DNA of 64,000 nucleotides from Rebecca billardiae RCC1528 (GCA_965240325.2 OZ251231.1:992001-1056000); one strand, 5' to 3'. Shown: positions 1-64,000, counted from the stretch's first letter. The notes: generated by a model not told the origin, from the letters alone. Made by a program: numbers and translations.

Positions 1-552
1 CCCCGCATTGCCGCCATCCACCCAGGGCGAGTCGACGACGAGCGCGACGTGCGCACCGTCGAAGGCAGCGATGGCGTCCGCGGCCATCGACATCACGTGC
101 GCGGGAGCGGTCTCGTCCACCTCGCACGGCGGCCAGCACAGCATGAGCGCCGAGCAGCGCACACCGGCCGCAGCGCCGGCATCGCCCTTGTCGACGCGCG
201 TGAATGGGGGTGGCATGCACCAGCGCGCGTCGCGCTGGAGGGCGTGCTGCCAGTTGGGCCGCGCCTCGGGCTCAAGTGGCGCGGCATCGTATGCCTGCAC
301 GCGCACGCCACGCGCGCGCAAGAGGCTCGCCCACAGGCCCGTGCCGGCGCCAATCTCGACCACGCCCGCGGGCTGCGCGACATGCGCGAGTGCGTCGAGC
401 GCGCGGTCGCACGGTATGGCCCACGCGTAGATGCGGCGGAGAGGAGCCATGTACAAGGCCGCGTACGCCGCCTCGAAGCGCCCGACAAGCCCCGTGAGGG
501 ACATCTCCCTCACGCAGCGCGAATGGAGCCGACGGAGCTCCGCCATCGTCAT
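1..552 (-). CDS. Class I SAM-dependent methyltransferase-like protein (3' end runs off the window)
   Basis: Own translation, not in the ORF track: YAWAIP...VVEIGAGTGLWASLLRARGVRVHAYD...ALMLCWPP. ATG at 552 or 546; the frame is open to base 1. Confidence 0.8.
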   Translation of the reverse strand, partial: MTMAELRRLHSRCVREMSLTGLVGRFEAAYAALYMAPLRRIYAWAIPCDRALDALAHVAQPAGVVEIGAGTGLWASLLRARGVRVQAYDAAPLEPEARPNWQHALQRDARWCMPPPFTRVDKGDAGAAAGVRCSALMLCWPPCEVDETAPAHVMSMAADAIAAFDGAHVALVVDSPWVDGGNAG

Positions 553-708
553 CAACAACGCGGCCTCCTGAAACTCCAGAATGTTCGAGCAGAGATCGCA
601 TCTCCGTGCAGACCTGGGCCCAGGATCGACTACGATAATTATTCGCGTTCGCGCCAATCAATCAGCGCTCTGATCAAACGCCCGGGCCCGCGAACGCACC
701 GCATCGTA

Positions 709-2439
709 ATGCGCGCTAACGCGCTGTTGCACGCGGGCCTGCTCGCGGCGCTCGTCGGGCCTGGCGCGTCGTTCCGCGCACCCGGCCGCGTGCACCCCGG
801 TGTGCGTGCTCCCATCCTACGCCGGGTGACGCAGCCCGCACCCATCGCGTGCTTCGCCAGCAAAACACTCGAGGACGAGGTCCCGCGCGAACGGCTGATT
901 GAGATCTGCAACGCGCTGCGCGAGCGATGGGGCTCCGTCGAGCGGATATACGACACACTGCCGCACGCGACCGCGGACGGCGATGATGACGATGTCATCG
1001 ATATGGATGCCTTCATGCAGGCGCTCGTCGCCGCCAAAATCAGCGCGACGCCGCAGGAGATGGGCTCCATCTTCAAGGCATTCGATCTGGACAACTCGGG
1101 CACGCTCGAGCTCGAGGAGATCAGACTAGCGCTTCGCGAGAGCGGCGCGATCTTCCGCACGTATCAGCAGTCGCTCACCACGATGCTTGCCGCCATCGGC
1201 TCGGCGGCGCTCTTCGCCGCCGGCATCGCCGCCACGCGCGGGCTCTCGGACGCGGGCGACTTTGCGACCGCGTACATTGTGGAGGACTCGCTCTCGGTGG
1301 ACAACCTGTTCGTCTTCGTGCTGCTCTTCGAGTACTTCCGCGTGCCGCTGTGGCTGCAGCAGCGCTGCCTCACGCTCGGCATCGCCGGTGCGCGGCACGC
1401 GTCGACTCCGCTGCCGCGGCCGCGATCCGCGCGCGCGCGCGCACGCCCCCGCCGACCGCGCACCTCCCGCCCGCACGCGTCCCCTGCGCGCGCGCGCGGG
1501 CGCGCAGGCGCTGTGGTGCTCCGCGGCATCTTCATCGGTGGCGGGCTCGTGCTGATCGACAAGTTCCACGGGCTCGTCATCGGCTTCGGCCTCTTCCTCG
1601 TCTACTCGTCGTACAGCCTGCTCGCCGGCGGCGACGACGACGAGGAGGACGACATCGCGGACAACGCGGTCGTGCAGTGGGCGACCAGCACGCTCAACGC
1701 GACCAGCGACTTCGACGGAGGCCGGCTCTTCACGAAGCGCGGCCTGGAGCCGGGGGCGGCCGTGGGCGAGGGCCCTCTCGGCGTGCTGCTCTCAACGCTC
1801 GGCCGGCCCACGCCGCTGCTCCTCACGCTCATCTGCGTCGAGCTCTGCGACATCGTCTTTGCGGTCGACTCGATCCCGGCGGTGTTTGGCGTCACGTCCG
1901 ATCCCTTCATCGCGTTCACGTCCAACATCTTCGCCATCATCGGCCTGCGCTCGCTGTACTCGGTGCTGGCCTCGGCCGTGCAGGACCTGGTGCGCGCTCG
2001 AGCGCGCGGCGCCCCGCCGCGCGCCCACCTCTCCGCCGCGCGCGCCCTCGTCGCTGCGTCGCCGACCCGCGCCCCGCGGCCGCGCGGCGGGCGGGTGCAG
2101 GCGTACCTGGAGCAGAGCGTCGCCATCGTGCTCGGCTTTGTGGGCGTGAAGCTGCTCGCGGAGGGCGTCGGCTTCGAGATCGGCACGGGGCTCTCGCTCG
2201 GGCTGATCGGCTCGGTGCTCCTCGTTGGCGTGGTGCTCTCCCTCGCCGAGAAGCGCAACGAGCTCGAGGAGGACCAAGCGTTCGTGGAGTCCAAGGCGGC
2301 CGACGTGGATGCCGCCTCGCGCCCGTTTGCCGTCGTGCCGCCGGTGCCGCGCGTCGTGCGCATCTCACGCGACATCCAGAACAGCGCGGCGGACGTGTGG
2401 AAGGCCCTCACTGGCGATGGCGACAAGAGCGATCCATGA
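709..2439 (+). CDS. TerC/Alx-family membrane protein with N-terminal EF-hand pair, probably plastid-targeted; introns 1388-1507 and 1990-2100
   Basis: TerC motifs EDSLSVDNLFVF and ELCDIVFAVDSIPAVFGVTSDPFIAFTSNIFAIIGLRSLY. EF-hand loop DLDNSGTLELEE. Signal peptide followed by GAS-F. Two GC-rich GT..AG insertions interrupt conserved TerC sequence. Confidence 0.88.
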   Translation: MRANALLHAGLLAALVGPGASFRAPGRVHPGVRAPILRRVTQPAPIACFASKTLEDEVPRERLIEICNALRERWGSVERIYDTLPHATADGDDDDVIDMDAFMQALVAAKISATPQEMGSIFKAFDLDNSGTLELEEIRLALRESGAIFRTYQQSLTTMLAAIGSAALFAAGIAATRGLSDAGDFATAYIVEDSLSVDNLFVFVLLFEYFRVPLWLQQRCLTLGIAGARHASTPLPRPRSARARARPRRPRTSRPHASPARARGRAGAVVLRGIFIGGGLVLIDKFHGLVIGFGLFLVYSSYSLLAGGDDDEEDDIADNAVVQWATSTLNATSDFDGGRLFTKRGLEPGAAVGEGPLGVLLSTLGRPTPLLLTLICVELCDIVFAVDSIPAVFGVTSDPFIAFTSNIFAIIGLRSLYSVLASAVQDLVRARARGAPPRAHLSAARALVAASPTRAPRPRGGRVQAYLEQSVAIVLGFVGVKLLAEGVGFEIGTGLSLGLIGSVLLVGVVLSLAEKRNELEEDQAFVESKAADVDAASRPFAVVPPVPRVVRISRDIQNSAADVWKALTGDGDKSDP

Positions 2440-2818
2440 AGCTCATGCTGCGCGGTGCCCAGTCATGTCATCACGTACTCCTGTATCATGATCAACCAGA
2501 CGACCATCAAAGCTGACAAAAAACTCCAAAACTCAATCACGACTGGGATCGGGCGCGGGGAGATTCCCTCGAGATACAGTTTACTAGAGCGCTGTGTAGA
2601 AACCCCGGCGAACGACAGTCGATATTGGTACTCGTCAGGTGGGTTGTAGCCAAATAGTCACGATGACGTTGCATTCAGTTGATGGGTTGATGACCGCTTA
2701 CCCGGCTCACGGGGCTCGCCATCCCGCTTGGGTGATCTCCCGGTGGAGCAGCTCGCGAGGCGCAACTGCCCCCCCAGCCCGCGCGAGCGCGGGCGGGGCG
2801 CCAGCGGGGCGGAGCGCG

Positions 2819-5800
2819 ATGGCTCCGACTGGGATGCAGATCGAGATCGAGGCGCCCGTCATTCTCACCCCGGAGAACCTCGCCTCGCCGAACGAGGCCA
2901 GCGCCCCGGCAATCGCGGCAGCGCCGGCGCGCAGCACGTCGAGTGGATCATCACCGCCAACTCGGCAGAATTCCTCGGTGTCGCCTCCGGCGCTGGTGGT
3001 GCCCGGAAACGCGCAGACCTCTCGGTCGAGTAGGGGTGACACGTCCACCACTGGCAAGGCGAAGGAGGGGAAGGAGGGTCGGATGTCAAAGGATCCGCGC
3101 CAGTTGATGGCGAGCGCGGCGGCGAGCGTGCTGCACAAGGAGCCCGAGCAGGTGGAGGAGAACAACATCTTCGCGCAGAACATCATCGACGACGAGGCGC
3201 AGGATGGCCCGCAGTCCGCCGACTTCAACCTCATCCCACCCTTCAAGAAGTGGGTCAAGCGCACGGGCGCGACGCTGCGCGGCGTCTCGCTGTTTGTGTA
3301 CGCCTTCTTCATGATCGGCGCAAACCTCGCGGCGTTCTCGTCGACGGACGCGCCGGTGGCGGAGGCGCTCGCGATCGCGTCGAGCTGCTGGGTCGTCTTC
3401 CTGCTCTTCCCGCTGCTCCTCGACCCGGACATCCGCAGCCGGTGGCGCCTGTACAACAGGCTGACCTCGACGGCCGACGCGAACACCCTCTCGGACGAGA
3501 AGAAGCCGGGGCCGGGCGGCGACGGGAGCCGCAAGGGGCGCAAGTCGCACCGCGAGGAGGAGCGCACGTGGGCGGCGTGCTACAAGCGCGGCACCGACGA
3601 GGAGATCGACGCGGGCATCGGCTACAACCGCCGGCGCAACAACTCGATCTCGGCGATGTCGCTCGCGTCTGACGCCGCCGACGTTGACGGCTCGGGCATC
3701 AAGCGCAGCCGGCACGCGTCGGACGCGATGTTCAGCAGCGGCGCGGCGGCGCGCGCCGCGACGGCGGCGAACGCGCAGAAGCGCGGCTCCATCATGCGGC
3801 GCACGTGCTCGAACGACGACACGGCCGACAAGGCCATCCTCGAGGCGCACGGCAGCTGCGACGCCCCGCGCGAGAGCGGCGGCAGCGGCGGGCCCTTCCC
3901 GCGCGCGGCGAGCCTCGGCGTGCGCGAGTGGGCGACGCGCGCGACCGGCCGGGCGCGCTCGCCGGGGCAGATCTTGCGCTCGCCACCGAAGCGCCGCAAG
4001 GCCGCGGCGCGCGGCGACGGCGGCGACCCGGGCACCACCGTGCAATCGCGCACGGCGGTCGACCTGAGCGAGCTGCTGCTCGACCAGCTGACGGAGGCGA
4101 AGCAGTACCTGCACCTCGTGCACGACTCGCCGATCTACTGGACGGAGCGCACGATCCGCTCGATCGGCTTCAGCCTCGCGTACATCTGGGGCACGTACTT
4201 CCTCACCGAGCGCCTGCCGGAGTCGGGCTTCTGGGACTTCAGCGCGATGCCGCAGCCGTTCATCCTCGTGATGCACATCTCGATCTGGATGACCACCTTC
4301 GACTACCTCTTCGAGATGCACACGACCGGCTGGCCGTTTGTGCTGTCGTTTGGCTCGCTCGCGCTCTTCGTCACGCTGCCCGTCTTCTTCCTGCTCCTCG
4401 GGCTGGGCGAGAAGGTCGCCTTCTTCGAGGACCCGGCGGGCACGCTGCTGCGGTACAACCTCGACACGGCGACGCAGCCGTTCGTCGACGACGAGGTGAA
4501 GGGCGTCGGCGACGTGCGCCCGCAGTACTTCCTGCTGCAGTACGGCTGGCTGCGCTTCCTCGAGCTGTACCGCGTGAACACGCTCACGCTCGCCAAGGCG
4601 CGCGTCGCCTCGGTCGGCATCCAGACCGCCTCGCTCGTGATCGGCATCCTGTGCATCCTGCTGACGATGGCGGGCTCGATCCACTCGTTCGAGGCGCCGT
4701 CCGACCTCAACCCGTCCTTCACCTCCTTCGAGCACTTCTTCTACTTCTCGCTGGTGACGGTGACGACGGTGGGGTACGGCGACTTCTTCCCGTCGACGGG
4801 GCTCTCGCGCGTCGCGTGCATGGCGGGCATCATCATCGCCGTGACGTGGGTGCCCGTGCAGCTCTCGCGGCTGCAGGCGGCGCTCGCGCACGAGGGCACG
4901 CAGCTCGGCAAGCCGCCCGACCGGAGCGAGCCGTACTGCCTGCTGCTCGGCAACATCTCGAAGCTGCAGCTGCAGGTCTTCTTCCGGCAGGTGAGCTCGC
5001 ACAAGATCTCCACGCCCGCGCGCTTCGTCGTGCTCTCCACCGCGCCGCTCAAGGAGCTCGAGGTGCACCGCCTCTCGCGCGACGAGCAGCGGCGCATCTA
5101 CTTCGAGCAGGTCGACATCCTCAAGTCGCTCTCGCTCGGCACGGCGTCGCACAAGCTGCTGCTGCGCAAGGCGACGGCGGTGTACGTGTTCAACCGCGAC
5201 AAGGCGGTGGGCGTGGCCGACCGCGACGCCGACCAGGAGACCACGATCCGCGTGCTCACGCTGCTCACCTTCGTGCGGCCGCGCCACATGACGGTGCAGC
5301 TGCAGTCGCTGCACAACGCGCCGATGCTGCGCACGCTCGGCATCCAGAACCTGCTCTGCCTCAACGAGCTCAAGATGCGCATGCTCGCCAAGTCGGTGAC
5401 CGACTGCCCTGGCATCATCACGCTCATGGCGAACCTGCTCAACACCTCCGCCGAGGTGCGCAAGGAGACGATGGACCACCACATCCACTTCTCCGAGCAC
5501 CAGCGCGAGTACCTCGACGGCGCGACCTGCGAGCTCTTCGTGCACAAGCTGCCGGCGTGGGCCAACGGCAAGAAGGCGCACCGGCTGTACGACGTGATGG
5601 CGCGCGTGGACGGGCTCGTGCTGCTCGCGGTCAAGGACGAGGACCTGATGCACATCTGGCGCGGCGACTTCGACGTGCAGGAGGGCATGAACGGCCTCTT
5701 CATCGGGCGCGACTTCGAGCAGGTCCGCACGTTCTGCGAGCGCTCGCAGCCGCCGCCGACGCTGCTGCGCCTCGCCGCCGAGCGCGCGTCACGCAGGTCG

Positions 5801-8305
5801 ATCCACATCTCGTCGAGGATCCAGATCACGGGCCCGCTCAACGCGCCCACCTCGCCGCAGACGCGGCGCGGCTCGTGCATCCCCGCGTGCGACAGCCTGC
5901 CGCTCATCACCACCGGCGCCATCTCCGCGTCGAGCTCGTCGGTCGGCCTGCGGCTCAAGCGGCTGTCGGGCGGGCTCTCGAGCGGAGGGCGCGGGATCCC
6001 GCCGTGCGGCTCGCGGGACTCGCTCCCGTCGTCCGCGCGCTCGACGACGGGCTTCAACGCGCCCGGCGGCGGCTTCATCCCGCGCTCGAACTCGACCGAG
6101 CGCATCATCCCGCGCACGGCGTCGTCCGAGCGCGTGCTCCCGCGCTCGATGTCGACCGAGCGCATCCGCGCCGCGCTGCTGCGCACCGAGTCGGTCGAGT
6201 CGGTCGGCGGCACGGCGAGCGCGCTCAGGGCGACCGGCGCGGCCGCGGGCGGCGCGCCGAGTGGCGCGGGCACCGGCAGCAGGCGCGCGTCGGCCCTGCT
6301 GCGCACCGAGTCGGTCGAGTCCCTCGGCGGCACGGCGAACGCGCTCAGGTCGGTGGGCGGCTCGCGAGCGTCGACGGGCAACGCGCCGGCGCTGCGGCCG
6401 GCGGGCGCGGCCCCGCCGGCCCCCAAGCGCGTCGGCATCGCGCCGATCGCGGTGACCATCGCGCCGCCCGAGCGCGACAGCGCCGCGTCGGATGCCGACG
6501 TGGTCGAGCTGCCACCCGGGCAGGCGGCGGGCGCGGCGGAGCAGCCGCCCGCGCCAGCGGCGGCGGACGGCAAGCCCACGCACCCGGCCTCGGTCGCGTT
6601 TGCCGCGGGGAGCGGCCGGCGCAGCAGCCTGGGGCTGGGCGCGGCCGTGAACGCGATGGCGCGCACCACGCCGATCTCGCTGCCCTCGCCGTTCCGCAAG
6701 CGCGGCTCGTGCGGCTTCCGGCAGCAGGGCAAGGACAGCGCCGTCGTCTCGCCCGTGCTCACCACCCCGGCCGAGGGCTCGTTCCGCGGCTCGGGCGGCG
6801 CCGTCGGCGCTGCCCTGGAGGTGGCCAGGCCCAACCCGAGCGCCGAGGTGCCGTACTCGCCGTTCCGATCGCTTGGCCCGCGGTGGAAGCGGCCCGCGCC
6901 CAAGCCGGTCGGGCCGGGCGCGCCCGAGAAGAACGTGACGCCGCCCGCGACGCCGACGCTCGGCCGCGCGCGGCTGGCGAACGAGCGCCACTCGCACGGG
7001 GTGCGCATCGTGCTGTGCGGCTGGCCGCGCAACGTCGAGAAGTTCATGGAGATCGCGACGAGATCGCCCGAGCTGCGCATCGTGATCTTCGCGCCGACGC
7101 AGCCCGAGCACGCGAGCCGCAACTCGATGCGCCCGTTCCGCGAGAAGTACATCTACGTGAAGGGCAACCCGCTCGACCGCGAGGAGCTCAAGCCGTTCAT
7201 CCTCAAGCCGGGGCTGCACTCGGTGATCGTCTTCAACGAGTACCTCACGGACGAGCGGCAGGCGAACGCGATGGACGTGGTGGTGTGCGCGGCGAACGTG
7301 GAGAGCATGCTCCCGCCGGGCCACCCCAACATCCAGGTGCTCGTCACGCTCAACTCCTCCTCCGACATGCGCTTTGTCGACCGCACGTCGTGGTGGCCCT
7401 CGAGCGAGGACCCGCTGTACGGCCACGTCTCCTCGCCCACGTTCGCCTCCGGCTCGGCGATCGCCAACGAGATGTTCTACCCGCTGATGATGGGCTGGTT
7501 CAAGCAGGGGCTGATCGAGTTCTGCACCAAGCTCACCGACTCGGTGCTCGACGCGACCGAGGTCAACCTAATCGAGCTGCCGCGCCAGTTCTCCGCGGGC
7601 AAGCGCGAGTTCAGATACGGCGAGATCGTCCCGCCGATGATGGCCGCCGGCTACCTGCCGATCGCGCTGTACCGTCGGCGCGTGGGCAAGTCGGCGCGCT
7701 TCATGCAGCCGTACGTGCTCACCAACCCGCCGCACTCGACGCTCGTGCGCAAGAGCGACCGCGTGTACGTGCTCATGCGCAACACCAAGCGGCGCAACTA
7801 CACGTCGTCGGTGAAGCGGCTCGAGCGCTCGGCGCGCACCATCCAGCGCTACTACCGCCAGCGCGCGCAGGACCAGTGGGCCATCACGTACTGGCGCAAG
7901 CGGATGGCCGGGCCGGGCGCGGACGACGCGGTGGCGGCGGTGGCGCCGCCCAAGCCGAAGCGGCTCGACTCGGGCGAGGTGCACGTGCCCACCGCGGCCA
8001 ACGCCAACCGCACGGTCGGCGAGGGCGCCAAGCTCGAGTGGAAGCGCTCGTCGTCGATGATGGCGGAGGACGTGACGGAGGGCAACCCGAGCGACGACCG
8101 GATGCCGCCGATGCGCTCGGAGGCGGCCGGCGCGGCCCTCAGCGTCGTGGAGTCGAGCCCGTCGACGCCGCTCACCGTGCCCTCGCCGGGCGCGCACATG
8201 CAGGACGCAGCGACCGGGAGCCACGTGCACGGCGCCGGCGAGTGGTGGTTCCCGCAGAGTCCCGTCAAAGGCATGCGCCGGCAGCAGCCTCGGGTGTGGA
8301 TATGA
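2819..8305 (+). CDS. Calcium-activated (BK/Slo-like) potassium channel, apparently a single exon
   Basis: Selectivity filter TVTTVGYGD, transmembrane segments, RCK-like regions (LCLNELKMRMLAKSVTDCPGIITLMANL; YVLTNPP...SDRVYVL) and an IQ-like motif near the C-terminus. Confidence 0.85.
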   Translation: MAPTGMQIEIEAPVILTPENLASPNEASAPAIAAAPARSTSSGSSPPTRQNSSVSPPALVVPGNAQTSRSSRGDTSTTGKAKEGKEGRMSKDPRQLMASAAASVLHKEPEQVEENNIFAQNIIDDEAQDGPQSADFNLIPPFKKWVKRTGATLRGVSLFVYAFFMIGANLAAFSSTDAPVAEALAIASSCWVVFLLFPLLLDPDIRSRWRLYNRLTSTADANTLSDEKKPGPGGDGSRKGRKSHREEERTWAACYKRGTDEEIDAGIGYNRRRNNSISAMSLASDAADVDGSGIKRSRHASDAMFSSGAAARAATAANAQKRGSIMRRTCSNDDTADKAILEAHGSCDAPRESGGSGGPFPRAASLGVREWATRATGRARSPGQILRSPPKRRKAAARGDGGDPGTTVQSRTAVDLSELLLDQLTEAKQYLHLVHDSPIYWTERTIRSIGFSLAYIWGTYFLTERLPESGFWDFSAMPQPFILVMHISIWMTTFDYLFEMHTTGWPFVLSFGSLALFVTLPVFFLLLGLGEKVAFFEDPAGTLLRYNLDTATQPFVDDEVKGVGDVRPQYFLLQYGWLRFLELYRVNTLTLAKARVASVGIQTASLVIGILCILLTMAGSIHSFEAPSDLNPSFTSFEHFFYFSLVTVTTVGYGDFFPSTGLSRVACMAGIIIAVTWVPVQLSRLQAALAHEGTQLGKPPDRSEPYCLLLGNISKLQLQVFFRQVSSHKISTPARFVVLSTAPLKELEVHRLSRDEQRRIYFEQVDILKSLSLGTASHKLLLRKATAVYVFNRDKAVGVADRDADQETTIRVLTLLTFVRPRHMTVQLQSLHNAPMLRTLGIQNLLCLNELKMRMLAKSVTDCPGIITLMANLLNTSAEVRKETMDHHIHFSEHQREYLDGATCELFVHKLPAWANGKKAHRLYDVMARVDGLVLLAVKDEDLMHIWRGDFDVQEGMNGLFIGRDFEQVRTFCERSQPPPTLLRLAAERASRRSIHISSRIQITGPLNAPTSPQTRRGSCIPACDSLPLITTGAISASSSSVGLRLKRLSGGLSSGGRGIPPCGSRDSLPSSARSTTGFNAPGGGFIPRSNSTERIIPRTASSERVLPRSMSTERIRAALLRTESVESVGGTASALRATGAAAGGAPSGAGTGSRRASALLRTESVESLGGTANALRSVGGSRASTGNAPALRPAGAAPPAPKRVGIAPIAVTIAPPERDSAASDADVVELPPGQAAGAAEQPPAPAAADGKPTHPASVAFAAGSGRRSSLGLGAAVNAMARTTPISLPSPFRKRGSCGFRQQGKDSAVVSPVLTTPAEGSFRGSGGAVGAALEVARPNPSAEVPYSPFRSLGPRWKRPAPKPVGPGAPEKNVTPPATPTLGRARLANERHSHGVRIVLCGWPRNVEKFMEIATRSPELRIVIFAPTQPEHASRNSMRPFREKYIYVKGNPLDREELKPFILKPGLHSVIVFNEYLTDERQANAMDVVVCAANVESMLPPGHPNIQVLVTLNSSSDMRFVDRTSWWPSSEDPLYGHVSSPTFASGSAIANEMFYPLMMGWFKQGLIEFCTKLTDSVLDATEVNLIELPRQFSAGKREFRYGEIVPPMMAAGYLPIALYRRRVGKSARFMQPYVLTNPPHSTLVRKSDRVYVLMRNTKRRNYTSSVKRLERSARTIQRYYRQRAQDQWAITYWRKRMAGPGADDAVAAVAPPKPKRLDSGEVHVPTAANANRTVGEGAKLEWKRSSSMMAEDVTEGNPSDDRMPPMRSEAAGAALSVVESSPSTPLTVPSPGAHMQDAATGSHVHGAGEWWFPQSPVKGMRRQQPRVWI

Positions 8306-8446
8306 CGACGCTAGATGCATACATATCACATTGACGATGATCGACTGCTGCGCTTGATGATGACTACATGATCGAGCGCAGACAGATCGATGTCAGATGA
8401 CGGATGGCGATGACTTGGACTTGGACTTGGTCTTGCCACACGCCGA

Positions 8447-9875
8447 CACCTTGACTGCCCCCCAGCCCCGTTTTTGGCCGCACGATTGCGAATCTCAGAG
8501 TTACTTGGCCAGTCAATGTTTAGAGTTTTGAAGAAGGCGAAAGACTATCTGGCGGCCGAAACGAGGGACGGCTGTCCGTCCCGATGGCGTTCCGGCCGCG
8601 AAGTCCGCCGGTGCCTTGCCCGAGGGCGGCCGATCAGTGGCGCCTAGCCCGGTCGTCCGCGCGGTTGTGTCAGCGCACGCGCCATGTGTGTGCCCCCCGC
8701 TGTCACGGCATGTTGTGCGCCAGCACCGTGGGAGCTCCTCGCCTGTTCCTGTCACTCACGGCCAAGCGACGGTGCAGAGATCTTCAGTCCGAGCCCGCGA
8801 CTGCTGAACTTCTGTGATACGTGTGCGAATCCTTGCAGAAAAGCACGCTCTGCTCCCGCAAATCTACCTGGCGAACGTGCGCTGGTGTCAATACTTCACG
8901 CAGTGCACAAATGCCATGGCGAATCAGTCTTCCCTGCGTGTCACAGGCCTTGGCGTTTGCACATCGATAAGCTAACGGAGACGAGTCCCGACGAGCTGCG
9001 TATGGCTGTGGTCGCATGTAGTGTGGGCGTCGAACGCCGGAGAAGGTGGTGGCTGAAGGCGATAGAAGTATGCTCTCCCATCGGGTACAAGCCAGGCTTG
9101 GAAGACGTCTGCTTGCATCACACACACAGCTTACGCCGACCCGTGCGACGTGAAGCGCCTCAAGCGTGACGGAAGCAACCCAAGGTGCGCGCAAGGCGTG
9201 AGGAGCAGGGTGATCTAACCTTACGCGGGCCTGCTCATCTAGCAGCGCACTCAGTAGATCGCCCCCGTCCTCAGGCGCACGATGACCACCGAATCGTGAA
9301 TGTGTAGACGCTGACGCGTGCCAGCTTGCGGCGAGCAGCGACCGAGTGCCGCGGACTCGGGCCTCGCGCAAGAACAAGCAGGTTTTTTTGGCGCGGAGGA
9401 CGCTAGCATGACCTGCACGTACAGCGGGGAGATTGTTTGCAAGGCGTGCCCTACATACAGCTCGCGTGCCCCTCAGATATCCCGCGCGGAGAACGTCAGC
9501 AGCCCAGCATCGCAGTCCGCGCCGCAGACCCAACCACTCAGCTCCGCCCCTCGCCCACCACGAGACGGCGAGATACCGACGAAGTGGAACGGAGCGAGCT
9601 CTATTTCCTATCGGGGCTCGCGGGAGCCGATGTGATCATTTTTCATTGAGCGAAGCCCGAGCTGGCTTCCCATTGGACGGATTGGCGGCTGCGCTACTCC
9701 GCAAGGCGAAACACTTACAGCTTCACATCCCGAAAATGCAAGTTTGGACAATAGAGTGAGGCACCCTCCTCCAATGAAATTGCTGAAAATCCCGACGAAA
9801 CTTTACTGACGTACGTCAGTAAACGCAATCTCCGGGAGATATGGCCATTTCCGCCCACTGGGGTCATTCAAGGTG
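8447..9875. mobile_element. Possible decayed non-autonomous DNA transposon
   Basis: Imperfect inverted ends (CACCTTGACTGCCCCCCAG versus the reverse complement CACCTTGAATGACCCCAG), lower-GC interior and no credible gene. No clean TSD. Confidence 0.35.
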
Positions 9876-9935
9876 CACGGCCTGATTGCCTCTCTGAGTG
9901 TCACACTCACAGCCCGTGAGTGTGACTTATCGTCG

Positions 9936-10108
<173 letters not shown>

Positions 10109-10314
10109 TGCATACCACGTCGTTAATACATATATGTATTGTAGTTTATCATTATTAAATTCTGTGAAATGAATAATATGACGCTCGGATTACTCTGAAG
10201 TCAGTCAGAAAATGCGGCGGCTGACCGGCTGACCCGACCGCCAGTCCGGTCGAGAAAAAGCAGCTAATAAATTATTTCACAATAAACTAATACGAATATA
10301 TATATCTCTATCTA

Positions 10315-11616
10315 TCAGCGTCTTGTCGTCATCGAATCAGTCCGACTGGTGCTGCCGGCGTCATCACCATTTTTGCCGGCATCGCCGCTCGTGGCCAGCT
10401 GCGTGCCGTGATCCACGGCGGCTGCGCAGTGCTGCTTGCGCCAGAAGCACACCGCGCCGTCCGCACAGGCACAGATCAGGATGTCGCCAACGCACTGCAG
10501 GCACTTCACGCCGTCAGGCGTGGCAAGCCGCATGATCGCAGAGCCATCTCGCACGTTCCACAGCTTGACAGCCTCCTCAAAGCGGTAGGCGCTGGCGAGA
10601 AAGTGCCCACGGCACACAGCCAGGGCGAGGCCGAGCCCCTCCGCAGTGGTCGACTCGTCGAGCGCGTCAATGGTCACGTGTGGCTCCCAGCGGCCCCGCC
10701 CGATCACAGGCTCATCGTACCACCGCCACGTGTGGATGTCGCCGAACCAGTCAGCGGCGGCGAGCACTCCGCCGCCGAGCAGCGCGAGCGCGCTCGACTC
10801 CGCGGCATCATCACCGCGCAGCACGTGCGTGAGCATGGGCTGCTCGCCGGCCATCTCGCACTCAAACGTGTGGATTCGGCCGGAGCAGCCCACGGCAATC
10901 GTGGAGCCGCGCGTCGCGAGACAGGCGACGCCGGGGGCGTGCGAGAGGAGGGGGCGGAGCAGCTCGCCGGTATCTGCGCGGAAGCACGCCACCTCGGTGT
11001 CCTCGCCGCCGGCGATGATGAGCCCCATGCACGCCGCGAGCGCGCTGACGGTCGTGCATCCCGACTGTACATCCAGCCGGGTGCTGCCACCGCCAGCGAG
11101 CGAGAGCACGCGCACGCGGCCCTGCTGATCAGCCGATGCAGATGCGACCGCGACGTCGGCGGGGGCGCCCCCAAGCACGGCCAATGCGTCGTAGCCCTCC
11201 AGCCGAGGCACGATGTGAAGCTTCCTGCCGTCCGTCGTGCCTGCCCACATGAGCAGGCCGCACTGCGCACCGGCGATGAGCCACGGCACACCGAAGATCT
11301 GCGGCTGCTCCGGCGCGATGCATAGGACGCCAAGCTGGTTCCAGTGCATGGATTCCTGCGTCCCCCACGCGCGAGCATCTGCATGGTAGATTTCGCGGAT
11401 CCAGCCCCGCGGCGGCCGGTCGCTCGCAGGTGGCGACAGCCCCTCGATCACCGATCGTGCCGCCTCATCGGCACAGCCGAGGAGGCGGCACACGCGCATG
11501 CACGTGGAAAGATCGACGGCGCCATCGCCAAGATCATCGTCGCACAAGCGAGCAAGGACCTGCACGAGCAGATCCCCGGGCAGGTCCAAGAGGGTCGCAA
11601 CCGGCGATGGCTCCAT
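10315..11616 (-). CDS. F-box/WD40-repeat protein
   Basis: F-box start LLDLPGDLLVQVLARL; WD-like repeats (IIAGGEDTEVACF, AVKLWNV, CACADGAVCFW). Confidence 0.75.
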   Translation of the reverse strand: MEPSPVATLLDLPGDLLVQVLARLCDDDLGDGAVDLSTCMRVCRLLGCADEAARSVIEGLSPPASDRPPRGWIREIYHADARAWGTQESMHWNQLGVLCIAPEQPQIFGVPWLIAGAQCGLLMWAGTTDGRKLHIVPRLEGYDALAVLGGAPADVAVASASADQQGRVRVLSLAGGGSTRLDVQSGCTTVSALAACMGLIIAGGEDTEVACFRADTGELLRPLLSHAPGVACLATRGSTIAVGCSGRIHTFECEMAGEQPMLTHVLRGDDAAESSALALLGGGVLAAADWFGDIHTWRWYDEPVIGRGRWEPHVTIDALDESTTAEGLGLALAVCRGHFLASAYRFEEAVKLWNVRDGSAIMRLATPDGVKCLQCVGDILICACADGAVCFWRKQHCAAAVDHGTQLATSGDAGKNGDDAGSTSRTDSMTTRR

Positions 11617-11878
11617 GTGCGGCCGGCCGTGGCCGTCCCCGGTCGGTTTTTCAGGCGGAAACAAACCGAAACAAATCATCTGCGGAAGCACTGCGGGCGA
11701 AATTGGGCGCGTCTTTTGACGCGACTCTTTTCCGACCGGCCTCGTCAACTGAACGGAGAACATGGTGCCCGTGATTGATCACGTCGACACGTGCCGTGCC
11801 GTCGCACCGCACAGATGCACGGACCGGAGTCGCGTCTAGGTGCACCACCTCTCGTCACGGGGCCGGCGTCCGCGAGAC

Positions 11879-12538
11879 TCACATGAGAGCACAGCCCGCC
11901 CATGCACCCCCAGCCTGCTCCTCATCGGCGCGTACGACGCCGCTGACACCGTCGCGCGCCTCACGCTGCCTCTGCGCGCGGACTGCTGCGAGCCACACCT
12001 CGCGCTGGCCCCAAGAATCGGGCGCGTCCCACGCGGGCACGCGCTCCGCGTCTGCGGGGAGCACGCGCCAGTGCGTGTAGTCCCCACAGCCGACGTGGCA
12101 CGCCCAGGTCACGTTGCCGAACGCCTCCACGCCCTCGTGCTGATAGCGGTACATCGGGTGGGGGATGCGCTGCGTGCGGCCGCAGCGCTCGCACTGGTAG
12201 CGAAGCACGTTGGTGACGCCGATGCGACACGCGGCGCACAGCCCGCTGTTGTCTGTCATCGGCCGCTGCTGGCAGCACATGCGGCAGGAGCCCATGCGCG
12301 TCTCGACGCGGCTGACGACGCCGTCAGCGTCGATGCGGATGAAGCCGCAGCCGATCGGACATTGCCCAACACCGTCCTGCCCGCCCTCGCAGATGAGCTC
12401 GATGCATCGGCGACAGTAGAAAGTCGTCGAAGTGGATGATCCACAGCACGGCATGTCCACGCGCTCATCCCGACCGCTCACGTAGCATACAGCGCATAGT
12501 TCCTCAGTCGGAGCCGACGCTTCCGCTTCCGCTGCCAT
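11879..12538 (-). CDS. RING-type/Cys-rich zinc-finger protein
   Basis: CAVC...MPCC...YCRRC...CPIGC followed by further CxxC pairs. Confidence 0.7.
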   Translation of the reverse strand: MAAEAEASAPTEELCAVCYVSGRDERVDMPCCGSSTSTTFYCRRCIELICEGGQDGVGQCPIGCGFIRIDADGVVSRVETRMGSCRMCCQQRPMTDNSGLCAACRIGVTNVLRYQCERCGRTQRIPHPMYRYQHEGVEAFGNVTWACHVGCGDYTHWRVLPADAERVPAWDAPDSWGQREVWLAAVRAQRQREARDGVSGVVRADEEQAGGAWAGCALM

Positions 12539-12744
12539 TCTTAGTGAGGAGTGGACTGGTCGCGCGGTCGCGCCCTGCGAACCGGTACTGTATTGTACGG
12601 TTCCCGATTGTACCAGTAAAACGCCAACGCAAGGCCTGGGCCAACGGCAGCTTGGGCCTTGGGGGCGCGGTCGCGCTCGGTGGGTTGAGGCGCGGGCCGT
12701 CTCAGCCACGCTGCTCACACGCGTGTGCCTAGTGTCGGGTGGCC

Positions 12745-13188
12745 ATGGCGCTGAAGGTCGCCTACTGGGTCATCGAGCGCGCGGCAGAGCCGATCAGCAA
12801 CGTCATCGAGCGCGTGGCTGCGCGATCACCTCGATTCCAGCAGATGAGCCGCAAGCTGGCCCGCCATCACAGTCGGAGGGCTTCGGCACGGCATGACTCC
12901 ATCTTCGGCGAGCCCGCCATGTTCAGCACGCTGACAGACGAGCAAGCCAGCAAGGTTGGCGCAGAAATTCTTGGCGAGTGCATCGTGTGGACTGTTGGGT
13001 TGACGGTGCTTGCGCACAGGAGCTACACCGAGTCTCGGCACGAGAAAGATCAGCAGGCGCGATTGAGAGGCATGGAACAGCGCATTGCCGAACTGGAACA
13101 CCACATCGAGGCCATGGACTCGCTCCACTTGCACCGGACCGATTCACGCCGCTTGCACAGAGCCGACTCGGCTCGAGCCGGAGTTTGA
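12745..13188 (+). CDS. OPA3: OPA3-like mitochondrial protein
   Basis: LKVAYWVIERAAEPISNVI...LTDEQASKVGAEILGECIVWTVG plus a C-terminal coiled coil, matching the OPA3 family pattern. Confidence 0.75.
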   Translation: MALKVAYWVIERAAEPISNVIERVAARSPRFQQMSRKLARHHSRRASARHDSIFGEPAMFSTLTDEQASKVGAEILGECIVWTVGLTVLAHRSYTESRHEKDQQARLRGMEQRIAELEHHIEAMDSLHLHRTDSRRLHRADSARAGV

Positions 13189-13643
13189 ATCACGGTGCAG
13201 AACGCGCGATCGAGCACAGAGGCGTTTCTCAGAGGCGATGTGCGGGGCGCATCCGAGCCATGGCTTCGCACGTCACATCACGATGCGGGCAGCGAGCGGG
13301 CGGGTCTATCGGCTTCATCAGTCGACGACTGCTGCCCAACCCGCTGCCTAACTAGCTTCGCAGCTCAGCATCAGAACTCTCAACAGTCAACTCACGCAGC
13401 ATTGTAGTCACTACTGTAGCTGTATCAGTAGTCATCTGCTACTATCTAGTCCGTGCGTGACGTGTGAGTTTTAGTGTCGTGATGAGTAGTCAATGATGTA
13501 GCAGTCATGTCATCATCGTCGATCGACTGATGCCACGGACACGGTAGTGAGTACTGATTCACTACTGAGCGAGCCGCCTGAGCGCCGAGCGCGGACGACT
13601 CCGGCAGAGTCAGACGACGAGACTCTGCTGATGAGTGCGCTGC

Positions 13644-16223
13644 TTAAGAGATGGCGCATGTGTGGCACGGGCCCGTGGTCTTGACGCCCGGTCGCGCGCC
13701 GCGCTCGCGCAGGTACGCCACCACCGCGTCGTGCCCGTTGCGCACAGCCTCGTCGAGCGGCGTGTGGCCCCATCGGTCGTACGGGCTCGAGTCGACGTGC
13801 AGCGACTCGAGCAGCTGCCTGCACGCGTCTAGCCGGCCCTCGGCCGCCGCCACGTGCAGCGGCGCGCGCGAGTCGTAGTCGACGCTCGAGGCGAGCTCCG
13901 GCCCGTGCTTCTGCGCGAGCTGGTGCAGCACGTGCACCTGGCCGCGCGCCGCGGCGAAGCACATGGCGCACGTGGCCGCCTCGAGCGCGGCGCCGTCGCT
14001 CATCTGGATCGACGCCGCCGACGCCGCTCCGCGCGCCGCGCCGCGCTCGACGAGGAACTGCGCGACGCGGTCGTGCCGCTCGCGCTCGGCCTCGTCGAGC
14101 GGCGTCGCGCCCCAGCGGTCGGCGAGCGACGGGTTGGCCGCCGCCTGGTCGACCAGGTACCGGACGGCCTCGAGCTGGCCCTCGGCGGCGGCCAGGTGCA
14201 GCGGCGTGCGCTTGTCGTAGTCGCCGTCGTTCACGCCAAAGCCGCGCACCCACCCGCCGCTCTCCGCCTCCGCCTCGGCGCTGCGGGCGACCAGCTCCTT
14301 GAGCTGCTCCACCTTGCCCGCGGCGGCGGCGTGGCACATGAGCGCGGCGTGCAGGTCGTGGCGCAGCCGGCGCGCGGGCGCGCCCTTTGGCGAGAAGCCC
14401 CTCGGCCCGTCGCCCCCAGCCGCCGCCGCCGCCGCCGCCGCCGCACGGCCGCCGCCGCCGCCGCCCGCCGAGCCGAGCGCGCCCGGCGCGCCCGCCTCCG
14501 GCGCAGCGTCCGCCTCATCCGAGTGCAGCACGGCGTCGACGATCGACACGCGCTTCGCGCCCTTCACGGCGCCGCGCGCGAGCAGGTACTCGGCGACGGC
14601 CGCGTGCCCGTGCCGGCGCGCGTCGTCGAGCGGCGTGCCGCCCCAGCGGTCGACAGGGCTCACGCTCGCGCCCGCCTCCTCGGCCAAGAACTGGACGGCG
14701 TCGAGCAGCCCTTCGGAGGCGGCGAGGTGGATGGGCGTGCGCATGTCGTAGTCGCCCGCGTTCACGTCGACGCCGTGCTCCTTGAGCTGGCGCATCTGCG
14801 CGACGTCGCCCTTCGCGGCGGCCTCGCACATGTCGCCGACGGTCGCGTCCTGCCGCGTGCCGCGCGTCGCGCCCGCCTTGGTCAGGTACTCGACGACGGC
14901 GTCGTGCTTGTGCCGGAGCGCGTCGTCGAGCGGCGTGCCGCCCCAGCGGTCGACGGGGCTCACGTCCGCCCTCGCCTCCTTCACGAGCAGCTCGGCCATC
15001 TCCAACCTCCCCTCGGACGCGGCGAGGTGCAGCGCGGTGCGCTTGTCGTAGTCGCCCTGGTCCACGTCCGCGCCCTGCGCGATCAGCACGCGCAGCGCCA
15101 GCAGGTTGCCCTGCGCCGCCGCGTCGCACAGGTTCATCGACTGCTCGGCCGTGTGCTTGGCGTCGGCGCCGCCGAGCGCGCGCGCCGTGTACCCGCCCTG
15201 CGCCGTGAGGAACGCCGCGACGGACTTGTGCTTGGAGCGGATCGCGTCGTCGAGCGGCGTGCCGCCCCATCGGTCGACCGGGTTCACCCGCGCGCCCGCC
15301 TCGTCGACGAGGAACTCGACGACGGGCAGCAGCCCCTCGGAGGCGGCGAGGTGGAGCGCGGTGCGCTTGTCGTAGTCGCCCTTGTTCGCCGCGTCCGCGC
15401 CCAGCTCGGCGACGATCCGCCGCAGCTCGGCCAGGTCGCCGTTCGCCGCCGATTCGATGAGCGCCGCCGCCGTGTCGATCTCTTTGGTCGGCCGCCGAGG
15501 CCCGAGGCCCGAGCCCGCCGCGCCCGCCACGCCGCCCTGCGCGCGCAGGTACGCCTCGACCTCGGCGTGGCGCGAGCGCGCGGCGTCGTCCACCGGCGTG
15601 TAGCCCCAGCGGTCGAGCGGGCTGAGCGCGCAGCCCGCCTCCTCCGCGAGGTACTTGACGGCGTCGAGCGCGCCCTCGGACGCGGCGAGGTGGATGGGCG
15701 TGCGCTTGTCGTAGTCTCCCACGCCAAGGTCGACGCCCTCCGCGCGCATCTGGCGCAGCAGCTCGACGTCGCCGCGCGCGGCCGCGTCGCACACCTCGGA
15801 CGAGGCGTACGGCTGCAGGCTGCCCGACGTGGTGGCGCGCTTCTGCGCGCCCGTGCCCTTCCGCGCGCCCTTCGCCAGCAGCAGGTCGACCACGTCCTTG
15901 TGCTTGGAGCGGATCGCGTCGTCGAGCGGCGTGTTGCCCCAGCGGTCGACCGGTGAGATGTTGGCGCCGCACTCCTCGATCAGGAAGCCGACGACCTCGG
16001 CGAGCCCCTCGGAGGCGGCGAGGTGGAGCGCGGTGCGCCGGTCGTAGTCGCCCTCGTCCACCGGCGTGCCGCCGTCGACCAGCGCCCTCAGCTGGCCCAG
16101 GTCGGAGTGCGCGGCCGCCTCGCACAGCGCCGTCGAGGCCGCGTACCGAGATTGAATCTCGACCTCGTCCTCGCCCACGTACATGCCAAACTCCTCCTCG
16201 AGCACGTCGACCTCGCGCCTGTT

Positions 16224-16262
<39 letters not shown>

Positions 16263-17770
16263 GCCGTCCCTCGGGTCGAGCGCGCCCGCGCCCAGCAGCG
16301 GCTTGAGCGGCGCCTCGATCTCGCGCGCGTACAGCTTGTCCCAGTCGAGCCCTGCGCGCGGCGCGCGGCGCGCGCGGCGTGCGCGGCGTGCGCGGCGTGC
16401 GCGGCGTGCGCGGTGTGCGCGTGCATGGCCTTCCGCACGCGCGGCGCGGTCGGGAGGGCGGTGGTGCGGCACGCCCGGCGCGGCGGCGCGCGCGTGCGCT
16501 CTCGCGCCGCGCGCGCGCACCGTCAAAGAAGGGGTGGCGCTTGAGCTCCTCCACGCCCTCGGCGCCGCAGCACATGCGCTTCTGCGTCGAGACGGTGAGC
16601 AGCCGCTTGATCAGGTCGGCGGCGTGCTTCGAGAGCGAGCTGTGCGGGGTGAGCACGCGGTGGGCGCGCGAGCGCCGACGCGCGCGCGCACGCAGGGGTT
16701 CGCTTGCACGGCGCACGCGGGCGGGCTCCGTGCGCGCGCGGGAGCGCCGCGCCAAGCAGGGCAGGCGGGGGGCGCCGCGACGCGCACGCGCGCGCGCACC
16801 GAGGCAGCGGCTTGAGGTGCTTGCCCTTCTTGAACGACTCGAGGCGCGCGTTCATGTTGTCGCTCTCGAGGCCGACGAGCGGGAGATCGCCCGTGATCAT
16901 CTCGCAGAACAGCAGCCCGAGTGCCCACCAGTCCACCGACTTTCCATAGTCCTTCTCGAGGAACATCTCGGGCGCGGAGAAGGCCATCGTCCCGATCATC
17001 GTGTTGAGCCGGCCGCGCGCGGGGCCGCGCTCGGCGGCCTCGGCGCCCGGCTCGGTCGGGGCCGCGGGCTGCAGCTTCTTCGCCAGCCCAAAGTCCGCCA
17101 GCTTCACGTGCCCGTCGTGCGCGACGAGAATGTTCTCAGGCTTGAGGTCGCGATACACGAACTCGTGCTTGTGCACGTGCGCGATCGCGAGCGCGATCTC
17201 GGCGATGTACAGCTGCGCCCACGCCTCGGGGAAGGTCTGGCGCTCGAGGTGAGAGTACAGGTCGCCGCCGCCAACGAATTCGAGGACGAAGTACACGTGG
17301 TTCGCGTCCTGGAACGCGTAGTGCAGCGTGACCACGAACGGGTGCTTGATCTCTTGCATCGCGGCCGACTCGGAGATCGCGCGCCGCGCGTCGCCCGAGC
17401 GGCGCATGTTGCGCTTGACGAGGACCTTGAGCGCGTACAGCTTCCCGCTCGACTTCTTGCGCACGAGCAGCACCGTGCCGAACCCACCCTCGCCCAGCTT
17501 GGAGAGCACGTCAAAGTCGGTGATCGAGAGCGTCGTGTCCGACTTTGGCACGCCGGGGATGGCGGACGTGCTCTCCGTGCCGTAGCTCTTGGTGCGGTCG
17601 ACGGGCACTTCGTGGCTCTCGATGCTATGCTCGTCGCTCGAGCGTGGCCTGGGGGCGCCCTTGTACAGCCTCCACGTCGCCGCCCTCGAGGGGGACGCGA
17701 GGAATGATGGCCCGATTCGGACGATACGCGGACCGCCACTCGGCGTGACGTTTGGGGGACTAGTGCTCAC
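13644..17770 (-). CDS. AGC-family Ser/Thr kinase fused to seven ankyrin modules with a C-terminal CaaX; introns 16640-16799 and 16352-16520; true start uncertain (probably an upstream exon)
   Basis: Kinase motifs LGEGGFG, YALK, YRDLKPEN, DFG, APE and DWWALG. Splicing restores the AGC tail (LKRHPFFDGLDWDKL). Seven DYDxRxxxHxAAxEG..DRWGxTP modules. No ATG lies in frame before the kinase domain. Confidence 0.85.
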
Positions 17771-18087
17771 TATTCAAGAGCCTGAAATTCTGACTATGAT
17801 ATCTGACTTTCTCGCGAGTAGTCAGTAGTCACCGACACCGAATCGAGTTTCCGACCGGGCGGCTCGCCTCCGACCGGCTCCGCTTGCCGCTCCTTACCGT
17901 CCTTAGTTCCGTTGGTAGCTGCTCGTTGAACGCGTCCGCGGTCGCTGGGGAGCGCCGCATCGCGGAGGGCGCAGCGGCACCAAGCCCGTCAGCACTGGAC
18001 AGCAGCAGCAGCAAGATGAGATCAGCATGACGACGAGATGCCGGATGGACATGAGTCGCGCCGTCACGGACTCAGCGTCCGCGCACC

Positions 18088-19701
18088 TCAGCCTGCCGAG
18101 CTCGGCGAGGCGGCGGCGGGTGGGACGAGGACGCGCAGCCGCTCGAGCGCGTGCCGGAGCAGTAGCCGGCGCGCGTCGTCGACGCTCGGGCGCTCCAGCA
18201 CTTCCCAAGTCCGCGTCTCGGCCACCCAGCGAACCACCACCGGCGCGCCCCCTTCAGCGCGCAGAATCGTCGCGGGCGCGCCCTCGAGCGCGAAGAAACG
18301 CGCGTGCGGCACGGAGTAGACCGCGCCGGAGAAGGCGACGCGCTTCGAGCCCGTGTGCTCCTCCGGAGGGCCCGCGTCGTCGGCGGCGGCGGCGGGAGCG
18401 ATCGCAGACGCCTCGGCCATGCGTGGTGCGCCGCATTGCACGCCGAGCATCGCGCACGCCTGCTGCGCGTGCCGTCGGCGCGCCGCCGTGTACAGCGTCG
18501 CCTCGCACTGGAGCAGCGCGTCGAGCTGTGCGCGCGCCGCCGACGGGAGCGCGCTGAGCACGTCGCGCGCGCTGAAGGGCGCCGGCATGGCGTTGCGCCT
18601 GAAGCGCCCCTCTCGCGCCCACGACCAGCGCTCCGCGGCGCGCCCGCCGTCCCGCTCGAGGACCTCGGCGCTCGGCCGCGTGCCCTGCGTCGCCTCGAGC
18701 GCGTATGCAATCATACGCACCGTGGTCGCCGGCCGCTCGGCCAGGCCGACCACGCCGATGCGTCGCAGGGCGGCGAGCGCGTGCGGCAGCAGCTCGGCGG
18801 AGGAGGCGCCGCGGAGCTGCGGCGCGGGGGTGAGCCACGTGCTCAGCCGCGGCCCGCGCACCCCGCACGCGAGCGGCGTGCCCTCCGCGCCGAGCTCCTC
18901 CACCTCCATCTCGACCCGGCGCGCGACGGCCGCGCTGGCGATGCCGAGGCTGAGGTTGACGGCGCGCATGCGCTCGGCGATCGCCCGGCTCAGCGCGACG
19001 CCCTCGGACGCGGCGGCCTCGGCGCGCGGCGCGGACGCGGCCTGCGTGGGCGTGCCTTGTGACGCAGCTCGCGGCTGGCCGGGCACGCATCCCGCGCCCC
19101 CCGCGCGCCCCTCCGCCGAGGGCAGCGGCGAGAATCTGAGCAGCTCGCACTCAGCCTCGTCCGCCGCGGCAAAGCCCGGAAGCGACGCGCGCGCCGCGAG
19201 CCGGCGCAGCTTGAAGAGGGTACCCGAGACGTAGAGCTCGCGCGGCTCGCGCAGCACGGTGATCACAACCACCGGGCGGTCGAGCGCGCCCAACATCCCG
19301 AAGAGGAGGTGGCCGGCGATCACATCGTGCGCCCGCACGTGCGCCGCCTGCGCGTCGCTCAGCTGCAGCGACATGTCTGCTGTCGAGGAGAGGTTGGCGT
19401 GGCCGAGCGCGTGCTCGGTGTCCATCCAGCGCGTGTACGCGAGATACCGCCGGCCGTGCGCCGCGCACCAGCGCTTGAGCAGCGCCTCCACCGTCGTGCC
19501 CATCGCCTTGAACACGTGGACAAACAGCGTCGCTCGGCGCGCAGACAGGTCGACGGTTGCGCCATCGGCGAGCGGGGCCCGAACAGTCAGCGGGGGCACC
19601 GTCAAGCTGGATGGGCGCACGTAGCTCCAGGCGAGCGCGCCGACGAGCAGGACGGCGACCGCGAGCGTCAGCCTCGCGGGCGAGGCTTGCTGTTGCAGCA
19701 T
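18088..19701 (-). CDS. Membrane-anchored sulfotransferase-like protein
   Basis: N-terminal TM segment, 5'-PAPS-like motif FVHVFKAMGTT and 3'-PAPS-like motif ITVLREPRELYVS. Confidence 0.65.
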   Translation of the reverse strand: MLQQQASPARLTLAVAVLLVGALAWSYVRPSSLTVPPLTVRAPLADGATVDLSARRATLFVHVFKAMGTTVEALLKRWCAAHGRRYLAYTRWMDTEHALGHANLSSTADMSLQLSDAQAAHVRAHDVIAGHLLFGMLGALDRPVVVITVLREPRELYVSGTLFKLRRLAARASLPGFAAADEAECELLRFSPLPSAEGRAGGAGCVPGQPRAASQGTPTQAASAPRAEAAASEGVALSRAIAERMRAVNLSLGIASAAVARRVEMEVEELGAEGTPLACGVRGPRLSTWLTPAPQLRGASSAELLPHALAALRRIGVVGLAERPATTVRMIAYALEATQGTRPSAEVLERDGGRAAERWSWAREGRFRRNAMPAPFSARDVLSALPSAARAQLDALLQCEATLYTAARRRHAQQACAMLGVQCGAPRMAEASAIAPAAAADDAGPPEEHTGSKRVAFSGAVYSVPHARFFALEGAPATILRAEGGAPVVVRWVAETRTWEVLERPSVDDARRLLLRHALERLRVLVPPAAASPSSAG

Positions 19702-19850
19702 AAGTCACGCCAGCCGGGCCGCAGCCGCCATCGTGCAACTCGCGATGCATGTCCCTCGACGAACAAGCCGGACGCACGCGCGTGTCGTCGCTCGAAGTTT
19801 TCGCGGCAGCAGTGGCAGCAGCGACTCGTCGTCGAGCGCACGCGAGGAGC

Positions 19851-20537
19851 ATGTTGCGTGCGGCTGCCCGGGCGTGCTGCAGGCGGGTGTCGGCCGGAAG
19901 GCCAGCGGGCTGGGCCGGGCTGGGTGCGTCCCCTGCGCGTGTCTATCATGGCTTCGGCGCGCTCGATGGCAGCCAGACGGTGAAGATGCACGGCACGACC
20001 GTCCTGTGCGTCCGAAAGGACAACCAGGTCTTCATGATTGCGGATGGCCAGGTGACCCTGGGCTCGAACACGATCAAGGGGAACGCGCGCAAAGTGCGCA
20101 AGCTGAAGGACAACGTGATCACTGGCTTCGCGGGAGGCACAGCGGACGCGCTCACGCTCTTTGAGCGGCTGGAGACGAAGCTGCAAGAGCACCCGGAGAC
20201 GATGCGCGCGTGCGTCGAGATGGCCAAGGCCTGGCGTACGGACAAGTTCCTGCGCCGGCTTGAGGCTGTGATGATCGTGGCTGACCCGCACGTGTCCCTC
20301 ATGCTCACGGGCACGGGAGACGTCATCGAGCCGGAGGATGGCGTCATCGGCGTCGGCTCGGGTGGCCAGTACGCACTCGCTGCGGCGCGCGCGCTGATTG
20401 ACGTCCCGGGGATGGATGCCGAGGCGGTCGCGCGCAAGGCGATGCAGATCGCGACGGAGGTGTGCATCTACACGAACGACAAGTACACGTTCGAAAAATT
20501 GGAGCTGCCGCCCGCGAAGGAGGACGCTGAGAAGTAG
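19851..20537 (+). CDS. hslV: HslV (ClpQ) protease subunit, probably mitochondrial
   Basis: [10 protein letters not shown] (catalytic Thr), [24 protein letters not shown]. Arg-rich presequence; alternative ATG at 19749. Confidence 0.95.
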
Positions 20538-21231
20538 CTTGCTTGCGCAGGCAGCTGGTTCGGCAGCTACACCGAGTTCACTGCGTGGGCCGCTGAGCAG
20601 CGCATCGGATTTATTCATGGAGTCACGGGCGCTGACCTCACTCTCAAACTCCTGGCTCCGCGACCACGGATTGCAGCTGCTGGACTGCTGTCGCTTCGCT
20701 GATCACACCGTGCCTACTGATTGAGCAATCATGGATTCATGCGCAGCACGCGTGCATCGTGCCAATCATTCGGCCTGCGGGCCCTGCGGCGCAGCCCGCA
20801 GAGTGACTGGCAAGTCTGGCAACGCGCGCGGCCGCCGGCCGGGCCGGCGAACGAGCGTCGCAGGGCCGCGCACGCGCCCGGCCTGGGCCTGGCCCACGCC
20901 CGCTCACGACCCCACGCGAGTCGTAACTATTATTGAACGTGCCCTCACCAATATATCTGCTATCGTCAGCATATCGTCAATATATTATATGATCGGCTAC
21001 GTCAGTCCGTCACTCCGTCACGCGGGCCGGACGGGCGGACGGCGGGACGCCGGACGGGCGACGCGGGTCCGCAAACTTATTGCTGATGATACAATTATAT
21101 TAGCGCGCGCATATGAACGAAATACACGCAGACGCCACGCTGCGGCGCGCGAACTGGCCTGGCGCCGCTCATAATGTCTCATACGAGCGCTTGCGCATGA
21201 TGCGCAGACTGTCAATCATCATCAGCGAACG

Positions 21232-22441
21232 CTACTGAGCGCCAGGTGTGGCCGAGGGCGAGGCGGTGTTTGTAGCGCGGAGCGGAGCCCACGCGACGTC
21301 GTGCCCGACGCGCTCGCTGTCTGGCAGTACTGACCAGTTGGGCGACTGCTGCGCGCGCAGCCAATTGAAGTCGTCCACCTGCTCCCACAAGTTGTCGTTT
21401 TTGTTGAGCCCTGCCCTTGCGAAGGCAGCCTCGTCCACCTCGCCCGCCTTTGAGTAGGGGGCAAACCGCAGCGTGTTGCAGTCCTGAGCACACAGCCCGC
21501 ACGTTGGGGGAGGGGGAGGGGGGTCAGCTGGTCGTTGGTTGAGTCGCTGGCGTGCGAAGGCCGAGGTCGTGCGGGAGGCTGCGCACGCCCGATCCACACA
21601 CCTCGATGATGGGATGCGAGCCGGCGTGGAGGTAGAAGTCGGTGCCTGCTGTCTTATGGCAGCGCAGCTGGCGGCATGCGAGCACGAACGTGCAGTCCGT
21701 GCACGAGTTGATGTGCACCGCACCCGCAATCGGGAGCGAGACGACGCGGCAACGGACGAGGCGGTCGACCCAGATGGCGGCGACGCCATCGGAAAGCTCG
21801 ATGTCGCAGTCCACGAGCTCGCTCAGCGCGAGGTCACCGTTGCTGCCCCGGGGCGGGGAGAGGACGAGCCGCTCGCGCTCCTTGCCGCGCACCTCCGCGC
21901 CGGCGTGACTCGTGGATGCCAGGGCCGGCGCGTCGGCAGGCTTGGCTGGGCCGGCTGTCGAGGCGTCGCCCACGGCGGGCGTCGCGGTCGCAGGCGTCGC
22001 GCTGCCCGCTGCGCCAACCGAGGTCACCTTCTCCCGGCTCTTGAAAGCGAAGCGCTTGCGAGGGGCGAGCTGCTCGCGCTTTGCGCGCACTGCCGCCTCC
22101 AGCTCCGATATGCTCCTGGTGGAGCGCTCGAGGGTCTGCGAGGGCAGGAACGAGCTCGCCGTGGCGACGCTCTGGTGCAGCTCCTGCACCTTGACGCCCA
22201 CGTCGTTCAGTTCAGCCGCCGCGGACGCGCCGTCGACGGCAGACTGCGTGTCGGCAAGCCCTCGCGCAAATGACGTCTCGAACGCAACCACGAGCTCGCG
22301 TGTGGACGAGTCCTCCGTGCCCTTCCGAGCCTCCCGCTGGCGCTCAAGCTCGAGCTTGCGAGCCGCCATCCGCTCGTCCATGTGCGCCTTCTTCCGCGCC
22401 GCTGTACTCTCGGCGTCATCGGCCTCAACGTCGGCTGGCAT
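21232..22441 (-). CDS. TBCC: Tubulin-binding cofactor C; intron 21484-21601
   Basis: PRKRFAFK, ACRQLRCH, HPIIE|DCNTLRFAPY and WEQVDDFNWLRAQQSPNW. Confidence 0.92.
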
Positions 22442-22574
22442 CCTAACGGGCGTGGGCAAACAGTGCCGCCGCGCGTGCTGAGCTCGGAGACGGGGCGGCG
22501 CGCGCCAAGCGAGCGCGCGACAGCTTTCCAGCAGTCAACGGTCTCTGGGGGGCGCACCAGCGGCGGCCCAGGAG

Positions 22575-23252
22575 ATGTCGTGGTACTCGACGCCCGCTGG
22601 AGCTGCACAGATCGAGCGCGTGTGGGCATCGGCGCAGCTGGGCGTCGCCGATCGGCGAACTGATGAGCGCGAGTTCAAGGTGGCCGTCATCGGCGCCGCT
22701 GCCGCCGGGAAGACGGGCTGCATTCGGCGCCTGTGTGCCCTTCCTCGGACGGCCGATCATGCACCGACAATCGGCATCCAGGTGCTCCACACGCACTGGC
22801 CGGTGAACGTGCCAATCGGCGCATCAGACGGGGTTCGCGTGCTGCGTATCGCATTTTGGGAGGCGGGCGCCGCCTCCGCAGACCGCTTCGACTACGTGCG
22901 CTCCGCGCAGATGGCTGGCGCAGACGACGTTCTATGCACGCTGTCGCTGTGCGACCTCGATGCGTACGAGGCGCTCGCAGCACGCCTTCGTGCCGGTGAG
23001 CTACCTCCGTGCATCCTAGTGGTCACGCAGGTTGAGGATCTGCAGCAGCGGCAGGTCACGCTCGCGCAGGTAGCCGAGATGGCGAGCTCGCACAAGCTGC
23101 CCACAGTCGTGTTGTCGACAGCGGCGACAGCGGATGCTGCTCACGCAGACGCGCCCACTGGCGACGTGACGGCGTTGGGGGCCACGGACGACGTCTGCGA
23201 GCTCTTGTCTATACTGTCCAGACGCTTGCTCGACAGAGAGCATGCGCAATGA
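22575..23252 (+). CDS. Atypical small GTPase, RSG1/CPLANE2-like
   Basis: P-loop GAAAAGKT, TIGIQVLHTHWP and FWEAGAASADRFDY resemble RSG1 as recalled (TTGIQTTVVFWP, FWDCGESALKKFDH). Confidence 0.65.
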   Translation: MSWYSTPAGAAQIERVWASAQLGVADRRTDEREFKVAVIGAAAAGKTGCIRRLCALPRTADHAPTIGIQVLHTHWPVNVPIGASDGVRVLRIAFWEAGAASADRFDYVRSAQMAGADDVLCTLSLCDLDAYEALAARLRAGELPPCILVVTQVEDLQQRQVTLAQVAEMASSHKLPTVVLSTAATADAAHADAPTGDVTALGATDDVCELLSILSRRLLDREHAQ

Positions 23253-23440
23253 GCGTCCCAGGACATCGCTCAGCTGGGCCGCGTGGACCGTGCGCTGATC
23301 GCGACTCATCGCGCGACACTAAGAGTTTCACTGTCAGTGATCGACGACGTCGATCTCGATGTCGGCCCCGCCATCCTAATCGGGCTAATGTCGCGAAGTT
23401 CAGATTGCTGCTGCCAATGCTGCTGCTGACTAGTGACTTT

Positions 23441-23442
<2 letters not shown>

Positions 23443-23509
<67 letters not shown>
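23443..23509. repeat. (CT)n microsatellite
   Basis: Seen directly in the sequence. Confidence 0.99.
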
Positions 23510-23512
<3 letters not shown>

Positions 23513-23973
23513 CTCTCCGTATGTGATGCTGCTTGAGTGCTGAGCAGACTACTATACTATTTACTGCTAAGACTTATAGAGCCGTCGTCAGACAATGTCA
23601 ATGGTCAGTCTGCTATACGGATAGTGAGAGTATTATATATATTGAGCAAATTGTACGCGCGTGTAGTACGTGAGCCTGCAGCAGGAGCGGCCTGCTTGAT
23701 GATCATGGCCCGAATGTGAGATCTCGTCAGCAGCCCGGTGATGAGTGATGACTGCGGCCGGCGGCGCACGAGTGCCATGTAGCCGTCGTCCGAATAACTC
23801 CGCCGGGTCCTGTCGAGCCGTCGAGGTGCGCGGACGAGATCTTCAGAAGCAAGCCCGGCCCGCCGTAGTGCATCATAGGCCGTTGGGTGCCGCGGCGTGC
23901 GGGCCGCTGCCACTCGGTTGTCGGCCGCGCCGGAGTCGCGGCAGCCAGCAGGTAGCAACTGGGGAGTTCAGCC

Positions 23974-25347
23974 TCATGGGCTTGTTGGCACGCCAAGCAG
24001 CCAGAGCAGGGCTTGGCGCAGAGGGGGGATCGAGAGTAGGATGACGGTCAACGCCCCACACAGAGCGGTCGAGCCCACCGCGTACGGGAACGCGTCCGGC
24101 TCGCCGAGCAACGCGAGGACGCCGCCGCCGTTTGCCGCGCAGCCGAGGGCGAGCCCGCGCGCCGCCGGGTCCGCCACCCGGAACCAGCTGAGCACAGGCA
24201 GGCCGAGCGGGATGCCTGCCGTGCCTGTCACGATCACGCCGAGGAGCGTCACGCCCTCATCGGCACCGACGATCGCCCCGGCCTCCATGGCGATGGCGTT
24301 CGTCAGCGCCCGCGGCACCAGTGCCAGCCGAAGCAACGGGTCCATCCGCAGCGCGCGCGCGGCGATGGCGCCCGCGGCGATGCTGCCGACGCAGGAGAGG
24401 CTGATGGCGCCAGCGACCGCGTTGGCGCGCGCGCGAATCGCCCGGCGGTGCTCGAAGAGGGAGAAGGCGAAGGAGGCCACGGCTGGTCTGAGCATGTCGC
24501 GCAGCACACGGCCAGTCGCCTCGTTGTACACCGAGACCGCGCCCTCCGCGCTCATGCCCAGCCCAGCGGCCAGCACGCGCAGCACGACGCTCATGCCGAT
24601 GGCGGCGGCGAGCAGAGTCGGCAGCACGAGCCGCACGCGCGCTGGCATCCTCTCGGCGAGGTCGAAGCAGAGGAGGGTGCACGCGAAGAAGCAGGGGTGG
24701 AGAGCAAGTGGCGAGCGCGTCACGAGCGCCCCGCTCGCTAGGAGCACGCTGAGCGCTGCCAGCCACTGCGTGCGCGCCGTCACACGCTGCTTGGAGGACG
24801 GCGCGGCCACACGGATTGGAGCGACCTTTTGTGGCCGCACGCGCGGGGCCATGCGCGGCAAAAAGAGCTCGGCCGTGCGAGCGGTGAATGCGGCGTTGAG
24901 CACAATCGACACCACGCAGAACGCGCTGAACGCCACGACCTGCAACGTGCGCAGCGCCGGGATCACAAACGGCAGCGAGACCTGGCCAGGCACGTAGAAG
25001 AGCGCAAACCAGCGGCGCAGAAAGACGCAGATTGGGTCGGCATGGGCGGCGACAGACGCCGCTCGCTCGGGTGAGATCGCGTCGAGAGCGTACATGCCGC
25101 CGCCGATCAGCAGCATGGACGCGATCGGCGCCGGAAAGCCCTCGCAGCCGCACAGCTTCATGAGCTCGCCGCTGCATACGTTCGCTGCACCGAGCGCGCC
25201 GACACCCACCACGACATGCGAGGCGTCGTCGAGGCGATGGCGCAAGCTGACTGGCGAGGGCGAGGCTGGCTGCTCCGACGGTCTGCTACCCGCGGCCGCC
25301 TCGCGAGCGGCTGAGACCAAGAGGAGCGCATGGACAAGCGCTGCCAT
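23974..25347 (-). CDS. LrgA/LrgB-fusion membrane protein (PLGG1-like glycolate/glycerate transporter)
   Basis: FPAPIASML, WFALFYVP (LrgA-like part); LVPRALTNAIAM, DPAARGLALG (LrgB); N-terminal signal peptide. Confidence 0.8.
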   Translation of the reverse strand: MAALVHALLLVSAAREAAAGSRPSEQPASPSPVSLRHRLDDASHVVVGVGALGAANVCSGELMKLCGCEGFPAPIASMLLIGGGMYALDAISPERAASVAAHADPICVFLRRWFALFYVPGQVSLPFVIPALRTLQVVAFSAFCVVSIVLNAAFTARTAELFLPRMAPRVRPQKVAPIRVAAPSSKQRVTARTQWLAALSVLLASGALVTRSPLALHPCFFACTLLCFDLAERMPARVRLVLPTLLAAAIGMSVVLRVLAAGLGMSAEGAVSVYNEATGRVLRDMLRPAVASFAFSLFEHRRAIRARANAVAGAISLSCVGSIAAGAIAARALRMDPLLRLALVPRALTNAIAMEAGAIVGADEGVTLLGVIVTGTAGIPLGLPVLSWFRVADPAARGLALGCAANGGGVLALLGEPDAFPYAVGSTALCGALTVILLSIPPLRQALLWLLGVPTSP

Positions 25348-25462
25348 CCCGTCGCTCGGTCGCTGCCATCCCCGGGCTGCGGGACGGCTCCGGGGAACTT
25401 ACAGTCAGACCGTCTGAATCGGCCCCCTCGCTCAGACCGGTCTGAGCGAGGGCCCGATTCAG

Positions 25463-27424
25463 GGTTGTATAACCGCTCGGTTATGCGGGTATAACTCACC
25501 GGTAGCCCTCATGAGGGCGGGCTGGTGAGCAGCCAGGGTCCGGCTGCCTGGAGGTTTTCCGGTCGTCAAGCCGAGCCAGGCCCGGATTGGGCGCGGGCCT
25601 GGATTGGCTCAGCAGCTTGGCAAGCCATGCGCGTCTGGGTGCGGCCGCGCTCGCTGGCTGCACCCGCGGCGCGGCGGCCGGCGTGGCTGCTCTGGTCACC
25701 GCTGCGCTGGTGGCTGCTCCTCCTCTGGGAGTTGTTTCTTCCAGGTGCGTGTGCGTCGGCGGTAGGCCGCCCTCAGCCCTCGCTCTCTCCACTCGTGCAC
25801 CTGCCCTGCTTGCTCTCTGCTTTCGATGGGGGCGCCTCGGAGCCGCTTCGAGGCGTCCCCGTCTGCAATCTTCTCATGCTCTATCTGCTTTCGATGGGGG
25901 CGCCTCGGAGCCGCTTCGAGGCGTCCCCGTCTGCAATCTATCTTCTCATGCTCTGCTTTCGATGGGGGCGCCTCGGAACCGCTTCGAGGCGTCCCCGTCT
26001 GCAATCTTCTCATGCTCTGCTTTCAATGGGGGCGCCTCGGAACCGCTTCGAGGCGTCCCCGTCTGCAATCTTCTCATGCTCTGCTTTCGATGGGGGCGCC
26101 TGGGAACCGCTCCCAGGCGTCCCCGTCTGCAATCTTCTCACGCTTCGCAGTCTCGCTTGCCTTCATCGCCTGGCGGGTGGGTGCTGCTCTCTCCTTCTCT
26201 GCCGCCTCCTCTGCAGTCTGCCGTGCACTGCTGTGTGTGGGATGCGACCTGCTACCTTATCTGACGCTACGCGTGCGTGTCTCGCGCCTGCTTCCCGCCT
26301 GCGCCGCCGCCGCCGCGCATGTTTTCGTGCCCACTGTCTCATGCCGTCTGGATCGTCCTTACTCATACAACCCTGCGGGGAGCCCCTCTGGGCCTCTGCC
26401 GCCTTCGGTCCTCGCGCTACCCCTTCGGCGGCCTCGGCCTCTTCGGGCCCCCGGCCACCACCCCTGCGGGGTGTGGCATTCCACACCTCCTTCTGGGTGG
26501 AGGCCCTCGAGGCCTCTGCCTCCTGCGGCGCCGCGCTCTGCCCAAACTTGCGTTGGGGGGGGGCGTCGGCTGCCAGCGCCTGCGGTCTACGTGCTCCATC
26601 GAGTACTTCCTCTTCGGCGTCTAGGCGGTCATCGGCTTCTGTCGGCGTAGTTGCTCGAATGCATCGGCGAGTCCTTCCTGGTCGGCGTCGCATCCTGGAC
26701 GGCTTCGGGGGTGTGACCTAGTCACCTCACGCGTTTATCAACGCGGCCCCCACCTCAATCTACTCTCATGTGGGTCTACCGAGTGAGTTATGGTTGTATA
26801 ACCGCTCGGTTATGCGGGTATAACTCACCGGTAGCCCTCATGAGGGCGGGCTGGCAGCCAGGGTCCGGCTGCCTGGAGGTTTTCCGGTCGTCAAGCCGAG
26901 CCAGGCCCGGATTGGGCGCGGGCCTGGATTGGCTCAGCAGCTTGGCAAGCCATGCGCGTCTGGGTGCGGCCGCGCTCGCTGGCTGCACCCGCGGCGCGGC
27001 GGCCGGCGTGGCTGCTCTGGTCACCGCTGCGCTGGTGGCTGCTCCTCCTCTGGGAGTTGTTTCTCCCTGCCCTCCCACCCTGCTGGTTGCTGGGTGGGCA
27101 TGGCCTTGGGTGCGCGCGGTGTCGGGGGGGTGGAGGCCCTCGAGGCCTCTGCCTCCTGCGGCGCCGCGCTCTGCCCAAACTTGCGTTGGGGGGGGGCGTC
27201 GGCTGCCAGCGCCTGCGGTCTACGTGCTCCATCGAGTACTTCCTCTTCGGCGTCTAGGCGGTCATCGGCTTCTGTCGGCGTAGTTGCTCGAATGCATCGG
27301 CGAGTCCTTCCTGGTCGGCGTCGCATCCTGGACGGCTTCGGGGGTGTGACCTAGTCACCTCACGCGTTTATCAACGCGGCCCCCACCTCAATCTACTCTC
27401 ATGTGGGTCTACCGAGTGAGTTAT
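25463..27424 (-). mobile_element. Nested head-to-tail dimer of a TSD-less element (units 25463-26791 and 26792-27424), Helentron/Helitron2-like architecture
   Basis: Both units run GGTTGTATAACC...GAGTGAGTTAT. Comparison with the intact right TIR shows a precise insertion (GATTCAG^ACGG) with no duplication. Each unit has asymmetric subterminal inverted repeats and an end hairpin. The family assignment is inferred. Confidence 0.65.
25811..26142 (+). repeat. Five tandem 64-68 bp units, each with a 39-nt GC-rich hairpin
   Basis: Variants of the hairpin GATGGGGGCGCCTCGGAG-CCG-CTTCGAGGCGTCCCCGTC start at 25825, 25893, 25961, 26025 and 26089. Confidence 0.95.
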
Positions 27425-30082
27425 ACGGTTTTTGGGCCGGCCCCACTGGCGAGCGCGCTGCGGGACGCACCTCGCACTGGGGGCGGTGCACACTACACTC
27501 ACGGCGCGCCGCGATGTGTTCGGGCGGTGGATGGGGCTGAATCGGCCGAGAGTTACGGTGCGATCGGCCGCGATGCGTCTGCCATCACCCAGTGAGCTCG
27601 TGCGGTGCCAGCTCGCCCTTCGCTTCGTCGCCACTCGCAATCGCACCAGTCGCGCGCGTCCATGGCTTGCCTTTCGCGCGCTGTGTTCTCGCGCAGTGTG
27701 TGCTTGGCAGCAGGGTGCTCGTGGCCGGTGGTTGCCGTCGCAGAGGATCGGAATGTGCGCAGCTACGCTACATCCCAGACACCATGTGCCCGTCCTCGTC
27801 GAGCGTTGGAGAGACACGCGTGTCGCGCATGCGCTCGCGGAAGCAGGCTGCAAAGCGGCGCGCGGGCGTGGCTGCGCGCGCATGACAAGGTGCAACACAC
27901 AGCTGCCCCCGCCATGAGCACCAGCTGTGTACGCACCTCTTCCGTGTTGTCTGATCCGCCAGGCCGCCACGGTGCGGAGACTGCGCGCGTGAGACACCGA
28001 CAGTCAGCGGCCACGGCGCACACAGGTCACTGGCACATGCCATGGCGTGCAGCCTCTGATGCAGCCGTTGCTGCAGCTTCGATTGATGAAACAGCAGCAG
28101 CGCCGGTGGCAGTCACCCCAATCGCTGCCACTGGCACACCCGCACTCGCCAACAGCACTCGCAGCCCTTGCACCTCCGGCAGCTGTGGCACGATGCTCGG
28201 CTGAGCGGCGGCAATAGGCACTGTCGTCCGAGCAGCCGCGCTCGCAGCTCCTTCGGGGGCGCGCTGTCGCGGGAGTGCTGCTCCAAGGATCAGCAGCTGC
28301 TGCAGATGCTGCGGCTGAGACAGCAACTGCTGTTGCTCGTGTTGGTAGCCTCAACGCAGCCGTACTGGCGTTATGAGGGGAGATGACTTGTGGAATGGGA
28401 ATTGCTGCAGCCACTTTTTAACTTTTTATTCAGCCATTTGTTTTTATTAAAAGCAGCTTGCAGCAGAGTCCGAGACTTAGCGTGTCAGAAGCTGTGCAGC
28501 AGGGCTCAACTCGTCACGTACAGCGTCGGCGCTCGGAGCCTCGGGAGTTTGCACCAACCGGGCGTGGTGGGCGTGTCCCGCGCGGCGCACAGAGCAGCGC
28601 TGTACGTGGGCGAGACTGCGGCTTCCGCGTCTCGCACTTCGGCGGCGGTGCCGAGGGCGGAGGCCGCCCGCCGCGCGCCTGACGGCAGCGCCTCAAGCAG
28701 CGCCGTCCCATGCGCATGCGGACGGGTGCGGCAATGGCGATGGGTTTCGCAACGTGCACAGCGTCAGAAGCTCGGCACCTGATCTGCCCAGCTGCAGCAA
28801 CAGCACCATCGGTCCGGCGCCTGGCGCTCAGTGGGCGGCGTGTCGGGCGGATGCAGATGCACTCGCCGTCTGAATCAGGACGCCGGGCATGCGTGCCGAA
28901 GCAGTTCGCGCCAGCGCGCGCACTCGCAGAGTGAGAACGGCCGCCCTGCCGGCCGGAGGCCAATGCACTCGCCTGGCGGCTGCCGGCGCACGGTAGACCA
29001 GGTCAAACGTAAGCACCCGAAACCACCACGGCGGTGGTGACCGAGAGCACGACCACGGGCGGTGGCGCGGCCGATGTCGCGAGCGTGAGCGCAAGCGTGG
29101 CCGTGAGCAATGCGAGCAGCGTGAGCGATGCGCGGAGCGATCGCGCCCGCCCTTCCGACGAGGAACGAGGGCTTTATTGCGCGAGGAGTCCCCAGCGGTA
29201 GGTGGCAGCGATGTCGCGCCATCGCTGAGCGCACCGACGTTGCCAGCCGGTCGACGTGGCCATCGCTTCCGAGAGAAAGCTGTGAGCCAGATTGCTGCCG
29301 CACGCAACCGTGTCAGCCGTGGCCGCTGACTGTCGGTGTCTCACGCGCGCAGTCTCCGCACCGTGGCGGCCTGGCGGATCAGACAACACGGAAGAAGTGC
29401 GTACACAGCTGGTGCTCATGGCGGGGGCAGCTGTGTGTTGCACCTTGTCATGCGCGCGCAGCCACGCCCGCGCGCCGCTTTGCAGCCTGCTTCCGCGAGC
29501 GCATGCGCGACACGCGTGTCTCTCCAACGCTCGACGAGGACGGGCACATGGTGTCTGGGATGTAGCGTAGCTGCGCACATTCCGATCCTCTGCGACGGCA
29601 ACCACCGGCCACGAGCACCCTGCTGCCAAGCACACACTGCGCGAGAACACAGCGCGCGAAAGGCAAGCCATGGACGCGCGCGACTGGTGCGATTGCGAGT
29701 GGCGACGAAGCGAAGGGCGAGCTGGCACCGCACGAGCTCACTGGGTGATGGCAGACGCATCGCGGCCGATCGCACCGTAACTCTCGGCCGATTCAGCCCC
29801 ATCCACCGCCCGAACACATCGCGGCGCGCCGTGAGTGTAGTGTGCACCGCCCCCAGTGCGAGGTGCGTCCCGCAGCGCGCTCGCCAGTGGGGCCGGCCCA
29901 AAAACCGTCTGAATCGGGCCCTCGCTCAGACCGGTCTGAGCGAGGGGGCCGATTCAGACGGTCTGACTGTAAGTTCCCCGGGACGGCTCTCGCGCCGGCC
30001 GGATCGACGAGTCCGGTGGGCTTGCGCCTCTCCGTCTGGGCTCTGGCCGGCTCAAAACGCCTGCCACCCTGCCAGCGGTTTG

Positions 30083-31486
30083 ATGGCAGCCGCGAACGCC
30101 CAGGCCCGCACCGGCCAGTCGGAGGAGGCGGGGGTGTCTGTGCGCCCGCTGGCGATGGCCAACACGAAGGGGTGGAACGCGTCGTATCGACTGCCGCCCG
30201 AGCCCAAGGGCATCGAGCAGCTGCGCGGGCACACGCCTCGGCTCGGCGAGAATCGCGAGGCCGAGGCCGATGGATTCAGCGCAACCGCGTCGAGCTTTGG
30301 AGGCACCGCTGCGGCACCGTCGGACGCGGCTGAGCGCATCGCGACGATGCGCCGCGCGCTCGAGGAGCACGAGAAGCGCGACCCGCGCTCACGCGCTGCC
30401 CGGCTGCAGAACACGTTCTACTCGTCACTCCGGCTCATGCTGCGCGAGACGTCGGCGGTGTCGAGCGGCCCCGCGCGCGCGCAGCACGTCAACCAGCTAT
30501 GGGAGTGGTTCTCGCGCGAGCGACCGGCGGCTCCGGACGGCTCCGACGACGGGAGCCGCTCGGGACGCGCTCCGTCGACGCACGGCGCGCCCAAGCCCGG
30601 CTCGAGCGCCGAGTGGCTGCTGACGGGCCCGCCGTCGCCCCGGCCCGTGCGCAGCGGTGCCTACGCCTCCACCTTCTCCAAGCCGGGGCGGGACACGAGC
30701 GTGGAGGCGGAGGCGGCGCGGGCGGGCAGGGCGATGGGCGACGCGATGGGAGCACCGTACGCCGGCGCGAGGCGCAGCGCCACAGCGTCGACGGCGGGTG
30801 GTGTCGCGCGCACCGCGGGCGGCGCCGCCGGCGCGGGCGGCGCGGGCGGCGCGGACAGTGGCAAGCTCTCGCCGCGCTCGCAAGGGCGGGCGATGGCGGC
30901 GGCGGGCGCCCTGGCGGGCGGGGGCGGCGCATGGGCACGCGCGCGCCCGCACTCCGCGCGCCTCGCCTCCGAGAAGCTCTCGCGCGAGGCGATGGTCGCA
31001 CAGATCCGCGCCGCGCGCCCGTACACGCCTCAGGACGTGCCGCCCGACCTCGGCGCGTACAAGCGGCGAGACCTGTACGCGAGCTTCGCGCGGCGCGAGC
31101 GGCTGACGGCGGAGGAGGCGTTCATGCCGGGCTCGCGCGTGGTGCCCGGCTCCGAGCGCGTCGTCGAGCACCCGCGCGGCTCCTTTGCGCACTACCAGCT
31201 CTCGGCCGACCCGGACGAGGCGCGGCGCGAGCAGGAGATGGAGCAGCGCTGGGCGGAGCGGAGGCGCGCGGAGGCGCGCGATCGCGCGGAGGAGGCGCAG
31301 ATGGCGCAGGTGGTCGAGCGGTACGAGAACTCGCGCGCGCGCGTGGACACGGAGATCATGCGACGGCGCGAGACGCAGCGCCACGGCTCACACACGGCCA
31401 TCCACTTCCACGCGCCCGTCAAGTCGGCGTGGGCGGACGAGCGGAACACGGCGGTCGCCGAGGCCATGGCGGCGGTGCGCGGCGGC

Positions 31487-31540
<54 letters not shown>

Positions 31541-32620
31541 GGTAGCCACGCCGTGAGCGACGGGAGCGACGGGAGCGAGAGCGAGGACGGGCGCGAGCCG
31601 CGCGACCGAGACGGCGGCGGCAGCGACGAGCCGGAGCCTCTGCGCGGCGCCCAGACCAGCTCGAGCCGGCCGGCTGAGCCGGCGCCGACGCTCGTCGAGC
31701 CGAGCACGGCGCACCCGCGCGTGCACCTGGCCAGCCGAAGCGGCACCGTGGAGCGGCCGACGGACGGTGGCGCGGCGGGGATCAGCCTGAGCGCGTTCGC
31801 GCAGCCAGAGGCGGCGTCGCGCGCGCGCGTGCACGCCGCGCGGCCCACCACGGCGCAGGCGCTGCACCGCGCCGGCGCGATGGCCCGGCAGGTCTTCGTT
31901 CTCGATCTGGCCAGCATGGGGCCGGGCGCGGCCGCGAGCGTGCACCCGTCTGGCGCCGTCACCGCGCGGCCCATCCTCGCGCCGTCCACGCGGCGCATCA
32001 TCCAGCTCGAGGTGCGCGCGCGGTGGGGGGCGGGACGGAGCTCCGGGCGAGGGGTCGCGTGCGCTCGTGCCCTAGCCCGTGCTGCCTTCCTTCCGAGCCC
32101 GCCTGCCAGCGGCCGCGCGCGCGCGTCACACGTGCCGACTCCTGGCCCATGCCCGGGCGCCGTGCCCTGCGCGCACGTGCTGCCCCCCGCAGGAGTGCCA
32201 TCGCATCAAGCGCGCCTTTGACAAGCAAAACGTCCCCGTCAACATGGCCGTTCTCGAGCGGTGCGCCGCTCGGCCGCGCTGCGCCACGCCTCGCCATGCC
32301 GCCCGCCCGCTCTGCGCGCCCACGCCCTGCGTCTCACGCGCGACACGCCTGCGCTCGATGTCTCCTGCTGCCATCCGCTACCGGCACGCCTCCATTGCGC
32401 ACACAGCGGCCTGCTGCTGCCGGAAGACTTGCCAGACGAGGTGTGCGCGGCGGCGCTGCCCACTTTCCGCTCGCGCCTCGTCGACCCTGATGCGCGTGAG
32501 CCCAAGAAAAAGACCAAGAAGGGCAAGAAGGGCAAGAAGACCGCGAAGGGCCAGGGCAAGGGCAGCGCCGCGAAGAAGCCCAAGTCGCCTGGTCGCAAAA
32601 AGTCGCCACGGAAGCGTTAG
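30083..32620 (+). CDS. Hypothetical coiled-coil protein with Lys-rich tail; introns 32012-32192 and 32261-32406
   Basis: Long coding-like ORF. Splicing gives IIQLE|ECHRIKRAFDKQNVPVNMAVLER|GLLLPED. The ORF extension upstream to 29336 lies in transposon TIR. Confidence 0.65.
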
Positions 32621-32727
32621 CAGCGGGGATTATGTAGATTGTATATATATATATAGTAATACATCATAGTATATACCCCCATATATGACGCGCGTCAGCT
32701 GTTAAGATGATACAGTTATTACAGTAT

Positions 32728-33260
32728 GGGGGGGGCTGGGTTATAGTTTTGGGGTGCCCTCAACTGCCAATAAAACCACCCCTCGCGGAGAGGCTTGGAC
32801 GGACGCAAGATGGGCACCCCTCGCCCTCGCCGTCGAGGACAAGCCGGAGGACGCCCGTGTCGGTAAGGCACCCGCTGGGGCCGGGTCGCCGCGGCCGCAC
32901 ATGCTCGCGCCAGGCGCGTTTGAAAATGACCCCAAACGACCCCACCCCAAAACTAACCCGGGAGGCGCGTGCGCACGCGCGGCGCGAGCTCGTGGGCAGC
33001 ATTGCTGGCGAAGCGAGCCGCCTTCTCGTGCTGCCCAGGCTGGGGATCCCCCCGCAATCACTCCTGATGAGGCGGAAGCGACGCGCCGAAGCACTCGCGA
33101 TGCCACCGAGACGGGCAGAGCCGTTGCCCAGCGTCGCCTTGTGGGACATGGCGAGCCGCTGGAGCGGCCATGCTCTCCCACTGTTCGCGCGGCCACCCCA
33201 GTGCGGCGCCCAGTGGCACCCCAAAACTAACCCCACCCCAAAACTAACCCAGCCCCCCCC
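32728..33260. mobile_element. MITE, 533 bp (PIF/Harbinger or ISL2EU-like ends)
   Basis: TIRs GGGGGGGGCTGGGTTA..GTTTTGGGGTG at both ends, flanked by AT on each side. The CCCCAAAACTAA motif is repeated internally. Confidence 0.75.
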
Positions 33261-35549
33261 ATATCGGCTTTATCTATAGCCACAGGTTACCTGATGCTGG
33301 GGCTGGTAACCACTGCCGTCACTCGTCATACCGTCAGTAGCTAGTCGTCCAAGCAGAGTGAAGTAGATAGAAGAAAGAACTTTGCCAAAGAAAGACCGTC
33401 ATCGTCACTCACGTCTGAAGTAGTCGTCGTCTCATCCGTCATCATCACATCGCGTGATACGCGCGCGCAAGTCTAGCTAGCAGTAACTAGCTTATTATTA
33501 TTTTATAATATCATCACATTATAATAGGGGCGCAGTAGTATTAATACTATATTTTAAATAATACATATTAATGGCGCACGGCCCCCCCCCCCGAAAGGTC
33601 TGAGCGTGAGCGAAAGCCGGGGGGGGGGCGGCGCACGTGCTCCGCAAAATCAAAAAGAGGATGCGCGCAGGATTTTGGGGATTTTTCGGTAGGTGGCCAC
33701 CGCGTATGAGTGGATATCGCTGCCGCAATGATTGCGTTTGTACTGCCCCTTAATTTTAACGATAGTAACACTTAGGGGAATGCAGGGTGGAATAGCGCAT
33801 AACACCAGCCGTGTGTTAGAACATTCCGTCATAGTAAGATGCCTGAATTGTAAGAGCCTGAAACAGCTCGCCAACCATAGAAACGATAGGTTGGGTCGTC
33901 AGCTTTGATTCACGCGCTTCTGAAAAACAGCGTTTTAGATTAGACGCATCCCTCTTCTCTTAAGAGAACTGCGCTTCAAAAACACCGTTTCAACGAAAGA
34001 CGATCGCCCGCCATTCAACTGAAACGAGATTCTGCATAAAGCGAACCAAACATTAACATTTGGTTCGGTGGCAATCCAATTCTTGTATTTCAGATGAACG
34101 ACATAATGCGGGTGGCAATCGCCACCCGCATTGACGGGCCTGAAAGTTATCATGAGCATAAGAATTTCTACCGCTTCACGCACGACCCTTCGGATTCTCT
34201 CCCATTTAATACCGGCGCGTCCGGGACAGCTTGACGAATATGAACGATAAACTTGAGCGGACAAATCTTCATGATATCTCCCTTAATGATTAATACTATA
34301 CCATGGTAAGGCCTTTGTGGCTCGCGCATGACGGGCGGGCAGCCGAGGCTCCGAACGAGGCGCCGAGAAGCCGCCACTGCCCATGTAGGCCGCCGCCGCA
34401 CGATCGTTCAATCCGACAGACTCAGCGCAGGTGCGCGCGGCTGCGGTGGGTCCCAACGGCCGTCGGCATCGCATTCGTGCCTCTTTCCCCCCTCGCGCCC
34501 CGCCCCGGTGCCGACCCGCGTCCACGCGCGTCGGCGCGCCCGTCGGCGTCGCGCAGTTTCTTTGTGCAAGCTCTTGGCAGCTGCTGCTGCAACTACGAGT
34601 CGCTCGCAGACGGCAGAGGTGATGCTGCTGGCGGCCAGAGGGCGATACGATGCCGTGTCTTTGACTGGGCTGTGCCGACCCATCACGGCCACGCGCGCGG
34701 TGCGCGGTAACCCGACTGCTCAGCCGCATCACCCAGCGCAGCTTCGCCCGCGACGACGGCTTCGCCTGGCTACCACTGCTCATCAGCCGCGTGCCCGGCT
34801 TCGGCTCGGCGGGCGTCCGGTTCGGCCGAGCACGGCTGCAGCGCAGCACGCGAGACCTCGGCTGGAGCGGCCGGCTGTGACGCGGATGGCGGAGGCGGGC
34901 TTTGGGCTCGGGCTGCCCATGAGCCACCACGGGCTGTACCGTCTGCGCAGATCGCGCTCGGCCCGGCCGCAGCCCTCCTGAGCGCGCGCCTCAGAGCTGA
35001 GACTGATCACGGGCAGGCGCACGAGCGACACTGCCGTCAGCCGTGCGGCTGTGTCGAGCCGCCGCGTGTGCTCGCAGGCGCGGCGCTCGCATGGGCTCAA
35101 CGCGGGCACAGCGGGTGCGCGCAGCTGGCGCACGCAGCCACGCGCGGAACTAGCTAGGGCCGTGCGCCCTCAACTTCGTTGTTTACTATACCCGAAGATC
35201 GGCGTAGCCGATCATAATACATATATTATAATAACGACAATAATGAGATCCTGACGAGTATCGACACTATCGTGTTTTCTCTCTCGATCTCTCGCGAGCT
35301 CAGTCTCTGGTCCGTCCGTCCGTACGGCTTACTCCGTCTCTCTGGCTGTCTATGACAGAGCGCATCACTACTAAGTAGCATCGTGTATAGAGTACCTCTG
35401 TCGTCCTCGAGCCCATCGAAGCATAGCTACCGCCGCCATATATCAATTGCCTGTGCAGATTGAGACATGGCACTACAGTAGTCAAAGCACACAGTCCCTG
35501 TCACAGTTACCACAGTGCCGCCGCACGAGGCGATTAGCTTCGACGAGTC

Positions 35550-37011
35550 CTAGGCACCGCCGCCAGCGATGGTGTTGATCCCAGCCTTTGTCTCGTACTC
35601 CTCGATCGCGCGGAAGAGCTCGTGGAAGTTGCCCTTGCCGAACCCTCCGCACCCGCCCTTCTGCTCGGCCGTGCCGCCCTCGTCGCAGCCGATGCGCTGG
35701 ATGATCTCGAGGAAGAAGGTGGCGCGGTCGCCGACCGGCTTGGTGAAGATCTGCAGCAGCACGCCCTGGTCGTCGCGGTCGGCGAGGATGCCGAGCTTCT
35801 CGCATGCCTGCGCCTGCGCCTCCGAGATCGCGTCCCCTCCCAGCCGCCCGCGCAGCTGCTTGTAGTACTGCGGCCGCGGCCGCTCCATCAGCTCGAAGCC
35901 GCCGCCACCCTGCTCAAACGACGCGCGCATGCGCGCCACGGTCTCGAAGATGGCGTCGGTCTTGAGGGCGATGTGCTGCACGCCGGGGCCGCCGTGCTGG
36001 TCGAGGTATGTCTGGATCTGGGAGCGCCGCTTCCCCCCGCTCGTCGGCTCGTTGAACGGGAGCAGCACCAGCTCGTTGTTCGAGGCGAGCACCATCGAGT
36101 TGAGGCCTGAGAGCGCGGTGCCCACGTCTGCCGCCGGAGGCACGGGGTGGCGCGGGGGGTGGGGGCGGCCCAGTGAGCGCGGGGTGCGGGCGCGCGAACG
36201 GCGCGACGTAACGCGCGTGCGAGCATCGTGCGGCCTCGGCCCGCGCCACCGAGCCCAACAGGCCCGACCGACCGCCGGTGGCGCGCGCGCCGATTGCAGT
36301 TGCCGGGCGCGCACCCTCTGCCGTGAACTCGGCAAACTCGTGCCAGCCCGTCGCGTTCATCACGTACTCGACGGCGTCGAGGAGGCGAGGGACATTCGAG
36401 ACGATGTGGTCCATCCGCGTGAAGCCAAAGCGGCCGGGCGTGCCCTCGGCTCGCGGCACGGCCTCGTAGCCCGGCAGCACACCCGCGCCCGCCAGCGCGT
36501 CTGCGCCGGAGATGAAGCGCAGGACTGCGTCGCCGTCAGCATGGAGGAGTACCTCGGAGACGACGCACTCAGGGGCGCGCTCGGCCGCGCGTGGGGGCGC
36601 ATGCGGCTTCGCGCCGTTCCGCACCGCGAGGTCGAAGGCCTCCCGCGCGTCGGCGACCTGCACACCCACGGCGAACACCGCAAGGCCGTGCGCGGCGATG
36701 TAGCGCTGCATGGCCGCGGGCGAGAGCGAGGCGGTGGGGATGGCGGCGTCGACAGCGTCACCGGAGGAGGTCGGCGCGGTAAAGACGAAGCATACGTCTC
36801 CAGACTGCACGATGTGCGACGAGAACCGACTGTTGCCGGTCGAGACGTTCGAGCGCGCGACGAGGTCAAGGCCAAGTGCGGCTGCCCAGCGCGAGGCCGT
36901 TGTCTGCGCGTCGCCGCAGAGGAACTCGACGTGGTGGAAGGCGCGGAAGTCGAAGCGATCCGTCAGCGGGTTGCTGCGCACAAAGTTGTCGTACCCCACG
37001 AGCTGCACCAT
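35550..37011 (-). CDS. HPPD: 4-hydroxyphenylpyruvate dioxygenase; intron 36128-36314
   Basis: FHHVEFLCGDA, DHIVSNV, EFTAE|DVGTALSGLNSMVL, GPGVQHIAL, LLQIFTKPVGDR and GGFGKGNFHELF. Confidence 0.97.
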
Positions 37012-37308
37012 CGCCCTTTGCGGTGTGGAGTGACGGGTGCGAGGCGCGGTCGCTCGGGGCTGACGGCGGCCGACGCAAAGCACGGCGGATGCGGCTGGAG
37101 TACACCGGGAGCGGTCCTATTTTCAGAGACGAAGCACGGGCGGCCGGCGGGAGAGGTAGTCGCGATCGTCAACTTTGTGTGCAAACCGTCACGCTGCAGC
37201 GAGCGGGCAGCGGCGGCGGTTGGGGCGCGCGGCCAGGTCGGCGGCGCTCACGCCCTTCCGCCGCGCTCTTTGGTTGCGATCGCGCCCGCGCTGCACGCGC
37301 GCCGACCC

Positions 37309-38955
37309 ATGGTGACGGCCGTCGAGTCCGTGGCGCAGGCTGGCGAGGCGCTCAAGAAGCCCGGCGCAGGCGTCGCGAGCCCGTCGCCGCTGCAGTACAT
37401 GCGCGGCTTCGGCAACGCGTTTGAGAGCGAGGCGGTGCCGGGCGTGCTGCCGAGCGCGCAGAACACGCCGCAGCGTGTGGCAGGCGGCCTGTACGCCGAG
37501 CAGCTGTCGGGAACCGCATTCACCGCGCCGCGCGCCACCAACCAGCGCACGTGGATGTACCGAATCGAGCCGTCCGTCGTGCACGCCAAGCATCGGCGCC
37601 GCACGCAGCGACGCGTGCAGGCCGACTTTACGGCGGGCAACTCGTCTGTCGCGGTCGATCAGCTCCGCTGGCGCGCGCCCGAGGTGCCCGCGGCGGACGG
37701 CGAGCGCGTGGACTGGGTGGACGGCCTCGTGACCATGTGCGGCGCCGGCTCCGCCGAGGCGAAGGAGGGCATCGCCGTCCACCTGTACGCGTTCAACGCG
37801 AGCATGTCGGCGGCCGACCGTGCGTTCAGCAACGCGGACGGTGACCTGCTGATCGTGCCGCAGTCGGGCGACCTTCTCGTGACGACGGAGCTGGGGCGGC
37901 TCTCGGTGCGCGTGGGCGAGATCGCGGTTGTCCCGCGCAACATCGCCTTCGCCGTCGATCACGACGATGCCGACGCGGCGGCCGCCCACGGCGGCGCGAG
38001 CGGCGCCGATCGCATCGGCACGCGCCGTCCTGGTGGCGGCTGCAGGGGCTACGTGCTCGAGAGCTTCGCCTCGGCGCACTTCCGCCTGCCCGATCTCGGG
38101 CCGATCGGCGCTAACGGCCTGGCTGAGCCGCGCGACTTTGAGTACCCGTGCGCGTGGTGCGCGCGCGCGCGCGCGCGCGGTGCCTCCCTCGTGCCAGCGC
38201 ACGCACACGGCGCCTGCGCGTGCCCTATGCTCCGCTGCGCCTGCGTCCGCACAGACTCGGCAGCGCGCGGGTGGCACCTGCAGCGCCGGAGGCTCACCGG
38301 CGATTGCGCGCGCGTGCGTGTGCCGCGCGCGGCGCGGCGTAGGTTTGAGGACCGCGCGTGCGACTTCACGGTGACCACGAAGGTCCTGGGCGAGCTCTTT
38401 GACCGGCCGCGCGCGCACTCGGCGTTTGACGTGGTCGCGTGGCGCGGCAACTACGCGCCGTACAAGTACGACCTCTCCAAGTTTGTCACGGTCAACTCGG
38501 TGTCGGTGGACCACCTGGATCCGTCGATCTTCACGGTGCTCACGATCCCGTCGGCCGAGCCCGGCGTCGCCGCGATCGACTTTGTGATCTTCCCGCCGCG
38601 CTGGATGTGCGCCGAGCGCACCTTCCGCCCGCCCTACTACCACCGGAACTGCATGTCTGAGTTTATGGGGCTCATCGACGGCGGGTACGACGCCAAGGTG
38701 GGGTTCGTGCCCGGTGGCTCGTCGCTGCACGGCATCGGCGTGCCGCACGGCCCGGACGCCGCCACGTTCGAGGCGGCGACGCGCGCGGACACGAGCACGC
38801 CAACCAAGTTCACGGCTGGCACCGCGTTCATGTTCGAGACGCGCTGCCACCTGCGCCTGACGGCGTTCGCCGCGGACGACAGCGAGGCCGGACTGCAGGA
38901 CACCGCGTACGCCGAGTGCTGGCAGGGTCTGCGACGCGCGACTCTCGACGTGTGA
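37309..38955 (+). CDS. HGD: Homogentisate 1,2-dioxygenase; intron 38157-38342
   Basis: GLYAEQLSGTAFTAPR, DLGPIGANGLA, DHLDPSIFTVLT, FRPPYYHRNCMSEFMG and HGPD. Confidence 0.97.
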   Translation: MVTAVESVAQAGEALKKPGAGVASPSPLQYMRGFGNAFESEAVPGVLPSAQNTPQRVAGGLYAEQLSGTAFTAPRATNQRTWMYRIEPSVVHAKHRRRTQRRVQADFTAGNSSVAVDQLRWRAPEVPAADGERVDWVDGLVTMCGAGSAEAKEGIAVHLYAFNASMSAADRAFSNADGDLLIVPQSGDLLVTTELGRLSVRVGEIAVVPRNIAFAVDHDDADAAAAHGGASGADRIGTRRPGGGCRGYVLESFASAHFRLPDLGPIGANGLAEPRDFEYPCAWCARARARGASLVPAHAHGACACPMLRCACVRTDSAARGWHLQRRRLTGDCARVRVPRAARRRFEDRACDFTVTTKVLGELFDRPRAHSAFDVVAWRGNYAPYKYDLSKFVTVNSVSVDHLDPSIFTVLTIPSAEPGVAAIDFVIFPPRWMCAERTFRPPYYHRNCMSEFMGLIDGGYDAKVGFVPGGSSLHGIGVPHGPDAATFEAATRADTSTPTKFTAGTAFMFETRCHLRLTAFAADDSEAGLQDTAYAECWQGLRRATLDV

Positions 38956-39105
38956 TCCATGTCGTTCGTAGTACCAACCCACGAGGCCGTCCCTGTCGTC
39001 AGCCATCGTGATTCGCGTGTCGGTAGTCCATTTCGCGTGAGTCGCGAAATGGACGACACACGAATCACGATGGGGCGTGAGTCGTAAGAAGGCGAGCGAA
39101 TCACG

Positions 39106-41004
39106 ATGGCGGCGGCGGCCGACGATGGCGAGTCGTGGCCCGCTGTGCGGCGGGCACTCTTGCTCCCGGCATACTTGCCCGTGGCGCTGCAGATGTTCGC
39201 CGAAACGATCGCACTCCCCGTCGTGCCGCTTCACGTGCACTCACTCGGCGGCTCAGACGCAGTTGTGGGCGCAGTCGTCGGCGCCGGCCTCCTCGGCTCG
39301 CTCGTGGTCTCGCCCCCGGCGGGATTGCTCGTTGCGCGCGTCGGCGTGCGTGGGGCCATGCTTCGCGGTCTAGCGATCTACATGTTCGCATCGCTTGTCT
39401 TGGCTTGCGTCAGCTCGCTCGGCGCGTTTGTGTGCGCACGGGTGCTCGCAGGATGCGGCGGCTGCATCGCCATGGTGGCGCGACAGGCGTACCTCGCTGC
39501 GCGCGTGCCGGGCACGATGCGCGGCAAGGCGGCCAGTCTCATCGGCGGCGTGATCGCGATTGCTGGAGCCGCTGGGCCCGCCGCGGGCGGCGTGCTGTAC
39601 GGGCGGTACGGCACGGCGGGCGCCTTTGGGGCGCAGGCAGCCGTGCACCTTGCAAACATAGTGCTCGTGGCGCGCGCGATGCCGGCACTGCCGCCGCGCA
39701 GCGGCGAGGGCGGCAGCCGGCAGTCGGCGGTGCGCCGGTGGCGTCGCCGCGCTGCCACATGCTTGAGGCGCCGCCGTGGCCGGGCGCTCGCCGCGGCCGA
39801 TGCGGCCACGGCGCTGCCGCCCGCAGAGGACTGCAACGGCGCCGCGCCAGCGGCAGACGTGGCCGAGCGCTGTGCGGCCCCTGCTGCGGGCGCGGCGCCG
39901 TTGCAGCCCGCTGCCGGCGCGCCGTGCGTCTCGGAGCGCGCCGTGCTGCTCGTGCGCGTGCTGCCCGTCGTCTTCGTCCTCGTGACGCTGCGCAGCATGC
40001 GCAACCTGCTGCTCCCTCTCAAGGCACTCTCCCTCGGCTTCGACGAGTCGTCGACCGGCGCGCTCGTGACGGTGGCGTACGGCATGCAGGCTGTCTTGTT
40101 CCCTCTGGCCGGGCTGCTCATGGACAGGTGGGGGCGCAAGGCGAGCGCGGTGCCCTCGCTGGCGATCACGGCACTCTCGTTCCTCGTGCTCGCGCGCGCG
40201 CGCACAACCGCCGCCGCGTACGCCGCCGCCACCCTGGGCGGCCTCTCGAGCGGGATCGTCGCCGGGCTCGTCCAGGCGTTGGGTGCTGATCTCGCGCCGC
40301 CGGCCTCCCGCGCGCAGTTCCTGGGGAAGTACAAGGTGGTCTGCGATCTGGGCGCGCTGGTTGGCTCGCCCGCGGTCGGCGCGATCTCGAGCTGGGCGTC
40401 GCTGGACGCGGCGTGCGTGAGCGTCGCGCTCGTCGCGCTGAGCGGCGCGGGCTGGTACCTCTTCCTCGGGGTCGAGACACTTCCCGGAAGTGGCGCGGGC
40501 GCGGGCGCGGGCAAAGGCGCCAGCGGCGAACACCGCGCGCGAGCAGCGCTCGGCACACCTCTCGCGCGGCTGATGCGCGCCCTGCGGGCTCGCGCACGGC
40601 GGCGTGGCCGCTTCGCGCCGCTCGCCCGCACCGAAGGGCCCTCCGGTGCGGCACGCACAGCGCACGCGCCCAAGCCGCCGCATCTCGGCGCCGGCGCTGG
40701 CGGCAGCACGCTGGAGGACTGGGGAGCGGTCCTGGCGACCAGCTCGGCCGCAGCCGCACTCGCGGCGGCTGCAGACGATGGTGTTGTCACCGAGCTGAGC
40801 CCGGAAGAAGAGGCTGAAGAGGGCGAAGACTGCGCGGACGAGATGGCGAGCGACGAGTCTGGCGATACATCTGGCGGCGAGTCTGACGACGCTGACGATG
40901 GTGCCGATGGGGACGCAGGCCCGCTCGCGCCTGTGCCTGCGGGCATGGAGCTTGCGCCGGTGCCAGCCTGGGTGCCGCAACACCCGGCGGATGATGCCGC
41001 CTGA
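39106..41004 (+). CDS. MFS transporter
   Basis: About 12 hydrophobic segments in two halves; motif-A-like GLLMDRWGRK; acidic tail. Confidence 0.85.
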   Translation: MAAAADDGESWPAVRRALLLPAYLPVALQMFAETIALPVVPLHVHSLGGSDAVVGAVVGAGLLGSLVVSPPAGLLVARVGVRGAMLRGLAIYMFASLVLACVSSLGAFVCARVLAGCGGCIAMVARQAYLAARVPGTMRGKAASLIGGVIAIAGAAGPAAGGVLYGRYGTAGAFGAQAAVHLANIVLVARAMPALPPRSGEGGSRQSAVRRWRRRAATCLRRRRGRALAAADAATALPPAEDCNGAAPAADVAERCAAPAAGAAPLQPAAGAPCVSERAVLLVRVLPVVFVLVTLRSMRNLLLPLKALSLGFDESSTGALVTVAYGMQAVLFPLAGLLMDRWGRKASAVPSLAITALSFLVLARARTTAAAYAAATLGGLSSGIVAGLVQALGADLAPPASRAQFLGKYKVVCDLGALVGSPAVGAISSWASLDAACVSVALVALSGAGWYLFLGVETLPGSGAGAGAGKGASGEHRARAALGTPLARLMRALRARARRRGRFAPLARTEGPSGAARTAHAPKPPHLGAGAGGSTLEDWGAVLATSSAAAALAAAADDGVVTELSPEEEAEEGEDCADEMASDESGDTSGGESDDADDGADGDAGPLAPVPAGMELAPVPAWVPQHPADDAA

Positions 41005-41224
41005 CGGCGGAGTTGTCGGCCGCTCATCAGGTTCGCCAGGGTGGTGAGTGATGATCGGTGAGTGGATTGTCCGGGAGGATCCGGCGGAAGGCGTGCGGAA
41101 AATCCGCGAAGCAGAACAAGCTTCAACCAACGGCGATACCGCCCTTGCTTCAACCGCGCTGTTTTTCGCCGAGGTCCTCCAGCTGTCCACTTTTTCATGC
41201 GCTGATCTCGGCGAGTCAACGGCC

Positions 41225-42343
41225 ATGGGCGCGTGCGGCTCGACAAATGGTGCAGACGGAGAGCCTAGAACAGGCGGGGGCTGGTTTCCTCTCGGCAGTA
41301 ATAAGGACAGCGGCAGCAACACGGCGCTCAAGGTCCCGCACGCCATCCCTGTCGCGCTCACGACGCTGTATCGCGTCTCGACGGCGGGCACCGCGCTCGT
41401 CGGGGTCTGCCTCCTCGTCGCCAGTCTCCAAGCGCCGCTGGTCGTGCTCGCGGGCGGGGGATCAGCGCAGGAGTACCAGAGCATCAGTGCGGTCCTTTAC
41501 GACTACGAGTCGGCGCCGGGCCGCCTCTTCGCCGCGCTCTGCACTTTTGCGAGCTTTCTCAATCTAATTACGTTGCATCCGTTCTGGCTTGCGCCGCCCG
41601 CTCAGGATGGGCTGCCTCTGCGCATGGACGCTTGCTGTGGCGTGTTTGGGGCCTGCTGCGCATGTTGCCGCCCAAACATTGACTTTCCTCGCCAAGTGTG
41701 GCCACTCGGGCAGCAAGGTGCGCTGCGCTGGGCGTGGCTCGCGTCGCAGTCCTTTGCACTCCTCCTGCTGGCGTGCATGCGGCCCAGCAACGTTGACGGG
41801 GGGCTCCTCAACGCGCTGATGGGGCATCTGGTGAGTGACCTTGGCGCAGTGGCGGTGCTGTTTGTCAGCCTCGTGCTCGAGGCCATCGTACTCCTCACCC
41901 AGAGCGCCGCCGCGCGCGTGACGGCCCGGCTGGTCGCAGTGGCGGCTGGGCTCCTGTGCGCGCTGCTCTTCATTACGATGTATGCACTGGGCTGCATGGG
42001 CTTGCGGCCGTCCGCGGTGTGCCCTGCACCGCTCGGTACGCTCGGCTTCGTAGCCGAATCGCTGCTGTGCGCGTGCGTCGCTCTTGACTTTCTCTTCGCT
42101 GCCGCGCGGCAGAAGCTCTCGCTGGACGCCGGCCATGATGACCCGGGCGGCTCGATGCTCACAGGCATCGCAGTGATCGGCACCCTCGATCCGCCGCGAG
42201 GTGTGCCCATGCACGAGCAAATGCCTGCCGCCCAGCCAGCACCAGCAAAGGCCGCGGCAGGGCCAGGAAAGCAGGCGGCTGCAGCCACGAAGGCGCCGGC
42301 GGGGCGCAGCAGTGTGGTGGCCGCGGCCGCGCCGATGCAGTGA
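41225..42343 (+). CDS. Multi-pass membrane protein (weak Frag1/DRAM/Sfk1 resemblance), possible N-acylation motif MGACGS
   Basis: About six hydrophobic segments in a long ORF; the family call is tentative. Confidence 0.55.
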   Translation: MGACGSTNGADGEPRTGGGWFPLGSNKDSGSNTALKVPHAIPVALTTLYRVSTAGTALVGVCLLVASLQAPLVVLAGGGSAQEYQSISAVLYDYESAPGRLFAALCTFASFLNLITLHPFWLAPPAQDGLPLRMDACCGVFGACCACCRPNIDFPRQVWPLGQQGALRWAWLASQSFALLLLACMRPSNVDGGLLNALMGHLVSDLGAVAVLFVSLVLEAIVLLTQSAAARVTARLVAVAAGLLCALLFITMYALGCMGLRPSAVCPAPLGTLGFVAESLLCACVALDFLFAAARQKLSLDAGHDDPGGSMLTGIAVIGTLDPPRGVPMHEQMPAAQPAPAKAAAGPGKQAAAATKAPAGRSSVVAAAAPMQ

Positions 42344-43296
42344 TGACGATTGACGACCGATCTGAGCATCAGGCGGACTGTTAACTATAATAATCAGACT
42401 GACGAATGTAAAGACTGCTACTCAGCGTATCTGTCTAGCAGGCTCAGTCGCTAGCAGACTCAGAGTGATGACCGACTCCACGACTTTGATAAGTCTCTAG
42501 TAACTAGTACTAATAAATAAATAAATACAGCAAATTTAAAATATTATTAATTAAGTGACGATGAGCTTATAGTGCATGAGCAGTCGTCCGATTCGGCGGC
42601 CGATTCGCGGCTCAGTAGTCAGTCCACGCGGCACGGGCCGCCACCGCCGCGGCCCGGCACCGCCGCAGATCGCGACGGAATCCTGCTGCCGCCCCGGATT
42701 GAAGTGCTGACGATATAACATTAATAAATTGAACGACGCGGTCCGAGCAGGCGCGACTGATGCGCTGTGCCACTGATGATCTGATTCCATAATGTGATGA
42801 TCCATCATTGCCGGATCGCCATCAGCAGCAGCATCAGTCGTCAGCAGAGTCAATCAAGCTAGATAGAGTCGTCGTGACGGATAACAGTCATTACATCACT
42901 GGTTAACACCGGACTCGCCAGCGGAAATTAAGTATAACGACAGTATATCTACTAGCGCCGAAATTCGACGCGACGATCGATTAAGCTGTACACCCGCATC
43001 ATTCCGACATTATCACATTATTGTCTGCACCGTGACTGGAATCCGCAGGAGACCCGGTGTGAGTGTGACCTCGTCCTAGCTTACTAGTTACTCCTACGGC
43101 GGCTACCGTGCTGTGTGCCGTTTAACTTTTTTAATTAAACTACTGCTAAGGCCGCCGTCACTCTACTACCGTTACCGAGTAAGTATAGAATGAGTACACG
43201 GTAGGGAGCTCGATCTGGTGCCACGGCTGCCCCGCGCGCTCGCCACAGTCAGTCTGCCGAGAATGATGGCGCCGATGGCGATTTATAGTATTTTAG

Positions 43297-43406
<110 letters not shown>

Positions 43407-43546
43407 CTAATAAGGCGTGAGTGTGACTGGTGTCGTCGGACTGCCGAAGTGGCGGCTGCCGGCCGCCCGTCTCAGACAGGCAGCCTGGTGAGGAGCCCGC
43501 CGCGCTCGACAAGCCCGCGGAGCCGACCGCGAGGTACGCGTCCACT

Positions 43547-44371
43547 TTATGTCGAGCGCACGCTGCGGTCAGGCCGAGGGAGGTCGAAGGTTGTTCCCGT
43601 GCGCCCATATGTGTCCCCGCCCAGCCGGCTGAGCGGCTGGTAGTCTTCAAAGCGCACGGTCGGCTTGCCTGGCCCTGCGCCCTCGGGCTCGAGCACCGCG
43701 GTGGCGACGTGCACGAGCACGACCTCGCCGAGGATGAGCGTAGCCGTCACCTGCCCGCTCGCGTTCTTGATCTCGTGCCGATGCGTGAGCTTGCACTCGA
43801 AGTGCACCGCCGACTCGCCGACGCGCGGCGGCCCGACGCGCTCCGACGGCAGCCGGGTGAGCCCCGCCTGGTCGAATTCGTCGACATCGCGCGCGAAGGC
43901 GCCGCAGCAGTGGTTTGCGCTCTCGACGAACCACTCGCTCATGATGCACACGACGAACTCCCCCGTCTCGTCGATGTTCGCCAGCGTGTCCTTCTTGCGG
44001 TCTTCAGTGCGCTGGTTGGCACACACAGAGAAGCCGATTGTGGGCGGGTCGTGCGCGAAGCAGCCGGAGTATGAGAAGGGGGCGAGGTTGCCACCGTACT
44101 TGTCGGAGCGCGTGCTCACGAAGGCGATCGGCCGCGGGACGAACGAGGAGATCATCAGCCCGTAGCAAGACGCCAGCTCCTTCGGATCCAGGCGCGTGTG
44201 CGACTTGTCTGCGAACGGGAGCGGCTGGGGCGTGCCCGGCTTCCACGACGGGTGCGGTGGTGGTGTGACACGCACGGCGTGCGCGTACAGGCGCCGCCAC
44301 CACCAGCGCAAGGCTAGGGCGCCGCCCACCGCCCCCGCACACGCGCAGAGCTGCGCAGCTCCTGCCTGCAT
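43547..44371 (-). CDS. Flavin reductase-like (FMN-binding split-barrel, flavoredoxin-type) protein with N-terminal hydrophobic anchor
   Basis: VPRPIAFVST, NLAPFSY, KDTLANIDETGEFVV, PPRVGESAVHFECKL and PLSRLGGDTY. Confidence 0.9.
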   Translation of the reverse strand: MQAGAAQLCACAGAVGGALALRWWWRRLYAHAVRVTPPPHPSWKPGTPQPLPFADKSHTRLDPKELASCYGLMISSFVPRPIAFVSTRSDKYGGNLAPFSYSGCFAHDPPTIGFSVCANQRTEDRKKDTLANIDETGEFVVCIMSEWFVESANHCCGAFARDVDEFDQAGLTRLPSERVGPPRVGESAVHFECKLTHRHEIKNASGQVTATLILGEVVLVHVATAVLEPEGAGPGKPTVRFEDYQPLSRLGGDTYGRTGTTFDLPRPDRSVRST

Positions 44372-44580
44372 CGTTCGCCTTCCGCCGGCCTCGGACGGTG
44401 TTTCGGCGCCTTTCCAGCGGCCGTGTGCGGTTCACGGCCGGTTGCTTGGGAAGCCCGTTGCAGCGACGAATTCTCCTCCGCGCTTTTTTTCGCGTGCTGC
44501 GCGCTCATCCACGCCCCAGCCGGCCGGCCGGTCGGCGAGAGGAGAGCGCGCGCGTCGGCATTCACGCCCGGTGCGAGGCG

Positions 44581-45891
44581 ATGTCGGAGGTCCGCACGCC
44601 GTGCGTCGTCAAATCGGCGAGCAGCTCGCTCTTCCCACTCGAGAACCTCCCCCTCGGCGTCTTCGAGACGGCGGGCCTCGGTCCACGCGTCGGCGTTGCC
44701 CTTGGCGATGTCGTCGTAGACTGCCGCGCGCTCGTGCGCGACGGGCTCCTCGAGGCAGACGGCGCGCATGCGCTCGGATCGGAGCGCGCCAGCCTGGACG
44801 AGTACCTTGCGCTTGAGCCGAGCGCATGGGCCGCCACGCGCGCGGCGCTCACCGCCCTGCTCACGGCTGGCTCCTCGCTGGACGAGGCTCGCGGCGGGCT
44901 CGGCAGCCATGCCGTGCCGCGCGCAGACGCGCGCATGCTGATGCCGTTCACGGTGGGCGACTACACCGATTTCTACTCGTCGATCGACCACGCGCGCAAC
45001 GTCGGCACCATGTTCCGCGGCGCGGCCAACGCCCTCAACCCCAACTGGACGTGGATGCCGATCGCGTACCATGGCCGCGCGTCGTCTGTCGCGGTGAGTG
45101 GCAGTGCGGATCCTCGCCGGCCGTGGGGCCAGCTCGCGCCGTCGGAGGCGGGGGGTCGGCCGTCGTTTGGGCCGTCAGCGCAGGTGGACTACGAGCTCGA
45201 GCTCGGCTTCGTCATCGGCGGCCCGCCCAACCCGATCGGCGAGCCTCTCCGGCTGCGCGGCGGCGACGCCGAGCGTCGCATCTTTGGGTCCGTGCTCGTC
45301 AACGATTGGAGCGCGCGCGACGTGCAGCGCTGGGAGTACGTGCCGCTCGGCCCGTTCACGTCGAAGAACTTCCTCACGACAATCTCGCCGTGGGTCGTCC
45401 CGCTCGCCGCGCTCGAGGCCGCGCGCTGCCCGCTCCGCGAGCCCGAGGGCGACGCGCTCGAGTACCTCGCACTCGACGCGGCCGCGCGCGGCCGCGGCGC
45501 GCTCGACATTGCGCTGGAGGTCGGGCTCTCGCACCGGGGCGCGTGGGCGGGTGAGGCGGTGGTGTGCCGGGGGAACGCGCGCACGTTGTACTGGTCCGCG
45601 GCGCAGCAGGTCGCGCACCACACCGTGACCGGCTGCAACCTGCGCCCGGGCGACCTGCTCGCCACTGGCACCATCTCAGGCCCTGAGCCCGAATCTGGCG
45701 GCTGCCTGCTCGAGCGCACGTGGCGCGCCGAGCGGCCGCTGCCGATGCCCGACGGCTCGAAGCGCGGCTTCCTCGAGGACGGGGACACCGTGGCCATCCG
45801 TGGCGTCGCGCGTGGGCCCAACGGCGCGCAGATTGGCCTTGGCGAGTGCGTCGGCACGCTGCTGCCCGCCGCCACGGGTCCGCCCGTGTAG
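44581..45891 (+). CDS. FAH: Fumarylacetoacetase
   Basis: FPLENLPLGVF, GDYTDFYSSIDHA, YHGRASS, DYELE, NDWSARDVQRWEYVPLGPF and GDLLATGTISG. Confidence 0.97.
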   Translation: MSEVRTPCVVKSASSSLFPLENLPLGVFETAGLGPRVGVALGDVVVDCRALVRDGLLEADGAHALGSERASLDEYLALEPSAWAATRAALTALLTAGSSLDEARGGLGSHAVPRADARMLMPFTVGDYTDFYSSIDHARNVGTMFRGAANALNPNWTWMPIAYHGRASSVAVSGSADPRRPWGQLAPSEAGGRPSFGPSAQVDYELELGFVIGGPPNPIGEPLRLRGGDAERRIFGSVLVNDWSARDVQRWEYVPLGPFTSKNFLTTISPWVVPLAALEAARCPLREPEGDALEYLALDAAARGRGALDIALEVGLSHRGAWAGEAVVCRGNARTLYWSAAQQVAHHTVTGCNLRPGDLLATGTISGPEPESGGCLLERTWRAERPLPMPDGSKRGFLEDGDTVAIRGVARGPNGAQIGLGECVGTLLPAATGPPV

Positions 45892-46214
45892 CCGCAGCTG
45901 CCCGCTGAAACGTGCGAGGTGAAGTTCGGAGGAGGTTCCGGCCCGCTGCCATTGTCAGCCGTGGTCCTGCAAACATCACTCTGGGTCAGCCTGGCCTCGA
46001 AAGCCCCTGCCTGCCAGCCAATTTGTGAGCAGCGGTCATGTAGTTGGGCTCGCGTCCAGGCACTGCCAAGGCGGTGGTGACCGTCAGTCAGGCCGTCGCG
46101 GCGCTCACCAGGCTCGGCCGCGACCTGACGAGAAATCGATGCGAGCAGGAAGATGCGCGCCGCATCCATGAAAAAAAAACCAGTACGCCATCAAAAAAGG
46201 ACGACGAAAGCAGA

Positions 46215-47699
46215 ATGGGGCACGTGCATCCTGTCCGCGACGCGCTGGGCGCCGCCGGCCCGTTCGGCGCGGGGTGCGAATCCAGCTCATCGGCGGTGGA
46301 GGTCGCGCACATCAGCCCCCAGGACACGAGCACGTCGGACCCCGCCGCGCCCTCGGACGAAGCGCCGGGCGTGGAGGCGTACGCGCCCTGCGAGAGCTGC
46401 CTGTCCGGCGAGCAGCTCGACGCGCACGTGAGCTCGGCGTGGGAGTGGTACGCGTCGGTGGGCTCTCCCCGGCGCTGGCTCGCGCCGCTCGTCGGCTACT
46501 CGGACGCGGCCTTCCGCCAGCTCGCGCGCGAAGCCGGCGCGGAGATGGCCTCCACGCAGATGCTCGACGCCGGCGGCTGGTGCCGCTCCGCCTCGTACCG
46601 CGCGCAGCACGCGCTCGACTCGGACAGCGGGCCGCTGATCGTGCAGCTCGGCGGCTCGGTGCCCGAGCACCTGCGCGCCTCGGCCGCTCACATCGCCGCG
46701 AGCCACCCGCGCGTCTGCGCCGTCGAGCTCAACCTCGGCTGCCCACAGCGGTGCGCGCGCAAGACGCGGATGGGCGCCTACCTCGCCGAAGACGTGCCCA
46801 ACCTGCGCGCGTGCGTGCTCGCGCTGCGCGCGGGCGTGGCGGAGGGCAACGCGGCGCGGCGCGCGGCGGGGCATGCCGTGCGCTGCGCCGTGCTGACCAA
46901 GGTGCGCTGCTTCGCCGAGCTCGAGCGCACGCTCGCCTACGCCCGGCTGCTCGAGACGCTGGGCTCCGACCTCGTCACAGTCCACGGCCGCACGCGCCAC
47001 TGGGGCGGCGGCCGGCGCACGGGGGCGAATCTCGCGCGGTGGGAGTGGATCCGCGCGGTGAAGGAGGCCGTGCGCGTGCCGTGCGTCGCGAACGGCAACA
47101 TCCGCCACGCCGCGGACGCCGCCGCGTGCCTGGCCGCCACCGGATGCGACGGCTTCATGTCCGGGGTCGGCGCGCTCAAGCGGCCTCACGCCGTGTTTGC
47201 ACCGCCCGGCTGCCCGCCCCCGTTCCCCTCGCGCGCGCACGCCGCGGCGCGGTACTTGGACATCGCCGTGGCGCGCGGCGAGCTGCCGAGGAACGCGCAC
47301 GTGCACCTCATCGGCAAGCTCGCGCTCGTGCGCCTCGCGCCCGAAGCGCACAGCCGAGATGCCGCGGCCGCGCACAGCGCTCGGCGCAAGGCTCTCAACG
47401 CGCTCGCGACGCTGCGCAGCTGGGCCGAGCCTCGCGCCTCGGCGCTGCAGCGGGACGCGGCGGCAGCCCTGGAGCAGCTGTGCGAGCAGGCCGCGTCCGA
47501 CACACGCGGCGGTGGCGTTGAGGCCGGCCTGCTCTCGGACAGCAGTGCGGATGAGGCCGATGACGCGGACGACTACCCAGATCACAGCAAGTGCGCGCTC
47601 AACGCGTCGTCAGGCAGCGGCACTGGCGGCGGCGACCTGCCACAGGCTGGCGGCGGGCAGCTCCCGAATCCGATGCGGAGTGATGGCATCGACGAATGA
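46215..47699 (+). CDS. tRNA-dihydrouridine synthase family protein (DUS1-like)
   Basis: LAPLVGYSDAAFR, PLIVQLGG, ELNLGCPQ, VTVHGRT and VANGNI. Confidence 0.9.
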   Translation: MGHVHPVRDALGAAGPFGAGCESSSSAVEVAHISPQDTSTSDPAAPSDEAPGVEAYAPCESCLSGEQLDAHVSSAWEWYASVGSPRRWLAPLVGYSDAAFRQLAREAGAEMASTQMLDAGGWCRSASYRAQHALDSDSGPLIVQLGGSVPEHLRASAAHIAASHPRVCAVELNLGCPQRCARKTRMGAYLAEDVPNLRACVLALRAGVAEGNAARRAAGHAVRCAVLTKVRCFAELERTLAYARLLETLGSDLVTVHGRTRHWGGGRRTGANLARWEWIRAVKEAVRVPCVANGNIRHAADAAACLAATGCDGFMSGVGALKRPHAVFAPPGCPPPFPSRAHAAARYLDIAVARGELPRNAHVHLIGKLALVRLAPEAHSRDAAAAHSARRKALNALATLRSWAEPRASALQRDAAAALEQLCEQAASDTRGGGVEAGLLSDSSADEADDADDYPDHSKCALNASSGSGTGGGDLPQAGGGQLPNPMRSDGIDE

Positions 47700-48270
47700 G
47701 CTAGTATGTATGAACTATATCTGACGACGATTGCTGGCGGCATGTTGTCATCGCAGTCGTCGCTGCTATGACTCCAATAAGTTGCTGCAATCTCATTGGC
47801 CGCAAAAAATCGCTTGTAATAACGGGTCGTTACGCTACGCATCCTAAAGGACGTAACTCGTAAGTTTTTTTGGACGGGCGTCACAGTCCGTCACACGGCA
47901 CTCTTTACTGTTGAATCTGTGAACGTGCCCATTAATTTCAGCTAATCAACCTCTGAAGCAGGAGGTCTCAAAATTCGAAACTCGGTCTCCTCCAGCCCTG
48001 AAAATCGTCCCCGTCCCTTTTTTCTTGATCAAAGATCTTTTTGAAACGTGGTTAGGGCCCGCACTGCGGGCTCCCGACGCTGCGCGCTCCGCCCTGCACC
48101 GCGGGCCATATAGTAATGTATGATGTATTGCTTGCATCATCAGCATCAGCATCAGTACGCACGATCTTCACAATCGTGCGAACTGGCGATGATGATATCT
48201 GATCACGGGCACGCACGACGCCGATTAGATCCGTGCTGCAGCCTTGTCAACTGCGAAGTGACCGCGCGGC

Positions 48271-49367
48271 TTACGGCGACGACTCGACGCCGCCGCCAAA
48301 CGGCGCGTTTGCGTTGGGGTAGCCCGCACCGCCGACGGAGTAGTCCTTCTTCGGCGTTGGCTCCGGCTTGCCCTGCCGCCGCGCGTCGAGCCCGTCCCAG
48401 AAGACCTGGATCGCGTCGAGGATCTCCTCGCAGTTGTCGAGGAACTTGTCCTCGTCGCACACGCGCCCGCTCAGGTACACCTCCTTGAGCTCGTCGAGGG
48501 TGTGGTCGGCATGCTGCGCCTCGAGCGCGGCGTGGTGGACCCAGAAGCCGATCGGCACGCGCTTCTCGCGCCGCGCGTTGATCCCCTTCCACCCGTCGAC
48601 CAGCTCATCCCAGAAGCCCGCCGCCGCCCAGTTCTCGACCGCGTACGACGCGGCGAGCGCCGTCTCCGCATCCTCCGAGCCGTACAGCACCTTGAGCGCG
48701 TCGCAGAAGTGAAGCGTGGAGGGGCAGCCGTGCCGCCGGGTGCCCATCGCGTCGAAGGGCACGCCGAGCGACTCGCCGATGTCGAGCAGCCACTCGTAGT
48801 GCCCCGCCTTGAAGTGGAACACGCCGCCCTCCACCGAGCCCTCGGTCGACACGATCTCCTTGTCCAGGCCGTCCACCGCGGCCGCCGCCTTGACCGACGG
48901 CTTCTTGTTGTTGTTGAAGACGACGCCGAGCTCGTTGGCCAAGATCTCCTTGCCCTGTGTGGCATACGCGCGCGTGGAGGGCGCCACCCCGCGCTCGGTG
49001 TCAGCCGCACTGCGCTGCGCGCGCGCACGCGCGCGCAAACTCAGCGAGGGGCGCGCGCCATGCGCACCTCGCGCATTTCGTCGAGCGAGGGCGCATTGAT
49101 GACCTTGGCGAGCTGCGCCTCGAGGAAGAGATTGCTGAACACGGAGAACTGCACGGTCAGGTCCCGCGCCTCCGCGTCCGACACCTCGCCCTTGCTGTAC
49201 CATGCGGTGTACGCGTTGTTCCGCACGACCGGGTGCGACATCACCTTCGACTGCACGCGCTCGACGAAGGCGGGCCATGTGGCGAGCTTGGCGCTCGCGG
49301 GGACGCTGGGCGCCGCCTGGTAGCCGAGGACCACCGCCGCAGGGAGGACGAGGGCGAGTGCGGGCAT
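48271..49367 (-). CDS. Heme-oxygenase-like dimetal enzyme (PqqC/TenA/CADD superfamily) with signal peptide; intron 48955-49067
   Basis: HPVVRNN..QFSVFSNLF..MRE|GKEILANELG..HYEWL..ASYAVEN..FWVHHAALEAQHADH shows the E/H/E/H/E/H ligand spacing of this fold. Confidence 0.7.
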
Positions 49368-49775
49368 TGCGTGCGCGACGGGACGCGGCGCGAGCGTGGA
49401 CGGGGTCTCCTCGCGGCGGAAGCGGACACCGACGGTCCAAGCCGGCGGCGGTGGTCAACGTCTGCCCGGCCGGTGGGTGCACGTCCACTCGCCCAGCGAG
49501 GGAGAGTACCTTTTCGTGACTTCGTTTGGGGCATCTGAACAGCCTCAACTTGCCCTCTGATTCGGCGTTGCTGTGTTGCCGATTCCGCAGGTGATTTCTG
49601 AGATTGCAGCCGCTTTTCGTGGCTGACATCACAGGTGAGAGCCGCTGTTGCGTCACCACACTGGACGTGACGCTCCACCGGTCATCCGGCTAGCTCTGGC
49701 GGGGAAGGGCACCCACGACCGCGCCGCCGCTGTGTTCACCGTTCGACCCCCGCCACGTCCGCCGACTTGGACCAC

Positions 49776-51185
49776 ATGAACGGGCACACGCATGCGGAGC
49801 GCCCCGCGCTGAGCGCGATCGGGCGGGCGAGCGCGCCGAACCAGATCAAGTCGCTCATCGCCCCCTTCGTCGGCGTCGGCGACATCGCCCACCTCGCCCA
49901 AGGCGCGCCGCCGCCCTCTGTGTTCCCGATCACTGGTCTCCAGCTTGAGCTCGCGGACGGCAACGTCGTGCGCGTCGGCGCCGAGGTGATGGCGGCCGCG
50001 CAGCAGTATCAGTACGCGCGCTCGGGGTACACGCCGCTACTCGAGTGGTGCAGGTGCGCGCCCTGCGCGCGCGCTCTCCTTGCACCACCCCCAAGGACGC
50101 CGTCCCGCGCGCTCCGTGCTCACAGCTCTTGCGCGCGCCCCCGCCCCGCGCCTGCGCACCACAGGGACTTCACGGCGAAGCACCACCGCGAGCGCGGCGA
50201 GTGGGAGGTGGCACTGCACGCAGGTGGGACCGACGCGATCGCCAAGCTGATCGAGGTGCTCTGCGACCCGGGCGACGTCGTGCTGTGCGAGGCGTACACG
50301 TGGTCGACCGCGCTCGACGGCATGCGCACGCACGGGGTGTGCCTCGCGGGCGTCGAGGTGGACGAGGCCGGGATGGTGCCCGCCGCGCTCGAGCGCGAGA
50401 TCACGCGCGCCGAGGCCGCAGGGCAGACGATCAAGGCCCTCTACATCGTGCCCAACGGCTCCAACCCGTGCGGCACCACGCTCGCGCCCGAGCGGTTTGC
50501 GCAGATCTACGCGCTGTGCTCTGCGCACGGCATCCTGGTGATGGAGGACGACCCGTACTGGTGGCTGGGGCTGGGCGGCGCGAAGGAGCCGCTCCCCGGG
50601 CCGGCGACGTCGTTCGCCTCCATCGACACCGACGCGCGCGTCGTGCGCATCGACTCGTTCGCCAAGTGCGTCGCGCCGGGCTTCCGGCTCGGCTGGCTCT
50701 CGGGGCCGCCGCGCATTGTGCACGCGTTCAACGCCGCCTCCTCCACGTCCACGCACAACGGCTCGCCGTTCGCGATGGCGGTGCTGCACGCGCTGCTCGA
50801 GCACTGGGGCGAGGCCGGCCTGCACGCGCACATCGAGAGCACGCGCGCGGAGTACCGCCGGCGGCTTGGCGTGGTGCTTGGCGTCGCGCAGAAGCAGCTG
50901 GCCGGCCTCGCTGATTGGTCGACGCCCAAGGCGGGGATGTTCCTCTTCCTCGACCTCTCGCCCTCGGGGGTGCAGGAGTCGACCAAGCTGATGCCCAAGC
51001 TGCGCGAGTACCGCGTGCTCACCATCCCGTCGGCTGTCTTCTCCCCGAGCGGCACGCCGTCGCCGCACATGCGCATCTCCTTCTCGCAGGCCAGCGACGA
51101 CGACATCGTCAAGGGCGTCAGCCGGCTGGCCGATCTGCTGCGCGAGCACAAAAGTGCCCCGTCGACGGTGGGGGCGGGCAGCTGA
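49776..51185 (+). CDS. PLP-dependent class I aminotransferase, Aro8/AADAT-like (aromatic or 2-aminoadipate type); intron 50054-50164
   Basis: LYIVPNGSNPCG, EDDPY, RIDSFAKCVAPGFRLGW, PKAGMFLF and MRISFS. Confidence 0.92.
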   Translation: MNGHTHAERPALSAIGRASAPNQIKSLIAPFVGVGDIAHLAQGAPPPSVFPITGLQLELADGNVVRVGAEVMAAAQQYQYARSGYTPLLEWCRCAPCARALLAPPPRTPSRALRAHSSCARPRPAPAHHRDFTAKHHRERGEWEVALHAGGTDAIAKLIEVLCDPGDVVLCEAYTWSTALDGMRTHGVCLAGVEVDEAGMVPAALEREITRAEAAGQTIKALYIVPNGSNPCGTTLAPERFAQIYALCSAHGILVMEDDPYWWLGLGGAKEPLPGPATSFASIDTDARVVRIDSFAKCVAPGFRLGWLSGPPRIVHAFNAASSTSTHNGSPFAMAVLHALLEHWGEAGLHAHIESTRAEYRRRLGVVLGVAQKQLAGLADWSTPKAGMFLFLDLSPSGVQESTKLMPKLREYRVLTIPSAVFSPSGTPSPHMRISFSQASDDDIVKGVSRLADLLREHKSAPSTVGAGS

Positions 51186-51454
51186 GCCCGGCGGCGCTCG
51201 TCAACACGTGCGGAGCCAGCAGATGCCGCAGTTCGAGCGCAGCGCGAGTGCTGGTGAATCGCGTGGCTCCCGGCTCCCGTCCGCCCGACAATAAAATTAT
51301 TCAATAATGGGCAATGGCACGCGATGATCTCACTCACTACTCAGTGATGCCGCTGCTATGAATATTCATCACACTCATTGATGATGTCGTCAGTCGTATT
51401 AATGCTGTGATGTCGCAATCTGACTGATGAGAGTACATATGAGCTATCGATCCG

Positions 51455-53897
51455 CTATGCAAGGCCGGTACCGTGACGCTCCGCGTCGCCGAGCCCAGCC
51501 ACTGAGGCGCTGCTTATCGACTGTGAGTGGGCGCGCGCCGCGGCCGCTGCTGTGGCCGCGGCCAATCGCGCGTCCACGTTGTCAGCGATCCGCGCGATGT
51601 CGGAGACAACCCGATCCGTGAGCTCGTGCCCGTGGCCGCTCACGATGGTGAGCAGGTCTGAGATCATCATCTCGTTCCCCAGGATGTCCACGTGGTCCGC
51701 CGAGCTCGAGCCGCGCAGCTTCGGCCCGCTGCTCTCGCTCGGCTGCGTCACAAACTCGCGCGTGACGACGCGCGCGCCCGACGGGTTGTACATCCGGCTC
51801 CTGCGCCAGCCGCTGGCGCACATGTAGCCCATGGACACGAGGGGGATGGTGCCGTCGCCGTCCGTGAGCCGCACGCCGTTGACGAGGTCGCGCGCGCGGT
51901 CGTTGGCTTGCCGATCGATGAGGTAGGGCACCTCGTCGACGATGGCGGCGGCGGCGGCCTGGTCTGCGCCCTCCGCGGCGGCGGCGGCGCCGGCGGCTGC
52001 GGCAGCTTCGGGGTCTGTCTCCGCGTCCGTCGGCTGTGAGGCCACCATCTTGGACTGCACGCCCGGCGTGGCGCCCGCCGCCGCTGCGCCCGCGCGCGGG
52101 CCATCGACCACCACGTACGCACGCTCGGTCTGCTGCCCGACGCCGTAGAGGCAGTGCACCGTCATGTTGGGCGCGAAGGGCAGCGGCGCCTTGAGCGGGT
52201 TGATCCACGCGCTCTCCTCCGGGTGGAGCAGCCCGCCGGGCGAGCCGACATCGTTCAGGTCGTACCAGTACCGAAATCGCTTGGTGACCGTGTCGTCGGC
52301 GGCCGCCTCGGAGCGGAGGGCGTCCTGCTCGAGCTGACGCAGCGACTCGGGCACGGTCAGCACGGGCGTGAGCGAGCCGTCGGGCGCGCGCTTGCTCAGC
52401 AGCGCGCCGAAGCTCGGCTGCGACGTCGCGCGCTGCGGCGCCCGGCAGCTCTGCGCCGCAGCGGCGAGCCCGTCCGCGTTCGCGTCGCAGCGCGTGTCCT
52501 CGGCTCCCGGCTCCGCCAGTGGGTCGTCGGGCGCGCCGTCCTCGTCGCCCCAGATCGCCGCCCCGCCCATCGGCAGCAGCGTCTGCGTCGAGGGGAACGA
52601 GCGCATCAGCCGCCGCCGCTTTGCCGCCGAGAGCACCGAGTCGAGCATCGAGCCTAGGAAGCCCGTGATGTAAGTGAAATCGCGCGACTCGCCCATGAGC
52701 AGTCCGGTCGCGCCCTTGGGCGTGCCGAGGGTGGGCGGGCCGATGAGCACGACCGCCTCGATGTGCTCGTGCACCCAGGCGGACGAGAGCCGCCCGCCGT
52801 GCGGCGACGAGATCCACTGGCTGAAGTACTGCCACACCGTCGCGCCCATCGAGTGCGCGACCACCGCCACCTTCCGGCCGTGCACCTGTCGGCAGGAGAT
52901 GGTGCGCGCGAAGTGTGAGTGAGCGCGCCATGTTGCGCTGCGGCGCTCAGAACGTGCGCGCGCGTACTTGTCGGAACATCTCGATGTGGTAGCGCAGCCG
53001 GCTAAAGTACTGGTCGCGGCGCTCGAGCTGGTGGTAGGGCAGGCGCCAGTCGTACGCGGCGACCCACGCGTTGCTCGGGCTGTACCCGATGTCCGCCAGG
53101 TTCTCGATCACCTGCGCCCACACCCAGTACCCGCCAACGACGTAGTCGGCCGCCTCGAAGCCCTGCGCGGCGCGCAGCTTGATGCCGGGCGGGTCGTCGC
53201 CCGTCAGCGCGTCGAGCTCCATGTGGCGCAGCCAGCACTCGCGATCGAGCGTGAAGAGCTTGATCATCGAGAGCGTGCCCCACACGCGCTGCCTGAAGTA
53301 CGACTTGGCGCACTTCTGCCCGGACCACATCTCCAGACCGGTCGAGATGATGCCCGGGAGCATCACGACGGGCAGCTGCGCGCTCCAGCCGCGCTCGGCG
53401 GCCTGCAGGCCCGGCCGCGTGGGCGCCGCGGGGCGCGGCTCGGCCTGCGAGGCGTTCGAGCCCTGCCCCATCGCAAAGTCGGGCAGCACGGACAGCTGCT
53501 CCAGCAGCTGCGAGATGGGCGCGTCGAACTTGCTCAGCTCGTCCACGATCGCGTTCACGAGCGGCGTGGCGGGCGTGGCGACCTCCACGCGATGTCCGGC
53601 GTACATCACGGCGGCGGCGCCGATCAGGATGCCGACGATGAAGGCAAACCGCTTCTTTGACAGCCGCTCCTGCGCCACCGCCAGCCACGAGCCCTCGTCC
53701 ATCGGTAGGATGGGCATGGATGCAGACAAGCGCGCGATGGGCACGCCACCGCCGCCGGACGGCTGCTCAGGACGGGCGAAGGCGCCCTCCGATCGCGAAC
53801 GATGCGGTGCGCGAGGGGAGGCGTGCGCGGGCTTGGCGCCATCTGGAGCCTCGCCGCCGTCCGCGTCCTGCTTCGCGGCGACGCGCGACCTGCGCAT
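51455..53897 (-). CDS. PDAT: Phospholipid:diacylglycerol acyltransferase (LCAT/LRO1 family); intron 52886-52967
   Basis: PVVMLPGIISTGLE, AAYDWRL, AHSMG, CLYGVG, GDGTIPLVSMG and HVDILG. Confidence 0.93.
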
Positions 53898-54149
53898 GCC
53901 GGCCGCTGGTCCAGGACTCGCCCGCGCTGCGCGCCCTGCCGTCTCCAGATTTGTCCAGATGCATCACGCCCTCCGGTTTTCCGTGCTTCCGGATGCGGCA
54001 GCGGACGCACGGCCGTGCGTCCGTGGGCGACTGGGCGTGGGCCGTGAGAGCTCTTTCTCCGGTTGCTCAGCCCGGCTGCACGACCACCCTTGGCTGCACC
54101 AGCGTGGGCGTGGGCCAAGCGGGCCGTCGTGGCCTCACCCGCTCGCAGG

Positions 54150-54791
54150 ATGGCTCAGCTCCTGGCCCAGCTCATCGAGGCGCTGCGGCAATGGATGGCG
54201 GCGAATCGGCCTCTGTGCTACGCCATCGTGGCGGGGCTGCTTGCTGCGTACCTCATGTACCGACCCCCACCGCCCCCGGACCGCCGAGACGGCGGATGCC
54301 GCACGCCCTCGCGCCAGCCGAGCTCCACGCGCCCCAAGATCAGCATCTCGGCGATGGGCGGCGTCCTCCTCGACGGCGAGGCGTCAGGCGGGCTGCGCGT
54401 GGTGGCGAAGGCGGTCGAGGCGGTCCGTAAGCTCGCCGAGTACGGCGACGTGTACCTTATCGCCGGCAACGTCACTTCGGACGCGGCCGAGAAGGCCGTG
54501 CGCGACACGCTCCAGCGTGAGGGGGTGCTGGCCCTGCCAGGCATCGACGCGCGCAAACTGCTCGTGTGCTCGAGCTCCATCGGCCGCACGGCGATGTGCC
54601 GGCAGATCGAGCCCGAGCTACACGTAGACGAGGCGCTCGACGTCGTGGAGTCGCTCGCTCCGCACGTGCCCTGTGTTGGGCATGTCGGTCCGTCAGCAGC
54701 GCCCAGCAAGCGTGACAACGTGCACGTTGCGTCGGACCTTGGCGAGCTCGTCGACGTCTTCTTGGCGACGCGGTCCGAGCTGGTCTCCTGA
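54150..54791 (+). CDS. PEX22: Peroxin PEX22 (plant-type)
   Basis: N-terminal TM segment; KLLVCSSSIGRTAMCRQIEPELHVD matches the recalled plant PEX22 motif KVLFCSTEIGRTSFVRQLEPDWHID. Confidence 0.78.
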   Translation: MAQLLAQLIEALRQWMAANRPLCYAIVAGLLAAYLMYRPPPPPDRRDGGCRTPSRQPSSTRPKISISAMGGVLLDGEASGGLRVVAKAVEAVRKLAEYGDVYLIAGNVTSDAAEKAVRDTLQREGVLALPGIDARKLLVCSSSIGRTAMCRQIEPELHVDEALDVVESLAPHVPCVGHVGPSAAPSKRDNVHVASDLGELVDVFLATRSELVS

Positions 54792-56577
54792 GGCCCGTGC
54801 TTTCAGATGTGCTCTGATGAAGGGGATGACGCTTCATTCTCGTGAGACCACGCCTGCGGGTTTCGAATATTAGACTGCACATCATAGCGAATCGCATCAT
54901 TATATCTAACTATTGACAGTGAACCGGGTCCGAGGCGCGCGCGCACGCAGTCCTGATCCTCGGACAAGTTTAGGAGGCCGTGGGCCTACTAAGGCTAGCC
55001 AGTACTACCAGATTGACTCACCGTTATTAATTTTAATAGTATATATATAGTAATATTCATATGAGCCGCGGCCGCCGCCTGCCGCAGCTGCTCGCCGCTA
55101 GGTCGCGGCGCACTGAGTCAGCAGGCGGCGACATCGACTACGGCGACCTCACCCTCATCCAAGTGCTCCGCGGCGGCGCTCGGCTGCGGCGGCATCTGCC
55201 GTCGCCGCCGCGTGCGACCCCCGAGGCGGCCCAGGCCTAGCCGCCTAGGTCAGTCAGTCAGACAGTTACCAGCTGTCAGGCGGTGCTCCCGCGCCCGGCC
55301 CGCGGCCCCGCTCCTGTAGCCCTAGGGGGGCAGGGGTGCGGGTGGCGCACTGCCTGCTGACCTGGTCGGCAGGCGCGGACCATGCATTCGTCTATGACGA
55401 GTCTGCTGCACTCTGTCTTGCCTGACGCTTGCCCGTTGCATGATACCACAGTGTCGTTAAATATATTTAAAGACGTGGCATGCAACGGGCAGGCGTCAGA
55501 GTCAGCAAGCGCTGTAGCAGCAGATCGAGCAGCAGGGACAAACACCAGGATCAGCGCTCCTCGCCGTCGTAGTCGCGATGGAGTGATGGGCGACTCGCCG
55601 TCGTAGTCGCCCATCACTCCATCGCCGAGCGGAAGCTCGACGCACCGTCTGGCGTCGACGCGCGCGCGCCAGGCGCGGTGGTCGCGGTGCCACGCGTCGT
55701 CAGTCGTTAAATATACATGACGAATAATAATTATTGAAATAAACTGTAATGCGGCTGCACCGTACAGTATCGAAGACTCAGCCGTCGGATGCAGATTCTG
55801 TCTGCAGCATGAAGTCTGAATGAACTCTGCCTCTTGACAGTACGACCCTCTGTACCCTGCCGGACGCGAGCCGCCCGACGCCCCGACCTCGGACCTGTGC
55901 TAAGCCTAACTAAGTAGTAAGTGGGAACCTGACTAGCTGGTCTGACGACTATACTGATGCAGATGTACTCAGTCAGGCTCGGTGCCTACTCAGCAGTACT
56001 CAGACTCGGATGATAATCAGGCAGATCAGCGCGCCGCAGCGCCGGCAGCGCGGACTCAGAGTCGGCACCGGTAGGCGGTACGAGTTCCGTGCGACTCCGT
56101 AGCCGCCTCTAAGTCCGTGTCAATTGACATTAATTACGGTGTCGTCCGCGCGTCGTCGTCAGACCGGGTGAACTCACTGAGACCGTCGGACACGTCGTCA
56201 ACTACTCACTGGCTAGTAGTGGCTAGTACTACTGACTGCTTAGAGTGCTCGCGGACCACCGTAGGCTAAGGCTCCGTAGACGTAGTACAGTAACAGTACT
56301 GTCACTGCATCAGCTCCTAACGACTCTTGATCAGTAGTTCGGGGCCACCCTCTGAAAGGTAAGCAGTCCGTCGTATCAGGACCCGGAGCCGGCCAGGGCT
56401 CCGTCAGCGAGTGATCGCGTCAGCCCCGGGCGGTCCGAAGGCGCGTACCGTGTCACCGTGTGTCATACGGCCCGGCGCTGCCGGCAGCTCACAGCAACCG
56501 TGGGCCACTCTTTCGGCCGGACAATCCCGCTCGCTAGGCCCGCGTGCTGCGAGCCAGCGTCGATGCCGCGGGACACT

Positions 56578-57226
56578 TCATTCCGCCGCAGCTGGTGCAC
56601 CCGTCAAGGACTCGATCTGCGCAATCGCGAGCGAGGGCGGAGGGCCGAAGTGGTGGTCGGCTGGGTCAGCCGCGTGCGCGCTCCGCCAAGGCGCAGCGCG
56701 ACGGAGACGCGGAGATGCGGGGGGCGGGCGGGGGGCGCTGCGCACCTTCTTGGTCAATTCCATGATGCGCTGTGTCAGCTGATCATTCTTCTCGCGCAGC
56801 TGGTCGTTTTCCGCCTTGAGCGCCTCCACATCCACGCCGGTCGGTGCGCCCAGAGTCATCTTCAAAAAGTCGAGCGCATTTGACGGCTTCTCAGGCTCCT
56901 CGTACAGGGCGACGAGAACTGTGGCGGGCGGGCGCGCGGTGCGGCGGTCGAGGCTCAGCCTCGCGCTCGTGCCGCGCGCTCGGCCGCGCCTCGCAGGCAC
57001 GCACCCTTGGTGACGGCATCGATCACCCCGCTGCGCTCCAGGTAGCGCCGGAACTCCTCCTTCTTGACATCAGGTGACTGCGCGGGGAGCGGGCGGTGGG
57101 CACAGGTGGCCGTGCGCGTGAGTACACGTCCGAGACGTAGCGTCACGCCCAGACGGGCCACTGCACACTCCCGCCGCGGTCTCCACGCACTGTGAAGTTG
57201 GTGTCCGCTCCGGTGGGCGGGGCCAT
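56578..57226 (-). CDS. MYCBP: c-Myc-binding protein (AMY-1) homolog; introns 57078-57190, 56919-57004 and 56617-56745
   Basis: Spliced product MAPPTGADTNFT|SPDVKKEEFRRYLERSGVIDAVTK|VLVALYEEPEKPSNALDFLK... Confidence 0.9.
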
Positions 57227-57577
57227 CGTTGAAACTGCCTTGCGGCTGTGCAGCCTGGCGTGTGCCGCCGGCCGCGCCAGGGCGTGTCCGTTGCCGGGAG
57301 TGCGAAGCAGGCGAGAGTCCGGTGCTCTGGCGCGGAAGTCGGTTGGCGCGTTTGCCGCCAGCCGGAGCGGCGGAGCGGGCGCCCTGGCTGCTTCCGCTGC
57401 GAGCAGGAGGCGGCATCATTTCCGCGCCCGGGCGGTGGCGGCAGCGGACGCTGCCCTTTGTGCGCGCTACCCTCGGAGACGCGCCCACACGAGGACCGCA
57501 CGCACCGTCGCTCTCTCCGCGCGCGCGAAGCGGTGGCAGCGAGAGGGTGCTCGTAGAGACCAGCCGCGTCGGCGGCG

Positions 57578-60500
57578 ATGGATCTCGCCCAATCGGCCGA
57601 GCGCGACGAGCGCGCGCCGTCAACGACGGCCGTCGCGCCGATGCTGGAAGAGTCTTTCCACGACGCCCTGTCGGAGCCGCGCTCACGCCCGGGCTTCTTC
57701 AAGCGGCTCTTCGCCAAGCGCTTCGTCGACGCGAGCCAGGGCAACCCCGCGGCCGCGCCGGCCGCGGCGCCCGCCGTCGAAAACGACCCCGCGGCCGCTG
57801 TGATCGATCGGCTGACCGAGCTGATGACGCCAGCGAGCGACAAGTCGGCGGCCGTGCGGCTGCACGCGGCGCAGGGGTTTGAGGAGGTGGCCGCGGCGAT
57901 GTGCAAGATCGACCCGCTCTTCCTCGCCAGCGCGGGCGTGCTGCGCACCCTCTGCTCGCTGCTGCTCGCGCCGGAGCGCGAGGTGGCGGACGCAGTCGAA
58001 GGTGCGTTCGCGCACGTCGGCGTTCGGGACGTCGACGTGAAGCCGCTGCTCGACGTGCTGGCGAGTAAGAACGGCGGCGGCGGCGCGACGTACAAGGCGG
58101 GCGAGGCGCTGCGCTGCCTCGCCGCCATCAGCTCGCGCCCGGACAATGCGCAGCTGCTGCTGCGCTGCGGCGCGGAGGGCCCGTTACTATCATATCTCTC
58201 ACGCCGAGGTGCGCCCGCTGCGCCCGCTGCGCCCGCTGCGCTCCCCTGTGGCGCCGCGCCGTGCGGCGCTGGGCGCGGCGCGTCGCGCGCGCTGCGCCGA
58301 CTGCGCCCTGCGCGCGCTCGATACCCCGCGCGAGGTGCGGTGGCACAGCACGGCACACCGCCACCGCGCGCGTCGCCCCGCGCCGCGCGCCTGGCCACTC
58401 AACTCATCGGTGTGGTGGTGCCCCTGCCCCACGCGTGCTGCGCGTTGGATGTGGCGCGGCGCCGCTCGGCCGACACGCCGCGGCTGCCCGCCGCGACCCG
58501 CAGGCGCCAAGGCGAGTGAGATCGAAGACTGCCTGCGCGCTCTCACCAGCGTCGCGCTCACGGCTGACGGGCGCGCGGCGCTCGGACAGGCGGGCGCCGT
58601 GCGCACCGTGCTGCAGCTGCAGGGCGTGCACTGGCGGCGCTCGCGCAACCGGCAGCCGGAAGGCGGCGCGCAGGCGCCGCCGCCGGCCGGCCGCGGCTCC
58701 GCGGCCGCCGCTCCGGGCGCAGGCGGCGACAGCGTCGCGGCGGCTGATGGCGCCTCCGCCGGCGCTGCCGACGCCCACGCCGCGCGCCCGCACATCCCTC
58801 CGCTAGAGCGCTCGGGCTCGGCCCCGCTCCCGCCATCGCCCGACGGCGTGGCCGGCAGCGGCGCGGACGGCGGCCAGCAGAGTCGCTCGCCCATCAGCAT
58901 GATGCGAGCGGTGCGGCTCTCTCGCGCGGAGTCGTCGAGCGCCGTGCGCGGCGCGGCCGGCGCGGGCAGAAGTCCTCTCGCCGCACCGGCGGACGCGGTG
59001 GCGGAGGCCGAGCGCGCGCTCACCGCCACCGTGCGCACGGACCTCGCCGAGCCGAGCGGCGCTGCCAGCGGCTCGCCCGGCGGCAGCGGCGGCAGCACGA
59101 GCAGCTCCTCGCGCGCGAGCGGGCGCGGCGGCGGCGGCGTGAGCGCAGGCTCCCCTTTCGGCTTCAGGCACGCGCGCACCGACGGTCCCGGCGCGGAGGT
59201 GTGGGTCGCGAGCGTGGGCGCCATCGCCCCGCCCGCGCCGCGCGCGCCGCTCGGGCCGGGGACGAGCACGCGCGGCGTCGTGGCGCAGGGCAGCACGCCC
59301 GCTGCGGGCGGCGGGGTCGGGGAGGGCGGCAGCGCCGCGGCACCCCCGCCGCCACCTGTCGGCGGGAGCGCATCGTGCGAGCCCGCGCCGGCGGCATCTC
59401 TGGCGATGCCGCCGGTGGGCCTGGGCTCGCGCTCAGCGACGCTGCCTGCGCAGCCGCCTCCGCCCGCGAGCGCGGCGACTGGCGGCCCCGCGCCGAGCGC
59501 GCCTCTGCAGGCCGGCCTCGGCGGTGTCGGCGGCGTCGGCGTTGGCGTCGGCGGCGTCGGCGGCGCCGGCGTCGCCGCCACGGCGAAGAGTCAGACTCAC
59601 TCGCGCGCGGTGCAGCTGCTGGCGCTGGCGTTGCTGCGCTCGCTCCTCGAGCACGAGACGAACCGACCGCGGCTGGTGGAGAGCTTTGGCGTGCGCGCGC
59701 TCTTCTCGCTGCTCGCGCAGGGCGATCGCGAGATCAAGACCGCCGCATGCAACTGCCTCGCCGCGTTCACGTCCGACCCGGCCATGTGCGCGCACCTCGC
59801 GACCAGGTTCCGTCTCAACTGCCTCGTGCTGCTGATGCAGGCGCCTGCGGCGCACGTGGTCGAGCCCGAGGGCGACGGCGCGGCCGACGGCGCGGGCGGC
59901 GCGGGCTGCTCGCCGCCGCAGCTCGCCGCGCCGCCTGGACCGACCGACGCCGCCGCGGCCGCGTCGGGCGCGGGCGACGGCGCCGGTCCGAGCGGCGCTG
60001 GTGTCGGCTGCTCGCCGCCGCTTGTGGCCGCTGCAGGCGGATCGCCGCTGGTGCCGAGCGCAGCGGCGGGCGCGGCGCCGCTGCCGGCGCGCGAGGGCGC
60101 GGCGGTCGCAGCGGCGCCCATGCCGCTGCAGGGCGGCGCCGCGAGCGGCGGGCGCGCCAGCCCCAGCGTGCAGCCGGGCGCGGCGGCGGCGCTCGAGCCG
60201 CTGCCGATCGCAGTCGCGCCCACGCGGCAGGGTCTGCGCGAGGCTTTGCTCGTGCCGCTCACGCGCACGGTCGCGAACCTGTGCGCGGACGAGAAGGTGG
60301 CCAAGGACATGCTGTCTCACCCGCAGCTGTTCCGGGCCATCGAGCTCGTGCTGCGCTACTCGCCGCTGCAGGCGGCGCGCGACGAGGCGATGCGCACGCT
60401 CGCGCAGCTCGCGGGGCTCGAGGTCGAGCGCGCGGCGGCCATCGTGCGCCAGCAGGAGTGCGCGCCCCCCGCGCCGCTGCCGCTCGCGCTGCCGATGCAG

Positions 60501-62192
60501 ACGCTGGGCGCGAGCGGCGGCGCCGCCGCCGACGCGGGCGGCGGGCTGGCAGGCGGCGCGCCGCTGCCGCCGCCGCCGCCGCCGCCCGCGCCCGGTGGCG
60601 GCGCGACGCGCGCCGACGCGCTGCTACTGCACTCGGCGGGGCTGCAGCTGCTGCTGCATGCCGCGCTCAGCGGCGGCAGCTCGGCGGAGGAGCAGCGCGC
60701 CGGCGCGCCCGCCGGCGCTGCGGACGCGCCGCGCGCGCCGCCCGCCGAGCAGGAGGCCTCCGCCGCCGCCGCGGCGAGCTCCGACGAGCCTGCCGCGGCC
60801 GACGCGACCGGCGTGTTCCGCGCGAACGCGCTGCGCGCTCTCGGCAACTTGTGCTTCCGCGAGGACGTGCGCACGTTCGTCGTCGAGCACTACGTGCACG
60901 CGGCGGCGGAGCACGCGCGCGGCTCGGCGGACGCGGACGTGCGCTCAGCCGCGATCCGTCTGCTGGCCATCTGCGGCGCGCAGCGCGTCGTCGCGGGCAA
61001 GCTGCCGCGCGCGGGCTCGGTGCTCGGGCACTGGGGTGTGCGCATCCTGTGCATTGACGGCGGCGGCACGCGCGGCGTGATCGCCGTCGAGATGCTGCGC
61101 AAGCTGGAGAACCTCCTTGGGAGCCGCCTCGATGAATCCTTCGACCTGATCTGCGGTGCGCGCCCGGCGCGCGCTGCGCTGCGCCGCGCGGCGTCCCCCT
61201 GTGCGCGCGCTGCGCCGATCGATCAGGCTCGAGGCGGGCGCACGACGCCCGTCGACGCGCACGCCTGCAGCGCGCGCCGCGCTGAGCCGCCGCCGAGCCC
61301 CCGCGCCGCGCGCCGCCGCCGCTCGCAGGCACGTCGACTGGCTCGATCATCGCATGGCTCCTCGGCGCCAACTCGGAGACGGCCGACGAGATCGGCGCGA
61401 GATACGAGTCGTTGTGCCGCCGCGTATTTGTCAAGCAGACCGCGGGACGGAACAAGTACTCGTCCTCGCAGTTCCGGGACCTTCTGATCAAGGAGCTCGG
61501 GCAGGAGCGGCTGATCGACGCCGCGCTGCGCGACGACGGGCTGGCTGCGCGCAAGGTGCGCACGCGCGTGCTGCGCGCGCGTGCGCGCCGTGTCGGCGGC
61601 GGGGTCGTGCCTCGGCCGCGCCCACACGGTGCGTCCGTCCCGTGCCGCCCGCGCCGCGCCGCGCGCGTGCGCCGCCGCAGGTGTTCCTCGTCGCCTCGCT
61701 GGTGAGCACCAAGCCGCCGCTGCCGTACCTCTTCCGCACGTACCAGCACGACGCGCGCACGGCCTCGCGGTTCCCCGGTGACTGCGGCTCGCGCGTGTGG
61801 GAGGCGCTGCGCGCGTCCACGGCCGCGCCCACCTTCTTCGAGCCCGTAGTGCGCGACCGGCTCATGTTTCAGGACGGCGGCTTGCTGAACAACAACCCGA
61901 CCTCGCTCGCGATCCACGAGGCGCGCTGCCTCTGGCCGGACCGGCCGATCGCGGCGATCGTCTCGATCGGCACCGGACGCTCGCCCGTCGCCGACTCCAA
62001 GGCCTGGTCGTTCACAGGCGCGACGCTGCTCGCCTCCGCCACGGACACGGAGCGCACGCACCAGGTGGTTGCGCGGCGCGCTGCGCTGTGCTGCGCGTGC
62101 GCGGGCGGTCGGGCCGTGCTGCCGCGTCGGCGCGCGCGCTGAGTCCGCACGCCGCTGCGATGCCGTGACGGATTGACATTGCGTGCAGCGTG

Positions 62193-62237
<45 letters not shown>

Positions 62238-63831
62238 GCGCGCGACGCACGCGTCGAGTCGAGTCGCCCCGATCCGGCCTCCGACCCCATCCGCGCGCCG
62301 ATCCCCGCCGCACCCGCCTCGCCTCCGCGCCGTCTGCCCGCGCGCGCGCCGTGCGCACACAGGTACTGGAGGACGTGTACCCCGAGGATGTCTACTTCCG
62401 CTTCAACGTGGAGCACGCGCTGTGCGCCGGGCCGATGGACGTGACGACGGCCGAGGCGCTGGCGGAGTACAGGCGCATCGCGCGGGACTACTGCGAGGGG
62501 CAGAGCGCGCGCTTCGAGCAGCTGGCGAGCCGGCTGCAGGGGCTCGACGCGCCGCCGCACGCGGAGGCGGAGGCGTCGGAGCGGACGCGGGTCGACGGGC
62601 GCGGGATCGCGGCGTGGTGGCGCGCCCGAGCCGCGCGCCGCGCCGCGCTCGCGGCGGCCGCGGCGGCCGGCGGCGAGGCGGCAGGGGCGGCCGCGGGCTC
62701 GGCCGGCGGCGGCGGGCCCGACGGCGGCGGGCCTGTGCGCAGGGGCGGCGCCGCGCTCGGCGGCGCCAACGACGGCGCAGCGGCGTGCGGCGCGGCCGGC
62801 GCCGCGCGCCGGCTCGCGGACGCGGCCGCGCCCTCGCTCGCGCCCTCGCCGGTGCCCGTGCCTGGAGGGCCGCATCTCGCGGAGGAGATTGCGCCCGCGC
62901 GGCGTGCCATCCACCACACGCTGCGTGTGCGGCTGCTCTCGCGGTGCGCGCGCGTGCGCCCGCCGAAGGCTGGCCCGAGCCGTCCGCGGCGCGCGCGCCG
63001 TGCACGCCCGCGGCGCTCACCGCACGTCGCACCGCGCCGCGCCGCGCGCGCCGCGCGCGCCCCTCCGCCGCTCGCCGCAGCCTCGTCGCCGACGGCGGGC
63101 AGACGTCCGGCCTCTCGCGCTTTGCGGACGCGGTGTACACCTCGTGCGAGGGCGGCCACGAGCGCTTCGCGCGCACGATGACGTTCCTGAGCTGGCTGCA
63201 GGCGGCGCTGCACGAGGCGGCCGAGCGCGACTCGGCGCTCACGGACGCGCGCGAGGGTCGACTGCTCACGCAGTCGGTGGGCGTGGTCTCACACCTGGCG
63301 GAGCCGTACACCGCGTTTCTCCGCGACGGCGGGCTCGCGCCGACGCTGCTCACGCGCCCGCCGGGCGCTCGGCCGATCGTCGCGGTGCAGCTCGAGCCGC
63401 TGCTCCCGCCGCTCGACCTGCCGCTCAGCGCGCACGCGAGCGGCACGTCGGTGGGCGCGGTGAACGACGCGCTGCGCGACGCGATGCGCTGGGCGGCCGA
63501 CGCGATCGGCGGCGTGAAGGACGCGCTCGCGCAGACCGTGCTGGGGCAGGAGTCGCGCGCGACCGCCACGCCGTGCCCGACGGTCTCGGACCACGCGTGC
63601 GCGGCGCGCGGCGCGGCGCCGCTCTCCGCGCCGACGATCCCTGCCCCTCTGGGCGGTGGCGGCGGCGGCGCGCCCCTCGCGGCCGGCTCTGGCGCCGCCT
63701 CGGCCGCGCCGGAAGACGGGGCCGCCGCGGATGCGTCGTCGTCTGCAGCACCGCCCTCTGCCAGTCAGGGCGCTGCCACGGACACGGCAGCCACTCTCGT
63801 TGACGCCGGCACGGTCCTCCACTCGGCGTAA
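57578..63831 (+). CDS. Patatin-like phospholipase with ARM repeats (PLA-I/PNPLA8-like); introns 58209-58503, 61156-61328, 61556-61680, 62065-62362 and 62944-63080
   Basis: RILCIDGGGTRG, spliced G|TSTG nucleophile elbow, ALRASTAAPTFF and QDGGLLNNNP; ARM-like helical repeats upstream. Confidence 0.9.
62194..62236. repeat. (CTG)n trinucleotide repeat within an intron
   Basis: Seen directly; it lies inside intron 62065-62362. Confidence 0.95.
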
Positions 63832-64000
63832 CTCAGTGACGCGTGCCACCGCCAGATGATGCGAGCTAGTCCGACACGCTCGCAATGCCAGCAGCCCAGC
63901 AGGCAGCGCTGGCATCGTACTACCAGGAAGAGCCGTTCGTGCGCTCCGGCGGCGTCTGGACTCTGATGGTGCCGCGCCGCCTCAGCTCGCGCGCGCGCAT

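What the first reader, a model, noticed from the sequence alone, without database searches (positions are those of the whole stretch)
35550..51185. Tyrosine/homogentisate catabolic gene cluster in an algal-type nuclear genome
Seen: HPPD, HGD, FAH and an Aro8/AADAT-type aminotransferase lie within 15.6 kb, together with an MFS transporter and uncharacterised enzymes. Established: aminotransferase, HPPD, HGD, MAAI and FAH form the Tyr degradation pathway, so three steps are certainly present and a fourth is plausible. These genes are unlinked in animals and plants and clustered in bacteria and some fungi (e.g. the Aspergillus hmg cluster). Inference: this is a metabolic gene cluster in a lineage where I know of none. 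Host-type introns and plant-like HPPD motifs point to in-situ assembly rather than recent operon transfer. In a phototroph it could control how homogentisate is split between degradation and plastoquinone/tocopherol or pyomelanin synthesis.
Basis: partly seen in the sequence, partly recalled or inferred. Interest (0 to 1): 0.9.

Follow-up and report, generated by a model that had tools for sequence, protein, structure and literature searches.

The report
Tyrosine breakdown gene cluster in a haptophyte alga
In this haptophyte alga the genes for three certain steps of tyrosine breakdown, and one plausible step, sit together around an old back-to-back HPPD/HGD gene pair, an arrangement previously described in fungi and bacteria but, as far as I could find, not in algae.

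Summary
Window 35550-51185 holds:
- a plant-type HPPD (-)
- HGD (+)
- a DHA-like MFS transporter
- a multi-pass membrane ORF
- a flavin-reductase-domain gene (-)
- a true fumarylacetoacetase (+)
- a Dus gene
- a heme-oxygenase-like (HO-like) gene (-)
- an AADAT/Aro8-family aminotransferase (+)

The genes form three head-to-head pairs: HPPD<>HGD, flavin reductase<>FAH, and HO-like<>aminotransferase. No maleylacetoacetate isomerase (MAAI) is in the window.

The host is a haptophyte. Its nearest sequenced relative is Diacronema lutheri.

Linkage is partly conserved. HPPD<>HGD is head-to-head in five taxa spanning both main clades of an HGD tree of haptophyte-like sequences. It is absent in a green alga and an oomycete. 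FAH is unlinked in D. lutheri and Prymnesium parvum.

An environmental relative that groups with P. parvum (L014) carries a complete cluster in about 12 kb: aminotransferase<>FAH-MAAI fusion, HPPD<>HGD, the same HO-like gene, and a Trp/Tyr permease.

GT-AG introns, a plant-type HPPD and an HGD clade shared with D. lutheri and P. parvum argue against a recent operon transfer.

Co-expression could not be tested. The roles of the aminotransferase, HO-like, flavin-reductase and MFS genes are inferred. The scan's notes hold no earlier finding of this on other DNA. I class it as a new variant of a known kind, the fungal tyrosine-degradation cluster.

The parts
35550..37011 (-). HPPD (4-hydroxyphenylpyruvate dioxygenase), plant type, 424 aa. 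Exons 37011..36315 and 36127..35550. Intron 36314..36128 (187 nt, GT-AG, phase 1). No N-terminal presequence.
   Evidence: PDB plant HPPDs E 1e-52 (N half) and 9e-74 (C half), against 2e-33 for mammalian HPPD. The splice junction restores ...FAEFTAE|DVGT..., as in plant HPPD. Start codon.
37012..37308 (.). Shared 297-bp divergent promoter region between the HPPD and HGD start codons. It holds GACGAAGCACGG (37128) and CTTCCGCCG (37255).
   Evidence: Start codons. The 12-mer occurs once in the window. It also occurs twice in the 74-bp P. parvum HPPD-HGD spacer and nowhere else in the fetched loci except L002, which is the same species. See for the 9-mer.
37309..38955 (+). HGD (homogentisate 1,2-dioxygenase), 486 aa. 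Exons 37309..38156 and 38343..38955. In-frame intron 38157..38342 (186 nt, GT-AG).
   Evidence: Pfam HgmA_N and HgmA_C. Human HGD E 1e-126. The alignment shows a junk insert of about 62 aa exactly between ...PCAW and FEDR..., and invariant columns at H425, E431 and H460; equating these with the iron ligands of human HGD rests on my knowledge. Splice sites.
39106..41004 (+). MFS transporter of drug:H+ antiporter (efflux) type, with a long acidic C-terminal tail.
   Evidence: Pfam MFS_1 E 3.5e-42. NCBIfam best matches are efflux families, all below their cutoffs. 100% identical in L002.
41051..42343 (+). Multi-pass membrane protein of unknown family, 430 aa. The start codon is uncertain.
   Evidence: No Pfam or NCBIfam match. 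Hydrophobic segments are visible in the translation. Codon-position GC periodicity fits coding sequence. 100% identical in L002.
43547..44371 (-). Flavin-reductase-domain protein, 274 aa, with a hydrophobic N-terminus. It lies head-to-head with FAH across a 209-bp spacer.
   Evidence: Pfam Flavin_Reduct E 1.6e-24. PDB NTA-monooxygenase component B E 2e-25 and NbaA nitroreductase E 2e-18. Start codon.
44581..45891 (+). FAH (fumarylacetoacetase), 436 aa, single exon, with no GST/MAAI domain attached.
   Evidence: TIGR01266 equivalog 460.5 bits against a cutoff of 375.3. PDB FAH E 1e-109 to 1e-112 over the full length. Pfam FAA_hydrolase_N plus FAA_hydrolase.
46212..47699 (+). tRNA-dihydrouridine synthase (Dus) homologue. 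It is probably an unrelated housekeeping gene inside the cluster.
   Evidence: Pfam Dus E 7e-45. NCBIfam DusB 115 bits, below its cutoff.
48271..49367 (-). Heme-oxygenase-like (TenA/PqqC/CADD/UndA/BesC fold) protein, 327 aa. Exons 49367..49068 and 48954..48271. Intron 49067..48955 (113 nt, GT-AG). Signal-peptide-like N-terminus. It lies head-to-head with the aminotransferase.
   Evidence: Splice sites; the spliced model is collinear with the intronless L014 homologue. Weak Pfam Haem_oxygenas_2 match (E 0.035; E 2e-4 for the L009 orthologue). Atlas features point the same way. All top Foldseek PDB matches to the AF2 model of the L014 homologue are HO-like folds, TMt 0.65-0.76, on a model with pLDDT 60. 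Conserved at 71-76% in L006-L010 and 53% in L014.
49776..51185 (+). AADAT/KAT II/Aro8-family class I aminotransferase, 469 aa, with no presequence. It is a candidate for step 1 (Tyr to 4-hydroxyphenylpyruvate).
   Evidence: PDB human AADAT E 5e-60 and fungal Aro8 E 3e-44 to 8e-39. The window has SFAK where AADAT has SFSK; that this is the PLP-lysine motif is from my knowledge. Pfam Aminotran_1_2. Start codon.
42344..43546 (.). AT-rich 1.2-kb spacer between the two halves of the cluster. It contains a (TA)52 microsatellite at 43298-43402.
   Evidence: Composition. TRF result. The repeat blocked read laying.

Best explanation
This is a real, host-encoded cluster for tyrosine/homogentisate catabolism in a haptophyte nuclear genome. 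It was assembled in place around an old divergent gene pair.

Core of the cluster. HPPD makes homogentisate and HGD consumes it. Their start codons are 297 bp apart on opposite strands, so one promoter region can drive both. That would keep the producer and the consumer of an auto-oxidising intermediate in step (inferred).

Additions in this species. FAH, the last step, lies 5.6 kb downstream of HGD. An AADAT/Aro8-type aminotransferase, the likely first step, lies 10.8 kb downstream. Each is itself half of a head-to-head pair: FAH with a flavin-reductase-domain gene, the aminotransferase with a heme-oxygenase-like gene. MAAI is encoded elsewhere or bypassed.

Shown: the gene identities, the introns, the arrangement, and the conservation of the HPPD<>HGD pair and of the HO-like<>aminotransferase pair in other taxa.

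Inferred: co-regulation, the substrate of the aminotransferase, and any role for the HO-like, flavin-reductase, MFS and membrane-ORF genes. Dus is probably a bystander.
For: Enzyme identities are secure.

The columns I take to be the HGD iron ligands are invariant. The HPPD segments DHIV, GVQHIAL and FFLEIIQR align with plant HPPD.

Head-to-head HPPD<>HGD is found in:
- D. lutheri, L001, 148-bp spacer
- P. parvum, L003, 75-bp spacer
- L013
- L014/L015 and the ERZ27265164 contig

It is absent in Auxenochlorella (L011) and Phytophthora kernoviae (L012).

In the HGD tree all carriers fall in one clade with 100% support. One subclade holds the window, D. lutheri and L013. The other holds P. parvum and L014.

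L014 has AspAT/TyrB-type aminotransferase<>FAH-MAAI fusion, HPPD<>HGD, the HO-like gene and a Trp/Tyr permease within about 12 kb.

D. lutheri has an AADAT/Aro8-family aminotransferase 1.1 kb downstream of HGD.

The introns are GT-AG with a GTGCGC donor.

The 9-mer CTTCCGCCG has only 4 copies in the 64 kb. Three lie in the three divergent spacers. Its single copy in L001 lies in the HPPD-HGD spacer. Random region triples match this pattern at a rate of 0.004.
Against: - No expression data: no RNA run was listed, and the one DNA run found was uninformative.
- FAH is on another scaffold in D. lutheri. In P. parvum it is about 1,100 locus tags away on the same chromosome. FAH linkage is therefore not ancestral.
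- The window aminotransferase is only 34% identical to the D. lutheri cluster aminotransferase. Its own HO-like<>aminotransferase pair occurs on short contigs with no HPPD or HGD.
- MAAI is not in the window.
- An unrelated Dus gene and two unknown membrane proteins sit inside the cluster.
- The motif evidence was found after the fact.
Confidence: 0.72

Rival explanations
1. Only the HPPD<>HGD divergent pair is a functional unit. FAH and the aminotransferase lie nearby by chance in a very gene-dense genome (about 2.5 kb per gene) and are regulated separately.
For: FAH is unlinked in D. lutheri and P. parvum. Unrelated genes (Dus, MFS, a membrane ORF) and a 1.2-kb AT-rich spacer separate the parts. 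There are no expression data.
Against: The chance of FAH lying within 10 kb of the pair is about 6e-4 (inference). FAH is linked independently, in a different order and fused to MAAI, in L014. Aminotransferases of three different kinds sit next to the pair in three taxa. The three divergent spacers share a rare 9-mer.
Confidence: 0.2
2. The aminotransferase, the HO-like protein and perhaps the flavin reductase form a separate pathway. It could be a non-proteinogenic amino-acid or aromatic oxidation route. It merely neighbours the tyrosine genes, and the real tyrosine aminotransferase is encoded elsewhere.
For: The HO-like<>aminotransferase pair is conserved in L006-L008 and L009-L010, at 71-76% and 58-63% aa identity. 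Those short contigs carry no HPPD, HGD or FAH. The best NCBIfam matches of the aminotransferase are MppQ/MocR-like and far below cutoff. AADAT-type enzymes also act on kynurenine and 2-aminoadipate (my knowledge).
Against: In L014 the HO-like gene lies 0.5 kb downstream of HGD, without the AADAT-type aminotransferase. It is therefore linked to the tyrosine genes in a second, independent arrangement. The contigs L006-L010 are only 3-9 kb long and cannot exclude linkage.
Confidence: 0.35
3. The cluster is a recently transferred bacterial hmg/hpd operon.
For: After the haptophyte sequences, the next-best FAH database hits are bacterial MAGs at 52-55% identity.
Against: HPPD, HGD and the HO-like gene contain spliceosomal introns. 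HPPD is plant-type, with bacterial HPPDs at E 1e-14 to 1e-30 against 1e-74 for plants. The HGD clade with D. lutheri and P. parvum is separate from the bacterial sequences. The genes are divergently arranged, not co-directional. FAH matches mammalian and bacterial FAH equally well, so its hit list mainly reflects what the database contains.
Confidence: 0.03
4. An assembly error joined unlinked loci.
For: The AT-rich spacer with its (TA)52 repeat (42344-43546) is the kind of place where assemblies break. It could not be bridged with public reads.
Against: L002, an independent assembly of the same species, covers 35752-42523 at 99.47% identity. FAH and tyrosine genes are also linked in L014/L015 and in ERZ27265164, which come from three separate samples.
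Confidence: 0.03

Closest known systems
Fungal L-tyrosine degradation (TD) cluster of Aspergillus/Penicillium: hppD-hmgX-hmgA-fahA-maiA-hmgR (PMC3914699, PMC3203155)
   Same: It is a eukaryotic nuclear cluster for the same catabolic pathway and contains HPPD, HGD and FAH. Divergent promoters occur in it: the paper reports hppD/hmgX under a bidirectional promoter in many ascomycetes. An accessory protein of unknown family sits beside HPPD/HGD. Some fungal variants (TD-BX) also carry an MFS transporter. Cluster content varies between lineages.
   Different: The origin and gene order are independent. HPPD is plant-type. No Zn2Cys6 regulator was found and no MAAI lies in the window. An aminotransferase is included, which the fungal clusters lack. 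The accessory genes differ: an HO-like protein and a flavin-reductase-domain protein. Homology of the HO-like protein to HmgX could not be tested.
Bacterial homogentisate-pathway operons (hmgABC/hpd; my knowledge)
   Same: HPPD, HGD, FAH and MAAI genes are physically linked, often with a transporter.
   Different: Bacterial operons are co-directional, polycistronic and intronless. Here the genes sit in divergent pairs, carry spliceosomal introns and have eukaryote-type sequences.
Complete cluster on environmental contigs L014/L015 and ERZ27265164 (an unidentified relative that groups with P. parvum in the HGD tree)
   Same: The same HPPD<>HGD head-to-head core, the same HO-like gene family, FAH nearby, and an aminotransferase head-to-head with a pathway gene.
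   Different: All five steps are present because FAH is fused to a GST-zeta MAAI. The aminotransferase is AspAT/TyrB-type. The transporter is a Trp/Tyr permease rather than an efflux-type MFS. There is no flavin-reductase gene. Order and orientation differ.
Plants and animals (my knowledge); green alga Auxenochlorella and oomycete Phytophthora (tested here)
   Same: The same five-step pathway, and the same enzyme families.
   Different: The genes are dispersed. No HPPD lies within 10 kb of HGD in Auxenochlorella or P. kernoviae.

Membership tests
[quoted passage not shown] | At least three pathway enzymes are physically clustered. | tested here: met
   HPPD and HGD are adjacent. FAH is three genes further on. 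The aminotransferase is three genes beyond FAH.
Eukaryotic tyrosine-degradation metabolic gene cluster | Linkage is conserved in relatives. | tested here: met
   HPPD<>HGD is found in five taxa. The full cluster is found in L014. FAH linkage is not universal.
Eukaryotic tyrosine-degradation metabolic gene cluster | The cluster genes are co-induced by Tyr/Phe. | not testable with these tools
   No RNA run was listed. The one run found held almost none of the locus.
Fungal TD-E type cluster specifically | maiA (MAAI) lies in the cluster. | tested here: not met
   tblastn of four GST-zeta domains from FAH-MAAI fusions against the window gave no hit better than E about 1.5.
Fungal TD-E type cluster specifically | A cluster-specific Zn2Cys6 regulator (hmgR) and hmgX are present. 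| tested here: inconclusive
   No Zn2Cys6 domain was found among the ORFs scanned. No HmgX sequence was available, so it could not be compared with the HO-like protein or with ORF 41051-42343.
HPPD, plant type | Two-domain VOC fold with the Fe ligands (His, His, Glu), and closer to plant than to animal or bacterial HPPD. | tested here: met
   DHIV, GVQHIAL and FFLEIIQR align with plant HPPD; that these hold the Fe ligands is from my knowledge. E 9e-74 for plant, 2e-33 for mammalian, 1e-14 for Pseudomonas.
Homogentisate 1,2-dioxygenase | HgmA N and C domains and the His/Glu/His iron ligands. | tested here: met
   (invariant columns at H425, E431 and H460 of the unspliced translation; assignment as ligands from my knowledge).
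Fumarylacetoacetase (EC 3.7.1.2) | Score above the equivalog cutoff of TIGR01266, with both FAH domains. | tested here: met
   460.5 bits against a cutoff of 375.3. Pfam FAA_hydrolase_N plus FAA_hydrolase.
AADAT/KAT II/Aro8 aminotransferase subfamily | Best similarity to this subfamily, the PLP-binding lysine motif, and activity on aromatic amino acids. | tested here: inconclusive
   Similarity is met, and SFAK aligns with SFSK of AADAT. Substrate preference cannot be read from the sequence.
Heme-oxygenase-like dimetal oxidases (HDO: UndA, BesC, CADD, PolF) | A seven-helix HO-like fold with a carboxylate/His dimetal site. | tested here: inconclusive
   The fold matches only HO-like proteins, but the model is mediocre (pLDDT 60, E about 1e-2, TMt 0.65-0.76). 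An H-x3-E-x2-H segment and further conserved E/H residues are present. The ligands were not mapped onto a structure, and a TenA- or PqqC-like protein without metal is not excluded.
Bacterial hmg operon acquired by transfer | Intronless, co-directional genes of bacterial type. | tested here: not met
   Introns, divergent pairs, plant-type HPPD, and an HGD clade separate from the bacterial sequences.

The most novel reading that the evidence does not exclude
Haptophytes may carry an ancient tyrosine-catabolism supercluster that is still being remodelled, anchored on one bidirectional HPPD<>HGD promoter with conserved cis-elements. The heme-oxygenase-like protein may be a so far unrecognised component of homogentisate metabolism, possibly reduced by the neighbouring flavin-reductase-domain protein. 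It could be an accessory factor for HPPD, like fungal HmgX. It could instead catalyse a new oxidative step that feeds aromatic 2-oxo acids into homogentisate or draws them away from it.
Probability: 0.25. Interest if true: 0.8.

Novelty: new variant of a known kind. Interest (0 to 1): 0.62.

Why it matters
Metabolic gene clusters in eukaryotes are well documented in fungi and plants. To my knowledge, the algal examples are few and are mainly for nitrate assimilation.

Here a primary catabolic pathway is clustered in a phototroph, and its core pair is conserved across both main clades of the HGD tree. This gives a natural test of the idea that clustering and gene fusion protect cells from reactive intermediates. 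The HPPD<>HGD pair flanks homogentisate. The FAH-MAAI fusion in a relative flanks fumarylacetoacetate.

In algae the same homogentisate pool also supplies plastoquinone and tocopherol. A shared promoter for its producer and its consumer is therefore a concrete, testable control point.

The locus also points to uncharacterised proteins that may act in aromatic amino-acid catabolism. The HO-like gene has synteny support. The flavin-reductase-domain gene and the membrane ORF are candidates by position only.

Tried and rejected
- RNA evidence. No RNA run was listed for HPPD-HGD. The only run found for FAH (X1) held just a few short high-GC matches and one 151-nt contig. Expression and the joins could therefore not be tested.
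- MAAI in the window. tblastn with four GST-zeta domains gave nothing. Pfam scans of the periodicity-supported ORFs found no GST.
I found no support. It is an ordinary Flavin_Reduct/NtaB/NbaA-like domain, and the relative L014 solves the MAAI step with a FAH-MAAI fusion instead.
- Bacterial origin of FAH. The hit list is dominated by MAGs, but mammalian and bacterial FAH structures score equally. It is uninformative, and I built no FAH tree because the returned set had too few named eukaryotes.
- Orthology of the window aminotransferase with the D. lutheri cluster aminotransferase. Identity is 34%. The word-based search returned no D. lutheri protein. Unresolved.
- HmgX homology of the HO-like protein or of the membrane ORF. 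No HmgX sequence was obtainable, and a paper search gave nothing useful.
- Shared promoter motifs. These are suggestive only. L013 and L014 lack both motifs.
- Species identity of the window, L013 and L014. No names were returned. Placement rests on the HGD tree alone.


Full report
**What is in the sequence**

The window is about 70% GC. It shows strong third-position GC periodicity, which marks out the coding stretches. Between 35.5 and 51.2 kb I find nine genes.

- **HPPD** lies on the minus strand. Its two halves sit in different frames. The N half matches plant HPPD structures at E 1e-52 and the C half at E 9e-74. Mammalian and bacterial HPPDs score far lower. A 187-nt GT-AG intron (36314..36128) joins the halves and restores ...FAEFTAE|DVGT..., as in plant HPPD. 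The CDS is 37011..36315 + 36127..35550.
- **HGD** starts 297 bp away on the plus strand, at 37309. It matches human HGD at E 1e-126. In an alignment with relatives it carries an in-frame junk insert of about 62 aa. This is a 186-nt GT-AG intron, 38157..38342. The columns I equate with the His/Glu/His iron ligands of human HGD are invariant.
- **Two membrane proteins** follow: a drug:H+ antiporter-like MFS transporter (39106..41004), and a multi-pass membrane ORF with no family match (41051..42343).
- **An AT-rich 1.2-kb spacer** comes next, with a (TA)52 repeat.
- **A flavin-reductase-domain gene** lies on the minus strand (44371..43547).
- **FAH** starts 209 bp from it on the plus strand (44581..45891). 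It scores above the equivalog cutoff for fumarylacetoacetase.
- **A Dus homologue** follows.
- **A two-exon minus-strand gene** (49367..49068 + 48954..48271) has a heme-oxygenase-like fold.
- **An aminotransferase** starts 408 bp from that gene on the plus strand (49776..51185). Its best structural relatives are human AADAT/KAT II and fungal Aro8.

The other window ORFs I tested are unrelated to the pathway. No GST-zeta/MAAI is detectable anywhere in the 64 kb.

**Whose genome**

The nearest HGD and FAH homologues are from Diacronema lutheri (Pavlovophyceae), MMETSP transcripts and Prymnesium parvum. In an HGD tree the window groups with D. lutheri inside a clade with 100% support that also holds P. 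parvum. This clade is separate from plants, green algae, oomycetes, chytrids, animals and bacteria. The host is therefore a haptophyte, most likely a pavlovophyte.

A Logan contig from run ERR14847151 (L002) is the same species, at 99.47% identity over 6.8 kb. It independently confirms the order HPPD-HGD-MFS-ORF.

**Is the linkage conserved?**

- D. lutheri: HPPD(-) and HGD(+) are head-to-head, 148 bp apart. An AADAT/Aro8-family aminotransferase lies 1.1 kb downstream of HGD.
- P. parvum: the same pair, 75 bp apart, and nothing else from the pathway within 10 kb.
- L013: the pair recurs on this environmental contig, which falls in the window's subclade.
- L014/L015 and a contig from ERZ27265164: the pair recurs here too. 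These fall in the P. parvum subclade.
- Auxenochlorella and Phytophthora kernoviae: no HPPD lies near HGD.

The divergent pair is thus old, probably ancestral to haptophytes. It is not a general eukaryotic feature.

FAH behaves differently. It is on another scaffold in D. lutheri, and about 1,100 locus tags from HGD in P. parvum.

**The L014 cluster**

The most telling relative is L014. Within about 12 kb it has:

- an AspAT/TyrB-type aminotransferase, head-to-head with a 680-aa FAH whose C-terminal domain is a GST-zeta maleylacetoacetate isomerase (E 2e-37 to solved MAAIs, with the SSCSWRVRIAL motif)
- HPPD<>HGD
- an intronless homologue of the window's HO-like gene, 0.5 kb downstream of HGD (53% identity, collinear with my spliced model)
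- a thioredoxin-like ORF
- a Trp/Tyr permease

That is all five pathway steps plus a transporter. FAH-GST fusions also occur as several other representative proteins.

**How I read it**

The locus is a catabolic cluster built step by step around the HPPD<>HGD pair. Different lineages have added different parts in different orders.

- FAH is added in this species and, fused to MAAI, in L014.
- An aminotransferase of a different kind is added in each of the three cases. The window has an AADAT-type enzyme. D. lutheri has an AADAT/Aro8-family enzyme that is only 34% identical to it. L014 has an AspAT/TyrB-type enzyme.
- Transporters of different families are added: efflux-type MFS here, MFS_2 in L013, Trp/Tyr permease in L014.

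Repeated, non-orthologous recruitment of the same functions is hard to explain by chance. It fits selection for co-inheritance or co-regulation.

The genes that are physically coupled are those on either side of reactive intermediates: homogentisate between HPPD and HGD, and fumarylacetoacetate between MAAI and FAH. This fits the toxic-intermediate explanation proposed for fungal clusters. I cite that from my own knowledge; the fungal TD cluster itself is described in PMC3914699 and PMC3203155.

Host-type introns with a common GTGCGC donor, a plant-type HPPD and the HGD clade shared with D. lutheri and P. parvum rule out a recent operon transfer.

**Weak or inferred points**

- There is no expression evidence at all.
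- Whether the window aminotransferase works on tyrosine is unknown. It forms its own head-to-head pair with the HO-like gene. That pair is conserved on short contigs from two other taxa (HO-like 71-76% identical, aminotransferase 58-63%). It could be a separate module. The HO-like gene's position next to HGD in L014 ties that module back to the tyrosine genes.
- The HO-like fold assignment rests on a mediocre model (pLDDT 60) and weak Foldseek E-values, although every top hit is TenA, BesC, CADD, UndA, PqqC, PolF or HrmI.
- A partnership between the flavin-reductase-domain protein and the HO-like protein is my speculation.
- The shared motifs were found after the fact. CTTCCGCCG lies in all three divergent spacers and in the D. 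lutheri spacer. GACGAAGCACGG is shared with the P. parvum spacer. A random-triple test on the 9-mer gives about 0.004.
- The joins across 42.3-43.5 kb and 47.7-48.3 kb have no independent support.

**Comparison with what is known**

The closest described system is the fungal TD cluster (hppD-hmgX-hmgA-fahA-maiA-hmgR).

- In common: the same pathway, a eukaryotic nuclear cluster, divergent promoters, an accessory protein of unknown family, and variable content.
- Different: independent origin and order, plant-type HPPD, an aminotransferase included, no MAAI or Zn2Cys6 regulator here, and different accessory genes.

Full-text searches found no report of such a cluster in haptophytes or other algae. 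The scan's own notes hold nothing on homogentisate elsewhere in this genome.

**Verdict**

The finding is real. I rate it a new variant of a known kind, with moderately high interest.

Noticed in passing
L014:5507-7549 (also L015; proteins P0276, P0291, P0325, P0326): Single-ORF fusions of fumarylacetoacetase with a GST-zeta maleylacetoacetate isomerase, the two consecutive last steps of tyrosine breakdown. In L014 the fusion sits inside the cluster, head-to-head with an AspAT/TyrB-type aminotransferase.
   Followed up: partly
window 48271-49367 and 49776-51185; L006:4294-6930; L009:2238-4736: The HO-like gene and the AADAT-type aminotransferase form a head-to-head pair that is conserved in at least two other high-GC taxa. 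The HO-like protein is better conserved (71-76%) than the aminotransferase (58-63%).
   Followed up: partly
window 49290-49367 (N-terminus of the HO-like protein); L006 about 5300-5363: The HO-like proteins start with a hydrophobic, signal-peptide-like segment followed by an aromatic residue (...VVLG|YQAAP here, ...SSVHA|FELKP in L006). This resembles the bipartite plastid-targeting signals of algae with secondary plastids. It is read by eye only, and no predictor was run. The flavin-reductase-domain protein also has a hydrophobic N-terminus.
   Followed up: no
window 37255-37263, 41082-41090, 44379-44387, 49414-49422; L001:9900: The 9-mer CTTCCGCCG/CGGCGGAAG occurs only four times in 64 kb, always at the 5' ends of cluster genes. 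Three of the four are in the divergent spacers. Its only copy in 21 kb of D. lutheri sequence lies in the HPPD-HGD spacer.
   Followed up: partly
window 37128-37139 (a degenerate copy near 37072-37085); L003:9967 and 9989: The 12-mer GACGAAGCACGG is shared between the HPPD-HGD spacers of this alga and P. parvum, where it occurs twice, 22 bp apart. It occurs nowhere else in the fetched loci except L002, which is the same species.
   Followed up: partly
window 36314, 38157, 49067 (intron 5' ends): All three introns found (187, 186 and 113 nt) start with GTGCGC. The HGD intron is in frame and free of stops, so naive ORF calling reads straight through it. Prokaryote-style gene calls on the Logan contigs do the same.
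   Followed up: yes
window 43298-43402: A perfect (TA)52 microsatellite lies in an AT-rich 1.2-kb spacer, within a genome that is otherwise 70% GC.
   Followed up: no
window 51458-53963 (-) and 54048-54788 (+): An LCAT-family acyltransferase, split over two frames and so probably carrying an intron, and a Pex22-like HAD-domain gene flank the cluster on the right. Neither is related to the pathway.
   Followed up: no
L002 against window 35752-42523: The public Logan contig from ERR14847151 differs from the window by 9 substitutions and 2 indels over 6.8 kb. I expect the indels to lie in the HGD intron region but did not locate them. It is probably another strain or haplotype of the same species.
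   Followed up: partly
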